Source: Burkholderiales bacterium
GTDB lineage: Bacteria; Pseudomonadota; Gammaproteobacteria; Burkholderiales; CAIKXV01
Assembly: GCA_038205245.1 (NCBI GenBank)
Contig: JBBRCD010000006.1
Span: forward strand, 692 to 64,691
Direction of reading: 5' to 3'
Length of the DNA: 64,000 nt
Shown: piece after piece, positions 1 to 64,000 of the stretch
Position numbering within the stretch: the stretch's first letter is position 1
Layout of the letters: each line of letters starts with the position of its first letter
Translations under genes and position numbers: made by a program
The notes under the pieces: model-generated
Databases searched by the model: none
What the model saw: the letters and a program-made list of their open reading frames with translations, nothing else
Told to the model about the DNA's origin: nothing

Positions 1-838
1 TCTCGCCACCGAGTGCTGCGGTGGCGATGCTCACCGGCATGTCGCAGTGAAGATCGGTGCCTTCACGCTTGAAGATCGCGTGTGGCTTGATATGCATCAC
101 CACATATAGATCGCCCGGCGGACCGCCGTTGGCGCCGGCCTCGCCTTCGCCGGACAGCCGGATGCGATCGCCGTCATCGACGCCAGGCGGAATCTTCACC
201 GAAAGCGTCTTCTGCTTGTTGACGTATCCGGCGCCTTCGCAGCTGGTGCAGGGCGTGGGCACGACTCTGCCGGTGCCGTGGCAGCGCGGGCAGGTCTGCT
301 GGATCGAGAAGAAGCCCTGCTGCATCCGCACTTGGCCCTGGCCTTCGCAGGTCGGGCAGGCCACTGCCTTGGTGCCGGGCTTGGCGCCGCTGCCCTCGCA
401 GACCTCGCACTTGGCCTGGGTGGGGATGCGAATCTGGGTGTCGGTGCCGCGTGCGGCTTCCTCCAGCGTGATCTCCAGGTTGTAGCGCAGGTCGGCGCCG
501 CGGTAGACACCGTTCCTGCCGCGGCCGCCACCGCCGAAAATCTCGCCGAAGATGTCGCCGAAGGCATTGGCGAAACCGCCCATGCCGGCGCCGCCTGCCG
601 CACTCATCGATGGGTCGACGCCGGCATGACCATACTGGTCATAGGCGGCGCGCTTGTTGCCGTCGGAGAGCATCTCGTAGGCTTCCTTCGCCTCCTTGAA
701 TGACTCTTCTGCCTTCGGGTTGTCCGGATTGCGGTCCGGATGGTGCTTCATCGCGAGTCTGCGGTACGCCTTCTTCAGCGCGTCTTCCTCGGCGTCGCGG
801 TTGACGCCGAGCACTTCGTAATAGTCACGCTTGGCCAT
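1..838 (-). CDS. dnaJ: Chaperone DnaJ, N-terminal ~279 codons (3' end runs off the window start)
   Basis: Reverse translation from the ATG at complement 836-838 gives [40 protein letters not shown]..., a J domain with HPD. Further on come [24 protein letters not shown] and CTSCEGAG zinc-finger repeats. Lies downstream of dnaK. Absent from the ORF track because there is no stop in the window. Confidence 0.95.
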
Positions 839-900
839 CGGTCTGTCTCATCTTGATCGGGTCCGGCACGGATGGATCACGAGCGGGTCCACCACAAACC

Positions 901-928
901 AAAGGCGGCTGATCGCTCAGCCGCCTTT
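901..928 (-). terminator. Stem-loop between dnaK and dnaJ (attenuator or intrinsic terminator)
   Basis: AAAGGCGGCTGA-TCGC-TCAGCCGCCTTT is a perfect 12-bp stem. On the minus strand it is followed by TTTGGTTTGTGG, 26 nt after the dnaK stop. Confidence 0.6.
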
Positions 929-953
929 GCCCGCGGGCAGGTGCGAGGGTACG

Positions 954-2879
954 TTACTTCTTCGCTTCCTTGACTTCCTCGAACTCGGCATCGACCACGT
1001 TGCCGTCGTCTGCCTTGCCCGGGCCTTCGCCCGGCGCGGCGCCGCCAGCCGGAGCACCCTGTTCCTTGGCGTACATCTTCTCGCCCAGTTTCTGCGAGGC
1101 CATCGCCAGCGCCTGGGTCTTGGCCTCGATCGCTTCCTTGTCTCCGGCCTTGATCGCTTCCTCGGCTTCCTTGACCGCAGCCTCGATCTTCTCCTTCTCG
1201 CCGGCGTCCAGTGACGCGCCATGCTCGGCAAGCGATTTCTTCACCGAGTGGATCATGCCGTCGGCCTGATTGCGCGCGGACACCAGCTCGATGATCTTCT
1301 TGTCCTCCTCGGCGTTGGCTTCGGCGTCCTTGACCATGCGCTGGATCTCGTCCTCGGAGAGCCCGGAACTCGCCTGGATCTTGATCTTGTTCTCCTTGCC
1401 GGTCGCCTTGTCCTTGGCCGACACATGGAGGATGCCGTTGGCGTCGATGTCGAAGGTCACCTCGATCTGCGGCATGCCGCGCGCCGAGGGCGGGATCTCG
1501 GTCAGGTTGAACTGACCCAGGCTCTTGTTGCCGGACGACAGCTCCCGCTCGCCCTGGAGCACATGGATGGTCACTGCCGACTGGTTGTCGTCCGCGGTCG
1601 AGAACACCTGCGCGGCCTTGGTCGGGATCGTCGTGTTCTTGGTGATCAGCTTGGTCATCACGCCACCGAGTGTCTCGATGCCGAGCGAGAGCGGGGTCAC
1701 GTCCAGCAGCAGCACGTCCTTCACATCCCCCTGCAGCACGCCGCCCTGGATCGCAGCACCGACAGCGACCGCCTCGTCGGGGTTCACATCCCGGCGGGGT
1801 TCGCGGCCAAACACTTCCTTCACCACATCCTGCACTTTCGGCATGCGGGTCTGGCCACCGACCAGGATCACATCCTCGATCTCCGAGATCTTCACGCCGG
1901 CATCCTTGATCGCGATGCGGCACGGCTCTATCGTCTTCTGGATCAGATCGTCGACCAGGCTCTCGAACTTGGCGCGGGTGATCTTGACCGCCATGTGCTT
2001 CGGCCCGCTCGCGTCGGCGGTGATGTAGGGCAGGTTGACTTCGGTCTGCTGGGCGCTCGAGAGTTCGATCTTCGCCTTCTCGGCCGCGTCCTTAAGCCGT
2101 TGCAGGGCGAGGATGTCCTTTTTCAGATCGATACCCGAGTCTTTTTTGAACTCGTCGACCAGATAGTCCATCAGCCGCTGGTCGAAGTCTTCGCCGCCGA
2201 GGAAGGTGTCGCCATTGGTCGACAGGACCTCGAACTGGTGCTCGCCTTCCACCTCGGCGATCTCGATGATCGACACGTCGAAGGTGCCGCCGCCCAGGTC
2301 ATAGACCGCGATCTTGCGGTCGCCCTTCTTCTTGTCCATGCCAAAGGCGAGCGCGGCTGCAGTCGGCTCATTGATGATCCGCTTGACCTCCAGGCCGGCG
2401 ATGCGTCCGGCGTCCTTGGTTGCCTGGCGCTGGGAATCGTTGAAGTAGGCCGGCACGGTGATCACCGCCTCGGTCACCGGTTCGCCAAGATAGTCCTCAG
2501 CCGTCTTTTTCATCTTCATCAGCACCTGCGCGGAGACCTCCGGCGGGGCGATCTTGCGCCCGCGCACCTCGACCCAGGCGTCGCCGTTGTCGGCCTTGGC
2601 GATCGAGTAGGGCATCAGCGAGATGTCCTTCTGCACTTCCTTCTCTTCGAAGCGCCGACCGATCAACCGCTTGACCGCATACAGCGTGTTCTTCGGGTTG
2701 GTCACGGCCTGCCGCTTGGCCGGTGCGCCGACCAGGATCTCGCCGTCATCGGCATAGCCGATGATCGACGGCGTCGTGCGCGCGCCTTCGGCGTTTTCGA
2801 TCACCTTCGGTTGCCCGTTCTCGATGATTGCCACACAGGAGTTGGTGGTGCCCAGGTCGATGCCGATGATCTTGCCCAT
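954..2879 (-). CDS. dnaK: Chaperone DnaK (Hsp70)
   Basis: 641-aa ORF starting [17 protein letters not shown], with [11 protein letters not shown] and other Hsp70 signatures. Flanked by grpE and dnaJ. Confidence 0.99.
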
Positions 2880-2921
2880 GCTTGCTTTTCCTCTCGGGGA
2901 TTCAGTGACTGGATATAAGAA

Positions 2922-2950
2922 ATCTTGGGTCGCCGGCAGGGGATTTCAAG
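2922..2950 (-). promoter_or_regulatory. Sigma32-type heat-shock promoter of dnaK
   Basis: The minus strand reads CTTGAAA-N14-CCCAAGAT (consensus CTTGAAA-N13-15-CCCCATNT), about 45 nt upstream of the dnaK ATG. Confidence 0.55.
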
Positions 2951-3006
2951 ACGCGCGCGTTCGGACGGCGGGCATCCGGTTCCTCGGGCGGTCAGGTTGC
3001 GACCCC

Positions 3007-3606
3007 TCAGGTTGAGGGTTCGCTGGCGGCGGCGGGTCTCGCCTTGGCCACTGCCACCAGGGCCGGCCGGATCACCCGGTCATGCAGCTTGAAGCCCTTC
3101 TGGAACACCTGCAGCACCGACTGCGGCGGGGCGTCGGACTCGATCGCGGTCATTGCCTGGTGGTGATGCGGATCGAACTTCTCCCCGACCGGGTCGAGCA
3201 GCAACAGCCCCACCTTCTCGAAGGCGGCCTTCAACTGTTTGCGGGTGAGTTCCACCCCGCCGCGCAGGGCCTCGGTGGTGGCGGTATCGGTGGCCAGCGC
3301 CGCATCCAGAGCGTCATAGACCGGCAGCAATTCGCCAGCGAAGCTGTCAATCGCATACTTATGGGCGCTGGCGATGTCGATCTGGGCCCGCTTGCGGATG
3401 TTCTCGGCCTCGGCACGGGCGCGCAACCATGACTCCTGATGTTCCTGCGCCTGCGCTTCGGCCTTGGCCAGTGCTTTGGCCAGCCCTTCGGGCTGACCCG
3501 CCGGGTCCAATGGCGCACCCGCGGTGCCGGACGCGTCCGGCGAGCGTGGTGCATCGTGCGCGGGCGCGGCGCTGGAGGGTATTTCAGATTGCGACATCGT
3601 GATCAA
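3007..3606 (-). CDS. grpE: Nucleotide exchange factor GrpE
   Basis: 199-aa ORF with a GrpE-like coiled-coil and C-terminal beta domain (RKRAQIDIASAHKYAIDSFAGELLPVYDALD...VLQVFQKGFKLHDRVIRPALV). Upstream of dnaK. Confidence 0.95.
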   Translation of the reverse strand: MITMSQSEIPSSAAPAHDAPRSPDASGTAGAPLDPAGQPEGLAKALAKAEAQAQEHQESWLRARAEAENIRKRAQIDIASAHKYAIDSFAGELLPVYDALDAALATDTATTEALRGGVELTRKQLKAAFEKVGLLLLDPVGEKFDPHHHQAMTAIESDAPPQSVLQVFQKGFKLHDRVIRPALVAVAKARPAAASEPST

Positions 3607-3666
3607 ACTCCTTAAGGGCTGGCCGTAACCGGTCGATAGTGGTCGACCATTGAAGATGTCAGTCGG

Positions 3667-3694
3667 TATTGGGGGTCAAACGCCTGATTTCAAG
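3667..3694 (-). promoter_or_regulatory. Sigma32-type heat-shock promoter of grpE
   Basis: The minus strand reads CTTGAAA-N13-CCCCAATA, about 60 nt upstream of the grpE ATG. Confidence 0.55.
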
Positions 3695-3701
3695 GGTCAA
3701 T

Positions 3702-5282
3702 ATGCGGCAAAAAGAAGCGGTTTCCAGGGTCGCGTTGGAGGATAATCGAGGGCATTGGGCTGTGGGCCAAGGAGTGCTGGTGTCGGAAACGGCGGCGAAA
3801 CCTGTAAGGATCGGTCGCTTTCAGATCATCCGAAAGATCGGGCGCGGCGCTACCGCGACGGTTTACCTCGCCCACGATCCGCGCCACGACCGGCAGATCG
3901 CGTTGAAAGTGATCAAGTTCGGCGGAGATATGGAGGAAGGCGAGGAGAAGGTCAAGCAGCACCGTCGCCTGCGCAAGCTGTTTCAGACCGAGGGCGCGGT
4001 GGCGGCCCGGCTTAACCATCCGAACATCGTCAAGGTCTATGACACGGTGGTCGACGAGAACACCGCCCTGATGGCGATGGAGTATGTGGACGGGGTCACT
4101 CTGGCCGACTATTGCGCGTTCGACAAGCTGCTGCCGCTGCCCCGGGTGGTCGGCATCATCTTCAAGTGCTGCCTCGCGCTCGACTACGCCTACCGGCAGG
4201 GGGTGGTGCATCGCGACATCAAGCCGGCGAACATCATGGTCTGTGCGGACGACACGCCGAAGATCATGGACTTCGGCCTGGCGCTGAACATGCAGAAACA
4301 GGGCGAGCATGACTCGACCTTCGTGATGGGCGTCGGCTCGCCCGCCTACATGTCGCCTGAGCAGGTCAAGGGCTATTCGCTCAACCAGCAGACCGATCTG
4401 TATTCGCTCGGCATCGTGTTGTTCATGATGCTGACCGGGCGTGTGCCATTTCGCGCCAAGCACTACCCGGAACTCATCTACAAGATCATCAACTCGGAGG
4501 CCCCGCCCGTCAGCGCCCTCAACCCGGCGATCCCGCCAGAGCTCGACCCGATCGTCAAGCGGGCGCTGGAGAAGGATCTGTATTCGCGTTTTCGCACTGG
4601 CGCCGATTTCGGCAAATACCTTGCCTCGGCGCGCTATCAGTTGAAGGACGAGGAGGCAGACCTGCTCAACGACCGCTTCGAACTGCTGCGCGGGTTGCAG
4701 ATATTCACCGAGTTCGAACGGGTGGAGCTATGGGAGGTCCTGCGCATCACCACCTGGCGCAAGATCGGCGACGGCATTGCGCTGATGACCGAAGGCGAGG
4801 AGAGCAGGACCTTCGGGGTGCTCGTCTCCGGCGAGGTCGAGGTGTCGCAGGACAAGCGGCTGCTCGCCCGGCTCGGTCCGGGTGAGGTCCTGGGCGAGAT
4901 GGCCTTTCTCGATCCGCGCGAACCCAGGCGCACCGCGACCGTGGTCGCGGTCGGCGATGCCACCTTCCTCGAGGTGAATCTGGCGGCGTTTGAGCTTGCC
5001 TCAGAGGAGTGCAAACAGCACTTCCAGGACCTGCTGATCGGCGCGCTGATCCGCCGCCTTCGCGCCGCTAACGCGAAGGTGGTCGAGCATGCGCCGCCGG
5101 CACGCGCCCCGATTCCCAGCCTGCTATCCCTGGAGCTGCTGCCCGAGCCTGACCTGGACGGTGCGCCAGTCCTGCCGCGGGCTGCCAACTCGACCTTCAC
5201 CGGGTCGCGCTCCTCCGGGCTGGATCATGCGCTGGAATCGACCGGCAGCAGCGAGCGCAGCCGGGCCAGGGAAAACCCTTAG
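3702..5282 (+). CDS. Hanks-type Ser/Thr protein kinase fused to a C-terminal cyclic-nucleotide-binding domain
   Basis: Kinase motifs GRGATATVY, ALKVIK, HRDIKPANIM, DFGLA and SPAYMSPEQ. The C-terminus has a cNMP-binding pattern (GEVLGEMAFLDPREPRRTATVVA). Start set at the ATG at 3702 because the track start at 3669 overlaps the grpE promoter. The start is uncertain. Confidence 0.85.
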   Translation: MRQKEAVSRVALEDNRGHWAVGQGVLVSETAAKPVRIGRFQIIRKIGRGATATVYLAHDPRHDRQIALKVIKFGGDMEEGEEKVKQHRRLRKLFQTEGAVAARLNHPNIVKVYDTVVDENTALMAMEYVDGVTLADYCAFDKLLPLPRVVGIIFKCCLALDYAYRQGVVHRDIKPANIMVCADDTPKIMDFGLALNMQKQGEHDSTFVMGVGSPAYMSPEQVKGYSLNQQTDLYSLGIVLFMMLTGRVPFRAKHYPELIYKIINSEAPPVSALNPAIPPELDPIVKRALEKDLYSRFRTGADFGKYLASARYQLKDEEADLLNDRFELLRGLQIFTEFERVELWEVLRITTWRKIGDGIALMTEGEESRTFGVLVSGEVEVSQDKRLLARLGPGEVLGEMAFLDPREPRRTATVVAVGDATFLEVNLAAFELASEECKQHFQDLLIGALIRRLRAANAKVVEHAPPARAPIPSLLSLELLPEPDLDGAPVLPRAANSTFTGSRSSGLDHALESTGSSERSRARENP

Positions 5283-5360
5283 CCCGGGTTTCCTGCGCCG
5301 ATCCGCTGCGTCGATCCGCTGCGCCGAGCCGCGAGCAGGCAACCGGGTAGGCGCTTCCGG

Positions 5361-6455
5361 TCAGTCGCGTGCGCCCAGGGCCAGCGCGCGCTCGCGGCTG
5401 GCCGCGTTGGCGCTGGCGGCCAGCTTCGAATCGAAACTCGTGTCGACCCAGCCGCCAAGCTGGCGGGCGACCAGCGCGGTCAGGGCATGGATCCAGTCGG
5501 AGCGATCATTGAGACAGGGGATGGTGTGATACTCCTTGCCACCGGCATAGAGGAAAGCGCTCTTGCCCTCGATGGCGATTTCCTCCAGCGTCTCCAGGCA
5601 GTCGGCGACAAAGCCCGGGCAGACCACATCGACCCGGCGGGTGCCGGCACGCCCGAGTTGCTCCAGTACTTCCGAGGTGTAGGGCTTGAGCCATTCGGCC
5701 TGACCGAAGCGCGACTGAAAGGTGACCCGGTACTTATCTGCGGGCAGTCCGAGCGCCTCGGCGAGCAGGCGTCCGGTTTTGTGGCACTCGCAGTGGTAAG
5801 GGTCGCCGCGATCGAGCGCGTAACGCGGCGTGCCGTGAAAACTCATCACCAGCAGGTCGGGGCGGCCGTGCTCGGACCAGAACTGCTGCACGCTTGCCTT
5901 CAGCGCCTGGATGTAGCCCGGGTCGTCATGGAAATGTTTGACTGTGCGGATCGCCGGCGGATTGCGCATCGACTTGAGCGTTTCGAAGGCGGCATCGAAC
6001 ACGGTCGCGGTCGCGGCGGCGGAATACTGCGGGTACAGCGGCACCACCAGGATACGGTCGCAGCCCTCGGCCACCATGCCGCGAATGCGCTCGTCCACCG
6101 AGGGCTTGCCATAGCGCATGGCGAAATCCACCGACAGCGGCCCCTTCACCTGCTCGCCGAGGTAGCCGGCAAGCAGCTTCGCCTGCCGCTCGGTATACAC
6201 CCGCAGTGGCGACCCCTCGGGCATCCAGATCATCGCGTACTTGGCTGCGGACTTCTTCGGTCGGGTGTTCAGGATGATCAGGTTGAGGATCGGCCACCAG
6301 ATGATCTTCGGAATCTCGATCACCCGTGGATCGGACAGGAACTGCTTCACGTAGGGCCGGAACGCGCGTGCGGTCGGGGCCTCGGGCGTGCCCAGGTTGA
6401 CCAGCAGCACGCCGGTGCGCGGCTGGGTGCCGTGGCGGTAGGGGGCGGTGCTCAA
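5361..6455 (-). CDS. hemH: Ferrochelatase
   Basis: 364-aa ORF with [27 protein letters not shown] and FSFHG-like (MSFHGTP) motifs. TTG start. Confidence 0.93.
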
Positions 6456-6461
6456 GGTAGC

Positions 6462-7478
6462 CTAACGCTGACTCAAGGCAGTGCCGATCAGCCTGGCGGT
6501 GATGTCCACGATCGGAATCACCCGCTCGTAGGCCATCCGGGTAGGCCCGATCACGCCAAGCGTGCCGACCACCTGGCCATCGACCTCGTAGGGCGCAGTG
6601 ACGATGCTGCACTCGTCCAGCGGCGAAATGCCCGACTCGCCGCCGATGAAGATTTGCACGCCCTGAGCGCGGGAACTGGTGTCGAGCAGGTGCAGCAGGG
6701 CAGTCTTGCGCTCGAACACGTCGAACAGCTCGCGCAGCCGCCCCATGTCGGTCGACAGGTCGGGTATGCCGAGCAGATTGCGCTCGCCAGACACCACCAG
6801 TTCGTCCGCACCCGCCATGGCTGCGCTGCCGACCTCGATCGCCGCACTCATCAGCGCCGACACGTCGCGCTTGAGCGCGATCAGTTCTTCCTGCACCCGT
6901 ACCCTGATGTGGTCGAACTGCAGTCCGGCGTAGTTCTGGTTGACGAAGTTGGTCGCCTCGATCAGCTCGGCCGGCGTGTAGTCGCGTGCCATCGGCAGGA
7001 TGCGGTTGTGTACCTCCCCGTCCAGGGCGACGATGATCAGCAGCACGCGCTTTTCTGACAGCCGGAGGAACTCGAGGTGGCGGAAAGCCTGGTCGCGCCG
7101 TTTCGGGGTCATCACCACGCCAGCGAACGCGGTCAGCTCCGACAGCATATGCGAGGCCGAGGCAACCAGTCGCTGCCGGCTGTCGATCTCCAGGTGGCCT
7201 TCCAGTTCGGTGATCTCCACCTGCTCCAGCGGCTTGATCCGAAGCAGCGTGTCGACGAAGAAGCGGTAACCACGCGCGGTCGGAACCCGCCCGGCTGACG
7301 TGTGCGGGCTGGTGATGAAACCCATCTCCTCCAGGTCGGACATCACGTTGCGGATGCTCGCCGGGGACAGTTCCAGCCCGGAGTACCGGGACAGCGTACG
7401 CGAGCCGACCGGGTCGCCATCGGCGATGTATCGCTCGATAAGCGTCTTCAACAGCATTTGCGCGCGCTCGTTGATCAT
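6462..7478 (-). CDS. hrcA: Heat-inducible transcription repressor HrcA
   Basis: 338-aa ORF. N-terminus [27 protein letters not shown] is the typical HrcA winged-helix region. Confidence 0.93.
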
Positions 7479-7542
7479 GGCCAGATTCTACCTACCCGCA
7501 CGCGGCAAGGGCCAACCATTGTTGTAGCCCATGGGGTCGTCC

Positions 7543-7602
7543 ATCCGGCAGCCTATCCGGCAGCCCATCTTGGTGCCCACCCGGCAGCCCATGCATTGGC
7601 CC
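7543..7602. repeat. 12-bp tandem repeat x5 in the hrcA/nadK divergent spacer
   Basis: ATCCGGCAGCCT ATCCGGCAGCCC ATCTTGGTGCCC ACCCGGCAGCCC ATGCATTGGCCC. Weaker copies extend upstream to about 7519. Confidence 0.85.
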
Positions 7603-7633
7603 ATGTTTTTCGCAGACGGTATGGTCTAATCAA

Positions 7634-8635
7634 GTGATGAACGCGTCCGCACAGCCACCCCAGTCCAAGGCCCGCACCGCCCGCGCCGCCCCGCGAACCC
7701 GCGCCGGCGCGCCCGCCGGATCGCCGACCGCGGCCATCGGAGCCCGTGCCGGGGCGCGGACCGCCTCGCGCACCTTCGGCACGATCGCGCTGATCGGCAA
7801 GTACAAGAGTCCGGCCATTGCCAAGCCTCTGGCCGACCTCGCCCGGCATCTGGCAGCGCGCGGGGTCGAGGTGTTGATCGACCGCCTCACCGCGGCCCAT
7901 GTCGGCGGCGATCCGGCCGGGGCGTTGTCGCTCGAGGAGATCGGTCGGCGTGCCGGGCTGGCCGTGGTGCTCGGCGGCGACGGCACCATGCTCAACATCG
8001 CGCGTACCCTCGCGCCGTTCGGCGTGCCCCTGGTTGGCGTCAACCAGGGACGGCTGGGCTTCCTCACCGATCTTTCGGTCGACCGGATGGCGCTGGCGAT
8101 TGACGCGATCCTGGACGGGCACTATGTGGCCGAATCGAGGATGCTTCTCGAGGCGACGATAGAGGCCGGGCCGGACGCGCCGCTCACCGTGCTGGCGTTC
8201 AACGACGTGGTGATCAGCAAGGGCGAGCGCGGCGGCATGATCGAGTTCGATGTCCTGGTCGATGGCCAGTTCGTCAGCAGCCTGCGAGCAGACGGCATGA
8301 TCGTCGCCTCGCCGACCGGCTCCACCGCCTACGCCCTGTCTTCCGGCGGGCCGATCGTGCATCCGTCGCTGGCGGTGATGAGCCTGGTGCCGATCTGTCC
8401 GCACACCCTGTCCAATCGCCCGATCATCGTCGGAGCGAGCGCGAACATCGAGTTGCGGATGCATGCTGGCAGTGAAGCGATAGTGCGTTTCGACAGCCAT
8501 TCGGACGCGATGCTTTCGGGCGACACCCGGCTGCGGGTTCGCCGGTCGGATCACGATGTCATGCTGCTGCATCCTGATGACTATGACTACTTCAACATGC
8601 TGCGCGAGAAGCTGAAGTGGAGCGAATCGCTGTAG
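7634..8635 (+). CDS. nadK: NAD kinase
   Basis: GGDGTMLNIAR and the following NAD-kinase motifs (GFLTD, SSLRADGMIVASPTGSTAYALSSGGPIV). The first ~45 aa are Ala/Arg-rich low complexity, so the true start may lie further downstream. Confidence 0.9.
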   Translation: MMNASAQPPQSKARTARAAPRTRAGAPAGSPTAAIGARAGARTASRTFGTIALIGKYKSPAIAKPLADLARHLAARGVEVLIDRLTAAHVGGDPAGALSLEEIGRRAGLAVVLGGDGTMLNIARTLAPFGVPLVGVNQGRLGFLTDLSVDRMALAIDAILDGHYVAESRMLLEATIEAGPDAPLTVLAFNDVVISKGERGGMIEFDVLVDGQFVSSLRADGMIVASPTGSTAYALSSGGPIVHPSLAVMSLVPICPHTLSNRPIIVGASANIELRMHAGSEAIVRFDSHSDAMLSGDTRLRVRRSDHDVMLLHPDDYDYFNMLREKLKWSESL

Positions 8636-10416
8636 CCGTGGCGACCGAGCCTGCCGTCCAGACGACCCCGGGTCCGGCGGCTGCGCTGCGCGGGCTGTCG
8701 ATCCGTGACTTTCTGATCGTGGACCGGCTGGAGCTCGAGTTCGATGCCGGTTTTTCCGCGCTCACCGGCGAGACCGGCGCCGGCAAGTCGATCCTGATCG
8801 ATGCGCTCGGGCTGCTGCTCGGTGGCCGTGCCGACGCCGGCGTGGTGCGCCCCGGCAAGGATCGGGCCGAACTGTCCGCTGATTTCGACCCTGCCGGCAA
8901 CGCCGGGGTGGAGGCATGGCTAACCAGTCATGAGCTGGCCGACGCCGAGGGCGGCGCCTGCCTGCTGCGCCGGGTGATCGATGCCGGCGGGCGCTCGCGC
9001 AGCTTCATCAATGGCCGCGCCGTGACCCTGGGTCAGCTGCGCGAGCTGGGGCGGCAGCTGGTCGATATCCACGGCCAGCACTCACACCAGTCGCTTGCCC
9101 AGCCTGCCGAGCAGCGGGCGATCGTCGATGGCTTTGGCGGGCATGCCATCCTGGCGCAACGGGTGGCCGGGGCCTGGCAGCAGTGGCAGGCGGCCAGCAA
9201 TCTGCGTATCGCGGCCGAACGCGACCACGCGGCGCTTGCCGCCAGGCGCGAGGAGCTCGAGTGGCAGACCGCCCAGCTGGCGACGCTCGGCTTCGATGCC
9301 GTGGACTGGCAGGCGGTGAACGCCGAGCATGCCCGGCTTGGCAACGCATCCGCGCTGATCGAGGGTGCCGAGTCGGCGCTCGCCGCGCTGAGCGATGGCG
9401 AGATGGCTGCACTGGCGCAGGTCGGCGCGGTGCTGGCGCGCCTGCGCGACAGCGCGGCGCTCGACCGCGAGGCGGAGGCCGCGCTCGAACTGGTGGCTGG
9501 CGCGGACGCCCAGTTGAAGGAGGCGGTACGAGAACTGCGTCACTACCGTGATCGTCTGGATGTCGATCCGACCCGCCTGCGCGAGCTCGATTCGCGGATC
9601 GAGGCGGTGCAGGATGCGGCGCGCCGGTTCCGGGTGCCGCCGGCGGAGCTGGACGCGCTGCGCAAGCGGTTGGAGACTGCGTTACGTGGGCTTGACGAGA
9701 TGGCGGATCCGAAAGCGCTGGCCGCGGCGGAGGCTTCTGCACGCGCCGGCTACAGGGAAGCGGCGGCGCTGCTCACCAGAGCGCGCCGGCGAGCCGCGGA
9801 CACGCTCGGTCGAGCGGTAACCGCGGCGATGCAGACGCTGGCGATGTCCGGTGGCCGGTTCGAGATCGCGCTGCTGCCGGTGCGCGCGGCCGCAGGCGAG
9901 TCGGGTGCTGACCAGGCGGGCGTGAGCGCTGAAGTTGACAGGATGGTCGAGGGCGGCCGGCATGGCGACGAGCAGATCGAGTTCCGGGTGTCGGCCAACC
10001 CCGGCATGCCCATGGCGCCGCTGGCTACCGTGGCCTCCGGCGGTGAACTGTCACGCATCGGTCTGGCGCTGCGCAAGGTCGCCAGTGCGGTCACCGGCAC
10101 GCCGGTGCTGGTGTTCGACGAGGTCGACGCAGGCATCGGTGGCGGCGTCGCCGAGATCGTCGGACGGCTGCTTCGCGAGCTCGGCGAGACTCGCCAGGTC
10201 ATGTGTGTCACCCATCTGCCGCAGGTGGCAGCCAGTGCCCGCAGGCAGTATCAGGTGGTCAAGCGTACAGTCGCCGGCCAGACAGTGAGTCGGGTGGAGC
10301 CGCTGGACGCGTTGGCGCGGGTGGAGGAGATCGCGCGCATGCTCGGCGGGTTGAAGATCACCGCCACTACCCGCCAGCACGCAGACGAGCTGCTGCGCAA
10401 CGCTCAGCGCGACTAG
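8617..10416 (+). CDS. recN: DNA repair protein RecN
   Basis: N-terminal Walker A (LTGETGAGKSILIDAL), a long coiled-coil and a C-terminal SMC signature (ASGGELSRIGLAL...LVFDEVDAGIGG). The start codon is uncertain. Confidence 0.92.
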   Translation: MERIAVAVATEPAVQTTPGPAAALRGLSIRDFLIVDRLELEFDAGFSALTGETGAGKSILIDALGLLLGGRADAGVVRPGKDRAELSADFDPAGNAGVEAWLTSHELADAEGGACLLRRVIDAGGRSRSFINGRAVTLGQLRELGRQLVDIHGQHSHQSLAQPAEQRAIVDGFGGHAILAQRVAGAWQQWQAASNLRIAAERDHAALAARREELEWQTAQLATLGFDAVDWQAVNAEHARLGNASALIEGAESALAALSDGEMAALAQVGAVLARLRDSAALDREAEAALELVAGADAQLKEAVRELRHYRDRLDVDPTRLRELDSRIEAVQDAARRFRVPPAELDALRKRLETALRGLDEMADPKALAAAEASARAGYREAAALLTRARRRAADTLGRAVTAAMQTLAMSGGRFEIALLPVRAAAGESGADQAGVSAEVDRMVEGGRHGDEQIEFRVSANPGMPMAPLATVASGGELSRIGLALRKVASAVTGTPVLVFDEVDAGIGGGVAEIVGRLLRELGETRQVMCVTHLPQVAASARRQYQVVKRTVAGQTVSRVEPLDALARVEEIARMLGGLKITATTRQHADELLRNAQRD

Positions 10417-10495
10417 ACATCATGGTTGCAGTTCGCACCGCAGGTGTGGCCGGTCTCCAGGGGCGCGGAAGCGGGCACAGACCCGGGACAGACCC

Positions 10496-10523
10496 GGCAC
10501 AGACCCCATACGGGGTCTGTGCC
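10496..10523. terminator. Bidirectional stem-loop between convergent recN and fur
   Basis: GGCACAGACCCC-ATAC-GGGGTCTGTGCC is a perfect 12-bp stem. It is preceded by direct CAGACCCGG repeats. Confidence 0.6.
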
Positions 10524-10560
10524 CTGGCCGCTGGGACGCAGCTGGCCGGGGTGATCGGCT

Positions 10561-11031
10561 TCAGGACTGAGGTGCGGCCTGAGGTGCGGCCTGTGCTGCG
10601 GCCTGCGCTGCGCGGTGCGGGCAGTCCCGGGTCTGGCAGTCGGCGTAAAGGTAGAGGGAGTGATCGACGATCGTGAAGCCCCGCTGCGCTGCGACTTTCT
10701 CCTGCCGGCGCTCGATCTGCGGGTCACAGAACTCCTCGACCCGGCCGCACTGCAGGCAGACCAGGTGATCATGGTGGGTGTCCCGCTTGAGCTCGAACAC
10801 CGCCCGGTCACCCTCGAAGTGATGCCGCTCCAGCAACCCGGCCTGCTCGAACTGGGTAAGCACCCGGTAGATCGTGGCCAGGCCGAGGTCGATGCCGTCC
10901 CTGGACAGCTGGCGGTAGACGTCTTCGGCCGACATGTGCCTGACTGCGCTGGTCTCGAACAGGTTCAGGATACGCAGGCGGGGCGTGGTGACCTTCAGGC
11001 CGATCGTCTTGAGCTCTTCTGATCTTCCCAT
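10561..11031 (-). CDS. fur: Ferric uptake regulator Fur, with an Ala/Gln/Pro repeat tail
   Basis: From the ATG at complement 11029-11031: MGRSEELKTIGLKVTTPRLRILNLFE...HHDHLVCLQCGRVEEF..., then the tail AAQAAAQAAPQAAPQS. The 284-aa track ORF is an upstream over-extension. Confidence 0.93.
   Translation of the reverse strand: MGRSEELKTIGLKVTTPRLRILNLFETSAVRHMSAEDVYRQLSRDGIDLGLATIYRVLTQFEQAGLLERHHFEGDRAVFELKRDTHHDHLVCLQCGRVEEFCDPQIERRQEKVAAQRGFTIVDHSLYLYADCQTRDCPHRAAQAAAQAAPQAAPQS
10564..10611. repeat. 12-bp tandem repeat x4 inside the fur 3' coding end
   Basis: GGACTGAGGTGC GGCCTGAGGTGC GGCCTGTGCTGC GGCCTGCGCTGC on the + strand. These encode the (A-A-x-Q)-type tail. Confidence 0.9.
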
Positions 11032-11060
11032 CGCCTGTCGGTCCCCTCGGTGGATGTCCC

Positions 11061-11079
11061 GATGAGCGTTATCATATAC
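11061..11079. promoter_or_regulatory. Weak Fur-box-like site in the fur/bamE divergent spacer
   Basis: GATGAGCGTTATCATATAC matches about 11 of 19 positions of GATAATGATAATCATTATC. Confidence 0.3.
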
Positions 11080-11196
11080 GACCTCGCATCCATGGTCGGC
11101 GCGCATCGTTCCGGCCGCCCCTGTGCCATGTCGTGTCTGCAGCAGCCTGTCCGGCGAGACTACTTGCTCCGCCCGCTGTCCATTCCGTTGTGTCCG

Positions 11197-11685
11197 ATGG
11201 TGATCTGCACCGCCGTCCTGCTCGGCGGCTGTGGCCTTTCGCGCGTGCCCACTGTGCACACCGTGCCGGTGCAACAGGGCAATGTCATCGTCCAGGAGTC
11301 GCTGGACAAGCTCAAGCTGGGCATGACCCGGTCGCAGGTGCGCTTCGCGCTGGGCACGCCTCTGATCGTCGACGTGTTCCGGGACGATCGCTGGGACTAT
11401 GTCTATTTTCACCAACGCCGGGGCGAGCCGACTGAGCAGCGGCGGGTGACGGTCGTGTTCGCTGGCGATGCACTGTTGCGCATAGAAGGCGACGTGGTTG
11501 CCGGCTCCGGCACAGCCAAGCCACTGTTGCCGGGTTCCCAGGGTGCGGCGCCGATCAAGACCCCTGCGTCTGCGGCTGCCGGCGCTGCGCCGAAACTCCC
11601 TCCCCCGCCCCCGTCCCCGCCCCCGGCCGAGCCGGTGCCCGAGCGCGGGTTCTTCGGCCGTATCTTCCAGCGTATCGGCCTGTAG
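11197..11685 (+). CDS. bamE: Outer membrane protein assembly factor BamE (SmpA/OmlA lipoprotein)
   Basis: Lipobox LLGGC in MVICTAVLLGGCG. SmpA/OmlA core VQQGNVIVQESLDKLKLGMTRSQVRFALGTPLIVDVF..DRWDYVY. Pro/Ala-rich C-terminal tail. Divergent from fur, as is common. Confidence 0.88.
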   Translation: MVICTAVLLGGCGLSRVPTVHTVPVQQGNVIVQESLDKLKLGMTRSQVRFALGTPLIVDVFRDDRWDYVYFHQRRGEPTEQRRVTVVFAGDALLRIEGDVVAGSGTAKPLLPGSQGAAPIKTPASAAAGAAPKLPPPPPSPPPAEPVPERGFFGRIFQRIGL

Positions 11686-11739
11686 CTACTCAACGAACTG
11701 TGCAGCGGCTGGGACTGATCGAAGCCGCCAGGAGGCGAA

Positions 11740-12558
11740 ATGGAGCGGATGTTGAACGTCGTCATCGCCGGGGCTTCCGGTCGAATGGGCCGTACCCTGA
11801 TCGAGGCGGTGGTGCGCGCGCCGCAGATGCGCCTGCATGCCGCGCTCGATCGTCCTGACAGCCTGGCGATCGGACGGGATGCCGCAGAAGGCACTGGCGC
11901 GAATACCGGCGTGGTGATCGGGGCCGACATCGCCCGAGCGCTGGACGGCGCGCATGTGCTGATCGATTTCACCGTGCCGCGGGCGACGCTGGAGCATGCC
12001 GCACAGTGCGTGACGCGTGGGGTGTCGATGGTGATCGGCACCACCGGCTTCGAACCGGCGGACCGGCAGCGCCTGTCCGAGGCCGGTACCCGGATTCCCA
12101 TGGTGGTGGCGCCGAACATGAGTGTCGGTGTGAACGTCGCGTTCAAACTGGTGGAGACGGCGGCGCGGATTCTGGGCGACGCTTATGACGTCGAAGTGTT
12201 CGAGATTCATCACAAGCACAAGATCGATGCGCCCTCGGGAACGGCGGTGCGGCTAGGGGAAGCCGCCGCAGCCGCGCTCGGCCGAGATCTGGCGCGCGAC
12301 GGGGTGTACGGCCGCGAGGGGCTTACCGGCGAGCGCACTGTGCGCGAGATCGGTTTCCATTCCGCCCGTGGTGGTGACATCGTCGGCGATCACACCGTGT
12401 TCTTCGCCGGGGCTGGAGAGCGGCTCGAGATCACCCACCGGTCGTCCAGCCGATCCAACTATGCGCTGGGCGCGCTGCGCGCTGCGCGTTGGCTGGACGG
12501 GCGCGCCAGCGGGTTGTTCGACATGCAGGACGTGCTTGGATTGCGCGATCCGGGCTGA
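11740..12558 (+). CDS. dapB: 4-hydroxy-tetrahydrodipicolinate reductase
   Basis: VVIAGASGRMGR NAD(P)-binding motif and EIHHKHKIDAPSGTA signature. Confidence 0.95.
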   Translation: MERMLNVVIAGASGRMGRTLIEAVVRAPQMRLHAALDRPDSLAIGRDAAEGTGANTGVVIGADIARALDGAHVLIDFTVPRATLEHAAQCVTRGVSMVIGTTGFEPADRQRLSEAGTRIPMVVAPNMSVGVNVAFKLVETAARILGDAYDVEVFEIHHKHKIDAPSGTAVRLGEAAAAALGRDLARDGVYGREGLTGERTVREIGFHSARGGDIVGDHTVFFAGAGERLEITHRSSSRSNYALGALRAARWLDGRASGLFDMQDVLGLRDPG

Positions 12559-12884
12559 ACGCCGGGCTGCCCGGCCGGACCGAATCCAGTCCCGGGACAG
12601 GGCTGTCGCCGGTCGCGTTGGAGCAGCGCTCGATCGCGCTGTGGCCCGGCCGCAGTCGGTTCGCGTATAATCAGTGAAATATTACGCAGGGCGGTGCATG
12701 CGGTCCGTACCCGGGATTGCACGCACAAGGCACGACTTGTGCCGACAGCCCTGCTCGCAGCGTCGCAGTGTGTGCAGCCCCGGGGTGGGCGCCGAGTCAG
12801 TCGTGTAGTACGCCTTGCGGCATGCTTCGCGCAGCCCGGTGCGTGCCCGGTCCAGGTTGCCATCAGTTCTGGAGAAGTTCAGTC

Positions 12885-14034
12885 GTGTCAGCCCGTCCGC
12901 CCGCTCTGCTTGCGCTTGCCGACGGAACGGCATTTCACGGCCTGTCGATCGGTGGCCCGGTGCGCTCGGTCGGCGAAGTCGTGTTCAATACCTCGATGTC
13001 CGGCTACCAGGAGATCCTCACCGATCCGTCGTACTCCGGGCAACTGGTGACGCTGACTTATCCGCATATCGGCAATGTCGGTGTCAATCCGGAAGATGTC
13101 GAGTCGGCCAGGGTCTCGGCGGCCGGCCTGGTGATCCGCGACCTGTCGATGGTGGCGAGCAATTTCCGTTCGACCCGGACGCTGACCAGCTATCTGGAAG
13201 CCGCCGGTGTACCCGGTATCGCCGAGATCGACACCCGAAAACTGACCCGCCTCCTGCGCGAGAAGGGCGCCCAGGGCGGCTGCCTGGTGGCTGCTGCGTC
13301 GATCGGTGAGCCGATCGATATCGACGCGGCGATTGCCGCAGCCCGTGGGTTCCCGGGGCTCGCCGGCATGGACCTGGCAAAGGTCGTCACCTGCGAGCGC
13401 ACCTACCGCTGGACCGAAGGCGTGTGGGCACTGGGCAGCGGCTATAGTGAACCCGCCCAACTCGCCGAGCCGAAGTTCCATGTCGTCGCCTACGACTTCG
13501 GCGTCAAGCGAAACATCCTGCGCATGCTGGCGAGCCGCGGCTGTGCGCTTACCGTGGTGCCGGCGCAGACCCCGGCCGCCGACGTGCTGGCGATGAAGCC
13601 CGATGGGGTGTTCCTGTCCAGCGGGCCGGGCGATCCGGAGCCCTGCAGTTATGCGATCAGCGCGATCCGCACCCTGCTCGACCACCAGGTGCCGATATTC
13701 GGCATCTGCCTGGGCCATCAGTTGCTCGGATTGGCCAGCGGGGCGAAGACGCGGAAGATGAAGTTCGGCCATCACGGCGCCAATCACCCGGTGCAGGACC
13801 TGGATACCAAACGGGTGATGATCACCAGTCAGAATCATGGTTTCGAGGTGGATCCGGACACGCTGCCGGCGACCGCCCGGGTAACCCATGTGTCCCTGTT
13901 CGATGGCAGTCTGCAGGGCTTCGAACGGACGGACCGGCCGGCGTTCTGCTTCCAGGGGCATCCCGAGGCGAGTCCCGGGCCACATGACATCGGCAATCTG
14001 TTCGACCGCTTCACCCGCATGATGGAGGTGCGCC

Positions 14035-14042
<8 letters not shown>
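12885..14042 (+). CDS. carA: Carbamoyl-phosphate synthase small (glutaminase) subunit
   Basis: The GTG at 12885 is preceded by [61 protein letters not shown], and GICLGHQ for the catalytic Cys. The track ORF start at 12717 is an upstream extension. Confidence 0.95.
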
Positions 14043-17434
<3,392 letters not shown>

Positions 17435-17438
<4 letters not shown>

Positions 17439-17514
17439 CCCCATTGACCCATTGACCCATTGTCAAGCCGACCCGCCGACCCGCCGACCCTCCGACCCGC
17501 CGACCGGCTGACCT
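17435..17514. repeat. 8-bp tandem repeat x10 starting at the carB stop codon
   Basis: CTGACCCC ATTGACCC ATTGACCC ATTGTCAA GCCGACCC GCCGACCC GCCGACCC TCCGACCC GCCGACCG GCTGACCT. Confidence 0.85.
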
Positions 17515-17584
17515 GGTAACCGGGTCGGACCGGCATCCGCTCTGACTTTCCGTCCAAACTTCCAACTCTCCTCGAGGCCGTCAG

Positions 17585-18061
17585 ATGGCGACTATTCCGG
17601 TAACCGTGGTCGGCGCAGGCAAGCTGCGCGCCGAGTTGCACAAGCTGAAGACCGTGGAGCGGCACCAGGTGATCGCGGCGATCAGCGAGGCGCGTGCGCA
17701 TGGCGACCTGTCGGAGAACGCTGAATACGATGCGGCGAAGGAGCGCCAGGGGTTTATCGAGGGCCGCATCGCCGAGATCGAAAGCAAGCTGTCCAATGCC
17801 CAGGTGATCGATCCGAAACTGGTCGACGCCGAGGGGCGGGTGGTGTTCGGCGCCACCGTCGAACTGGAGGATCTGAAGAGCAGCGATGTGGTGACTTATC
17901 AGATCGTCGGCGACGACGAGGCCGACATCAAGTCGGGCAAGATCAGCATTTCTTCGCCGATCGCGCGCGCGCTGATCGGCAAGTACTCGGGCGACATCGC
18001 CGAGGTGCAGGCCCCCGGTGGGGCCCGTGAGTATGAAGTGCTCGACGTGAAGTACATCTGA
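17585..18061 (+). CDS. greA: Transcription elongation factor GreA
   Basis: 158-aa ORF with the GreA pattern (HGDLSENAEYDAAKERQ...ISISSPIARALIGK). Confidence 0.95.
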   Translation: MATIPVTVVGAGKLRAELHKLKTVERHQVIAAISEARAHGDLSENAEYDAAKERQGFIEGRIAEIESKLSNAQVIDPKLVDAEGRVVFGATVELEDLKSSDVVTYQIVGDDEADIKSGKISISSPIARALIGKYSGDIAEVQAPGGAREYEVLDVKYI

Positions 18062-18133
18062 CCAAGACGTCTTACGCGGGCACCTGAACCGGTGGTCACG
18101 ACGCTGGCTGCGCTGGCGGCGCCGACGACCGGA

Positions 18134-18511
18134 TCAGTGGGACTGGTGGCTGCGTTTCGTGCGATGCCGCCCGGACGTGCCCAGCTTCGCGCTGCGGGTG
18201 GATCGACGGTTGGCGCCAGCGGCCTCCGCCTGTTCCGGGCGGGGGCGCCAGAGGATCAGGATGCGGCCGATGCTCTGCACCGGCGCGCAGTCCAGGCGCT
18301 CGGCGAGCTGGGCCAGCCAGAGCTCGCGCTCCTGCCGGTCGTCGGAGGCGGCCCGCACCTTGATCAGCTGGTGGCTGCGCAGGCACAGGTCGACTTCCTT
18401 GAGCAGCGACTCGGTAATGCCGGCCTTGCCGATCGCGGCAACTGGAGACAGGGCATGAGCCTCGGCCTTGAGCGCCCGGCGTTCCGGTGTAGTGAGTTCC
18501 AGGGCAGGCAT
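18134..18511 (-). CDS. yhbY: RNA-binding protein YhbY (CRM domain)
   Basis: From the ATG at complement 18509-18511: MPALELTTPERRALKAEAHALSPVAAIGKAGITESLLKEVDLCLRSHQLIKVR. Conserved position divergent from rlmE. Confidence 0.85.
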   Translation of the reverse strand: MPALELTTPERRALKAEAHALSPVAAIGKAGITESLLKEVDLCLRSHQLIKVRAASDDRQERELWLAQLAERLDCAPVQSIGRILILWRPRPEQAEAAGANRRSTRSAKLGTSGRHRTKRSHQSH

Positions 18512-18684
18512 ATCGGCTCGTTCGATTGGCAGGGAAGGGCGGGACGGTCGCCGGAGATCAGCACCGGGAGACACATGTGCGCGCACCCGTGCGGCGCAGC
18601 AGGGGCGCGAAGTGTAATCTTCGTGGCCGAAGAGCGCACGGTCCGTCAGCCGTAGACGGTGCGCGCGGAAAGGGCCCTGGCGAA

Positions 18685-19332
18685 ATGAAGCGCAGCAACA
18701 GCAGCCAGACCTGGTTGCGGGAACACGAGAACGACACCTATGTGCAGCGCGCGCGGAAGGAGGGTTTCCGCTCGCGCGCGATCTACAAGCTGTCCGAGAT
18801 TGACGACAAGGATCGGCTGTTGCGCCCCGGCGCCACCGTGGTCGACCTGGGTGCCGCGCCCGGCAGCTGGGCCCAGCTGGCGATACGCCGGGTGCACCCC
18901 GGCGGGCGGGTGATCGCGGTCGATCTGCTGGAAATGGCGCCGCTGGCCGGGGTCGACGTGATTCAGGGTGACTTCACGACTGACGCAGTGCTCGTCGAGC
19001 TGGACCGGCAGCTGGCCGGACGCCGGGTCGACCTTGTGCTTTCGGACATGGCCCCCAATATCTCCGGCATTGCCTCGATGGATCAGGCACGGGCGGTCAA
19101 TCTGGCGGAGATGGCTCTGGAGTTCGCATGCGCCAGGCTGGGTCCGGAAGGGGCTTTTCTGGTGAAGACGTTCCAGGGCGAGGGTTATCCGGCGTTTCGC
19201 AGCCAGATGCTGGCGGCGTTCCACACGGTGACCAGCCGCAAGCCGGCTGCATCCCGGGACCGCAGCAGCGAACAGTTTCTGCTTGGCCGGCGGCCGAAAT
19301 CCTGCTTTGTCGCGGCGCTGGCAGGTGGTTAA
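18685..19332 (+). CDS. rlmE: 23S rRNA 2'-O-ribose U2552 methyltransferase RlmE (FtsJ)
   Basis: MKRSNSSQTWLREHENDTYVQRARKEGFRSRAIYKLSEID...VVDLGAAPGSWAQ...DLVLSDMAPNISG. Upstream of ftsH. Confidence 0.93.
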   Translation: MKRSNSSQTWLREHENDTYVQRARKEGFRSRAIYKLSEIDDKDRLLRPGATVVDLGAAPGSWAQLAIRRVHPGGRVIAVDLLEMAPLAGVDVIQGDFTTDAVLVELDRQLAGRRVDLVLSDMAPNISGIASMDQARAVNLAEMALEFACARLGPEGAFLVKTFQGEGYPAFRSQMLAAFHTVTSRKPAASRDRSSEQFLLGRRPKSCFVAALAGG

Positions 19333-19536
19333 CGGTAACTTTTTTCCGGAACCAGCCGATATAGGAAACGACCCGGGGAACAACCCGGGAACACCCACCC
19401 TTTCGGTTGCTGCAGTAGAGGGGGGGGGCTCGACGGTTGGTCGACTGACTTGCCGGACAGTGCAGACCGGGTTTCGGGTTTAGAATGATGTTTCTCGTGC
19501 GGGGCCACTCGCACGCCATCCATGCAGGAGTAGCGC

Positions 19537-21432
19537 TTGAACAATCTGGTGAAGAACGTCGCGATCTGGCTGGTCATCGCCCTGGTGCTGATGACTGTGT
19601 TCCAGCAGTTCAGCACCCGCCAGGTGCAGAGCAACACGCTCGAGTACTCCCAATTCATCGAGGAGGTCAAAGCCGGGCGTGTGGAGAAGGTCACCATCGA
19701 AGGCCGGGTCATCAAGGGCGTGCGCGGCGATGGCAAGCGCTTCGTGACCTATTCGCCGTCCGACCCGTGGCTGGTGAGCGACCTGCTCAAGAGCGGTGTA
19801 TCGATCGAAGCGAAGCCCGATGAAGAGCCCTCGCTACTGATGAACATCTTCGTGTCCTGGTTCCCGATGCTTTTGCTGATCGCGGTCTGGGTCTTCTTCA
19901 TGCGCCAGATGCAGGGCGGCGGGCGCGGCGGTGCGTTCTCTTTCGGCAAGAGCCGGGCGAAGTTGCATGACGAGAACAGCAACCAGATCACCTTTGTCGA
20001 CGTCGCCGGCTGCGAAGAGGCGAAGGAAGAAGTGTCCGAGCTGGTCGACTTCCTGCGCGACCCGTCCAAGTTCCAGAAGCTTGGTGGCCGTATCCCGCGC
20101 GGCGTGCTGATGGTGGGCAGCCCGGGCACCGGCAAGACGCTGCTCGCCAGGGCGATTGCCGGCGAGGCCAAGGTGCCGTTCTTCTCGATCTCGGGTTCTG
20201 ACTTTGTCGAGATGTTCGTCGGTGTCGGCGCAGCCCGGGTGCGCGACATGTTCGAGCAGGCGAAGAAGCACGCACCCTGCATTCTGTTCATCGACGAAAT
20301 CGATGCGGTAGGCCGCCAGCGCGGTGCCGGTCTTGGTGGCGGCAACGACGAGCGCGAGCAGACCTTGAACCAGCTGCTGGTGGAAATGGACGGCTTCGAG
20401 GGCGCGGCCGGCGTGATCGTGATCGCCGCGACCAATCGCCCGGATGTGCTGGACCCGGCACTGCTGCGCCCGGGCCGGTTCGACCGTCAGGTGGTGGTGC
20501 CGTTGCCCGACATTCGCGGGCGCGAGCAGATCCTTCAGGTGCACATGCGCAAGGTGCCGATCTCCCCGGACGTGCGGGCCGACATCCTGGCGCGCGGCTG
20601 CCCGGGTTTCTCCGGTGCCGACCTGGCGAACCTGGTGAACGAGGCGGCCCTGTTCGCAGCGCGCAAGAACAAACGTCTGGTGGACATGGACGATTTCGAG
20701 CGCGCGAAGGACAAGATCATGATGGGCGCGGAGCGCCGGTCGATGGTGATGCCCGAGCGTGAACGCAAGAACACGGCGTATCACGAGTCCGGCCATGCAC
20801 TGGTCGCGCGCATGCTGGACAAGACCGACCCGGTGCACAAGGTCACCATCATTCCGCGCGGACGCGCACTCGGTGTAACCATGCAGTTGCCGGTGGAAGA
20901 CCGTTACAGCATGGACCATGAGCAGATCCTGCAGAACATCTCGGTGCTGTTCGGCGGAAGGATTGCCGAGGAAGTGTTCATGGGCCAGATGACGACCGGC
21001 GCTTCGAACGATTTCGAGCGTGCCACGGACCTTGCGCGCAAGATGGTCACCCAGTGGGGCATGAGCAAGGAAATGGGCACGATGGTGTATGGCGAGAACG
21101 AGGGCGAGGTATTCCTCGGGCGCTCGATCACCACCCACAAGAACGTGTCCGAGGCGACCATGCAGCAGGTAGACGCCGAGATTCGCCGGATCATCGACCA
21201 GCAGTACACGCTGGCGCGCCGGCTGATCGAGGAGAATACCGACAAGATGCATGCGTTGGCCAATGCCCTGCTGGAGTTCGAGACCATTGATGCCAACCAG
21301 ATCGACGACATCATGCATGGCAAGCCGCCCCGGCCACCCAAGCCGATTCAGGCTTCAGCGCCGTCCAGCGGCAGCTCGTCGGCGCCCCCAAGTGCGCCCG
21401 CGCCGACGGTGACGCCGGCGACCGAGGCCTGA
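19537..21432 (+). CDS. ftsH: ATP-dependent zinc metalloprotease FtsH
   Basis: TTG start 6 nt after GGAG. N-terminus [24 protein letters not shown]. Walker A GSPGTGKT, the SRH region and the HESGHAL zinc motif. Confidence 0.98.
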
Positions 21433-21559
21433 TTCATCTGAAGAAGAGTGCTGCCCGGGCCGTGTCCGCCTGGGCAGTCATTTTGTTTCCCTTTGCAGCC
21501 GTGCCGACCGAGGCGGTCTTGGCCGGGTGGATCGTTCCGGCGTGCCCTTCGCGGGCTGG

Positions 21560-22519
21560 ATGACTTCGATGCCTCGAGTCTGGTCCTGTGGTGGGTTTCG
21601 TCTGACGCTCGACACCCCTCGCCTGATGGGGGTGATCAATGTCACCCCAGACTCGTTCTCGGATGGCGGGCGTCATCTTGATGCGCAGCAGGCGGTAGCG
21701 CATGGCCGGGTGCTGATCGAAGACGGCGCCGCCATTCTGGATGTGGGGGGCGAATCGACCCGACCCGGCGCTGCGGCAGTCAGCCAGGCGGAAGAACTGC
21801 GGCGGGTGCTGCCGGTGATCAAGGGACTGGCCGGTGTCCGGGTGCCGCTGTCGATCGATACCGCCAAGCCAGCGGTGATGCGTGCTGCGATCGCTGCCGG
21901 TGCCTCTATCGTCAACGATATCCATGCGCTGCGCATGCCAGGCGCGGTGGATGTGGTTGCCGGCAGCGAGGCTGGCGTCTGCCTGATGCATATGCAGGGC
22001 ACGCCAGGCACGATGCAGCGTGACCCACGCTATGCCGATGTGGTGGACGAGGTCACCCGCTTCCTCAGTGAGCGCATCGATGCCCTGGTACATGCCGGCA
22101 TCGTGCGCGAGCGGATCGCGGTCGATCCGGGAATAGGCTTCGGCAAGACACTGGAGCACAACCTTGCACTGCTTCGCGCGCTGCCCAGGCTGCGCGAACT
22201 GGGTTGTGCGGTCCTGGTCGGTCTGTCGCAAAAATCGATGCTTGGCGCGATCACCGGGCGGTCGATCGATGAGCGGCAGGCGGCCAGCGTTGGCGGCGCC
22301 CTGTGGTGCGCGCTTCACGGGGCTGACATAATACGGGTGCATGACGTGCGCGAGACCCGGGACGTGCTGGCCGTATGGCATGCCCTGACCGGAGGCCCGG
22401 GGGACCAGCCGGTGGGGAAGCGCCCGGCAACCCGCGCTGACCGGCTTTCGCCATCGTCGATGGTTTCGTTACCGCTTGCGTCAACCCGTTCCCCCTCGAA
22501 AAGACGAACTATCCCTTGA
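21560..22519 (+). CDS. folP: Dihydropteroate synthase
   Basis: [27 protein letters not shown] and the pterin-binding core. Start uncertain (21527, 21560 or 21569). The C-terminal ~40 aa are low complexity. Confidence 0.9.
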
Positions 22520-23880
22520 CGCGAAAGTTTTTCGGTACCGATGGCATCCGCGGCCGGGTGGGCGAGCCGCCGATCACGCCCGATTTCGTCATGCGGCTGG
22601 GCAACGCTGCCGGTCGCGTGCTCGCCAGCGGCGTGGCCGCGTCGACCCGCCCGCGCGGCGCGGCGCATCCGTCGGTGGTGATCGGCAAGGACACCCGGGT
22701 TTCCGGTTACATGCTGGAGTCTGCGCTGCAGGCCGGGTTGTCCGCAGCCGGGGTCGATGTCTATCTGTGTGGACCGATGCCCACCCCGGCCGTGGCCTAT
22801 CTGGCCAGGGCGCTGCGGCTGTCGGCTGGCATCGTGATCAGCGCCTCGCACAACCCTTATGACGACAACGGCATCAAGTTCTTTTCCGGCGACGGCAACA
22901 AGCTTCCGGATGCGGCCGAACTGCAGATCGAGCGCATGCTGGACGAGCCGCTGCTCACGCTCGAGTCGGCGAAGCTCGGCCGTGCGCGCCGTATCGCTGA
23001 CGCCCCTGGCCGCTACATCGAGTTCTGCAAGAGTACGTTCCCGGCCGAGCGTAATCTGCGCGGGCTGCGTATCGTGGTCGATTCAGCGCATGGGGCGACC
23101 TACCATGTCGCCGGTCCGGTGCTGCACGAACTCGGCGCGGACGTGATCGCCATCGGCAACCAGCCCGATGGTTTCAACATCAACCGCAGCTTCGGCGCGA
23201 CCCACCCGGCGACGCTGCGCGAGGCGGTTCGTGCGAACCAGGCCGACCTCGGAATCGCGCTGGATGGCGACGGTGATCGGCTGCTGATGTGCGATGACCA
23301 GGGTGAGGTCTATGACGGCGATCAGTTGCTGTATGCGATCGCGATCGATCGGCTGGAACGGGGTGAACTGAAGGGCGGCGTTGCTGGTACCTTGATGAGC
23401 AATCTGGCGCTGGAGCGCGCCCTTGCTGCGCGCGGTGTGCCGTTCGAGCGCGCAAAGGTGGGTGATCGCTACGTGCTGGAACTGCTGCTTGCACGCGGCT
23501 GGCAACTGGGCGGCGAGAACTCCGGCCACATCCTGTGCCTTGACAAGCACACCACTGGCGATGGCATCGTGTCTGCGCTGCAGGTGCTGGCGGCGCTGGC
23601 GAGCAGCGGGCGCAGCCTGGCGGAGGCGGCCGGTGCGCTGCAACTTTACCCGCAGGTGTTGATCAATGTGCGGTTGGCCAACCTCGACGCCCACCGTGAC
23701 GACCCTGAGGTCGCGAAGGTGCTCGCTGGCGCGCGCAAAGCCCTGGGCGACGGCGGCCGGGTGCTGCTGCGTCCCTCCGGCACCGAGCCGGTGGTTCGGG
23801 TGATGGTCGAATCCGAACGCGAGGATACGGCGCGAACCTGGGCCGAGTCGATCGCCACTGCGGTTCGGGCAGCGGCCTGA
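22516..23880 (+). CDS. glmM: Phosphoglucosamine mutase
   Basis: TTG start. [16 protein letters not shown] and the active-site motif [15 protein letters not shown]. Confidence 0.96.
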
Positions 23881-23927
23881 ATCGAGCCGATACGGCCCGG
23901 GATTTCGGCCCGGGCCGGATCAATAAG

Positions 23928-23987
23928 GTGCGCAGTAAAGTGCGCAGTGAGGTACGCGGTGAGATGCGCACGCAGGTGCGCCGCCGC
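23928..23987. repeat. 12-bp tandem repeat x5 downstream of glmM
   Basis: GTGCGCAGTAAA GTGCGCAGTGAG GTACGCGGTGAG ATGCGCACGCAG GTGCGCCGCCGC. Confidence 0.85.
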
Positions 23988-24027
23988 GACCCGCCTTGGG
24001 CGCAGGCCTGTGCCTGGGCTCCGAAAG

Positions 24028-24507
24028 TTACTTCTTCGCCGGCGGCAGGAGGACCCGGTCGATCACATGGATCACACCGTTGGTGGCGACGATATCGGCC
24101 TGGGTCACCGATGCTTCCTCGACGATCACGAAGGTGCCGGCTTTAGACAGCGAGAGCGGCGAACCCTGCACCGACTTCGCCGGCCCGGTCTTGACCTCAG
24201 CCGCGGTGACCCGGCCGCTGATCACGTGGAAGGTCAGGACTGCGCGCAACTGGTCGGGATTCTTCAGCAGTTTCTCGAGGGCGCCAGCAGGCAGTTGCTT
24301 GAAGGCCGCATCGGTCGGCGCAAACACGGTGAACGGGCCCGGACCCTTCAGCGTGGCGGTCAACCCGGCAGCCTTGATCGCTGCGCTTAGCGTGGTCAGG
24401 TTGGGTGATTGCGCGGCGGTATCCACGATATCCACTGGCGGGTTCATCGAGGCGCAGCCGGAAACCGCGAAGGCGACCGCGGCAATAAGCCAGATACGAC
24501 GTTGCAT
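24028..24507 (-). CDS. Fasciclin (FAS1) domain lipoprotein
   Basis: MQRRIWLIAAVAFAVSGC lipobox. FAS1 motifs TVFAPTDAAF and NGVIHVIDRVLLP. Confidence 0.85.
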   Translation of the reverse strand: MQRRIWLIAAVAFAVSGCASMNPPVDIVDTAAQSPNLTTLSAAIKAAGLTATLKGPGPFTVFAPTDAAFKQLPAGALEKLLKNPDQLRAVLTFHVISGRVTAAEVKTGPAKSVQGSPLSLSKAGTFVIVEEASVTQADIVATNGVIHVIDRVLLPPAKK

Positions 24508-24710
24508 GAGCACTACTCCTGAAGCTATCGAGGGGAGGGCGAGCCAACTCCTCCAGCAGGCATTCGAACTGGCCAGCGCAGCAGTCGATCTCGCCGCCGG
24601 AAGGTACCTGTGCCTCATGACAGAACTATGACGATCGGCTGCCATCCCCCGCCACCCCTGCCCCATCGCCCAGCATGGGCTGACGGAACTGACATGATTC
24701 AGCCTTCCGG

Positions 24711-24728
24711 GTGTAACAGTCCTGTCAT
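24711..24728 (+). promoter_or_regulatory. Putative Pho box upstream of pstS
   Basis: GTGTAAC-AGTC-CTGTCAT against the consensus CTGTCAT-AWAW-CTGTCAY. The second half-site is perfect. TAGACT, a possible -10, lies 10 nt downstream. Confidence 0.4.
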
Positions 24729-24783
24729 CCACGCTCACTAGACTCCGCGGCTACTACACGACGTTCAGGATGTGAGGATTCCA

Positions 24784-25827
24784 ATGAAACGCAGAGAATT
24801 GATTATCGGTCTGGCGCTGGCCGGACTCGCAGGCAACGCCCCGCTGGCGCTTGCGCAGGTTCAGGAAATCGTCGGTGCGGGCGCGACCTTCCCCGCTCCG
24901 CTCTACGTTCGCTGGGCCGCGGATTACAACAAGGCCACTGGCGTGAGGGTCAATTACCAGTCGATCGGTTCCGGTGGTGGCCTGCGCCAGATTCGTGGCA
25001 AGACCGTCGATTTCGGTGCATCGGATGTGCCGCTGACCGACGAGGAACTGGCGAAAGACGGTCTGCTCCAATTCCCGACCGTGATCGGTGGGGTGGTGCC
25101 GATCATCAACGTTCAAGGCGTGCAGACTCGGCAGATGCGACTGACTGGTGAACTCCTTGGCGATATCTTTCTCGGCAAGGTAACCCGATGGAACGACCCG
25201 GCCATCGTGAAGCTCAACCCGGGCCTGAAGTTACCGGACACGCAGATCGCGCCGGTTCGCCGGGCGGACGGCTCGGGAACGACGTTCATCTTCACCAACT
25301 ATCTGTCGAAGGTGAACCCCGAGTGGCGGGCGAAGGTCGGGGAGGGCGCAGCGGTCAACTGGCCGACCGGCGCAGGCGGGAAAGGCAATGAGGGCGTGAC
25401 CGCCTTCGTGCAGCGACTGCCCAACTCGATCGGGTATGTCGAATTCTCCTATGCGCGCCAGAACAAGCTGCCCTATGCGTTGATGCAGAACTCGGCGGGC
25501 AACTTCGTTGCCCCGGATGACAGCACCTTCGCGGCCGCTGCAGTGGGTGCGGATTGGTCGAGGACTTTCTACCAGATCTTGACCAACCAGCCGCACAAGG
25601 ATGCATGGCCGATCACTGGCGCGACGTTCATCGTGATGCATCGCATCCAGGACCGCCCACAGAACGCCACTGCCGTGTTGCGGTTCTTCGACTGGGCGTA
25701 TGACAACGGGCGCAAGACGGCGGAGGACCTTGATTATGTCCCGATGCCGGACTCGGTCGTGAAGTCGGTCCGCAGCTTGTGGGGACAGATCACTGACGCC
25801 AACAAGAAGCCGGTCTACAGCAAGTAA
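24784..25827 (+). CDS. pstS: Phosphate ABC transporter substrate-binding protein PstS
   Basis: Signal peptide MKRRELIIGLALAGLAGNAPLALAQ. PstS motifs GAGATFPAPLY and RADGSGTTFIFTNYL. Confidence 0.95.
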   Translation: MKRRELIIGLALAGLAGNAPLALAQVQEIVGAGATFPAPLYVRWAADYNKATGVRVNYQSIGSGGGLRQIRGKTVDFGASDVPLTDEELAKDGLLQFPTVIGGVVPIINVQGVQTRQMRLTGELLGDIFLGKVTRWNDPAIVKLNPGLKLPDTQIAPVRRADGSGTTFIFTNYLSKVNPEWRAKVGEGAAVNWPTGAGGKGNEGVTAFVQRLPNSIGYVEFSYARQNKLPYALMQNSAGNFVAPDDSTFAAAAVGADWSRTFYQILTNQPHKDAWPITGATFIVMHRIQDRPQNATAVLRFFDWAYDNGRKTAEDLDYVPMPDSVVKSVRSLWGQITDANKKPVYSK

Positions 25828-25912
25828 AGAGCGCTGGCGGTCCCACAATCTCCTTCGGGGTGGCCGTATGATTCGGTCTCCCCGCTGACTTTCCAGCGGA
25901 GGAAATAGAACA

Positions 25913-26926
25913 ATGGAGGCGATCCTGGGCGGTGAACAGGCACGTGAGCGGGCACAGCCGGACGCGCCTGCCCCTAAGCGGTTCCGTAAGGACGATCGCT
26001 TCGGCGACACGGTGTTCATGGTGCTGACAACGGGCGCGGCACTGGTCACCCTGGCTTTGCTGGTGGGCATCATCGTTTCTTTGCTTTTCGGCGCGCTGCC
26101 GTCGATTCGGGAGTTCGGGCCCGCTTTCTTCTACACCGCAGAGTGGGATCCGGTCAAAGAGCGGTTCGGCGGGCTGGTGATGATCTACGGCACGCTGATC
26201 ACCTCCTTCATCGCACTGCTGATCGCGGTGCCGGTGAGCTTCGGCATTGCGCTGTTTCTCACCGAGTTGTCCCCGGGATGGTTGCGCCGTCCGCTCGGCA
26301 CCGCGATCGAGCTGCTGGCCGCGGTGCCGTCGATCGTTTACGGCATGTGGGGCCTGCTGGTGTTCGCGCCTATCTTCTCCGACTATTTCCAGATTCCGCT
26401 GCAGAACACACTCGGCCATGTGCCCGTTCTCGGCGCACTGTTCCAGGGACCGCCGATCGGGATTGGAATTCTGTGTGCCTCGATCATTCTGGCGATCATG
26501 ATCATCCCGTTCATCGCTTCGGTGATGCGCGACGTGTTCGAGGTGACTCCGCCGCTGCTCAAGGAGTCCGCCTACGCCCTGGGTGCGACCACCTGGGAAG
26601 TGGTCTGGAAGGTGGTACTGCCCTACACCAAGGCGGGCGTGGTCGGGGGCATCATGCTGGGATTGGGCCGTGCGCTGGGTGAGACGATGGCCATCACATT
26701 CGTCATCGGCAACGTCAACCAGCTCAACAGCATTTCGCTGTTCGATCCGGCCAACAGCATCACCTCTGCGCTGGCCAACGAGTTCGCGGAGGCGAACCCG
26801 GGCAGCCTGCATGAAGCTTCTTTGATTCAGCTGGGCCTGATCCTGTTCCTGATCACCTTCATCGTGCTCGCAGTGTCGAAGCTACTGCTGAAGACGCTCG
26901 AGAGGCGTGAAGGGGGACGGACATGA
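25913..26926 (+). CDS. pstC: Phosphate ABC transporter permease PstC
   Basis: 337-aa multi-TM ORF between pstS and pstA, with an EAA-like loop ([14 protein letters not shown]). Confidence 0.93.
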
Positions 26927-27789
26927 GCGTCTGGGCGGCCGACGACCCGCGCCTGCACATGCACCGCAGGCGCAAACTGATCAACGCGTTGGCGCTGATA
27001 CTGTCGCTGGCGGCGATGGCTTTCGGTCTGTTCTGGCTGTTCTGGATTCTGATCGAGACCGCGATTCTCGGCGTGGGCGGATTATCGGTGGCGCTGTTCA
27101 CCGAGATGACGCCACCGCCGAACGTACCCGGCGGTGGGTTGGCGAACGCCATTTACGGCTCGCTGGTCATGGTGAGTCTGGCGACCCTGCTCGGCACACC
27201 GATCGGCGTGCTCGCCGGTGTTTATCTGGGCGAGTACGGTCGCCAGAGCTGGCTGGGCGAGGTCACCCGGTTCGTCAATGACATTCTGTTGTCGGCGCCA
27301 TCGATCGTGATCGGCCTGTTCATTTACGCGATCGTGGTCGCCAAGATGAAGTCTTTCTCGGGCATGGCCGGTATTCTGGCGCTGGCGCTGATCGTGATTC
27401 CGGTGGTGGTGCGAACCACCGAGAACATGCTGCAGCTCATCCCGAACCAGTTGCGCGAAGCGGCTTACGCACTCGGTGCGCCCAAATGGAAAGTCATCAT
27501 GCTGGTGACGCTCAAGGCGGCGCGTGCCGGCGTGGTGACCGGCGTGCTGCTGGCCGTCGCGCGTATCGCCGGGGAGACCGCCCCGCTGCTGTTCACTGCA
27601 CTGTCGAATCAGTTCTGGAGCATGAACCTGCTGGAACCGATGGCCAACCTGCCGGTCACCATCTTCAAGTTCGCCCTCAGCCCGTTCGAGAACTGGCAGA
27701 AGATGGCCTGGGCCGGCGTGTTCCTGATAACCATGGGCGTGCTCGCGCTCAACATCATCGCCCGCGTGATTTTCCGCAAAAAGGACTGA
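26923..27789 (+). CDS. pstA: Phosphate ABC transporter permease PstA
   Basis: 288-aa multi-TM ORF that overlaps the pstC stop by 4 nt. Contains [15 protein letters not shown]. Confidence 0.93.
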
Positions 27790-27791
27790 TC

Positions 27792-28589
27792 GTGCTCGCT
27801 AGCTCAATCACACCAGCAGCCAACACCGCTGTCGCCGCGACCAAGATCAAGGTCGAAGGTCTGAATTTCTACTACGGAGAATTCCTCGCGCTGAAGAACA
27901 TCAACCTGGAGATTCCCGAGCGCCGGGTGACCGCGTTCATCGGACCTTCCGGATGCGGCAAGTCGACCCTGCTGCGCGTGTTCAACCGGATGTACGAGCT
28001 CTACCCCGAGCAGCGCGCCGAGGGCAAGGTTGTGCTCGACGGCGACGATATTCTCTCGACCCGAGAAGACGTTTCGCTGATCCGGGCCAAGGTCGGCATG
28101 GTGTTCCAGAAGCCGACGCCGTTTCCGATGACCATCTACGAGAACATCGCGTTCGGGGTCAGGTTGTTCGAGAAACTCGGGCGCACCGAGATGGACGAGC
28201 GGGTCGAGTGGGCATTGAACCGCGCGGCATTGTGGAAGGAAGCGAAGGACAAGCTGCACCAGTCCGGTAACAGCCTGTCCGGTGGTCAGCAGCAGCGGTT
28301 GTGCATTGCGCGCGGCATCGCGATCAAGCCGGAGGTACTGTTGCTCGACGAGCCCTGTTCAGCGCTCGATCCGATCTCGACCGCGAAGATCGAGGAGCTG
28401 ATCAACGAACTCAAGCGTGACTATACGGTAGTGATCGTCACCCACAACATGCAGCAGGCTGCCCGGGTGTCCGATTTCACCGCGTACATGTACCTCGGCG
28501 AACTGATGGAGTTCGGTGTCACCGAGACGCTGTTCATCAAGCCCAGCCGGAAAGAGACCGAGGATTACATCACCGGCCGGTTCGGCTGA
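27792..28589 (+). CDS. pstB: Phosphate ABC transporter ATP-binding protein PstB
   Basis: GTG at 27792, 2 nt after the pstA stop, with AAGGA upstream. Walker [10 protein letters not shown], signature LSGGQQQR and Walker B LLLDEP. The track ORF from 27486 is an over-extension into pstA. Confidence 0.95.
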
Positions 28590-28743
28590 GCCGCGCCGGG
28601 CGCAGCGACACCACAGCTGCGGGCTGTCGGAATCCGGCCGCCGCCGGTCACTTACGCCTCCGTTTCCACGGACGCCCTCCTGCAGTTTGACCCTGACCCA
28701 GCCGCCGGCCTATACTTGGCGGGTTTAATTCGGGTGACGGGTG

Positions 28744-29490
28744 ATGCGGGCGAAACACGTGGTGGGCAACTGGAAGATGCACGGCTCGCTCGAGCGCAAT
28801 GCAGTGCTGCTCGCTGCGCTTGCCGGCCACTTCACGGCAGGTGCCGCGGGCACGGGGAATGTCGGCGTTTGCGTACCATTCCCTTTTCTCGCCCAGGCAG
28901 GATCGCTGCTGAAGGGTAGTGCCGTGGCCTGGGGCGCACAGGACGTCAGTGCCCACGCCCAGGGGGCGTTCACCGGCGAGGTCTCTGCTGCCATGCTCAC
29001 GGAATTTGGCACCTCGTACGTGATCGTTGGCCATTCTGAGCGGCGGGCGCATCATGCCGAAAGCAGTGCGCTGGTGGCGGCGAAAGCCGCTGCGGCGCTG
29101 ACGGCCGGGTTGACTCCAATCATCTGTGTTGGTGAAACCCTTGAAGAGCGCAAGGCCGAGATGACCGAAACCGTGGTCGGCGGCCAGCTTGCAGTCTGCG
29201 TAGAGACCCTCGGGCTGGATTCGCTGGCCAGATGCGTCATTGCTTATGAACCGGTGTGGGCAATCGGCACCGGCCTCAATGCGTCACCGCCACAGGTGCA
29301 GGCGGTGCACGCCTTTCTGCGCTCACGGCTCGGCCGGGCGGGCGGCGAGGTGTCACTGCTTTATGGGGGCAGCGTCAAGGCGTCGAACGCTCGCGAGTTG
29401 TTCGCGATGCCGGATGTAGATGGTGGGTTGATCGGCGGCGCGTCGCTGTCGTTCGAGGATTTTGCACCAGTGTGCCGGGCGTTCGCTTAA
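28744..29490 (+). CDS. tpiA: Triosephosphate isomerase
   Basis: VVGNWKMHGS, IVGHSERR and AYEPVWAIGTG. Confidence 0.96.
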   Translation: MRAKHVVGNWKMHGSLERNAVLLAALAGHFTAGAAGTGNVGVCVPFPFLAQAGSLLKGSAVAWGAQDVSAHAQGAFTGEVSAAMLTEFGTSYVIVGHSERRAHHAESSALVAAKAAAALTAGLTPIICVGETLEERKAEMTETVVGGQLAVCVETLGLDSLARCVIAYEPVWAIGTGLNASPPQVQAVHAFLRSRLGRAGGEVSLLYGGSVKASNARELFAMPDVDGGLIGGASLSFEDFAPVCRAFA

Positions 29491-29497
29491 AACATGA

Positions 29498-29546
29498 AGT
29501 CACTGCAGCCAGTCACTGCAGGAAGTCACGACAGGAAGTCACAGAC
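29498..29546 (+). repeat. Four AGTCAC-containing 13-14-bp tandem units abutting the secG ATG
   Basis: AGTCACTGCAGCC AGTCACTGCAGGA AGTCACGACAGGA AGTCACAGAC, followed directly by the ATG. Confidence 0.85.
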
Positions 29547-29975
29547 ATGCTTCAGAATTCGATCCTGGTGTTCCACGTCCTCGCAGCAGGCGCGATCGTG
29601 GTCTTCGTACTGCTCCAGCACGGCAAGGGCGCAGACATGGGTGCGGCGTTCGGCAGCGGCTCGGCCGGCAGCCTGTTCGGTTCCAGCGGGTCGGCCAACT
29701 TCCTCAGTCGCATGACCGCGGTCTTGGCCACATTTTTCTTCGTCACCAGTCTGGTGCTGACCTACATTGCAGCCCATTCCGGACCGTCGCGCAGCCTGAT
29801 GGAGCGGGTGCCTGCCGCGCCCGCCCAGGTGCCATCGGCACCGGGTACCAGCTCGATCCCCGCGCCCAGCGCGCCGGCGGGGGTTGCACCCGCACCTTCA
29901 TCTGCGCCCGCCTCCGTGTCTACCGGCCAGCCCGCCGCAGAAGCGGACCGGAAGTCGCAGGAAATTCCGAAGTAA
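29547..29975 (+). CDS. secG: Preprotein translocase subunit SecG
   Basis: MLQNSILVFHVLAAGAIVVFVLLQHGKGADMGAAFGSGSAGSLFGSSGSANFLSRMT, followed by a Pro/Ala/Ser-rich tail. Conserved tpiA-secG-tRNA-Leu-nuoA context. Confidence 0.93.
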   Translation: MLQNSILVFHVLAAGAIVVFVLLQHGKGADMGAAFGSGSAGSLFGSSGSANFLSRMTAVLATFFFVTSLVLTYIAAHSGPSRSLMERVPAAPAQVPSAPGTSSIPAPSAPAGVAPAPSSAPASVSTGQPAAEADRKSQEIPK

Positions 29976-30087
29976 GCAAGGACGATTAGTCGAAAGTAAG
30001 CGACAATATCGAGGTGGCGAAGCAGGACACGGGACAGGTACGCGTGGTTGCTCGCCGGGTTAGTCTCTGCAGTTCGGTAGTTGGTAT

Positions 30088-30172
30088 GCCCACGTGGTGG
30101 AATTGGTAGACACGCTGTCTTGAGGGGGCAGTGGCGAAAGCCGTGTCAGTTCGAGTCTGATCGTGGGCACCA
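30088..30172 (+). tRNA. tRNA-Leu (anticodon GAG)
   Basis: GCCCACG...CGTGGGCACCA acceptor stem. GTGGAATTGGTAGACAC D-arm typical of tRNA-Leu. Anticodon arm CTGTC-TTGAGGG-GGCAG. Long variable arm. T-arm GTCAG-TTCGAGT-CTGAT. Confidence 0.92.
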
Positions 30173-30318
30173 GAGATTGCGGCACCGGCGCACTGCTGAC
30201 GGAAACCTGAACGCGTCCTCACGAGCGTTCGCTCCGGACGGCACTGTTCATTCGCGCGCGACTTCCCGGACTACCCCCGGCGGCCGGCCAAACCCCCGAC
30301 TCGACGGTTGATCAAGCA

Positions 30319-30687
30319 GTGCTAGAAGGTTACCTGCCCATTTTGTTGTTCATCGGCGTAGGGCTCGCTTTCGGGCTGGTTCTGCCGTTGGTAGGCTGGA
30401 TCGCCAGTTCGGCCACGGGCGCGAACCGGCCGAACCCGGAGAAGCTCTCCCCGTACGAATGCGGCTTCGAGGCGTTCGAGGATGCGCGGATGAAGTTCGA
30501 TGTCCGCTACTACCTGGTTGCGATCCTGTTCATCCTGTTCGACCTGGAGATCGCGTTCCTGTTCCCGTGGGCAGTGGTGCTCGTCGACATCGGCTGGTTC
30601 GGCCTGGCTGCGATGTCGATCTTTCTGTTGATCCTGGTTGTTGGATTCATCTACGAATGGAAGAAGGGGGCGCTCGAATGGGAGTGA
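30319..30687 (+). CDS. nuoA: NADH-quinone oxidoreductase subunit A
   Basis: 122-aa, 3-TM protein containing [10 protein letters not shown]. First gene of the nuo cluster. Confidence 0.95.
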
Positions 30688-31163
30688 CTGATGTCTTTCC
30701 CGGCGCCGAGCAGGGGTTCGTCACCACTTCTGCCGACAAGCTGATCAACTGGACCCGCACCGGGTCGCTGTGGCCGATGACTTTCGGGCTGGCCTGTTGC
30801 GCCGTCGAGATGATGCATGCCGGCGCCGCGCGCTATGACATGGATCGCTTCGGCGTGATCTTCCGCCCCAGCCCGCGGCAATCCGACGTGATGATCGTGG
30901 CCGGGACGCTATGCAACAAGATGGCGCCGGCGCTGCGCAAGGTCTACGACCAGATGGCCGAGCCGCGCTGGGTGATCTCGATGGGCTCCTGTGCCAACGG
31001 TGGTGGCTACTACCACTACTCGTACTCGGTGGTGCGCGGCTGCGACCGTATCGTGCCAGTGGACGTCTACGTGCCCGGCTGCCCGCCGACCGCTGAAGCA
31101 CTGCTCTACGGCATCATCCAGTTGCAGAACAAGATCAAGCGTCAGAGCACCTTCGCCCGATGA
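30678..31163 (+). CDS. nuoB: NADH-quinone oxidoreductase subunit B
   Basis: The ATG at 30678 overlaps the nuoA end. [17 protein letters not shown] and [10 protein letters not shown]...[10 protein letters not shown] (N2 cluster ligands). Confidence 0.96.
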
Positions 31164-31786
31164 GCCTGCCTCCGGACCAGCTTCAGGCCAGGGTCGAGGC
31201 CGCCCTGTCAGGGCTGTTCCCTGGCGCTGCCGGCAGCGTCACGCTCGCCCATGACGAACTGACTGTGGTGGTGCCTGCTGACCATCTTGTCGAGGCGATG
31301 ATCCGACTGCGCGACAGCGCCGAGCTGCGCTTCGCCCAGTTGATAGACCTGTGCGGGGTCGACTGGTCGGGCTACGGCGATGGCGCCTGGGACGGTGCGC
31401 GCTTTTCGGTCGTCTACCACCTGCTGTCGCTCGAACACAACGCACGGCTTCGGGTGCGTGCGTTCGCCGCAGATGACGAGTTCCCTGCGCTGGCCTCGGT
31501 GACCGCGGTCTGGGCCGGGGCGAACTGGTACGAGCGTGAGGCCTTCGACCTGTTCGGCATCGTGTTCGAAGGCCATCCCGATCTGCGCCGCATCCTGACC
31601 GACTACGGGTTCGTGGGGCATCCGTTTCGCAAGGACTTCCCGGTGTCGGGCTATGTCGAGATGCGCTATGACCCGGATCAGAAGCGGGTCATCTACCAGC
31701 CGGTGACCATCGAGCCGCGCGAGGTGGTGCCGCGGGTGATTCGCGAGGACAACTACGCGGACAGCGAAGGCTTCCGCAAGGGCTGA
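31160..31786 (+). CDS. nuoC: NADH-quinone oxidoreductase subunit C
   Basis: 208 aa with [29 protein letters not shown]. Confidence 0.95.
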
Positions 31787-31796
31787 TCGAGCGACC

Positions 31797-33050
31797 ATGG
31801 CCGAGATCAAGAACTACACGATGAATTTTGGGCCCCAGCACCCAGCGGCCCACGGTGTGCTGCGGCTGGTGCTCGAACTGGACGGGGAGGTGATCGAACG
31901 CGCCGACCCGCACATCGGACTGCTGCACCGGGCGACCGAGAAGCTCGCCGAAACGCGCACCTTCCTGCAGTCGGTGCCCTACATGGACCGGCTCGACTAC
32001 GTGTCGATGATGTGCAACGAGCATGCCTATGTGATGGCGATCGAGAAGCTCGTCGGCGTGGTGCCGCCAGTGCGGGCCCAGTATATCCGGGTGATGTTCG
32101 ACGAAATCACCCGCACCCTGAACCACCTGCTCTGGCTGGGCGCCCATGGCCTGGATATCGGTGCCATGACGGTGTTTCTCTACTGCTTTCGCGAGCGCGA
32201 AGACCTGATGGACTGCTACGAGGCGGTGTCTGGCGCGCGCATGCATGCCGCCTACTATCGACCGGGCGGGGTCTACCGCGATCTGCCCGACCGCATGCCG
32301 CAGTACCAGCCCTCGACCATCCGCAGCGATGCGGACGTGCGCCGGTTGAACGAAACACGGCAGGGCTCGTTGCTCGATTTCATCGAGTCGTTCACGGAAC
32401 GCTTCCCCGGTTGTGTCGACGAGTACGAGACGCTGCTGACCGACAACCGCATCTGGAAACAGCGCACCGTCGGCATCGGCGTGGTGACCCCGGAGCGGGC
32501 GCTGCAGCTCGGGTTTACCGGCCCGATGCTGCGCGGCTCGGGCATCGAATGGGACCTGCGGCGCAAGCAACCCTATGAGGTCTACGACCAGATGAAATTC
32601 GACATCCCGGTCGGTGTGAATGGCGACTGCTATGACCGCTATCTGGTGCGCATCGAGGAGATGCGCCAGTCCAATGCGATCGTGCGTCAGTGTATCGACT
32701 GGCTGCGCCGGAACCCGGGGCCGGTCATTTCGGACAGCCACAAGGTGGCCGCACCGCACCGGGTCGACATGAAGATGAACATGGAAGAGATGATCCACCA
32801 CTTCAAGCTGTTCACCGAAGGCATGCATGTGCCGCTGGGCGAGGCCTATGCAGCGGTGGAGCATCCGAAGGGCGAGTTCGGCATCTACCTGGTGTCTGAC
32901 GGGGCGAACAAGCCCTACCGGTTGAAGATCCGCGCCCCGGGTTTCCCCCATCTGGCGGCGATCGACGAGATGGCGCGCGGGCACATGATCGCCGATGTGG
33001 TGGCGATCATCGGCACCCAGGACATCGTGTTCGGCGAGATTGATCGATGA
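31797..33050 (+). CDS. nuoD: NADH-quinone oxidoreductase subunit D
   Basis: 417 aa. [15 protein letters not shown] and a C-terminal DIVFGEIDR. Confidence 0.97.
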
Positions 33051-33057
33051 GCGAACG

Positions 33058-33609
33058 ATGAACGCATCGGCACCGGCACCCGTACCCGCGTACGCAGCCG
33101 CCCCCCAGCCCGCTTCCACGACGCTGTCGCCGGAATCGATGGCGAAGATCGATCGCGAGATCGCCAAGTATCCGTCCGAGCAGCGGCAGTCGGCGGTGAT
33201 GGCGTCGCTCGCCATCGCGCAGCGCGAGAAGGGCTGGCTGGCCACTGAAACGATGGACTTCGTCGCCCGGTACCTGCGGATGCCGGCGGTGGCGGTGTAC
33301 GAGGTGGCGACGTTCTACACGATGTATAACATGGCCCCGGTTGGTCGCAACAAGCTGACCCTGTGTACCAATCTGCCATGCGCCCTGCAGGGGGCGACGG
33401 TGGCTGCCGATCACCTGAAGAAGACGCTCGGTATCGGCTTTGGCCAGACCACGGCTGATGGCTGCTTCACGCTGAAGGAAGGCGAGTGCATGGGTGCCTG
33501 CGGTGATGCGCCGGTGCTGATCAACAACGATACGACCATGCTGTCCTGGATGACCCCGGATCGGCTGGATGTTCTGCTGGCCGACCTGCGCAAGGAGTCC
33601 TCGAAGTGA
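33058..33609 (+). CDS. nuoE: NADH-quinone oxidoreductase subunit E
   Basis: ATG at 33058. 2Fe-2S thioredoxin-like pattern: [11 protein letters not shown]...[11 protein letters not shown]. Confidence 0.94.
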
Positions 33610-34988
33610 ACGCGCCGTTGCCGCCGCTTTGCCTGCCCCCGTTCAATGCCGGGATCTACGGACCGGACGCGGTCATCCTCGAGGGGCTGGATGGCCTCAA
33701 CTGGCGGTTGCGCGACTACGAGGCGCGCGGTGGTTACCAGGCGATCAGGAAGATCCTGTCCGAGAAGATACCGCCGGACGCAGTGATTGCCGAGCTCAAG
33801 AAATCGGCGCTGCGTGGCCGGGGCGGAGCCGGGTTTCCGACCGGGCTCAAGTGGAGCTTCATGCCGAAGAACTACGCTGGTCAGAAGTATCTGGTCTGCA
33901 ACTCGGACGAGGGCGAGCCGGGCACGTTCAAGGACCGGGACATCATGCGCTACAACCCGCATATCCTGATCGAGGGGATGGCAATCGGTGCGTACGCGAT
34001 GGGCATCACGGTCGGCTACAACTACATTCATGGCGAGATCTGGGATGTGTACGAGCGCTTCGAAGAGGCGCTGGACGAGGCGCGCGCCGCGGGTTACCTG
34101 GGCGATCGCATCCTGGGCAGCGAGTTTTCGTTCCAGTTGCATGCGCACCATGGCTTTGGCGCCTACATCTGCGGCGAAGAGACCGCGCTGCTCGAGTCGC
34201 TCGAAGGCAAGAAGGGGAACCCGAGATTCAAGCCGCCGTTTCCCGCGACCTTCGGCCTGTACGGCAAGCCGACCACGATCAACAACACCGAGACGTTCGC
34301 CGCCGTGCCATGGATCATCAACAACGGTGGCGAGGCTTTCCTCAACCTCGGCAAACCGAACAACGGCGGCACCAAGGTGTTCTCGGTGAGCGGTGATGTC
34401 GCCCGCCCGGGCAACTACGAGATCAGGCTGGGCACACCGTTCGCGACCCTGCTCGAGATGGCTGGCGGCATGCGTGACGGGGTGAAGCTGAAGGCGGTGA
34501 TCCCCGGGGGTTCGTCGATGCCGGTGCTGCCTGCGGCGACGATGATGGCGCTCGATATGGATTACGACTCGATCCAGAAGGCCGGCTCGTTTCTCGGTTC
34601 GGGTGCGGTGATCGTGATGAACGAGACACGCTGCATGGTGCGCTGCCTGCTCAGGTTGTCTTATTTTTACTACGAAGAGTCCTGCGGTCAGTGCACGCCC
34701 TGCCGCGAAGGCACCGGCTGGCTGTACCGGGTAGTCGAGCGCATCGAGACCGGCCGCGGCCGGCAGGAGGATCTCGATCTGCTGCTCAACCTGTGCGACA
34801 ACATCCAGGGCCGAACCATCTGCGCGCTGGGAGACGCGGCGGCGATGCCGGTGCGCGCGTTCATCAAGGCTTTCCGGGACGAGTTCCAGCACCATATCGA
34901 TCACAAGCGGTGCCTGGTCGGTGGTCCGGCCCAACCTGGCGCAGGCGCACACCCGCCGGCTGCTGCAGCCCTGGCAACACACGGATAG
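33606..34988 (+). CDS. nuoF: NADH-quinone oxidoreductase subunit F
   Basis: [16 protein letters not shown] site and [12 protein letters not shown] 4Fe-4S motif. Confidence 0.97.
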
Positions 34989-34992
34989 CACG

Positions 34993-37395
34993 ATGGCCAA
35001 ACTGGAAGTCGACGGCAAGCCGGTGGAGATTCGCGACGGCGCGATGGTGATGGAAGCCGCGAACGCGCTCGGCATCTATGTGCCGCACTTCTGCTATCAC
35101 AAGAAGCTGACCATCGCAGCCAACTGCCGCATGTGCCTGGTCGAAGTGGAGAAGGCGCCCAAGCCGCTGCCCGCCTGCGCGACACCGGTCACCGAGGGGA
35201 TGAAGGTCTGGACGCACACGCCCAAGGCGGTGCAGGCGCAGAAGGGCGTGATGGAGTTTCTTCTGATCAACCATCCGCTCGATTGCCCGATCTGCGATCA
35301 GGGTGGCGAGTGCCAGTTGCAGGATCTCGCTGTCGGTTACGGTGCGAGCGAGTCGCGTTACGACGAGATGAAGCGGGTGGTGCCGAACAAGAATCTAGGC
35401 CCGCTGATCGCCACCGACATGACGCGCTGCATTCACTGCACCCGCTGCGTTCGATTCGGGCAGGAGATCGCCGGGGTGATGGAACTGGGCATGGCCGGGC
35501 GCGGTGAACACAGCGAGATCATGCCGTTCGTGGCGCGCACGGTCGACTCCGAACTGTCGGGCAACATGATCGATGTCTGCCCGGTCGGTGCACTCACCTC
35601 CAAGCCGTTTCGCTACACTGCCCGCACCTGGGAGCTGTCGCGCCGCAAGTCGGTCAGCCCGCATTGCAGCCTGGGGGCGAACCTGATCGTGCAGGTGAAG
35701 GGCAACCGGGTGATGCGTGTGGTGCCGCTGGAGAATGAGGCGGTCAACGAGTGCTGGCTGTCCGACAAGGACCGCTTCAGCTACGAGGCGCTCAACTCCG
35801 AACACCGGCTGACCCGGCCGCTGGTCCGTCGCGATGGTCAGTGGCATCAGGTCGACTGGCAGCAGGCCCTCGAGCATGTCGCCACCCGTCTCAAGTCGAT
35901 CGTGGGCCGGGATGGGCCCGAGTCATTGGGGTTTTTGGCCACGCCGCACCAGACGCTGGAGGAACTGCTGCTGCTGGCGAAGCTCGCGCGCGGGCTGGGT
36001 TGCGAAAACCTGGATCACCGGTTGCGCCAGGTCGACTTTCGTGCCGGCGCCAGTCGCGCAGGGGCACCCTGGCTCGGGCTGCCGGTGGCCGAGGTCGGGC
36101 AGGCAGACGCGGTGCTGGTGATCGGCAGCGTGCTGCGCAAGGATCATCCCCTTCTCGCGCAGCGGGTGCGTCAGGCGGCCAAGCGCGGTGCGCGGCTGCA
36201 TCTGCTCAACCCGCTGGCGCAGGATCTGCTGATGCCGGTGAGCAGCGAGACGGTGGTCGCACCCTCGGCAATGGTCAATGCGCTCGCCCAGGTGGTCAAG
36301 GCTGTCGCGTTGGCGAAGGCGGTGACACCGGGCGCGACAGTGGCAGCCGCGATCGACAAGATCGAGGTCGGAGTGGTGGCCCAGCGGGTTGCCGATGATC
36401 TGGTGCAGGCCGAGCGTGGCATTGTCTGGCTGGGCAATCTGGCTGCACAGCAACCTGGTTTCGCAGAGCTCGAAGTGCTGGCACAGGCCCTGGCGTCGAT
36501 GACCGGTGCACGCTTCGGTCATCTCGGCGCGGCTGCCAATAGCGTTGGTGCTGCGCTTGCCGGGGTGCAGCCCGGGGTAGGCGGCCTGGATGCGCAGGCG
36601 ATGCTCGCCGCGCCGCGCAAGGCGTATCTGCTCCTGGGCACTGAACCGGAACTGGATTGCGCGGACGGTGCGGTCGCACTGGCCGCGATGAAGGCGGCCG
36701 AGTTCGTGGTGGCCCTGTCGCCGTTCGAACACCGTGCCCTGGACTATGCCGAGGTGATGCTGCCGATCGCCCCGTTCACCGAGACCGCCGGCACCTTCGT
36801 CAATACCGAGGGGCGTGCCCAGAGTTTTGCCGGTGTGGTCAAGCCGCTGGGAGACACCCGGCCAGCGTGGAAGGTGTTGCGGGTGCTGGGCAATCTGCTC
36901 GGGCTGCCCGGTTTCGATCAGGACTCGACCGAGGCGGTGCGCGCTGCGATCCCGCTGGACACGCTGCCAGCGACCGGTTGCGACAACCGCCTGGATCCGG
37001 CGACGCTGGCCAGCTTGCCGATCGATGCCTCGTTGCCAACGACCGGTTCCCGCGTCGAGCGGATCGCTCCGGTGCGTATCTACGATGCCGATGCACTCGC
37101 CCGCCGCGCGCCCGCCTTGCAGAAGACACGGGACGCTGCACCGATCGAGGCGGCCTTCGCGTCCGATGTCTGGAGCAACCTCGCCCTGGTGGACGGGGAC
37201 TCGGTCCGGGTGCCAGCGCAGGGCGGTGAGGGCTCAGCCCTGTTTCCTGCGGTGCGCGACCCGCAACTGCCCAAGGGCTGTGTGCTGCTGCCGGCAGGTC
37301 ATCAGGCGACCTGCCTGCTGTCCCCCGTTGCCGGCGCGCTGGCCTTCGCGCGGGTTGCTGTACCGGCGGCGGTCTCCGCTGCGCCGGTGAACTGA
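34993..37395 (+). CDS. nuoG: NADH-quinone oxidoreductase subunit G
   Basis: The ATG at 34993 gives [16 protein letters not shown]...[21 protein letters not shown] and [18 protein letters not shown]. Confidence 0.96.
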
Positions 37396-37405
37396 GACGA
37401 CGCCA

Positions 37406-38494
37406 ATGGCGTTCTTCGAGAACCTTCTCGGCCCGGCCTGGCCAGTCGTCTGGACGCTGGTCAAGATCCTGGCGATCGTCATTCCGATCACGCTTTGCGT
37501 GGCCTTCCTCACTCTGGCCGAGCGCAAGGTGATCGGCTACATGCAGCTGCGCATCGGGCCGAACCGGGTGATGGCGTTCGGCATGGGCTGGACCGCCGGC
37601 CTCGCGCAGCCGTTCGCCGATGTGTTCAAGCTGATCCTGAAGGAAATCATCGTCCCCAGCGGGTCGAACAAGTTTTTGTTCCTGATCGCGCCGACGCTGT
37701 CGATCATGCCGGCGCTGGCCGCCTGGGCGGTGCTGCCGTTCGGACCCGAAACCGTGCTCGCCGACATCGATGCCAGTCTGCTCTATGTGCTGGCGCTGAC
37801 CTCGATGGGGGTCTACGGTGTGATCGTCGCCGGCTGGGCATCGAACTCGAAGTACGCGTTCCTGGGCGCGATGCGCGCGGCAGCGCAGATCGTGTCCTAC
37901 GAGATCGCGATGGGCTTTGCCCTGGTCGGCGTGCTGATGGTGTCGGCAAGCCTGAACCTGGGCGATATCGTGCGCGCGCAGGAAGGAGGCGGATTCTGGT
38001 CGTGGAACCTGCTGCCGCTGCTTCCGCTGTTCATGGTCTATTTCATCGCGGGGGTTGCCGAAACCAATCGCGCGCCATTCGATGTGGCCGAGGGCGAGTC
38101 GGAGATCGTCGCCGGCTTCCATGTCGAGTACTCGGGTACCGCATTCGCGGTGTTCTTCCTGGCCGAGTACGCCAACATGATCCTGATCTCGGCGCTGGCC
38201 TCGCTGATGTTCCTCGGGGGGTGGCTGCCCCCGGTGTATATCGAGTCGATGGCAGCGATCCCGGTGGTCGGCCTCGCCTTCGGGCCAGGCGTGCACTGGC
38301 TGTTCGCCAAGATCGCGTTCCTGCTGTTTTGTTTTCTCTGGCTGCGTGCGACGTTCCCGCGTTATCGCTACGACCAGATCATGCGTCTGGGCTGGAAGGT
38401 GTTCATTCCGCTGACTCTGGTCTGGATCATGGTGGTGGGCGTCGCACTGCAGGATCCGATTCGTACCTGGGCCCCGTTCCGGTGGTGGTTCTGA
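37406..38494 (+). CDS. nuoH: NADH-quinone oxidoreductase subunit H
   Basis: 362-aa multi-TM protein with [29 protein letters not shown]. Confidence 0.96.
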
Positions 38495-38597
38495 TGCTGA
38501 TGACCCTGGCGGTTATTGATGCACCGGTAGCGGATTCGCCGATGGTAAATCCACCGGTGATGAACTCACGACGGGTGCCGACCTGTGGAGACAAGCG

Positions 38598-39089
38598 ATG
38601 CTGACCCGTATCGGGAACTTCTTCCGCGCGTTCCTGCTGCTCGAGTTGCTGCGCGGCATGCAGCTCACCGGGCGCAACCTGTTCGCGCGCAAGATCACCG
38701 TGCAGTACCCGGAGGAGAAGACGCCGCAGAGTCCGCGCTTCCGCGGCCTTCACGCCTTGCGCCGCTACCCCAACGGGGAGGAGCGCTGCATCGCCTGCAA
38801 GCTGTGCGAGGCGGTCTGTCCGGCGCTGGCGATCACTATCGAGTCCGATGTGCGGGATGACGGAACGCGACGCACCACCCTCTATGACATCGATCTCACC
38901 AAATGCATCTTCTGCGGGCTGTGCGAAGAGTCCTGCCCGGTCGATGCGATCGTCGAGACACGCATTTTCGAGTATCACGGCGAGAAGCGCGGCGACCTGG
39001 TCTACACGAAGGAGATGCTGCTCGCGATCGGCGATCGCTATGAGGATCAGATTGCGAAAGACAGGATGGCCGATGCCGGTTTTCGCTGA
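38598..39089 (+). CDS. nuoI: NADH-quinone oxidoreductase subunit I
   Basis: Two 4Fe-4S motifs: [12 protein letters not shown] and [12 protein letters not shown]. Confidence 0.96.
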
Positions 39090-39116
39090 CATCGGCACTG
39101 ATGCCCGGGGTTCGCG

Positions 39117-39764
39117 ATGAACTTCCCGAAGATCGTTTTCTTCGTGCTCGCCACCGTGCTGGTTGTGTCGGCGCTGCGCGTCATCACGGCGCGCAACCCG
39201 GTGCATGCCGCGCTGTTCCTGGTGCTGTCGTTCTTTTCCGCTGCCGGGCTGTGGCTGCTGTTGCATGCCGAGTTCCTGGCGATAACGCTGGTGCTGGTCT
39301 ATGTCGGCGCCGTGATGGTGCTGTTTCTGTTCGTCATCATGATGCTGGATATCAATATCGATCGGGTGCGCGAGGGCTTCTGGCAGATCCTGCCGATTGC
39401 GCTGCCAGTGGCGTTGCTGCTGCTGGGTATCATGGCTGCCACCCTCGCCGGGCCCTGGTTCGGCCTGGCGTTGCGCCCGCCACCGCCGCCGGTAACGTCG
39501 ACCTACAGCAACACGCGCGAGATCGGCTTGGTGCTCTATACCGAGTATGTCTATCCGTTCGAACTGGCCGCGGTGATCCTGCTGGTGGCAATCGTCGCAG
39601 CGATCGCGCTCACCTTGCGGGCGCGCAAGAACACGAAGTACATCGATCCGTCGATGCAGGTGAATGTGAAGCGCGAGGACAGGGTGCGGCTGGTAAGCAT
39701 GCCCTCGGAGCGAAAAGGCGTATCGGCCCCGCCGGACGAAACGCCACAACCCCCCAAGCTTTAG
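39117..39764 (+). CDS. nuoJ: NADH-quinone oxidoreductase subunit J
   Basis: 215-aa membrane protein in the conserved position (NPVHAALFLVLSFFSAAGLW). Confidence 0.92.
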   Translation: MNFPKIVFFVLATVLVVSALRVITARNPVHAALFLVLSFFSAAGLWLLLHAEFLAITLVLVYVGAVMVLFLFVIMMLDINIDRVREGFWQILPIALPVALLLLGIMAATLAGPWFGLALRPPPPPVTSTYSNTREIGLVLYTEYVYPFELAAVILLVAIVAAIALTLRARKNTKYIDPSMQVNVKREDRVRLVSMPSERKGVSAPPDETPQPPKL

Positions 39765-39840
39765 CCTCGCTGGCGCGCGGCACCCAGGTGGCGCGCGCGA
39801 CGAAACCAACGACCCGCAGACGACCCGAACAACCGACAAC

Positions 39841-39932
39841 CTTGCGAACCTGAACGTCGAATTTCAGCTGCGAATCTTCGCTACGAATCCTGGCTGCGAA
39901 GCCGAACTGCGAATCTGAGCCGAAACGCCGAG
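39841..39932. repeat. About seven 13-bp tandem units inside the unusually long nuoJ-nuoK spacer
   Basis: CTGCGAATCTTCG CTACGAATCCTGG CTGCGAAGCCGAA CTGCGAATCTGAG, flanked by degenerate copies. Confidence 0.8.
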
Positions 39933-39952
39933 CCAAAATTGGAGCCACCCCG

Positions 39953-40258
39953 TTGGTGCCGCTGTCCTACTACCTGATTCTGGGTGCAATCCTGTTTTCC
40001 ATCAGTGTGCTTGGCATCTTCCTGAATCGGAAGAACGTCATCGTCCTGCTGATGGCGATCGAGCTTAACCTGCTCGCGGTGAACCTCAACTTCATCGCGT
40101 TCAGCTATTTTCTGCAGGATATTTCCGGCCAGATATTCGTGTTCTTCATCCTTACGGTCGCGGCTGCCGAGGCCGCGATCGGGCTGGCGATTCTGGTGGC
40201 GCTGTTCCGCAACCTCCGTACCATCCATGTCGACGATCTCGGCACCCTGAAGGGATGA
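39953..40258 (+). CDS. nuoK: NADH-quinone oxidoreductase subunit K
   Basis: 101-aa, 3-TM protein ([16 protein letters not shown]...[14 protein letters not shown]). TTG start (a GTG lies at 39956) after GGAG. Confidence 0.93.
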
Positions 40259-40268
40259 GGGCGCGCCG

Positions 40269-42323
40269 ATGACGATGGAAGCGGTCTACCTGATTGTTCC
40301 TCTGGCCCCGTTGCTCGGGGCGCTGATCGCCGGGCTGTTCGGCAGGCAGATCGGACGCAGTGGAGCACATGTGGTGACCATTGCCGGTGTGGCGGTATCG
40401 CTCGCCGCCTCGATCTTTGTGTTCATGGACGTGATGAACGGCAACACCTTTAACGGCAGCGTCTACACCTGGCTCACTGCAGGTGACTTCAGCTTCGAGA
40501 TCGGTTTCCTGATCGACAGTCTGACAGTGACGATGATGCTGGTGGTCACGTCGGTGTCGCTGATGGTGCATGTGTACACCATCGGCTACATGCATGACGA
40601 CCCGGGCTACCAGCGCTTCTTCTCTTACATTTCGCTGTTCACCTTCTCGATGTTGATGCTGGTGATGAGCAACAACTTCCTGCAGCTTTTCTTCGGCTGG
40701 GAAGCGGTGGGCCTTGTCTCCTACCTGCTGATCGGCTTCTGGTTCAAGCGGCCCAGTGCGACCTACGCCAATCTGAAGGCGTTCCTGGTGAATCGGGTCG
40801 GAGACTTCGGTTTCCTGCTCGGCATCGGGCTGGTGCTTGCATGGTTCGGCACACTGGACTACCAGCAGGTGTTCGACCAGGCACCGAGCATGCAGAACGC
40901 GACCATCGAGCTCTTTCCGGGGGTCCCCTGGTCGCTGATCACCGTCACCTGCATCCTGCTGTTCATCGGCGCCATGGGCAAATCGGCCCAGTTCCCGTTG
41001 CATGTCTGGCTGCCCGACTCGATGGAAGGCCCGACGCCGATCTCGGCGCTGATTCATGCAGCGACGATGGTGACTGCCGGCATCTTCATGGTGGCGCGGA
41101 TGTCGCCGCTGTTCGAGCTGTCCGACACGGCGTTGTCGTTCGTGCTGATCATCGGCGCCATCACGGCGCTGTTCATGGGTCTGCTTGGTATCGTGCAGAA
41201 CGACATCAAGCGGGTCGTCGCCTACTCGACGCTGTCGCAGCTCGGCTACATGACCGTTGCGTTGGGGGCGTCGGCCTATTCGGTGGCTATCTTTCACCTG
41301 ATGACGCATGCCTTCTTCAAGGCGCTGCTGTTCCTCGCCGCCGGGTCGGTGATCATCGGCATGCGTCACAACCAGGATATCCGCTGGATGGGTGGGGTTC
41401 GCAAGTACATGCCGATCACCTGGATCACCTCGCTGGTCGGCTCGCTCGCGCTGATCGGCACGCCTTTCTTTTCAGGTTTCTACTCCAAGGATTCGATCAT
41501 CGTCGCGGTGGAGCATTCCACGGTGTACGGTTCCGGGTTCGCCACCTTTGCGGTGACCGCTGGGGTGTTCATCACCGCGTTCTACTCGTTCCGGATGTAC
41601 TTCCTGGTCTTTCATGGTGAGGAGCGCTATCACCTGGCGCCGCCGGACCCACATGCCCACGACGACCACCACCGTAAGGACGAGCACGTCAGGGACGACC
41701 ATGGGAACCACCACGACCACCATGCTGCCTCGGCAAAGCCGCGCGAGTCCCCCTGGGTGGTGACACTGCCGCTGATCGCACTGGCGATTCCGTCGGTGAT
41801 CATCGGCTATCTCACCTTGTCGCCCCTGGTGCTCGGTGACTGGTTCGACGGTTCCATCCATGTGGCCGGGTCACACCCGGCGATCGAGCACCTCAAGGCG
41901 CACCTGCATGGCCCGCTCGAGATGGCACTGCATGGCTTCGTGACGGCGCCGTTCTGGCTCGCGCTGGCCGGGGTCGTCCTCGCCTGGTATCTGTATCTGA
42001 GGCGGCCTGAACTGCCTGCGGTGCTCGCCGCGCGGATGAAGGGTCTGCACACGCTGCTGCTCGAGAAATACTACTTCGACCAGATCTATGCCTTCCTGTT
42101 CCGCGATGGCTTTCGCTCGCTCGGGACATTCCTCTGGAAGGTGGGCGACATCAAGCTGATCGACGGGGTGATGGTCAATGGATCGGCGTGGCTGGTCGGG
42201 CAGGTCGCGCGGCTGTCCAGGCAGCTCCAGTCCGGATACCTCTACACCTATGCCTTCGCCATGCTGCTCGGTGTGCTGGGCCTTCTCGTCCTCTGGATCG
42301 CGCGTACCCGCGCGGTGTTCTAG
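40269..42323 (+). CDS. nuoL: NADH-quinone oxidoreductase subunit L
   Basis: 684-aa antiporter-like subunit (FFGWEAVGLVSYLLIGFW...GKSAQFPLHVWLPDSMEGPTPISALIHAATMV). Confidence 0.96.
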   Translation: MTMEAVYLIVPLAPLLGALIAGLFGRQIGRSGAHVVTIAGVAVSLAASIFVFMDVMNGNTFNGSVYTWLTAGDFSFEIGFLIDSLTVTMMLVVTSVSLMVHVYTIGYMHDDPGYQRFFSYISLFTFSMLMLVMSNNFLQLFFGWEAVGLVSYLLIGFWFKRPSATYANLKAFLVNRVGDFGFLLGIGLVLAWFGTLDYQQVFDQAPSMQNATIELFPGVPWSLITVTCILLFIGAMGKSAQFPLHVWLPDSMEGPTPISALIHAATMVTAGIFMVARMSPLFELSDTALSFVLIIGAITALFMGLLGIVQNDIKRVVAYSTLSQLGYMTVALGASAYSVAIFHLMTHAFFKALLFLAAGSVIIGMRHNQDIRWMGGVRKYMPITWITSLVGSLALIGTPFFSGFYSKDSIIVAVEHSTVYGSGFATFAVTAGVFITAFYSFRMYFLVFHGEERYHLAPPDPHAHDDHHRKDEHVRDDHGNHHDHHAASAKPRESPWVVTLPLIALAIPSVIIGYLTLSPLVLGDWFDGSIHVAGSHPAIEHLKAHLHGPLEMALHGFVTAPFWLALAGVVLAWYLYLRRPELPAVLAARMKGLHTLLLEKYYFDQIYAFLFRDGFRSLGTFLWKVGDIKLIDGVMVNGSAWLVGQVARLSRQLQSGYLYTYAFAMLLGVLGLLVLWIARTRAVF

Positions 42324-42401
42324 CCCCTGTGTTTACGCTGCCCGTGACGACCGCCCCTCGAGACCGCCCGCAAAGCCTGTTCCCAGTATGAACCACCGAC
42401 A

Positions 42402-43889
42402 ATGAATGTGCCGCTGCTGAGCCTTGCAATCTGGCTGCCGATCGTCAGTGCCATTGCGGTACTGGCGACCGGCCCGGACCGTAATGCCGGGCTCGCCCGC
42501 GTGATCGCGCTGCTCGGTGCACTCGCCGGGCTGGCGGTCACCATCCCCCTGTGGACCGGGTTCGACTCCGCGCAGGGCAGCATGCAGTTTCTCGAGCTGG
42601 CGCCCTGGGTGCCTGCCTTCAACATCAACTACCACCTGGGCATCGATGGCGTTTCGCTGTTGCTGATCCTGCTCAACAGCTTCACCACCGTGCTGGTGGT
42701 GATCGCGGGCTGGAAGGTGATCGGGTCCCGGGTCGCGCAGTACATGGCGTCATTCCTTCTGCTCTCCGGCCTGATGAACGGTGTGTTCTCGGCAATGGAT
42801 GCCATGCTGTTCTATGTGTTCTTCGAGGCGACGCTGATCCCGATGTTCATCATCATCGGCATCTGGGGCGGGCAGAACCGGGTCTATGCCTCGGTCAAGT
42901 TCTTCCTCTACACGTTGCTTGGCTCGCTGCTGATGCTGGTTGCTCTGATCTACCTGTACACCCTGTCCAACGGGACTTTCTCGCTGGCCGAGTGGTACCG
43001 GCTGCCGATCCCGTTCGAGGCGCAGGTGCTGATCTTCTTCGCATTCTTCATGGCGTTTGCGGTGAAGATTCCGATGTGGCCGGTGCACACCTGGCTGCCG
43101 GACGCGCACGTCGAGGCGCCTACCGGCGGCTCGGTGGTTCTGGCGGCCATCATGTTGAAGCTGGGCGGCTACGGATTTCTCCGGTTCTCGCTGCCTATCG
43201 TGCCCGATGCCAGCCAGACCCTGGCCGGCGTGGTGATCGCCCTGTCGCTGGTGGCGGTCGTGTACATCGGTCTGGTCGCACTGGTGCAGACCGACATGAA
43301 GAAGCTGATCGCCTATTCCTCGATTGCCCACATGGGGTTTGTCACGCTTGGCCTGTTCCTGTTCAACAACCTGGGCATCGAGGGCGCGGTGATCCAGATG
43401 GTGTCTCACGGGTTTGTTTCCGGCGCGCTCTTCCTGTGCGTCGGGGTACTCTATGACCGGCTGCACAGCCGGGCGATCGCCGACTATGGCGGTGTCGCCA
43501 ACACCATGCCGGTGTTCGCCGCCATGTTCATGCTGTTCGGCATGGCCAACGCCGGGCTGCCTGGAACCAGCGGGTTCGTCGGCGAGTTCATGGTGATCAT
43601 GGGCGCGATCCAGGTGAGCTTCTGGTATGGCTTTCTGGCGGCCACCACGCTGATCTTCGGGGCCGCCTACACGTTGTGGATGTACAAGCGGGTCATGTTC
43701 GGCGAGATCGCCAGCACGGCGGTGGCCGGACTGAAGGACCTTTCCGCCCGCGAAGCCCTGGTGCTCGGCGTGCTGGCGGTCGCGGTTCTGGGCATGGGCC
43801 TGTATCCGCTGCCCTTCACCGAGGTGCTGCACGCCTCGGTCAACGATCTGCTCGCGCATGTGACGCAGAGCAAACTGCCGCTGCGATAG
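42402..43889 (+). CDS. nuoM: NADH-quinone oxidoreductase subunit M
   Basis: 495-aa antiporter-like subunit (KIPMWPVHTWLPDAHVEAPTGGSVVLAAIMLKLGGYG). Confidence 0.96.
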   Translation: MNVPLLSLAIWLPIVSAIAVLATGPDRNAGLARVIALLGALAGLAVTIPLWTGFDSAQGSMQFLELAPWVPAFNINYHLGIDGVSLLLILLNSFTTVLVVIAGWKVIGSRVAQYMASFLLLSGLMNGVFSAMDAMLFYVFFEATLIPMFIIIGIWGGQNRVYASVKFFLYTLLGSLLMLVALIYLYTLSNGTFSLAEWYRLPIPFEAQVLIFFAFFMAFAVKIPMWPVHTWLPDAHVEAPTGGSVVLAAIMLKLGGYGFLRFSLPIVPDASQTLAGVVIALSLVAVVYIGLVALVQTDMKKLIAYSSIAHMGFVTLGLFLFNNLGIEGAVIQMVSHGFVSGALFLCVGVLYDRLHSRAIADYGGVANTMPVFAAMFMLFGMANAGLPGTSGFVGEFMVIMGAIQVSFWYGFLAATTLIFGAAYTLWMYKRVMFGEIASTAVAGLKDLSAREALVLGVLAVAVLGMGLYPLPFTEVLHASVNDLLAHVTQSKLPLR

Positions 43890-43904
43890 AGCGATTGCGC
43901 TGAG

Positions 43905-45350
43905 ATGAACATCCCGATCCCCGACTTCGCCCCGGCTGCCACCGAGATCTTTCTGCTCTGTGCAGCCTGCACGGTGCTGCTTGTCGATCTGTTCCTGCGC
44001 GACGACCGGCGCTGGATCACCGAGGCGCTCAGCCAGATCACGCTGGTGGTGTGCGCGATCATCCTGGTTACCACGGCGAAGACCGGCACCGCCTACACGT
44101 TCAGCGTGATGTTCGTCGACGACGCCATGGCCGACGCCCTCAAGCTGATGATCGTGCTCGCCGTGTCGGTGCTGCTGGTCTACTCCCGCCGCTACCTGAT
44201 CGCGCGCGACATGTATCGCGGCGAGTTCTACACGCTAACCCTGTTCTCGGTGCTCGGCATGATGGTGATGGTGTCGGCCAACCACTTCATCACGCTCTAC
44301 CTGGGGCTTGAACTGCTCTCGCTTTCCCTTTACGCGATGATCGCCCTGCAGCGTGATTCGGCAGTGGCGACCGAGGCGGCGATGAAGTACTTCATTCTCG
44401 GTGCGCTGGCCTCGGGCATGCTGCTCTACGGAATGTCGATGGTCTATGGCGCGACCGGGTCACTGCAGGTGACCGACATCGCCAATGTCATTGCTCGTGG
44501 CGAGGGCAGTCGCACGGTACTGGTGTTCGGCCTCGTTTTCATCGTCGCCGGTCTGGGCTTCAAACTGGGCGTGGTGCCGTTCCATATGTGGGTGCCTGAC
44601 GTCTACCACGGCGCGCCGACCGCAGTGACGCTGCTGATAAGCTCCGCGCCGAAGATCGCGGCCTTCGCTTTCTTCATGCGCATTCTGGGCGAGGCACTGC
44701 AGGGGCTGGCGCCTGACTGGCGCAGCATGCTTATCGTGATGGCGGTGCTGTCGATTGCGCTCGGAAACATCGCCGCGATCGCGCAGACCAACCTGAAGCG
44801 GATGCTTGCTTATTCGAGCATCTCGCACATGGGTTTCCTGCTGCTGGGCATCCTCGCGGGTACCTCGCTCGGCTTTGGCGCCTCGATGTTCTATGTGGCG
44901 GTCTACGTTCTGATGAACCTGGGCACGTTCGGCATGATCCTGCTTCTGTCGCGCCAGGGGTTCGAGGCGGATCAGCTGGATGACTATCGCGGGCTGGCGA
45001 AGCGCGAACCCTGGTATGCGTTTCTGATGCTGTTGCTGATGTTCTCGATGGCCGGTGTGCCGCCGACCGTTGGCTTCTATGCCAAGTTCTCGGTGCTCGC
45101 TGCGGTGGTCAGTGTCGATCTGGTCTGGCTCGCGGTGTTTGCCGTGGTCATGTCGTTGATCGGCGCCTTCTACTATCTGCGGATCGTCAAGCTGATGTAC
45201 TTCGACGCGCCGGTGGATGAGACACCAGTGCACATCGGCGCCGACATGCGCGCGGTGCTCTCGCTCAACGGGCTCGCCGTGCTGGTGCTCGGGCTGCTGC
45301 CCCAACCGCTGATGGCCTGGTGCATGCTCGCGATCCAGCGGTCGATGTAG
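43905..45350 (+). CDS. nuoN: NADH-quinone oxidoreductase subunit N
   Basis: 481-aa antiporter-like subunit ([32 protein letters not shown]). Confidence 0.95.
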
Positions 45351-45389
45351 CCCGATGACTGCGCTTCCAGCCGTGCGCCACAGCCGCCG

Positions 45390-45974
45390 ATGACCAGCGA
45401 TCGCGAAGACACCATGGATGAGTTCCGCGAAACCCGGATCGATTCGACGCCGGTGTTCGATGGCCGGCTGTTGCGGGTACGTCGTGACCGGGTCAGGTTG
45501 CCCGATGGCCGGGAGGCGACCCGCGAGTACATTCTGCATCCGGGCGCGGCGATCATTCTGCCGATGCTCGATGATGAGCGGGTGGTGATGGTTCGCCAGT
45601 ACCGCTACCCGGTGGGTGTCGAGACGCTCGAGTTCCCGGCCGGCAAGATCGACGCAGGAGAGTCCAGCCTGCATACCGCCGAGCGGGAACTGCTCGAGGA
45701 AACCGGCTATCGCGCGGCCCTTTTGGCGCTGGCGTTCAAGGTGCTGCCCTGTGTCGGTTATGCCGATGAGCAGATCGACTTTTATCTGGCGACTGGCCTG
45801 ACCCATGTCGGTCACCCGGGCGAGGACGGCGAATTTCTGGCCCCGGTGGTGATGCGGCTCGCAGACCTCTTGCGCATGGCAGACAGCGGCGAACTGACCG
45901 AGGCGAAGACGCTGATCGGCGCCTACTGGCTGTCACGGCGCCGCCCCGCGGATGGCGATCTGTCCCGCGCCTGA
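45390..45974 (+). CDS. Nudix hydrolase (ADP-ribose pyrophosphatase-like)
   Basis: Nudix box GKIDAGESSLHTAERELLEETGY. Directly after nuoN. Confidence 0.85.
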   Translation: MTSDREDTMDEFRETRIDSTPVFDGRLLRVRRDRVRLPDGREATREYILHPGAAIILPMLDDERVVMVRQYRYPVGVETLEFPAGKIDAGESSLHTAERELLEETGYRAALLALAFKVLPCVGYADEQIDFYLATGLTHVGHPGEDGEFLAPVVMRLADLLRMADSGELTEAKTLIGAYWLSRRRPADGDLSRA

Positions 45975-47029
45975 TCCGGACCGGCAGTTCCCGCGGGACT
46001 TGCCACTTGCTTGGCGCGCGGACGGCTCTGGCTGGGCGCTCGGAAGAACATCAGGCAGTTCCGTCCAGCCTGTTTCGCCCGGCTGATCGCCACCCTGGCG
46101 TTTCGCATCAGCTCGACCGGGGTGTCCCCGTCGCGGGGGAACAGCACCACGCCGGCCGAGGCGGTGTGGTTGGCCGGGGCAGTTGCCTCGCGCGGGGCGT
46201 GCAGGTCGCCAGCCTCTCCCTGGCGCTGCCCGGGGCGGCCAACCGCCAGGCGCAGGCGCTCGCCAAGGCCAGCGACAGCTCTGCGCGAGATCGGGCTGCA
46301 GATGACCGCGAACGCGTCGCCTCCGAGGTGGTAGAGCGTCGAATGATCCGAGGTACCCAGTTCTGCGCAGAGCAGGCTGCCGACTGCGCGGATCACCGCG
46401 TCGCCCTCGCGCGGACCGAGCGTCTCGTTGAGCCGATCGAAGTGGTCGATGTCGATCTTGATCATCGCACCGCAGCGCCCGGCGCGCAGTTCGCTTTCGA
46501 GTCGATCGATCAGGGCCGAGCGGTTGTAAAGGCCACTCAGCGCATCACGCCTGGCCTGCTCGCGCAACCGCTGCTCGGCTTCATGCTGCCGGGTGATGTC
46601 GCGGATGGTGCCGCACACCATTTCGATCAGCCCGCGAGCGTCGAGGATCACCCTCGCGTTGATGGTCAGCTGTTTTCTGCACTTGCCGACGTTGATCGAA
46701 GTGATGAAGTTACGGGCCTCACCCTGCGCACGAAGTGTCGCCATGAACCGCAGGTTGGCGCTGCGGCCTTCGCGCTTGTCGAAGCCGAGGAAGTGGCGGC
46801 CGATCAGGTGCGCAATCGGCTCGCCGAACAGGTCGACCGCTGAGCGGTTCAGGAAGGTGAAGCGGCCGGTCGCGTCGGTCTCCCAGACCACGTCGTTCGA
46901 CAGCTCGAGCAGCGTGTCAGTGCGCCGCTTCTGGGCGATCAGCAGGGTGACGAAGGCGCGCTTCTGCTCGATCTCGTCGCCCGGGCTGTACAGGTTGTCC
47001 CAATTCGCGCCGGTGCCGTGGTGATCCAT
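45923..47029 (-). CDS. PAS-GGDEF domain protein with a degenerate GGDAF motif
   Basis: PAS region (VVWETDATGRFTFLNRSAVDLFGEP...GTIRDITRQHEAEQ), then RRDALSGLYNR...YHLGGDAFAVI. Start set at the ATG at complement 47027-47029. The 3' end overlaps the Nudix gene by 52 nt. Confidence 0.85.
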   Translation of the reverse strand: MDHHGTGANWDNLYSPGDEIEQKRAFVTLLIAQKRRTDTLLELSNDVVWETDATGRFTFLNRSAVDLFGEPIAHLIGRHFLGFDKREGRSANLRFMATLRAQGEARNFITSINVGKCRKQLTINARVILDARGLIEMVCGTIRDITRQHEAEQRLREQARRDALSGLYNRSALIDRLESELRAGRCGAMIKIDIDHFDRLNETLGPREGDAVIRAVGSLLCAELGTSDHSTLYHLGGDAFAVICSPISRRAVAGLGERLRLAVGRPGQRQGEAGDLHAPREATAPANHTASAGVVLFPRDGDTPVELMRNARVAISRAKQAGRNCLMFFRAPSQSRPRAKQVASPAGTAGPDQARDRSPSAGRRRDSQ

Positions 47030-47239
47030 GTCTTGACCATCCAGAGTACTCCGGAGCGCAGGGCTTGCCGCGGATTGGGAAAGCGCGATTGCACGCCTCC
47101 GGGAAGCGCCCTGGCGGTGACCCGGCGAGCGCTGTCGCGCGCAGAACATTCGGGCGCTCCGACCCGCGATCCAACGCGCTGGCCTCTATTCTGGCGCCGT
47201 TGTAATATTTCGCGCAAGACGATTGAAGGGGCTTCGGCG

Positions 47240-47815
47240 ATGTCCTGCAAGCTGCTCGACTACCCGGCGCGCGGACTCTACGGCTTCCGTGTGTGTCGCT
47301 GTATTGGTGGTCAGGTCTATGACGAGTTCTACTCGCTGATCGACCGGCACAGACGGGCTGCGCCCGGCGCGGCCCGCCATGAGCGGATGACCGGCGACGC
47401 CTTCCTCAAGGTCCGGCGCATGGCGCTCACGCGCGATGCGGAACTGGGCGGCATGCAGCGTGTCTATCGCGCCTACGTGGCGGCCCGGGCCCAGCCGCAG
47501 ACCCGGGCTGCCCGGCTGACCACCGTGCGCGGCATACGGTTCTGCAGCAACCGCCCAGGCCGTCTGGGACACCTGCCGCCGGCTCCCGGATTCCTGGTCA
47601 GTGTGAAAGTCGGCCGACAGCGCGTCACCCGATACTTCACGTTGCCCGATCCGTTCCAGGCGCCGGAGTGGCAGGACGCCTGGGTCAGCGCGGTAAACTT
47701 TCTTGCCCGGACCAAGGATCTGCGCGACTGGGCGTCACTTCTGGAGCGGATTCCGGACATGCGGTCCGCGCTCACCTCTCAAGGTGCACGCGAACTTGAA
47801 AGCAGGCTAGCCTAG
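47240..47815 (+). CDS. Hypothetical protein (orphan; two internally similar G-[LI]-[YR]-F...Y-F-[ST]-L segments)
   Basis: The ATG at 47240 is preceded by GAAGGGG. 191 aa, with coding-like GC3 bias. I recognised no known family. Confidence 0.45.
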   Translation: MSCKLLDYPARGLYGFRVCRCIGGQVYDEFYSLIDRHRRAAPGAARHERMTGDAFLKVRRMALTRDAELGGMQRVYRAYVAARAQPQTRAARLTTVRGIRFCSNRPGRLGHLPPAPGFLVSVKVGRQRVTRYFTLPDPFQAPEWQDAWVSAVNFLARTKDLRDWASLLERIPDMRSALTSQGARELESRLA

Positions 47816-47832
47816 CCTGCGTAGCCGATGTT

Positions 47833-48459
47833 TCACCCATAGGCCTTGGTCAGCGGCCGGGACACTGGCTTGCCCGCCCGGGCTTCGCCGATGGCAGCAA
47901 GCGCCAGGTTGCGCGCCTTGCGCACGTCGCGCATCGAGCGGTCGTCATCGATCGCGCCGGCATAGATGAGCCGCCCCTTCGGGTCGATGACGACGGTGTG
48001 CGGCGTCACCATGGCGCCGTACAGGCGGCCGACCTTGCCATCCGGGTCCTGCAGCATCGCGTTCTGCGCGCCGTTCCACTTCTTCAGCATCTCGGCAGTC
48101 TGGCTTGCATTGAAAAAGCTCGAGTGCCCTGGATGAGTCGAGTCGATCGACAGCCAGACTGCGCCGTCGGCACGTGCGCGCTTCTGTGCACCCTGCATCG
48201 TGCCCGCATTGTAGTGGGTCTTGATCGTATAGCACTCGCTGCCCCACCACTCGAGCACGACGAATTTTCCAGCGAACTCGGACAGCGAAACCTTGCGCCC
48301 GTCGATTCCGGTCAGCGCGAAATCAGGGGCCGGGTCGCCCACTATGGCCAGGGCCGTCTGCGCCCTGGCGGGTGCGGCGGGCCACAGCGCCGACACTGAC
48401 GCCGACAGTGCCAGCAGCATGAGCAGGGTTGTGACACGGTTGGTTGACTTGAGGGTCAT
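47833..48459 (-). CDS. Exported thioredoxin-fold (redoxin/AhpC-TSA-like) protein lacking a CxxC pair
   Basis: Signal peptide MTLKSTNRVTTLLMLLALSASVSALWPAAPARAQ. Redoxin-like PAPDFALTGIDGRKVSLSEFAGKFVVLEWWGSECYTIKTHY has a single Cys where CxxC or CPxV is expected. Confidence 0.75.
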   Translation of the reverse strand: MTLKSTNRVTTLLMLLALSASVSALWPAAPARAQTALAIVGDPAPDFALTGIDGRKVSLSEFAGKFVVLEWWGSECYTIKTHYNAGTMQGAQKRARADGAVWLSIDSTHPGHSSFFNASQTAEMLKKWNGAQNAMLQDPDGKVGRLYGAMVTPHTVVIDPKGRLIYAGAIDDDRSMRDVRKARNLALAAIGEARAGKPVSRPLTKAYG

Positions 48460-48488
48460 CAACGATCTCCGATGGTGGGGGGCAGGGG

Positions 48489-48558
48489 GGAGGGAGTCAG
48501 GTGAAGGCAGTCCGGTGGAGGGAGTCCGGTGGAGGGAGTCCGGTGGAGGGAGTCACGG
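48489..48558. repeat. 14-bp G-rich tandem repeat x5 between the redoxin gene and dsbD
   Basis: GGAGGGAGTCAGGT GAAGGCAGTCCGGT GGAGGGAGTCCGGT GGAGGGAGTCCGGT GGAGGGAGTCACGG. Confidence 0.9.
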
Positions 48559-48579
48559 CGGGTGGGATGGACCCGGTGT

Positions 48580-50808
48580 TCAGCGCGCGCCTGCGACCGG
48601 ACTGCTGATCTTCGCATCCAGCGCGGTCAGTACGATGTCACGGGTCAGCAACTCTGGCAGCAGCACCGGCTGTGTCCTACCGGGCAGGTAGACCACATAC
48701 ACCGGCACGCCGCTGCGGCCATAGCCGGCAAGGGCCTCGGTGATCGCGCGGTCACGGCGGGTCCAGTCTGCGCGCAGGGTCGCAACGTTGCCCGCCTTGA
48801 AGCGTGCGGCGACCGCAGCGGTTTCCAGCACCAGCTGCTTGTTGGCCTGGCAGGTGACGCACCAGGCGGCAGTGAAATCGATGAACACCGGCCGACCCTC
48901 GGCGCGCAGCTGCGCGACCCGCTCGCTGGACCAGGGCTGCCAGTCGACCAGTCCTGCGGCGGGACGCACCGAACCGGCGCTCGGCTCGGCGCCCGGCGCT
49001 GGCCAGGCGGCGTACAGGCCGGCCAGTGCGACCGCGAGCGTCGCTGTGGCCGCCACTGCGCGCCCGGGCTGGGTAGAACCCGGGTGCGCAAAGCGGCCGT
49101 AGATCCATGCGGCCAAGGCAACCAGTACCAGCCCGGCAAGCAGGCCGAGCACTGCATCGTTGCCCGCCTGCATGCCGAGCACCCAGACCAGCCAGGCGAC
49201 GGTACCGAGCAGCGGAAACACCATGGCCTGCCGGAAGGTGACCATCCATGGCCCGGGCCGCGGCAGCAGGCGCGCGGCACGCGGCATGAACGACAGCAGC
49301 ACATAGGGCGACGCCATGCCGATGGCCAGCGCCCCGAACACCGCGAAAGCCATCGCCGCCGACTGGGCGAGCGCGTATCCGAGCGCTGCCCCCATGAAGG
49401 GCGCAGTGCAGGGTGCGGCGACCGCGACCGCCAGCACGCCAGTCAGGAACGCCCCGGTGTTGCCGCCACGCTCGGGGACGTTGCCGGCGGCCGACGCGAC
49501 CCGCAATCCGGTTTCGAATACCCCGGCGAGGTTGAGCGCGAGCAGGGTGAACAGGACCGCCATCGCCGCGACGAACGGCGGGGACTGCAACTGGAAGCCC
49601 CAGCCGATCTGCTCGCCCCCGGCTCGAAGCGCGATCAGCACACCGGCCAGCGCCCAGAACGACAGCAATACGCCGGCACCGAAGGCGAGGCCGTGCACGC
49701 GCAGGGCGGCGGGATCGCGCGTCGCCTGCTCGACCATCGCCAGCGCCTTGATCGACAGCACCGGGAACACGCAGGGCATCAGGTTGAGGATCAGGCCGCC
49801 GACCAGCGCAAGCAGCAGGGCCAGCGCAAGCCCGATCGGGGCCGGCGTGGCGGGCTGCGCAGAGATCGACGACGCGCCGGTCGACGTGTCTCCGGTTGTG
49901 CCGTCCAATCGTGGCCCGAGCGCGGCGATCTCGGGCACCAGCGCAGCCTCGATCATCGCCGCCGCCGGCTGGTTCGCGCCCAGACCGGCCGAGGCCACCA
50001 GCAGGCCCGAAACGCGTTCGATCGGGGTGGTCGGCTGGACTTGCAGCGGCACCTGCACCAGCAATCCGTCCCGGTGCCGGACGGTGGATTGGGGTTTCGA
50101 GTGCGCGACCTGGCCTTCAAAGCCATTGAAGAAATAGATCTCGCCTGCCGGCACGACCGTTCCGGGCGGCGCCTTGAGCGAGATCAGAAGCTGCTGGCCG
50201 GCGACAGTCGCCGAGGCGGTCCAGCCAGTCAGCGTCCCGGGCAGTGCGCTGCGCGCCTGGGCGAACAGCGCCTGCCAGCGCGGGTCGGGCGCGGCGGCGA
50301 CCGGGGCCACCGGTAACTGGAAGCCGACCATCGCCGACTCCGGGATGCACACATCCTTGCACACCAGCCACTCGGCCAGTGCACTGACTCTGAGCATCGA
50401 TTCGGCGAATCCGGCCGGAACATCGATGCGTACCGGCAGCACCACCTCGCGTTCATAGCCGTAGTTCATCAGCGGCCCGACCGGGAGGCGTTTTGGTACC
50501 GGCCACTGCAGCGCGCCCGCGCTCACCCCGGCCGGCAGTTGCCACTGCAACTGGGTGGCGAGGCCGGAGTCTCCCGGGTTCAGCCAGTAGGTATGCCATT
50601 GCGGCGCGATACGCATTCGCAGCGCTGCCCAGAACGGCTCACCCGGGCGCACCGTGGTCACCTCGGGGACAAGATCGACCTGCACCTGGCGTGAAGCCGG
50701 GCCGCCGAACGGTGCCTGCGCCGCCGACCAGTCAGCGCCGAACGAGCACAGGCCGGTGGCAAAAACGACCACCAGCCAACGCCAACCTGACCGGGAACAA
50801 TGGGACAT
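48580..50808 (-). CDS. dsbD: Thiol:disulfide interchange protein, DsbD/ScsB-like transmembrane reductase
   Basis: Signal peptide, a large N-terminal periplasmic domain and a central multi-TM core with Cys residues (NLMPCVFPVLS...AAPCTAPFMG). C-terminal thioredoxin domain FIDFTAAWCVTCQ. Start at the ATG at complement 50806-50808 (GTG alternative at 50835). Confidence 0.9.
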   Translation of the reverse strand: MSHCSRSGWRWLVVVFATGLCSFGADWSAAQAPFGGPASRQVQVDLVPEVTTVRPGEPFWAALRMRIAPQWHTYWLNPGDSGLATQLQWQLPAGVSAGALQWPVPKRLPVGPLMNYGYEREVVLPVRIDVPAGFAESMLRVSALAEWLVCKDVCIPESAMVGFQLPVAPVAAAPDPRWQALFAQARSALPGTLTGWTASATVAGQQLLISLKAPPGTVVPAGEIYFFNGFEGQVAHSKPQSTVRHRDGLLVQVPLQVQPTTPIERVSGLLVASAGLGANQPAAAMIEAALVPEIAALGPRLDGTTGDTSTGASSISAQPATPAPIGLALALLLALVGGLILNLMPCVFPVLSIKALAMVEQATRDPAALRVHGLAFGAGVLLSFWALAGVLIALRAGGEQIGWGFQLQSPPFVAAMAVLFTLLALNLAGVFETGLRVASAAGNVPERGGNTGAFLTGVLAVAVAAPCTAPFMGAALGYALAQSAAMAFAVFGALAIGMASPYVLLSFMPRAARLLPRPGPWMVTFRQAMVFPLLGTVAWLVWVLGMQAGNDAVLGLLAGLVLVALAAWIYGRFAHPGSTQPGRAVAATATLAVALAGLYAAWPAPGAEPSAGSVRPAAGLVDWQPWSSERVAQLRAEGRPVFIDFTAAWCVTCQANKQLVLETAAVAARFKAGNVATLRADWTRRDRAITEALAGYGRSGVPVYVVYLPGRTQPVLLPELLTRDIVLTALDAKISSPVAGAR

Positions 50809-50884
50809 GAACGCGGGAATCACCTGTATCGGCACACCCTGTTATCGGCCGGATCCGATCGGGATTCACCTCCGGCTGGAGAAA

Positions 50885-52507
50885 TCAGTTCAGCAGGAAG
50901 GCCGAGGGCACATTTTCTACCACCAATCGGCGATAGGACATCTGGGCGTCCGCGATGTCGAGCGAGATGAGGTTGCGCGCATCGGTGACGATACTGCCAC
51001 GACGCAAGGTATCGGAATCGAGCTTGTTCGGCTGGTCGAGCATCGACCGCAGCGTGCTGGCATGGCGCGCAGGCACATCTCGCACCGGCACCGCGGTCGG
51101 CGGGGTGAGGTGGGCGGCGCTGGCAACGACGAAGCTGTTGAGGTGACGCGAGCCCGCCGCATCCGGCCGGTACACCACGATCTCGGGCAACTCCGAGTGC
51201 AGCGTGACCAGGAAATGGGCGTACACCGTTGGCCGGTCCAGGTCGACGAACGTGTTGAACACGGCCACCCCATCCGGCTTCAGGCAGCCGCGCAGGTCGT
51301 GAAAGAAATCGCGGGTGATCAGATACTCGGGGATGCCATCCCCATGGAACAGGTCGATCACGATCAGATCGTAAGTCGACCGGCAGGCGCGCAGATAAGT
51401 GCGGGCATCGGCCTCGATACCGCGCACCTTTCTGGGGTCGAAACCGAAGTGCTTCTCGGCGACCTGGAACGAGACCGGGTCGATCTCCACAGCCGTCACC
51501 TCGGTGCCGCGCCGGGCGAGGGTCATCGGCACCACGCCCGCACCCAGCCCGAGCACCAGGGCGCGATGGGCTTGCGGACGATAGGCCTGGGTCAGCGCCT
51601 CCAGCCCGTAGGTGAAAAACGACAGCGAGCGGTTGTCCGCGTCGAGCGTGTTCTGCACCAGCCCGTCCTGGAAATAGATGCGCATCTGGTCGGCAGGCTT
51701 GGCGCCTGCGGGTGCGGCGATGATCTTCACCGTGCCGAACAGCGAGCCGTACTCCGCCTGTTTCTCCCACACCATTCCGCCATAGCTGGCCGGCCACAGG
51801 CGGTCGAGGTAGCGGTCCGAGCCGATCAGCAGCCCGGCCGAGGCGATCGTGGCGACGACGCTGATGGCGATCAGACGGCTGCGGTCGGCCACCGGAACCG
51901 GTGGCCGGAGCGCGCCGATCAGCGACAGCACCGACAGCACAACCGCCACCGACAGCACCGCGTTGTAGTTCGACACATGGGGCATCAGCACGAACGCGGT
52001 GACGATCACCCCGGCCACCGAGCCGACGGTACTGATGAAGAACACCCGGCCAGAACCGGCGTCCAGTTGCTCCAGGGCTTTGTCCTGACCCGCGCGCGCA
52101 CGGGTCATGATTGCCACCAGCAGCGGATTCATCGCCGAGGTGGTCAGCAGGGGCAGGAACAGCAGGATGATGCAGGCGATAAAGGCGCCGACAACCAGAT
52201 CGAGGTTGGCCAACGCGTGGAAGGCATACGGGTAGACCAGACAGGCGGCGACAATGGCCAGGGCGGCCCAGGCCGGTTGGGCCAGATACCACTGGGCGAG
52301 GCGCTCGATCGATGGGGCTCGCCTGGAATGGGTGAGCAGTCCACCTGCCCAGTAGCCGACCGCGAGCGCGATCAGGGTGATCGACAGAATGCCGGTCCAG
52401 ATATAAATGCTGACGCCGAAGTAGGGCGTCATGATGCGTGACGCGAGCAGCTCGAGAGCCAGAATGGCGGCGCCGGTGGTGAAGATGATCGCGTTGAGGA
52501 GAAACAT
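50885..52507 (-). CDS. Membrane-fused spermidine-synthase-like protein (multi-TM N-terminus plus class I aminopropyl/methyl-transferase fold)
   Basis: N-terminus MFLLNAIIFTTGAAILALELLASRIMTPYFGVSIYIWT plus further TM segments. C-terminal LVLGLGAGVVPMTLARRGTEVTAVEIDP...IVIDLFHGDGIPEYL. Confidence 0.8.
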   Translation of the reverse strand: MFLLNAIIFTTGAAILALELLASRIMTPYFGVSIYIWTGILSITLIALAVGYWAGGLLTHSRRAPSIERLAQWYLAQPAWAALAIVAACLVYPYAFHALANLDLVVGAFIACIILLFLPLLTTSAMNPLLVAIMTRARAGQDKALEQLDAGSGRVFFISTVGSVAGVIVTAFVLMPHVSNYNAVLSVAVVLSVLSLIGALRPPVPVADRSRLIAISVVATIASAGLLIGSDRYLDRLWPASYGGMVWEKQAEYGSLFGTVKIIAAPAGAKPADQMRIYFQDGLVQNTLDADNRSLSFFTYGLEALTQAYRPQAHRALVLGLGAGVVPMTLARRGTEVTAVEIDPVSFQVAEKHFGFDPRKVRGIEADARTYLRACRSTYDLIVIDLFHGDGIPEYLITRDFFHDLRGCLKPDGVAVFNTFVDLDRPTVYAHFLVTLHSELPEIVVYRPDAAGSRHLNSFVVASAAHLTPPTAVPVRDVPARHASTLRSMLDQPNKLDSDTLRRGSIVTDARNLISLDIADAQMSYRRLVVENVPSAFLLN

Positions 52508-52866
52508 GGTCAGGCTGGACTGGGTTATCGGGATTTGTTACTGCGCGCGCTGGCGCCGCGGTGCCGTTTGAGCCGGGACGGGCACAGCGCCGGCGGGCGG
52601 CCGGCGAGGGGCAGAAGGCAAGGGGTCAGCGGCAAGGAACGAAGGGGTCGCGGATTGTAAGGCCATGTCCGGCCCGCCGATAGGACAAAGTGGTGTTTGC
52701 TAGACTTCGGCTGCCGCTTTGTGGCGCCGCCGTGATTCACCCTCGTTTTGCGCGGTGCGGGGGTATAAACGAAGGTCTGTAAACGAGTACGACCGGTGTG
52801 CGCACGAGCGGTACACGCGCGACCGGCACGAGAACGACTGGCAAGCCTAAGACTGGAAGGTCCCGG

Positions 52867-53838
52867 ATGAACCTGATGAATGAAGCGGCAGGGCGCCGCC
52901 CCCTGGCAGCACTTATGGCGCTGCTGCTCCCCCTGCTCTGGGTGTCCCTGCCCATGCTGCCCGGACCACACCAGCCGCAGGCCCGGGCTCAGCCGGGCAC
53001 GGCGGCGACCGCGGTCGGTCCGAACGACACCGGGGTGGTCGATGAGGATACCGACACGCCCTATGTGCCGACGCCGCCTGAAGTGGTGGAGCGGATGCTG
53101 TCGCTCGCTGGGCTGGGTCCGAAGGACTACCTGATCGATCTCGGGTCGGGGGATGGCCGTATCGTGCTCGCGGCAGTCTCCAAGTTCGGCGCCCGCGGCC
53201 ATGGCATCGAGATCGACCCGCGGTTGATCAAGCGCAGCCAGGATGCGGCCCGCAAGCTGGGCATCAGCGACCGGGCGCAGTTCCTGACCCAGGATCTGTT
53301 CGAGTCCGATTTCTCGAAGGCGACGGTGATCAGCGTCTACCTGTTGCCCAAGGTGATGCAGTTGCTGACGCCGAAGTTTGCCGGTCTGCGGCCGGGCACC
53401 CGAATCGTCTCGCACGACTATGCGCTCCTCGCCGACTGGCGGCCTGACTTCTCGGTGCGCATGTTCGTGCCCAACAAGCCGGTCGGGCGCGACAAGCACA
53501 GCACGCTGATGTTGTGGACCGTACCGGCGCCGGTGGCAGGCACCTGGCGCTTCGATCTGCCCAAGGCCCAGGGCGGCGGACAGGTCGAGATCGCGATTGC
53601 CCAGACCTATCAGGTACTCAAGGGCAAGGCGACGATCGACGGCCAGCCGGTCGACGTGATGGGTCTGCGCATCGAAGGCGAACGGATGCGCTTCGCGCTC
53701 GAGCCGGTCGGCAATGGCGAGCGCCTTCGCCACGAGTTCGATGGACAGGTCAGTGGCGACCGGGTCTCCGGGGGCGTGGTGTTCGACGGTCAGCCACCGA
53801 CATCACCCGCGAAGTGGGATGCGCGCCGCGGCGGTTAG
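52867..53838 (+). CDS. Exported class I SAM-methyltransferase-like protein, paralog 1 of 7
   Basis: The ATG at 52867 follows GGAAGG. MNLMNEAAGRRPLAALMALLLPLLWVSL...ARAQ signal. YVPTPPEVVERML...LIDLGSGDGRIVLAA...GIEID...QDLFESD...VISVYLLP...LRPGTRIVSHDY. WTVPAPVAGTW hinge and C-terminal domain. Confidence 0.85.
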   Translation: MNLMNEAAGRRPLAALMALLLPLLWVSLPMLPGPHQPQARAQPGTAATAVGPNDTGVVDEDTDTPYVPTPPEVVERMLSLAGLGPKDYLIDLGSGDGRIVLAAVSKFGARGHGIEIDPRLIKRSQDAARKLGISDRAQFLTQDLFESDFSKATVISVYLLPKVMQLLTPKFAGLRPGTRIVSHDYALLADWRPDFSVRMFVPNKPVGRDKHSTLMLWTVPAPVAGTWRFDLPKAQGGGQVEIAIAQTYQVLKGKATIDGQPVDVMGLRIEGERMRFALEPVGNGERLRHEFDGQVSGDRVSGGVVFDGQPPTSPAKWDARRGG

Positions 53839-54056
53839 CATGACCTGGAAAAGCGCAGCGAGGCGGGCCGCCTGCCGTCGGCGTGGCGCATAGCGCTTTT
53901 CGCCGTCAGGACAATGGTGCAGACTGGGCGCGTGTCGGCCTGGCGGCCAGGGGACAGACCCCGCATGGGGTATGTCCCGGCTTCTGTCACCTCTTCCACA
54001 CGGCTGATCGAGTGGGCGCGATGCGCAACGACGAAAAACAACGACAACAGGGAGAC

Positions 54057-54713
54057 ATGATGAAATCACGTACAACCGCGTTGCTGGCTTCTATCGCAAT
54101 CCTGGCCGGCTGTATTGGCGCCGACAGTTCACCGACATCGCTCGGCTTCTTTGTCACCAGCGCCGGCTCGGGCCGGGGCGCCGACCTGGGCGGCCTTGCT
54201 GGCGCCGATGCGCTTTGCCAGCGGCTGGGCGCGTCGGCCGGGTCGGGTCACCGCACCTGGCGGGCCTATCTCAGCACGCAGCCGACCGCCGGCGCACCGG
54301 CAGTGAATGCGCGTGACCGGATCGGCCGCGGCCCGTGGGCGAACGCCAAGGGCGTGATCGTTGCCGAGAACGTGGCGCAGCTTCATGGCGACAACAACCT
54401 GAACCAGAAGACCGCGCTGACCGAAACCGGCGCGATGGTCAACGGGCGCACCGAGAAGCCCAACATGCACGACATCCTCACTGGCTCGCAGGCGGACGGC
54501 ACCGCGTTCCCGGCTGGCGATGATCGTACGTGCAGCAACTGGACCAGCAGTACCGGGGGCTCGGCGATGGTCGGCCACCATGATCGTATCGGGCTGACCG
54601 ATACCCCCGCGGCGCGCTCATGGAACACGTCGCATCCGTCCAAGGCCTGCAGCCAGGAGGCGCTGATCAGCACCGGCGGTAACGGCTTCCTCTACTGCTT
54701 CGCGGCACGCTGA
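54057..54713 (+). CDS. Lipoprotein with an endostatin-like (C-type-lectin-fold) domain
   Basis: ATG after GGGAG. Lipobox ILAGC. GADLGGLAGADALCQ...WRAYLST...ILTGSQADG...RTCSNWTS...KACS...FLYCFAA parallels endostatin RGIRGADFQCFQ...FRAFLSS...WHGSDPSG...YCETWRT...SC...IVLCIE as I remember it. Four Cys follow the lipobox. Confidence 0.65.
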   Translation: MMKSRTTALLASIAILAGCIGADSSPTSLGFFVTSAGSGRGADLGGLAGADALCQRLGASAGSGHRTWRAYLSTQPTAGAPAVNARDRIGRGPWANAKGVIVAENVAQLHGDNNLNQKTALTETGAMVNGRTEKPNMHDILTGSQADGTAFPAGDDRTCSNWTSSTGGSAMVGHHDRIGLTDTPAARSWNTSHPSKACSQEALISTGGNGFLYCFAAR

Positions 54714-54827
54714 ACCAGGGGCGCGGGTTGCGGATGGCCCAGACGCAGCCGGCTCCGTCGGTAACCGACGCGCCCGGACACCGCCGTCATCGCGGTGCGC
54801 CGGTCAGCACGGCGCTGGCATTCGCAC

Positions 54828-55619
54828 TCAGTGGATGTTGTAGCCGCCGTCGATGCGGATGTCTTCCCCCTGCAGGAAGGTCGCCGCGGTAGTCGCCAGA
54901 TAGAGGGCGAGATCGGCAATCTCCCAGGGTTCGCCAAAGCGGCCGGCCGGCACATACTGCTCCAGTCGGCGCTTCGCGCCTTCCGGGTCGGCCTCGTTGC
55001 GTGCCAGGATCGGCCCGGTGGCAATCGGGCCGGGGCTGATCGAGTTGACGATGATCCCCTCTCGACCGAGTTCCAGAGCGATCGACTTGGTCAGGTGAAT
55101 CAGCGCCGCCTTGGTCAAGCCGTACACCGCCCGCCGCTCGTAGGTGACGCTGCCAAGCTGGCTGGCGATGAAGATGATCCGGCCCCCGCCCTGGCGCCGC
55201 ATGATCGGCACCACCGCCTGGCTGGCGAAAAACGGCGAGGTCAGGTTGACCGCGACCACCTTGTCATACACGTCGCGCGGGTAGTCCCCGAACTTCAGCG
55301 GGGCGCGGATACCGGCATTGTTGACCAGCACGTCGATGCGCCCGAAGCGGCGGTCGGCCTCGGCGATCATCGCCTCGGCGGCGTCCGGTGCGGCCAGGTC
55401 GAACACCCCATGCTCGATGCGCCCTGCCAGGGGAAACGCCTGGCATGCCTTGACTGCGGTTTCCAGCTGCGCCACCGTCGCCTCGGCGACCAGGAACACC
55501 GAGGCTCCGGCCTCGGCAAACTTCATGGCGATCGCGTTACCGATGCCCTGAGGGGTGGACGCCCCGGTCACCACCGCTACCTTGCCCTGCAGATCTGTCA
55601 CGCCTGCCGCTCCCCCCAT
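54828..55619 (-). CDS. Short-chain dehydrogenase/reductase (FabG-like)
   Basis: KVAVVTGASTPQGIGNAIA cofactor motif, NNAG, and the catalytic Y-x-x-x-K in YGLTKAAL. Confidence 0.88.
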   Translation of the reverse strand: MGGAAGVTDLQGKVAVVTGASTPQGIGNAIAMKFAEAGASVFLVAEATVAQLETAVKACQAFPLAGRIEHGVFDLAAPDAAEAMIAEADRRFGRIDVLVNNAGIRAPLKFGDYPRDVYDKVVAVNLTSPFFASQAVVPIMRRQGGGRIIFIASQLGSVTYERRAVYGLTKAALIHLTKSIALELGREGIIVNSISPGPIATGPILARNEADPEGAKRRLEQYVPAGRFGEPWEIADLALYLATTAATFLQGEDIRIDGGYNIH

Positions 55620-55637
55620 GCCGGTACGTGGTCGCGT

Positions 55638-55697
55638 CTAAAACACCTGACGCTACAACGCCTGACTCTACAACACCTGTCTCTACACCACCCGACC
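55638..55697. repeat. 15-bp tandem repeat x4 between the SDR and racemase genes
   Basis: CTAAAACACCTGACG CTACAACGCCTGACT CTACAACACCTGTCT CTACACCACCCGACC. The last unit overlaps the racemase stop and final codons. Confidence 0.85.
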
Positions 55698-56339
55698 CAG
55701 CGCCAGCGCCACCGCGGCCTGAGTCGGATCGATCACGGTCACCCCGAGGCTGTCTTCCAGCTTCGCGCGGTACGGCGAGAAGCCGGCACAGCCGAGCACG
55801 ATCGCCTGTGCGCCCAGCTCGTCGCGCAGACGCTGACCCACCGACTCGAGGCGGGCCCAGGTGCGCTCGCGATCGGCGAGCTCGGTGACGCCCAGACCGA
55901 CCGCAAGGCCGCCGCAGTAGCGGTGCTCGAAGCCGAGCGCCCGGATCTTGCGCCGGTGGCGCAGCAGCGAGCCATCGACGATCGCGATCGAGGCGAAGCG
56001 CTCGGCGATCGCGGACGCGGTGTTGAAGCCGGATTCGCCGATGCCGAGCACCGGCTGCCGGTAGATCTCGCGCAGGGCAAACAGTCCGGGGTCGGAGAAG
56101 CAGCCGATGATGATCGCCTCGCTCGCCTCGAGGTCGGGGCGGCGGGCCAGCCAGGCCAGCATCAGCCCGGTGCTGGCGTCGACCTGGGCCTGGGTCTCCA
56201 CCCCGGGCGGGCCCTCATGCAGGGTCTCGCACCGGATCTGCGGGCCACCGGGCAGACGCATCGACTCGACCGCCTCGCTCATCTGGTCGGTGACCGACTG
56301 GGTGCTGTTCGGGTTGATGACCAGGATACGTTTTGGCAT
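55683..56339 (-). CDS. Asp/Glu/hydantoin racemase family protein
   Basis: MPKRILVINPNSTQSVTDQM...IIGCFSDPGL...IVLGCAGFS, with two conserved Cys-containing motifs. Confidence 0.82.
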   Translation of the reverse strand: MPKRILVINPNSTQSVTDQMSEAVESMRLPGGPQIRCETLHEGPPGVETQAQVDASTGLMLAWLARRPDLEASEAIIIGCFSDPGLFALREIYRQPVLGIGESGFNTASAIAERFASIAIVDGSLLRHRRKIRALGFEHRYCGGLAVGLGVTELADRERTWARLESVGQRLRDELGAQAIVLGCAGFSPYRAKLEDSLGVTVIDPTQAAVALALGRVV

Positions 56340-56441
56340 GGCGGCGTACAGGGGCGAGCCTGTGTCATTGAGTCGATCCGGCAGAGCGTAACTCGAATCG
56401 ACCGGCCATGCGCATGCGGCCTGGCCTGGCGGGCGCAGCGG

Positions 56442-57719
56442 TCAGCTGCCCAGCAACGCCAGCATGGCGAGGACCGCCGCCGCCATCATGACGGTGGCGG
56501 TCCATCCGAGAACTCGCTGCCCGCGGGGCGCGACGAAGGGTCCGAGCTGTTGCCTGCTGGAGGCAACGATCATCGTCGCAGCCATCAGGGGTACGGCGAT
56601 CACGCCGTTGAGCACGGCGCTCCAGAACAGCGCCTTGATCGGGTCGATCGGCAGGAACAGCATGCCGAGTCCGAGCGCGAACCCCAGCGCGATCACACCG
56701 TAGAATGCCTTCGCGTTGTCCGGTTTCTGTTCCAGTCCGATCCGCCACCCGCGCAGTTCGCCGACGGCATAGGCGGCCGATCCAGCGAGCACCGGAAGGG
56801 CGATCAGGCCGGTGCCGATGATGCCCAGGCTGAACAGGACGAAGGCGAACTCGCCGGCGATCGGCCTCAAGGCTTCCGCTGCCTGTGCCGAGGTCTCGAT
56901 GTCGGTGATGCCGGCCTTGTGCAATGTCATCGCGGTGGTGAGCATGATGAAGAAGGCGATCAGGTTCGAGAACGCCATGCCGACATGGTTGTCCAGGGCG
57001 ATGCGTCCCAGCTCTGCCGGCGCGTCTGCCGGATGTTGGAGCAGTGGCCCCTTGCCGCTGCCAAGTGCGGCGTCCTCGACTTCCTCGGCGCTCTGCCAGA
57101 AAAACAGATACGGGCTGATCGTCGTACCGAACACCGCTACGATGACAGTCAGTGCGCTGGCCGACCAGGCGAACTGCGGCAGCAGCACGCCGCGGGCGAC
57201 CTCGGCCCAGTCGATGCTCACCGAGAACAGCACGCCGACATAGGCGAACAGGGCCAGGGTGAGCCATTTGAGCAGATGTACATACCGGTGATATGGCACG
57301 AACACCTGCAGCACAAGCGACCCCGCGGCAAACACGACCGCGAACAGGACGTCGCCCCAGCCGACCACCAGCCGCGCGGCGGCGCCCATCGCGGCGAGGT
57401 TGGCCCCGATGTTTACCGTGTTCGCCGCGAACAGCAGAAGCACCAGGAGGTTGACCAGCCAGCGGGGCAGCACCTGCGCCATGTTGGCAGCCAGACCCTG
57501 GCCGGTGACCCGCCCGATGCGCGCACAGATCGACTGTATCGCGGTCATCAGCGGGTAGGTCAGTACCACCGTCCAGAGCAGATTGACGCCGAACTGCGCA
57601 CCGGCCTGTGAATAGGTGGCGATGCCGCTCGGGTCGTCGTCCGCCGCTCCGGTGATCAGACCCGGGCCGAGTCGCCTGAACCAGGGAGGCGAGCTTGTCT
57701 CGCCTGACGGCTGGGTCAT
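56442..57719 (-). CDS. NRAMP-family divalent metal cation transporter
   Basis: From the ATG at complement 57717-57719: MTQPSGETSSPPWFRRLGPGLITGAADDDPSGIATYSQAGAQFG, then about 11 TM segments. Confidence 0.88.
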   Translation of the reverse strand: MTQPSGETSSPPWFRRLGPGLITGAADDDPSGIATYSQAGAQFGVNLLWTVVLTYPLMTAIQSICARIGRVTGQGLAANMAQVLPRWLVNLLVLLLFAANTVNIGANLAAMGAAARLVVGWGDVLFAVVFAAGSLVLQVFVPYHRYVHLLKWLTLALFAYVGVLFSVSIDWAEVARGVLLPQFAWSASALTVIVAVFGTTISPYLFFWQSAEEVEDAALGSGKGPLLQHPADAPAELGRIALDNHVGMAFSNLIAFFIMLTTAMTLHKAGITDIETSAQAAEALRPIAGEFAFVLFSLGIIGTGLIALPVLAGSAAYAVGELRGWRIGLEQKPDNAKAFYGVIALGFALGLGMLFLPIDPIKALFWSAVLNGVIAVPLMAATMIVASSRQQLGPFVAPRGQRVLGWTATVMMAAAVLAMLALLGS

Positions 57720-57810
57720 GTCTATGGCGTCCTTTGGACTAACAGTCATGCCGAGTGGCGGCACCCCCGAGGATGAAGGAAATCTGTGTTCCGGAGGGCT
57801 GTGCTCAGCC

Positions 57811-57913
57811 GGGGCCAGGCTCCTTTTCCCAGTGGTCAGGCGGGGCCAGGCTCCTTTTCCCACGCACGCATGCGCCAAGGCGCTTTCCCGCGCGGGAAAA
57901 GGAACCTGGCCCC
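57811..57913. repeat. Two direct copies and one inverted copy of a 20-bp element, plus a nested palindrome
   Basis: GGGGCCAGGCTCCTTTTCCC at 57811-57830 and 57842-57861. Inverted copy GGGAAAAGGAACCTGGCCCC at 57894-57913 (1 mismatch). Palindrome TTTCCCGCGCGGGAAA at 57884-57899 overlaps the inverted copy. Confidence 0.9.
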
Positions 57914-57930
57914 TCGCTCACGCGCAGGCG

Positions 57931-57980
57931 CCATGCCGCCTTCGATCCAGATTCTCCATGCCGCCTTCGTTCCAGATTCT
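57931..57980. repeat. 25-bp tandem duplication
   Basis: CCATGCCGCCTTCGATCCAGATTCT followed by CCATGCCGCCTTCGTTCCAGATTCT. Confidence 0.9.
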
Positions 57981-58234
57981 TCCACGTTAAGGCGGGGACG
58001 GACCCAATGCGGGATCTGTCCCCTGCGTCGGGTGAGTCAAGACTCGACCGCGGGCCCGACCTGCAGCGCCCGACGCTCGACTTCAGGCTAGAGGTCGCCC
58101 GCGTGGCAGTCAATCTTTATCGGCAGTCGACCCTTGTCCGTGCGCGCTGGCAGTTCGTTCGGCGCTGCGTTTGGCGCCCAAGGCGCGCGTGATAAACTTT
58201 CGCTCTTGATGAGCGCCGCTTTCCTACTCCTTCC

Positions 58235-59191
58235 TTGAGCTGGTTTACACCGCCGAACTCGCAGCGCCGTTCGTTGCTGACTGCGCTGCTTACTGCGCCG
58301 CCGGCAGCCGTGGTGTGCGCCATGGGCGGGCGGGCAACGGGCGCGCGCGCCCAGGAGCTCAAGCTCGACGTGCCGTTCGCGCCGACCAACTTCACGTTGA
58401 TCGACACCATGATGCGGGTCGCCAACGTGACTGCAGCCGACTATGTGATCGATCTGGGATCGGGCGACGGGCGCATCAACATCGCCGCGGCGCGCGACTG
58501 GGGCGCGCCTGGAATCGGCTACGAGATCGATCCGGCGCGGGTGCGCGATGCGATCGAACTGGCAAAGGTCGCCGGCGTCTCCGACCGGGTCAGCTTCACG
58601 GTGCAGAACCTGTTCGATTCGGACATTTCCAAGGCGACCGTGGTCGCCCTTTACCTGGGCGCCAAGGTCAATCTGCGGGTACGCCCCAAGCTGCTGGCTG
58701 AACTGCGCCCGGGCACCCGGGTGGTGTCGCATGACTTCGACCTTGGCGAGTGGAAGCCGGACCTGCATATCCGCCTGCGCGACTACGGCAGCAACGTCTA
58801 CTTCTGGTGGGTACCGGCACGGGTCGCCGGGACCTGGGCGCTGAAGCTCGACCGCCCGGGCGCGGCCGCACGCAGCCACGAGATCGTGTTCAAGCAGACC
58901 TTCCAGGATCTGGATGCGACAGTGCGCACCGAAGGCGCGCGTGTCGGCCTGCGCGATATCCGCCTTGCCGGCAACGGACTCACCTTCATCATGATGGAAG
59001 AGGTGAACCGGCAGTTCGCCTTCTATCGTTTTTTCGGCCGTGTCGTGCGCAGCGGCTCGGGCGAAGCCATCGAAGGCTACTACCGCACCGAGAGCGAGGG
59101 CAGCCGCAGCGAGACGCCGTTTCGCATGCAGCGCACCGCGCTGGCCGAGCCTGGGCCTGCGGGTGCCTGGACCTACGTGCGAGGCAGCTGA
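58235..59191 (+). CDS. Exported class I SAM-methyltransferase-like protein, paralog 2
   Basis: SQRRSLLTALLTAPPAAVVCAMGGRATGARAQ is a Tat-like signal. VIDLGSGDGRINIAA...GYEID...QNLFDSD...VVALYL...LRPGTRVVSHDF, and a WWVPARVAGTW hinge. TTG start without a clear SD, so the start is uncertain. Confidence 0.8.
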   Translation: MSWFTPPNSQRRSLLTALLTAPPAAVVCAMGGRATGARAQELKLDVPFAPTNFTLIDTMMRVANVTAADYVIDLGSGDGRINIAAARDWGAPGIGYEIDPARVRDAIELAKVAGVSDRVSFTVQNLFDSDISKATVVALYLGAKVNLRVRPKLLAELRPGTRVVSHDFDLGEWKPDLHIRLRDYGSNVYFWWVPARVAGTWALKLDRPGAAARSHEIVFKQTFQDLDATVRTEGARVGLRDIRLAGNGLTFIMMEEVNRQFAFYRFFGRVVRSGSGEAIEGYYRTESEGSRSETPFRMQRTALAEPGPAGAWTYVRGS

Positions 59192-59193
59192 GC

Positions 59194-60135
59194 GTGAACC
59201 GCGCCCGCCGCCTCGCCCTTCGGATACTCACCCTGCCGGCGGGCGGCTCCGCGCTGTTGGCTGCTGACAGCGGTTCGCTGTGGGCGCAGGCGACCAAGCC
59301 ACTGGAGCGTACTGGCGGACCGTATGTGCCCACGCCCTGGCCGGTGGTCGACCAGATGATCCGCGCTGCCGCGATCGTCGCGTCCGACCTGGTGATGGAT
59401 CTGGGTTCCGGCGACGGCCGGCTGGTGATCGCTGCCGCCCAGCGCCATGGGTCGCGCGGCTTCGGTGTGGATATCGATCCTGAACTGGTGCGGCTGGCCA
59501 ACCAGAATGCCGAGAAGGAAGGCGTGGGCAAGCGGGTGCGGTTCGAACAGCGCGATATCTTCGACACCGATGTGCGCGAGGCGACCGTGCTTACGCTTTA
59601 TTTGTTGCCGGGGATGATGCTGAAGCTGCGGCCCAGGCTGCTGGCCGACCTGCGACCCGGGACGCGCATCGTTGCCCACGATTACCACTTCGGCGAATGG
59701 CGTGCGGACAGCCAGCTCACCTTCGACGTTCCCGAGAAGCTGGCGATCACCGGTGTACCCAATGCGACCGTCTACCACTGGACGGTGCCGGCGCGCATGG
59801 CGGGCCGCTGGCGGGTCAGCGCGCCGGCTGCATCCGGCCTGGATGGCGCATCGCTCGATCTGCGCCAGACGTTTCAGGATTTCGACGGCTCGGTCACTGT
59901 CTCCGGCCAGTCTGCACAGCGCGTCGATGCCACATCGCTGCGCGGGGGCCAGTTCCGTTTCGCCTCGGTCGTCGAGGGGCGCGGCGGCAAGCCGGGCCGC
60001 GCAGTGTTTCGCGGCCAGGTCGACGGTGCAAGGATGGACGGCACGATCGAACTTCCGGCAGGCAGCCCGGTGAAGTTCGGCGCCACGTACCTGGGCGCAG
60101 CCGCTGCCCCGGCCAGCGCAGCGGTTTCGAAGTGA
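59194..60135 (+). CDS. Exported class I SAM-methyltransferase-like protein, paralog 3
   Basis: GTG 2 nt after the paralog 2 stop. NRARRLALRILTLPAGGSALLAADSGSLWAQA. YVPTPWPVVDQMI...VMDLGSGDGRLVIAA...GVDID...RDIFDTD...LTLYLLP...LRPGTRIVAHDY. WTVPARMAGRW. Confidence 0.85.
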   Translation: MNRARRLALRILTLPAGGSALLAADSGSLWAQATKPLERTGGPYVPTPWPVVDQMIRAAAIVASDLVMDLGSGDGRLVIAAAQRHGSRGFGVDIDPELVRLANQNAEKEGVGKRVRFEQRDIFDTDVREATVLTLYLLPGMMLKLRPRLLADLRPGTRIVAHDYHFGEWRADSQLTFDVPEKLAITGVPNATVYHWTVPARMAGRWRVSAPAASGLDGASLDLRQTFQDFDGSVTVSGQSAQRVDATSLRGGQFRFASVVEGRGGKPGRAVFRGQVDGARMDGTIELPAGSPVKFGATYLGAAAAPASAAVSK

Positions 60136-60206
60136 ACGCAGTCTGGCAGCTGGTCGACGGCCGCAAGACGGACAAGTCATGAGGGACATGTGATGAGAGA
60201 CAGGGC

Positions 60207-61154
60207 ATGAATACTCGCGTGCCGCAGCCGTTGCCGCTTTCCGGCCGTGCCCGCAGAGCGGTGTTGATGCGCACGCTCGGTGGGGCGTGCGCCCTGGCGC
60301 TGCCCGGGGTTGCCCGCGCCCAGCAAGGCGTCGGCGATGTGGTCTATGTGCCGACCCCGCAGGTGGTGGTGAACCGGATGATGACGATGGCCCGGGTCGG
60401 CCCGGCCGACTATGTGATCGACCTCGGTTCAGGCGATGGCCGGCAATTGATCACCGCGGTCGCCAGGTTCGGCGCCAAGGGCGGCCAAGGGTTCGATCTG
60501 GACGAGGAACTGCTGCGCCAGGCCACCGCCAATGCAAAGATGAAAGGCGTGTCGGACCGGGTAATCTTCATCCGGCGCAACATGTTCGAGACCGACATCA
60601 GCGCAGCGAGCGTCATCACGCTCTACCTGCTGCCTTCGCTCAACCTCAAGCTGCGGCCGAAGCTGCTGGCCGAACTGCGGCCCGGGTCGCGCATCGTTTC
60701 CCACGACTACAGCATGGGTGACTGGCAGGCTGAGGAGTCGGTGACCATGCAGGTGCCCGAGAAACAGGTCGGCACCCCGGGGGTCAGCTATGTCTATCTG
60801 TGGATCGTGCCGGCCAACGTGTCCGGCAACTGGCAGTGGAAACTGCCCAGTGGCCAGACCGTCGAAGCCAGCGTCCAGCAGACGTTCCAGAATCTCGATG
60901 TGCGCGGCACGGTGGTCGGTGGCAAGCCGATCAATGTCACCTTGACCACGCTTCGTGCCGAGGATGTGCGGATCAGCGCAGTGATCGACATCGGCGGTCG
61001 CACGCTTCGTCATGATTTCGTCGGCCGGGTGCGGGGCGATGCGATCGAGGGCACGGTGCGCCTGTTCGACAAGGTCGAGAGCTCCAGTTCCTGGGCGGCG
61101 GTGCGCACTGGCGGGCGTGCGGCCTCGATCGAACCGGTGGCGGTGACGCGTTGA
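60207..61154 (+). CDS. Exported class I SAM-methyltransferase-like protein, paralog 4
   Basis: GRARRAVLMRTLGGACALALPGVARAQ. YVPTPQVVVNRMM...VIDLGSGDGRQLITA...GFDLD...RNMFETD...ITLYLLP...LRPGSRIVSHDY. WIVPANVSGNW. Confidence 0.87.
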   Translation: MNTRVPQPLPLSGRARRAVLMRTLGGACALALPGVARAQQGVGDVVYVPTPQVVVNRMMTMARVGPADYVIDLGSGDGRQLITAVARFGAKGGQGFDLDEELLRQATANAKMKGVSDRVIFIRRNMFETDISAASVITLYLLPSLNLKLRPKLLAELRPGSRIVSHDYSMGDWQAEESVTMQVPEKQVGTPGVSYVYLWIVPANVSGNWQWKLPSGQTVEASVQQTFQNLDVRGTVVGGKPINVTLTTLRAEDVRISAVIDIGGRTLRHDFVGRVRGDAIEGTVRLFDKVESSSSWAAVRTGGRAASIEPVAVTR

Positions 61155-62074
61155 GCGCTGATCGCAGGCGGCGTCGGCTCGCGGCTGCACTGATCGCGGC
61201 ACCTGCGCTGGCGGTCGCTGGCGCGCGCCCGCTGCGGGCTCAGGACGACAGGCCGTTCTCGCCCTTTGTCACCACGCCTCAGGTGACGGTGCTGCGCATG
61301 CTGTCGATCGCCCAGGTCGGCGCTCAGGACCATGTAATCGATCTGGGCTCGGGCGACGGGCGTATTCCGATCGTGGCGGCGAGCAAGTTCGGCGCCAGCG
61401 GCGGTGGGGTCGACCTGGATGCCATGCTGGTCGAGCTGTCCAATCGAAACGCACGCGAAGCCGGCGTGGCCGACCGGGTGCGCTTCGAGCGTGGCGATGT
61501 GTTCGTGGCCGATGTGCGCAAGGCGACCGTGGTCACCCTGTACCTGCTGCCACCGATCGTGCAGGGGCTGCGCGCCGGTCTGCTGCGCCAGCTGCGGCCC
61601 GGCAGCCGGATCGTCAGTCATGACTTTCCGTTCGAAGGCTGGCAGGCCGACGCGACCGAGACATTCTTCGCGCCCGAGAAGAACAATGGTCGGGGTGGTG
61701 ACAGCACGATCTTCCTCTACATCGTGCCGGCCGCAGTCCATGGCCGCTGGCAGCTGGGCTGGGTTGGCAGCGCGCCCGAGATGGCAGGTATCGGCCAGAT
61801 CGAGCTGCGGCTGCTGCAGACCAACCAGTTTGTCGAGATCGACCTGGCGCTCTCTGGGCAGCAGGCGGGCAGCCAGGTGCTGCAGGCGCGAGACGGCCGG
61901 GTGAGCGGCGATCGCTTGCGCTTCACCGCTGCGCTGCCTGAGCGCGCCGGCGGGCCGCCGGCCAGGCCCTGGCAGTTCGACGCCCGGGTCGACGGCGACA
62001 CCCTGTCCGGGGTGGCGCGCAACGACCGCGGCAGCGAACTGCGCTGGCAGGCGCGCCGCACAGCAGTGCGCTGA
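61151..62074 (+). CDS. Exported class I SAM-methyltransferase-like protein, paralog 5
   Basis: The TTG overlaps the paralog 4 stop (TTGA). SADRRRRRLAAALIAAPALAVAGARPLRAQ. FVTTPQVTVLRML...VIDLGSGDGRIPIVA...GVDLD...GDVFVAD...VTLYLLP...LRPGSRIVSHDF. YIVPAAVHGRW. Confidence 0.85.
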   Translation: MSADRRRRRLAAALIAAPALAVAGARPLRAQDDRPFSPFVTTPQVTVLRMLSIAQVGAQDHVIDLGSGDGRIPIVAASKFGASGGGVDLDAMLVELSNRNAREAGVADRVRFERGDVFVADVRKATVVTLYLLPPIVQGLRAGLLRQLRPGSRIVSHDFPFEGWQADATETFFAPEKNNGRGGDSTIFLYIVPAAVHGRWQLGWVGSAPEMAGIGQIELRLLQTNQFVEIDLALSGQQAGSQVLQARDGRVSGDRLRFTAALPERAGGPPARPWQFDARVDGDTLSGVARNDRGSELRWQARRTAVR

Positions 62075-62177
62075 CAGTTCGTTGAGTCAGATCGGGCCTG
62101 ACTTTCTGCGCGGATACAGGCAAACTGCGCACCGCAAAACGCCCCCAGAACCCAGACCGACAGGAACCTTGACCTAA

Positions 62178-63128
62178 ATGGGAGATGTGAAAAGCTTGTG
62201 CCGCGTTGCCCGCTGCGCTGCGCGGGTCCGCCCGCTCTGGATTCTCTGGCTGTTGGCCGCCCTGACCTTGGGCGCACCGGCCTCGGCACAGGAGCGCTTT
62301 TCGCTCTACGTGCCCAGTCCGCAGAGCGTTGCCGAGGCGATGGCCAAGATCGCCAACGTCGGCAAGAATGATGTGGTGGTCGATCTGGGTTCGGGGGACG
62401 GCCGGATAGTCACCACCGCCGCGCGGCTATATGGCGCGCGGGGCTTCGGCGTCGACATCAATCCGGAGCTGGTCGAACTGGCCAACGCGCTGGCGAAGAA
62501 GTCCGGGGTTGGCGACCGGGTGAGCTTTCGTCACCAGAACGTGTTCGACGCCGATCTGAAGGGCGTGACCGTGGTCAACCTGTATCTGTTTCCGGAACTG
62601 ATGCGCATGCTGCGGCCGAAGTTCCTGAACGAATTGCAACCGGGCGCCCGGATCGTCAGCCATGACTTCAACATGGGCACCTGGGAGCCGGACGAGCAGA
62701 TCACCTTCTTCGCGCCGGACAAGTTCGGTGGCGCTGGCGCGGATGCGCGGATTTTGATGTGGATCGTGCCGGCCAGGATCGACGGTTTCTGGAACTGGTC
62801 GCTGCCGGTGGCTGGCCAGACGATGAACTATGCCGCGCTCCTGGAGCAGCGCTTCCAGGTGGGCGAAGGCATCGTACGCGTGGGCAACCGGCGCGCCACG
62901 TTTTCCGAACTGCGATTGCGCGGCGACCAACTCTCGTTCGGGCTGCGTATGACGCTTGATCCGGGTGTGACCGTGATGCACGAGTTCCGCGGCACGGTGA
63001 AGGGCGACCAGATCGAGGGTGGCGTGCGGGTCACGCCCGAGGGCGGCAAGCCGGTCGATCTGCCATGGCGAGCGGCGCGCAGTGGCAGTACCAGCTACTT
63101 CCAGCCCACCGGGGTCGCGAGCAAGTGA
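62178..63128 (+). CDS. Exported class I SAM-methyltransferase-like protein, paralog 6
   Basis: RVRPLWILWLLAALTLGAPASAQ. YVPSPQSVAEAMA...VVDLGSGDGRIVTTA...GVDIN...QNVFDAD...VNLYLFP...LQPGARIVSHDF. WIVPARIDGFW. Confidence 0.87.
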   Translation: MGDVKSLCRVARCAARVRPLWILWLLAALTLGAPASAQERFSLYVPSPQSVAEAMAKIANVGKNDVVVDLGSGDGRIVTTAARLYGARGFGVDINPELVELANALAKKSGVGDRVSFRHQNVFDADLKGVTVVNLYLFPELMRMLRPKFLNELQPGARIVSHDFNMGTWEPDEQITFFAPDKFGGAGADARILMWIVPARIDGFWNWSLPVAGQTMNYAALLEQRFQVGEGIVRVGNRRATFSELRLRGDQLSFGLRMTLDPGVTVMHEFRGTVKGDQIEGGVRVTPEGGKPVDLPWRAARSGSTSYFQPTGVASK

Positions 63129-63197
63129 CCCGGGGACGGCGCGCGCGCTCGATGCCGGCGCGCCGGTTGCCGGGACAATGGATGCCGGGGGCGGACA

Positions 63198-63257
63198 GTC
63201 GGACATTCAGACATAGATTCAGACATGGCTTCAATCAGAGCTTCAGTCAGAGATTCG
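63198..63257. repeat. 12-bp tandem repeat x5 between paralogs 6 and 7
   Basis: GTCGGACATTCA GACATAGATTCA GACATGGCTTCA ATCAGAGCTTCA GTCAGAGATTCG. Confidence 0.85.
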
Positions 63258-63309
63258 AAGGTCACAAGGCGGCAATTCAGATGCAGGCAGATCCGTGGAG
63301 GAATCAAGG

Positions 63310-64000
63310 ATGAGTTCGTGGCGCAACAGGCTGGGCCTGCTGATGGTGGCGGGGCTGTTTTCGGGCGTCGTGTCCGCGCAGGAGCAATGGTCGTTCCCTG
63401 CCGGCAGCAGCCCGTTGATCGTGGACCGCATGGTCAAGTTCGCGCAGTTGCGCGACAAGGACGTGGTGGTCGATCTGGGTTCCTTTGACGGGCGCATCGT
63501 GCTCGCCGCAGTGCGCAGCAATCCGAACGTGCGCGGCTGGGGCGTGGATATCGATGCCGGCTGGGTGGCCAAGGCCAATGATGAGGCGAAACGGCTGGCT
63601 GTCGCCGACCGGGCGCAGTTCACCCACCGCAACGCGTTCGATGTCGACCTGCGTGAAGTCACGGTGATCAACATGTGGCTGTTTCGCAGCCTGACCCAGC
63701 TGCTCAGGCCGAAGATTCTCGCCGAGGCGCGGCCGGGCACTCGGGTGATCGTCAATGGTGCGCTGATCGACAACGCGAACATGCTCGGCAACTGGCAGCC
63801 GGATATCGTCGACCGCGGCGCCGGCAACGAGAGCCCGATCTTCATGTGGATCGTGCCGGCGCGGGTCGAAGGCGCCTGGACCTGGGAGCTGCCGTTCAAC
63901 GGCACGTCGCGCTCCTACGATCTGCTGTTGAGCCAGCAGTTCCAGATGATCGAGGGGCATGCCCGGGTCGCCAATCGCCGCGAGTCATTGAGCGACGCGC
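63310..64000 (+). CDS. Exported methyltransferase-like protein, paralog 7 (partial; motif I altered to GSFDG)
   Basis: ATG after GGAGGA. MSSWRNRLGLLMVAGLFSGVVSAQ signal. VVDLGSFDGRIVLAA...GVDID...RNAFDVD...INMWLF...ARPGTRVIV. WIVPARVEGAW...QQFQMIEG. Runs off the window end, so it is absent from the ORF track. Confidence 0.8.
   Translation, partial: MSSWRNRLGLLMVAGLFSGVVSAQEQWSFPAGSSPLIVDRMVKFAQLRDKDVVVDLGSFDGRIVLAAVRSNPNVRGWGVDIDAGWVAKANDEAKRLAVADRAQFTHRNAFDVDLREVTVINMWLFRSLTQLLRPKILAEARPGTRVIVNGALIDNANMLGNWQPDIVDRGAGNESPIFMWIVPARVEGAWTWELPFNGTSRSYDLLLSQQFQMIEGHARVANRRESLSDA

Follow-up and report, generated by a model that had tools for sequence, protein, structure and literature searches.

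Predicted export signals on aKMT/FAM173-type methyltransferases encoded in a conserved gene array of Burkholderiales

Introduction

Among the described relatives of the proteins treated here is aKMT (NF041081), a cytoplasmic crenarchaeal protein-lysine N-methyltransferase from Sulfolobus islandicus (PDB entries 5FA8, 5FAD and 5JWJ) that comprises 161 residues and begins at its YVPTP motif. The closest solved structure is that of a Salinibacter ruber 'RNA methyltransferase' (5BXY), a structural-genomics entry with bound SAH that belongs, as a bacterial representative, to the same core family. We found no publication on the function of 5BXY and the label 'RNA' appears to be nominal. FAM173A/ANT-KMT and FAM173B/ATPSc-KMT are mitochondrial lysine methyltransferases in which an N-terminal hydrophobic segment serves as a transmembrane domain (PMC9006661, PMC5828452). 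They resemble the proteins studied here in that an aKMT-related core is placed behind such a segment and in that the compartment must import SAM. For mitochondria, a SAM/SAH carrier is known; for the bacterial periplasm we know of no described carrier of this kind. A functional analogy is offered by the plant Golgi lumen, where methylation depends on MFS-type SAM transporters (GoSAMT; 10.1101/2021.07.06.451061), such that SAM-dependent polysaccharide methyltransferases separated from the cytosol by a membrane are combined with a dedicated SAM transporter.

The window analyzed here is a stretch of 64,000 nucleotides from a Burkholderiales bacterium. An initial annotation had pointed out that it encodes seven related proteins combining export signals with SAM-binding motifs, and that this is paradoxical for a cytoplasmic cofactor. 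The paradox is genuine. We found no report in the literature on SAM in the bacterial periplasm or on periplasmic SAM-dependent methyltransferases. All our results are computational: protein architecture, signals across the family, conservation of SAM motifs and gene linkage were read directly, and from these we infer export, extracytoplasmic catalysis, substrate and SAM route.

Results and discussion

Gene arrangement

The seven paralogs share 35-43% identity (Table 1). The window truncates an array of 11 genes that is conserved in Burkholderiales MAGs, where the order p1...p2-p11 is syntenic, paralogs are 35-45% and orthologs 65-84% identical, and four more paralogs, p8-p11, are located downstream in relatives. 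Proteins of this kind occur in arrays of 5-11 paralogs each, an organization that sets them apart from aKMT.

Table 1. Methyltransferase-like genes p1-p7 and the adjacent membrane protein gene in the window. Arrows mark putative signal peptidase sites.
Feature	Position	Strand	Start	Parts and remarks
7-TM 'fused MFS/spermidine synthase'	50885-52507	-		beside p1; NF037959, 171.7 bits (cut-off 40)
p1	52867-53838	+	ATG, GGAAGG ribosome-binding site upstream	signal peptide ~52867-52989 (ARA↓Q), ~30-aa linker, aKMT-like methyltransferase core, C-terminal beta-barrel
p2	58235-59191	+	TTG, no ribosome-binding site; least certain start of the set	signal ~58235-58351 (SQRRSLL...ARA↓QE), methyltransferase core, barrel
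p3	59194-60135	+	GTG, 2 nt past p2 stop	signal ~59194-59286 (RARRLAL...LWA↓QA), methyltransferase core, barrel
p4	60207-61154	+	ATG	signal ~60207-60320 (RARRAVL...ARA↓QQ), methyltransferase core (residues 45-200), barrel (residues 207-302)
p5	61151-62074	+	TTG, overlaps p4 stop (TTGA)	signal ~61151-61240 (RRRRRLAAAL...LRA↓QD), methyltransferase core, barrel
p6	62187-63128	+	GTG at 62187, preceded by GGGAG ribosome-binding site	signal ~62187-62288 (no RR; ASA↓QE), methyltransferase core, barrel
p7	63310-64000	+	ATG	gene cut by window end; signal ~63310-63378 (VSA↓QE), degenerate methyltransferase core (DLGSFDG, MWLFRS, IVNGA)

On balance, we lean towards the view that the seven ORFs encode exported class I methyltransferases of the aKMT/FAM173 type which belong to the 11-gene array and obtain SAM via linked membrane proteins. 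The signal peptide would be cleaved at the x-A↓Q site and the mature enzymes would be periplasmic or otherwise located in the envelope. At this site, p1, p3-p6 and perhaps p2 may use SAM to N-methylate envelope substrates that bear amines, with protein lysines or polyamine-like molecules as candidates, while p7 would be a paralog without catalysis. If this holds true, the enzymes work outside of the cytoplasm, where the methyl donor SAM has no known occurrence.

Methyltransferase core and C-terminal barrel

The kinship with FAM173 and aKMT proposed in the initial annotation is well founded. NF041081 is the best NCBIfam match of the window proteins, albeit with 73-126 bits and thus below the 200-bit cut-off, and their lysine specificity is putative. 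Matches to 5FA8 and 5BXY in the PDB have E-values of ~1e-36 to 1e-38 (5e-38 for 5BXY) with ~40% identity to aKMT and ~46% to 5BXY. An AF2 model of p4 (pLDDT 89.4 overall and above 90 for residues 45-305, with residues 1-44 disordered) was compared by Foldseek with SAM and SAH complexes of the same two proteins, yielding TM scores of 0.88-0.92 (0.88-0.91 for aKMT, 0.91-0.92 for 5BXY). The window proteins and aKMT share the compact seven-beta-strand fold and the motifs YVPTP, DLG(S/C)GDGR, an acidic residue after beta-2, N-x-F, (Y/F)LL and VSH(D/E)(F/Y). In both cytoplasmic structural homologs, 5FA8 and 5BXY, the first residues are those of the YVPTP motif, whereas the window proteins add a signal peptide of 23-41 residues in front. 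Their core of ~150 residues is followed by a previously unannotated eight-stranded up-and-down beta-barrel of ~100 residues, which is lacking in aKMT and FAM173; the 5BXY chain in the PDB (158 residues, which describes the chain and not the native gene) has neither signal nor barrel. Structural matches of the barrel are weak (E at least 0.035) and show a likeness to avidin or calycin folds. Its probable role is to hold or select the substrate.

Across 79 aligned sequences, motif I (DLGSGDGR), the acidic residue following beta-2, N/D-x-F, YLLP and SHD show complete or at least 90% conservation, and p1 and p3-p6 keep every SAM and family motif in near-invariant form. The earlier statement that all seven proteins retain all SAM motifs is not confirmed. 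The exception is p7, in which motif I reads DLGSFDG with the central glycine replaced by phenylalanine and in which YVPTP, LYLLP and VSHD are missing; p2 is a partial case that has lost two family motifs (FAPTN instead of YVPTP, LYLGAK instead of LYLLP). The degeneracy of p7, including the Gly-to-Phe exchange, is kept in all p7 orthologs and, judging from these sequences, p7 is probably a non-catalytic paralog or pseudoenzyme.

One may ask whether this applies to the exported proteins in general, i.e. whether they are periplasmic binding or scaffold pseudoenzymes whose SAM pocket and barrel bind some ligand, perhaps an adenosyl compound or a small hydrophobic molecule. Non-catalytic members do exist, since the central glycine of motif I, YVPTP, LYLLP and SHD are gone from p7 and its relative p9, both of which are nevertheless conserved across genomes; in addition, the barrel resembles the small-ligand binders avidin, FABP and Cap15, and an extracytoplasmic SAM source is not known. 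Nevertheless, we consider this explanation unlikely for the whole set, because p1, p3-p6 and the 79 homologs show little or no variation in motif I, the acidic residue that binds ribose, N/D-x-F, YVPTP, YLLP and SHD, a pattern expected of purifying selection on catalysis. The contrasting p7 and p9 illustrate what relaxed selection looks like.

Export signals

On re-reading, all seven N-termini agreed with those originally quoted. In each copy in the window, a basic n-region is followed by an uncharged hydrophobic stretch 14-28 residues long and then by a small-x-Ala↓Gln site, and this n-h-c layout with its x-A↓Q site is situated just upstream of the methyltransferase core in all seven cases. 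A literal A-x-A-Q site, originally ascribed to every signal, is present in p1, p2, p4 and p6, while p3, p5 and p7 have L/V-x-A-Q instead; in five of the seven, an RR pair stands right before the h-region, exactly as first described. The hydrophobic extension upstream of YVPTP is in frame in each of 108 copies from 16 loci (the window and 15 related ones), and 140 of 149 family representatives at the 50% identity level carry an N-terminal signal. The proposed export signals are thus borne out and, as far as sequences can tell, represent a trait conserved across a very large family, beyond chance. Signal calls are based on inspection and conservation; an ad hoc signal-peptide scorer with free choice of start codon flagged 15 of 34 background ORFs and, being non-discriminating, was not used as a statistic. 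Several representatives contain canonical lipoboxes (P0193 LALAGC, P0222 LAAC, P0243 LAAC, P0162 LASC) and the N-terminus of a Leptolyngbya homolog is lipoprotein-like (...LISTGC). Lipoprotein-type signals in some members argue for real export.

The likeness to Tat signals put forward in the initial annotation stands in part. For p2-p5, RR recurs at the corresponding positions of the orthologs: p2 orthologs retain RRRSLLAAL, those of p3 have RRR followed by Gly/Ala-rich h-regions, and RRR is also conserved in those of p5. Furthermore, p9, located beyond the window end (QSRRTFIAG), passes TIGR01409 with 17.1 bits (cut-off 16.7). On the other hand, none of the window copies matches the Tat HMMs PF10518 and TIGR01409; p2 has a weak match to formate_TAT (E 0.014). 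Orthologs of p1 have Sec-type signals without RR, and RR is present in four of six p6 orthologs though not in p6 itself. From sequence, the signals of p1, p6 and p7 are Sec-like and those of p2-p5 possibly of the Tat type.

A Tat route would open a different way out of the paradox, namely export of the folded protein with SAM bound in the cytoplasm, the protein then acting as a single- or few-turnover methyl carrier. The closest precedent for such cofactor-loaded export is glucose-fructose oxidoreductase from Zymomonas with its bound NADP. Consistent with this idea, RR abuts the h-region in five of the seven window copies and in 50 of 68 copies of the window's lineage, and all p2-p5 orthologs keep it while the remaining signal drifts. 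As in Tat-exported cofactor enzymes, a mildly hydrophobic h-region and a basic c-region residue accompany RR in p1, p2, p4 and p5, where Arg occupies position -2 of the cleavage site (Ser in p6 and p7); orthologs of p4 combine long n-regions with h-regions rich in Ala and Gly, and strongly hydrophobic residues are fewer in RR signals (0.36 vs 0.41, p = 0.008). However, mean hydropathy does not differ significantly between RR and non-RR signals (p = 0.25) and Arg-rich n-regions are expected anyway in a genome of 65% G+C. The cofactor would here be a consumable co-substrate, and a protein of ~300 residues would be a very costly stoichiometric methyl donor. Sister-lineage arrays and most of the family have Sec-type or lipoprotein signals that cannot carry a bound cofactor, so that SAM-loaded export cannot be the general resolution and is improbable as an explanation for the array.

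We regard it as quite improbable that the proteins, after crossing the inner membrane via Sec or Tat, are secreted through the outer membrane, e.g. by a type II system, and act in or on other cells with the SAM available there. Type II secretion is indeed also entered via Sec and Tat signals, and secreted bacterial methyltransferases acting in host cells are found in the literature, but secretion-system genes are absent in or near the arrays examined and the organisms concerned are free-living Burkholderiales (MAGs from freshwater), cyanobacteria and alphaproteobacteria from soil. Lipoprotein variants would moreover stay anchored in the envelope, and the linked inner-membrane proteins point to an envelope function.

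Least probable of all is a wrong-start artefact or an uncleaved anchor with a cytoplasmic methyltransferase domain, as proposed for FAM173 and considered in the initial annotation: the TTG starts of p2 and p5, the missing ribosome-binding site of p2, GTG codons near YVPTP and the lack of confident structure for residues 1-44 in the AF2 model would fit, but the extension is open in all 108 copies, with an n-h-c character that persists despite sequence divergence, basic residues at the N-terminus and Glu/Asp/Gln after the h-region place the C-terminus outside according to the positive-inside rule, gene spacing fits the upstream starts of p3 and p5, and, in contrast to the retained FAM173 segment, the conserved x-A↓Q site and the lipobox variants suggest that the segment is cleaved or lipidated.

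Membrane proteins and a proposed SAM supply

If the methyltransferases are active in the envelope, SAM would be delivered by dedicated membrane proteins travelling with the family and not by chance leakage. The earlier suggestion that SAM reaches the envelope by some unknown route gains support from conserved adjoining genes for membrane proteins and transporters. The 'fused MFS/spermidine synthase' whose gene lies beside p1 may be one SAM supplier. It has seven TM segments as counted by hydropathy scan and its C-terminal class I SAM-fold (catalytic) domain is predicted to lie on the periplasmic side; in 120 homologs, loops 2, 4 and 6 contain on average 4.05, 2.84 and 3.18 Lys plus Arg residues, compared with 1.0, 0.39 and 0.0 in loops 1, 3 and 5. 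The gene adjoins the methyltransferase array in all eight other contigs examined, and shared ancestry could be behind part of this linkage. Arrays with the spermidine-synthase-like partner all stem from Burkholderiales-like genomes.

A second candidate is a LAT-type permease (LAT/SLC7/BasC-like, with likeness also to the YjeH family). It was not found in the window or in the loci of the window's closest relatives. In many other genomes, such an amino-acid exchanger could serve as a SAM exporter that would swap cytoplasmic SAM for periplasmic SAH; its cargo could also be the substrate or product instead of SAM. As in the Golgi, exported methyltransferases would be combined with transporters, here through genetic linkage to membrane and transporter proteins, although the proteins are unrelated, the Golgi system is eukaryotic, and SAM transport by the bacterial candidates is putative. 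In six of eight betaproteobacterial arrays, the permease gene overlaps with or directly borders the final methyltransferase gene, and it adjoins a homolog in Agrobacterium, Chelatococcus and Leptolyngbya, i.e. in alphaproteobacteria and cyanobacteria. The permease from Agrobacterium is 50% identical to that of one array (L011).

Organization of the methyltransferase array

The seven aKMT/FAM173-type methyltransferase paralogs, p1 to p7, have a codon usage typical of genuine genes (GC3 0.80-0.83). Four genes, encoding a DUF1554 lipoprotein, an SDR, an Asp/Glu racemase and an NRAMP transporter, separate p1 from p2-p7. The genes of the array recur in identical order in eight loci from Burkholderiales/Betaproteobacteria MAGs. 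Loci that reach past p7 contain four extra signal-bearing paralogs, p8-p11, and the window therefore cuts an 11-gene array inside p7. Across the array loci, orthologs share 65-84% identity and paralogs 35-45%, with p4 being 35-43% identical to the other paralogs in the window. The duplications in the array are old and every copy has been maintained. As a scan of the genome collection with one protein yielded only eight close relatives, the broad taxonomy was taken from metagenome contigs and a plasmid collection.

Positions of the features discussed, in the window unless a related locus (L003 to L020) is named; coordinates of p1-p7 are likely ones
Feature	Position	Strand	Remarks
nuoL, nuoM, nuoN region	40251-45350	+	three consecutive Proton_antipo_M genes
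PAS-GGDEF diguanylate cyclase	45923-47185	-	follows the nuoL-nuoN region
DsbD-type protein and TlpA/ResA-like oxidoreductase	47833-50835	-	just upstream of the 7-TM gene
7-TM protein, 'fused MFS/spermidine synthase'	50885-52507	-	540 residues; NF037959, 171.7 bits (cut-off 40)
p1	52867-53838	+	
small lipoprotein	54057-54713	+	between p1 and p2
direct and inverted repeats	57801-57980		NRAMP-p2 intergenic region
p2	58235-59191	+	
p3	59194-60135	+	starts 2 nt past the p2 stop
p4	60207-61154	+	
p5	61151-62074	+	start overlaps the p4 stop
p6	62187-63128	+	
p7	63310-64000	+	cut by the window end
p8-p11	L003 13040-17687		
p8-p11	L004 13022-17828		
LAT/SLC7-type permease	L011 10882-12237		beside a signal-bearing methyltransferase
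LAT/SLC7-type permease	L017 2449-3861		beside a signal-bearing methyltransferase
LAT/SLC7-type permease	L019 5838-7217		beside a signal-bearing methyltransferase
LAT/SLC7-type permease	L020 3962-5341		beside a signal-bearing methyltransferase
two extra lipoproteins	L011 1928-3532		also in L013, L014 and L016
entry listed with the tandem-core relatives	L015 3337-4914		

Fold, family and SAM-binding motifs

Pfam recognizes only generic methyltransferase domains in p1-p7, with Methyltransf_31 or Methyltransf_25 scoring at least at the gathering level in p1 and p3-p6. All seven match NF041081 best among the NCBIfam models; this model stands for aKMT, a protein-lysine methyltransferase of Crenarchaeota. 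The matches reach 73-126 bits and are confined to the core; none of them attains the equivalog cut-off of 200 bits, and p1-p7 are best classified as relatives of the aKMT/FAM173 family and not as NF041081 equivalogs. Sequence comparison puts 5BXY of Salinibacter ruber (E 5e-38) and the aKMT entries 5FA8, 5FAD and 5JWJ (E about 1e-35) nearest among solved structures. For p4, an AF2 model based on 79 homologs (pLDDT 89.4) features a disordered stretch (residues 1-44), the methyltransferase core (45-200) and an eight-stranded antiparallel sheet (207-302). Foldseek superimposes the modelled core on SAM/SAH-bound aKMT and 5BXY with TM scores of 0.88-0.92 (E 2e-19 for 5FAD, 5FA8 and 5BXY), and in the model it is a class I, seven-beta-strand fold, Rossmann-like and with a SAM pocket. 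The kinship with FAM173 indicated in the initial annotation is thus borne out both by the top NCBIfam match and by the superposition. FAM173A/B have been linked to aKMT, and alphaproteobacterial homologs were mentioned in that context without discussion of signals (PMC9006661, PMC5828452). Databases name the proteins simply 'class I SAM-dependent methyltransferase'. While aKMT and the Salinibacter protein start at the YVPTP motif, the proteins in the window place a signal peptide of 23-41 residues and a short variable linker before it.

Some relatives (P0023-P0036, P0048, P0121 and P0122) are 480-620 residues long and contain the methyltransferase core two or three times in tandem, along with a signal or lipobox, and some of them are fused to an N-terminal domain of the Planctomycete TIGR03000 type. 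The L015 entry listed with them has neither a spermidine-synthase-like gene nor a permease gene among its neighbors.

In an alignment of 79 sequences, the motifs DLGSGDGR, N/D-x-F, YLLP and (S/T)HD and the acid that follows beta-2 show a conservation of 90% or more, up to full invariance. p1 and p3-p6 retain all conserved SAM and family motifs, the latter being YVPTP, (Y/F)LL(P/T) and VSH(D/E)(F/Y). The general class I set (GxGxG in motif I, an acid at the end of beta-2 and D/N in motif III) is complete in p1-p6 and incomplete in p7. The statement that all seven proteins keep all SAM-binding motifs consequently holds for p1 and p3-p6, applies in part to p2, which has FAPTN for YVPTP and LYLGAK for LYLLP, and fails for p7. 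There, motif I reads DLGSFDG, the central Gly being replaced by Phe, and YVPTP, LYLLP and VSHD are all missing; its sequence also shows WSFPAGSS, MWLFRS and IVNGA. A comparison of p7 and p9 orthologs from L003, L004, L006 and L007 revealed that the changes in p7 are common to all its orthologs and that p9 is likewise degenerate (DLGSGNGQ). p7 and p9 are therefore probably pseudoenzymes maintained inside the array. Should the proteins at large turn out to be inactive binders, the family would be a striking example of an enzyme lineage that was repurposed in its entirety once its compartment had changed. The decay of p7 and p9 contrasts with the intact copies, and this strengthens the case for catalytic selection on the latter; we regard a purely binding role of the proteins as unlikely.

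Export signals

The seven N-termini read exactly as first described. In each, a basic n-region leads into a hydrophobic run of 14-28 residues without charges, and this is followed by a small-x-Ala site with the putative cut before Gln (A-x-A-Q in p1, p2, p4 and p6, L/V-x-A-Q in p3, p5 and p7). By inspection, the Sec/SPI pattern of a basic n-region, an h-region of 7-20 residues and small residues at -3 and -1 is recognizable in all seven; among the h-regions, those of p1 and p2 are long, with 28 and 20 residues.

The initial annotation had also pointed to a resemblance to Tat signals, and this stands only in part. Twin arginines are retained by all p2-p5 orthologs and by the majority of the p7, p10 and p11 orthologs against a drifting remainder of the signal. 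A canonical Tat motif (QSRRTFIAG) is present in p9 orthologs, and the one from L003 passes TIGR01409 (17.1 bits versus a cut-off of 16.7). p4 orthologs have long n-regions and Ala/Gly-rich h-regions, and p1, p2, p4 and p5 carry Arg at -2 of the cleavage-like site. The N-termini of p1-p7, on the other hand, match neither of the Tat models TIGR01409 and PF10518 even at E <= 10, and p2 gives a weak match to formate_TAT only (E 0.014). In the array copies, the LIVFMW fraction is lower in RR signals than in non-RR signals (0.36 versus 0.41, p = 0.008); mean Kyte-Doolittle hydropathy does not differ between the two, either among family representatives or among array copies (p = 0.25 for the latter). 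Arginine-rich n-regions are to be expected at 65% G+C. Folded export with SAM already bound may occur in the lineage represented by the window. It cannot be the general solution for the family, since the homologous arrays of sister lineages and most other members use plain Sec or lipoprotein signals, and Tat export of an enzyme that performs a single turnover with its load of SAM appears improbable as an overall explanation.

A word-indexed search returned more than 4,338 relatives, with signal-like starts in the matches listed, and a profile search of 1.84 billion cluster representatives retrieved 2,738 clusters (50% identity) at E <= 1e-30. A hydrophobic N-terminal segment precedes the core in 140 of the 149 best representatives, the remainder being mostly fragments, and several representatives feature canonical lipoboxes (LALAGC, LAAC, LASC). 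A lipobox makes sense only on an exported protein. A further passage, in which the proteins would be secreted past the outer membrane, is in our view quite improbable. An open in-frame hydrophobic run lies upstream of the core in all 108 copies from the window and 15 related loci, and Arg and Lys are situated ahead of the h-region and Gln, Glu and Asp behind it, a charge layout that fits export of the C-terminal part. Wrongly assigned start codons or a hydrophobic anchor that leaves the enzyme facing the cytoplasm are very improbable against this background. Our own heuristic signal-peptide scorer, which was free to choose the start codon, scored 15 of 34 background ORFs as positive and failed to pick up p3 and p4; it did not discriminate, and the argument for export rests on positional conservation instead. 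On that basis we strongly infer that p1-p7 are exported.

Linked membrane proteins

The gene directly upstream of p1 is transcribed in the opposite direction and encodes a member of NF037959, a family combining a polytopic N-terminal domain with a spermidine-synthase-like domain. The protein has seven hydrophobic, presumably membrane-spanning segments and gives weak matches to polyamine aminopropyltransferase structures in the PDB (E 2e-6). In 120 homologs, the mean number of Lys plus Arg is 4.05, 2.84 and 3.18 in loops 2, 4 and 6 versus 1.0, 0.39 and 0.0 in loops 1, 3 and 5; according to the positive-inside rule this would place the N-terminus in the cytoplasm and the C-terminal class I spermidine-synthase-like domain in the periplasm. 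We inspected eight further contigs, to which homologs of the methyltransferase had led in six cases and homologs of the 7-TM protein in two, and all of them exhibit one methyltransferase gene, the membrane protein gene on the opposite strand and then four to six genes for signal-bearing methyltransferases. The surroundings differ, with TctABC and HtpG in the eight contigs and nuo genes and DsbD in the window. As all eight contigs are Burkholderiales-like, common descent may account for part of the linkage.

A second membrane protein is encoded at the end of six of the eight arrays, where the gene for an amino-acid permease either abuts the final methyltransferase gene or overlaps it. This LAT/SLC7/BasC-like permease shows a resemblance to the YjeH family of methionine exporters as well. 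In a set of 72,556 plasmids, five records contain the methyltransferase and five an ortholog of the permease. The two genes lie side by side on plasmids of Agrobacterium salinitolerans, where they overlap by 17 nt, and of Chelatococcus sp. CO-6 and Leptolyngbya boryana. Identity between the permeases of Agrobacterium and of the betaproteobacterial array in L011 amounts to 50%. In Agrobacterium, the methyltransferase combines a Sec signal with the C-terminal barrel, and that of Leptolyngbya has a lipoprotein-like signal and lacks the barrel. Given this adjacency on plasmids and in betaproteobacterial arrays, the module spans alpha- and betaproteobacteria and cyanobacteria. tblastn did not detect the permease in the window or in the loci of its closest relatives (L001-L008). 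Carriers of the LAT type are exchangers, and by analogy the permease could act as a SAM-out/SAH-in antiporter; it could instead carry the amine substrate or product. An antiport of this kind would have counterparts in the mitochondrial SAM carrier, in the SAM transporter of Chlamydia (PMC3104491) and in the MFS-type SAM transporters of the plant Golgi (10.1101/2021.07.06.451061).

Possible methylation in the cell envelope

Bacterial SAM-dependent methylation is regarded as a cytoplasmic process, and we know of no supply of SAM, ATP or NAD(P)H in the periplasm. The seven genes would encode periplasmic or envelope methyltransferases of the aKMT type, of which p1, p3-p6 and perhaps p2 would be catalytic and p7 non-catalytic, with SAM delivered by membrane proteins encoded alongside the family. 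Substrate selection would probably fall to the C-terminal domain, which forms an up-and-down barrel when modelled alone (pLDDT 85). Foldseek relates this barrel only weakly (E >= 0.035) to avidins, fatty-acid-binding proteins and the Cap15 barrel; Pfam yields nothing for it even at E <= 10, and a sequence-profile search of the PDB found no relative. It could suit a small-molecule substrate equally well as a protein lysine. The combination of envelope methyltransferases, an inactive p7, a selective barrel and SAM provision by linked membrane proteins is the reading we favor, if with some reserve.

A wider and clearly speculative proposal is that in many bacteria a LAT-type SAM-out/SAH-in antiporter, possibly assisted by the 7-TM protein in Burkholderiales, feeds periplasmic aKMT-like amine methyltransferases, which, joined by the outward-facing aminopropyltransferase-like domain, would decorate envelope components with lysines or polyamines that are methylated and possibly also aminopropylated. 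This chemistry would be reminiscent of the modification of silaffins and long-chain polyamines in diatoms.

Fold and family were already known; what is new is that the signals suggest an extracytoplasmic location, that the core is fused to a barrel, and that the genes form arrays and are linked to genes for membrane proteins. The family was not described in the literature we searched on periplasmic, secreted or Tat-exported methyltransferases, bacterial aKMT/FAM173, membrane-bound spermidine synthases and SAM export, and the phrases 'periplasmic methyltransferase' and 'extracellular methyltransferase' were absent from a body of about 8.3 million papers. A 2025 preprint terms mammalian METTL9 the first secreted methyltransferase. 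One candidate from the literature, a methyltransferase from a Cld gene neighborhood (PMC9751292), is a 228-residue protein listed in a table and not evidently related. We are thus dealing with a large family that has an intact SAM pocket and yet bears Sec, Tat-like or lipoprotein signals, and that is genetically tied to a transporter and a spermidine-synthase-like protein predicted to face outward. If active outside the cytoplasm, its members would represent an unrecognized class of envelope modification, for example in the form of methylated polyamines or of methyl-lysine on proteins of the outer membrane or periplasm, and a bacterial counterpart to the organellar SAM/SAH carriers would come with it. 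The occurrence of the permease-methyltransferase module in cultured strains of Agrobacterium, Chelatococcus and Leptolyngbya makes the question directly testable.

Further observations on the gene neighborhood

A search for riboswitches, such as a SAM riboswitch upstream of the array, gave no Rfam match of any kind at gathering score in the window. Between positions 52400 and 58400 it reports only a palindromic hairpin, through spurious matches to miRNA precursors on both strands. The NRAMP-p2 intergenic region contains tandem direct repeats of 31 and 25 nt and a 35-nt inverted repeat resembling a REP palindrome, and gives rise to miRNA-precursor matches of this spurious kind. The small lipoprotein encoded between p1 and p2 (MMKSRTTALLASIAILAGC...) matches DUF1554 below threshold (24.1 versus 27.5 bits).

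Two extra lipoprotein genes are found in other arrays. The first codes for a Methyltransf_31 protein of 247 residues whose lipobox reads LSAGC; it represents another, unrelated SAM-fold protein for which export is predicted. The second codes for an MBL-fold metal-dependent hydrolase (LVAGC lipobox). The envelope redox pair next to the 7-TM gene, also present in L003, consists of a DsbD-type thiol:disulfide interchange protein (DsbD_N, a TM domain and a thioredoxin-like domain) and an AhpC-TSA oxidoreductase resembling TlpA/ResA. Farther upstream reside a diguanylate cyclase gene and the nuoL-nuoN region of NADH:quinone oxidoreductase.
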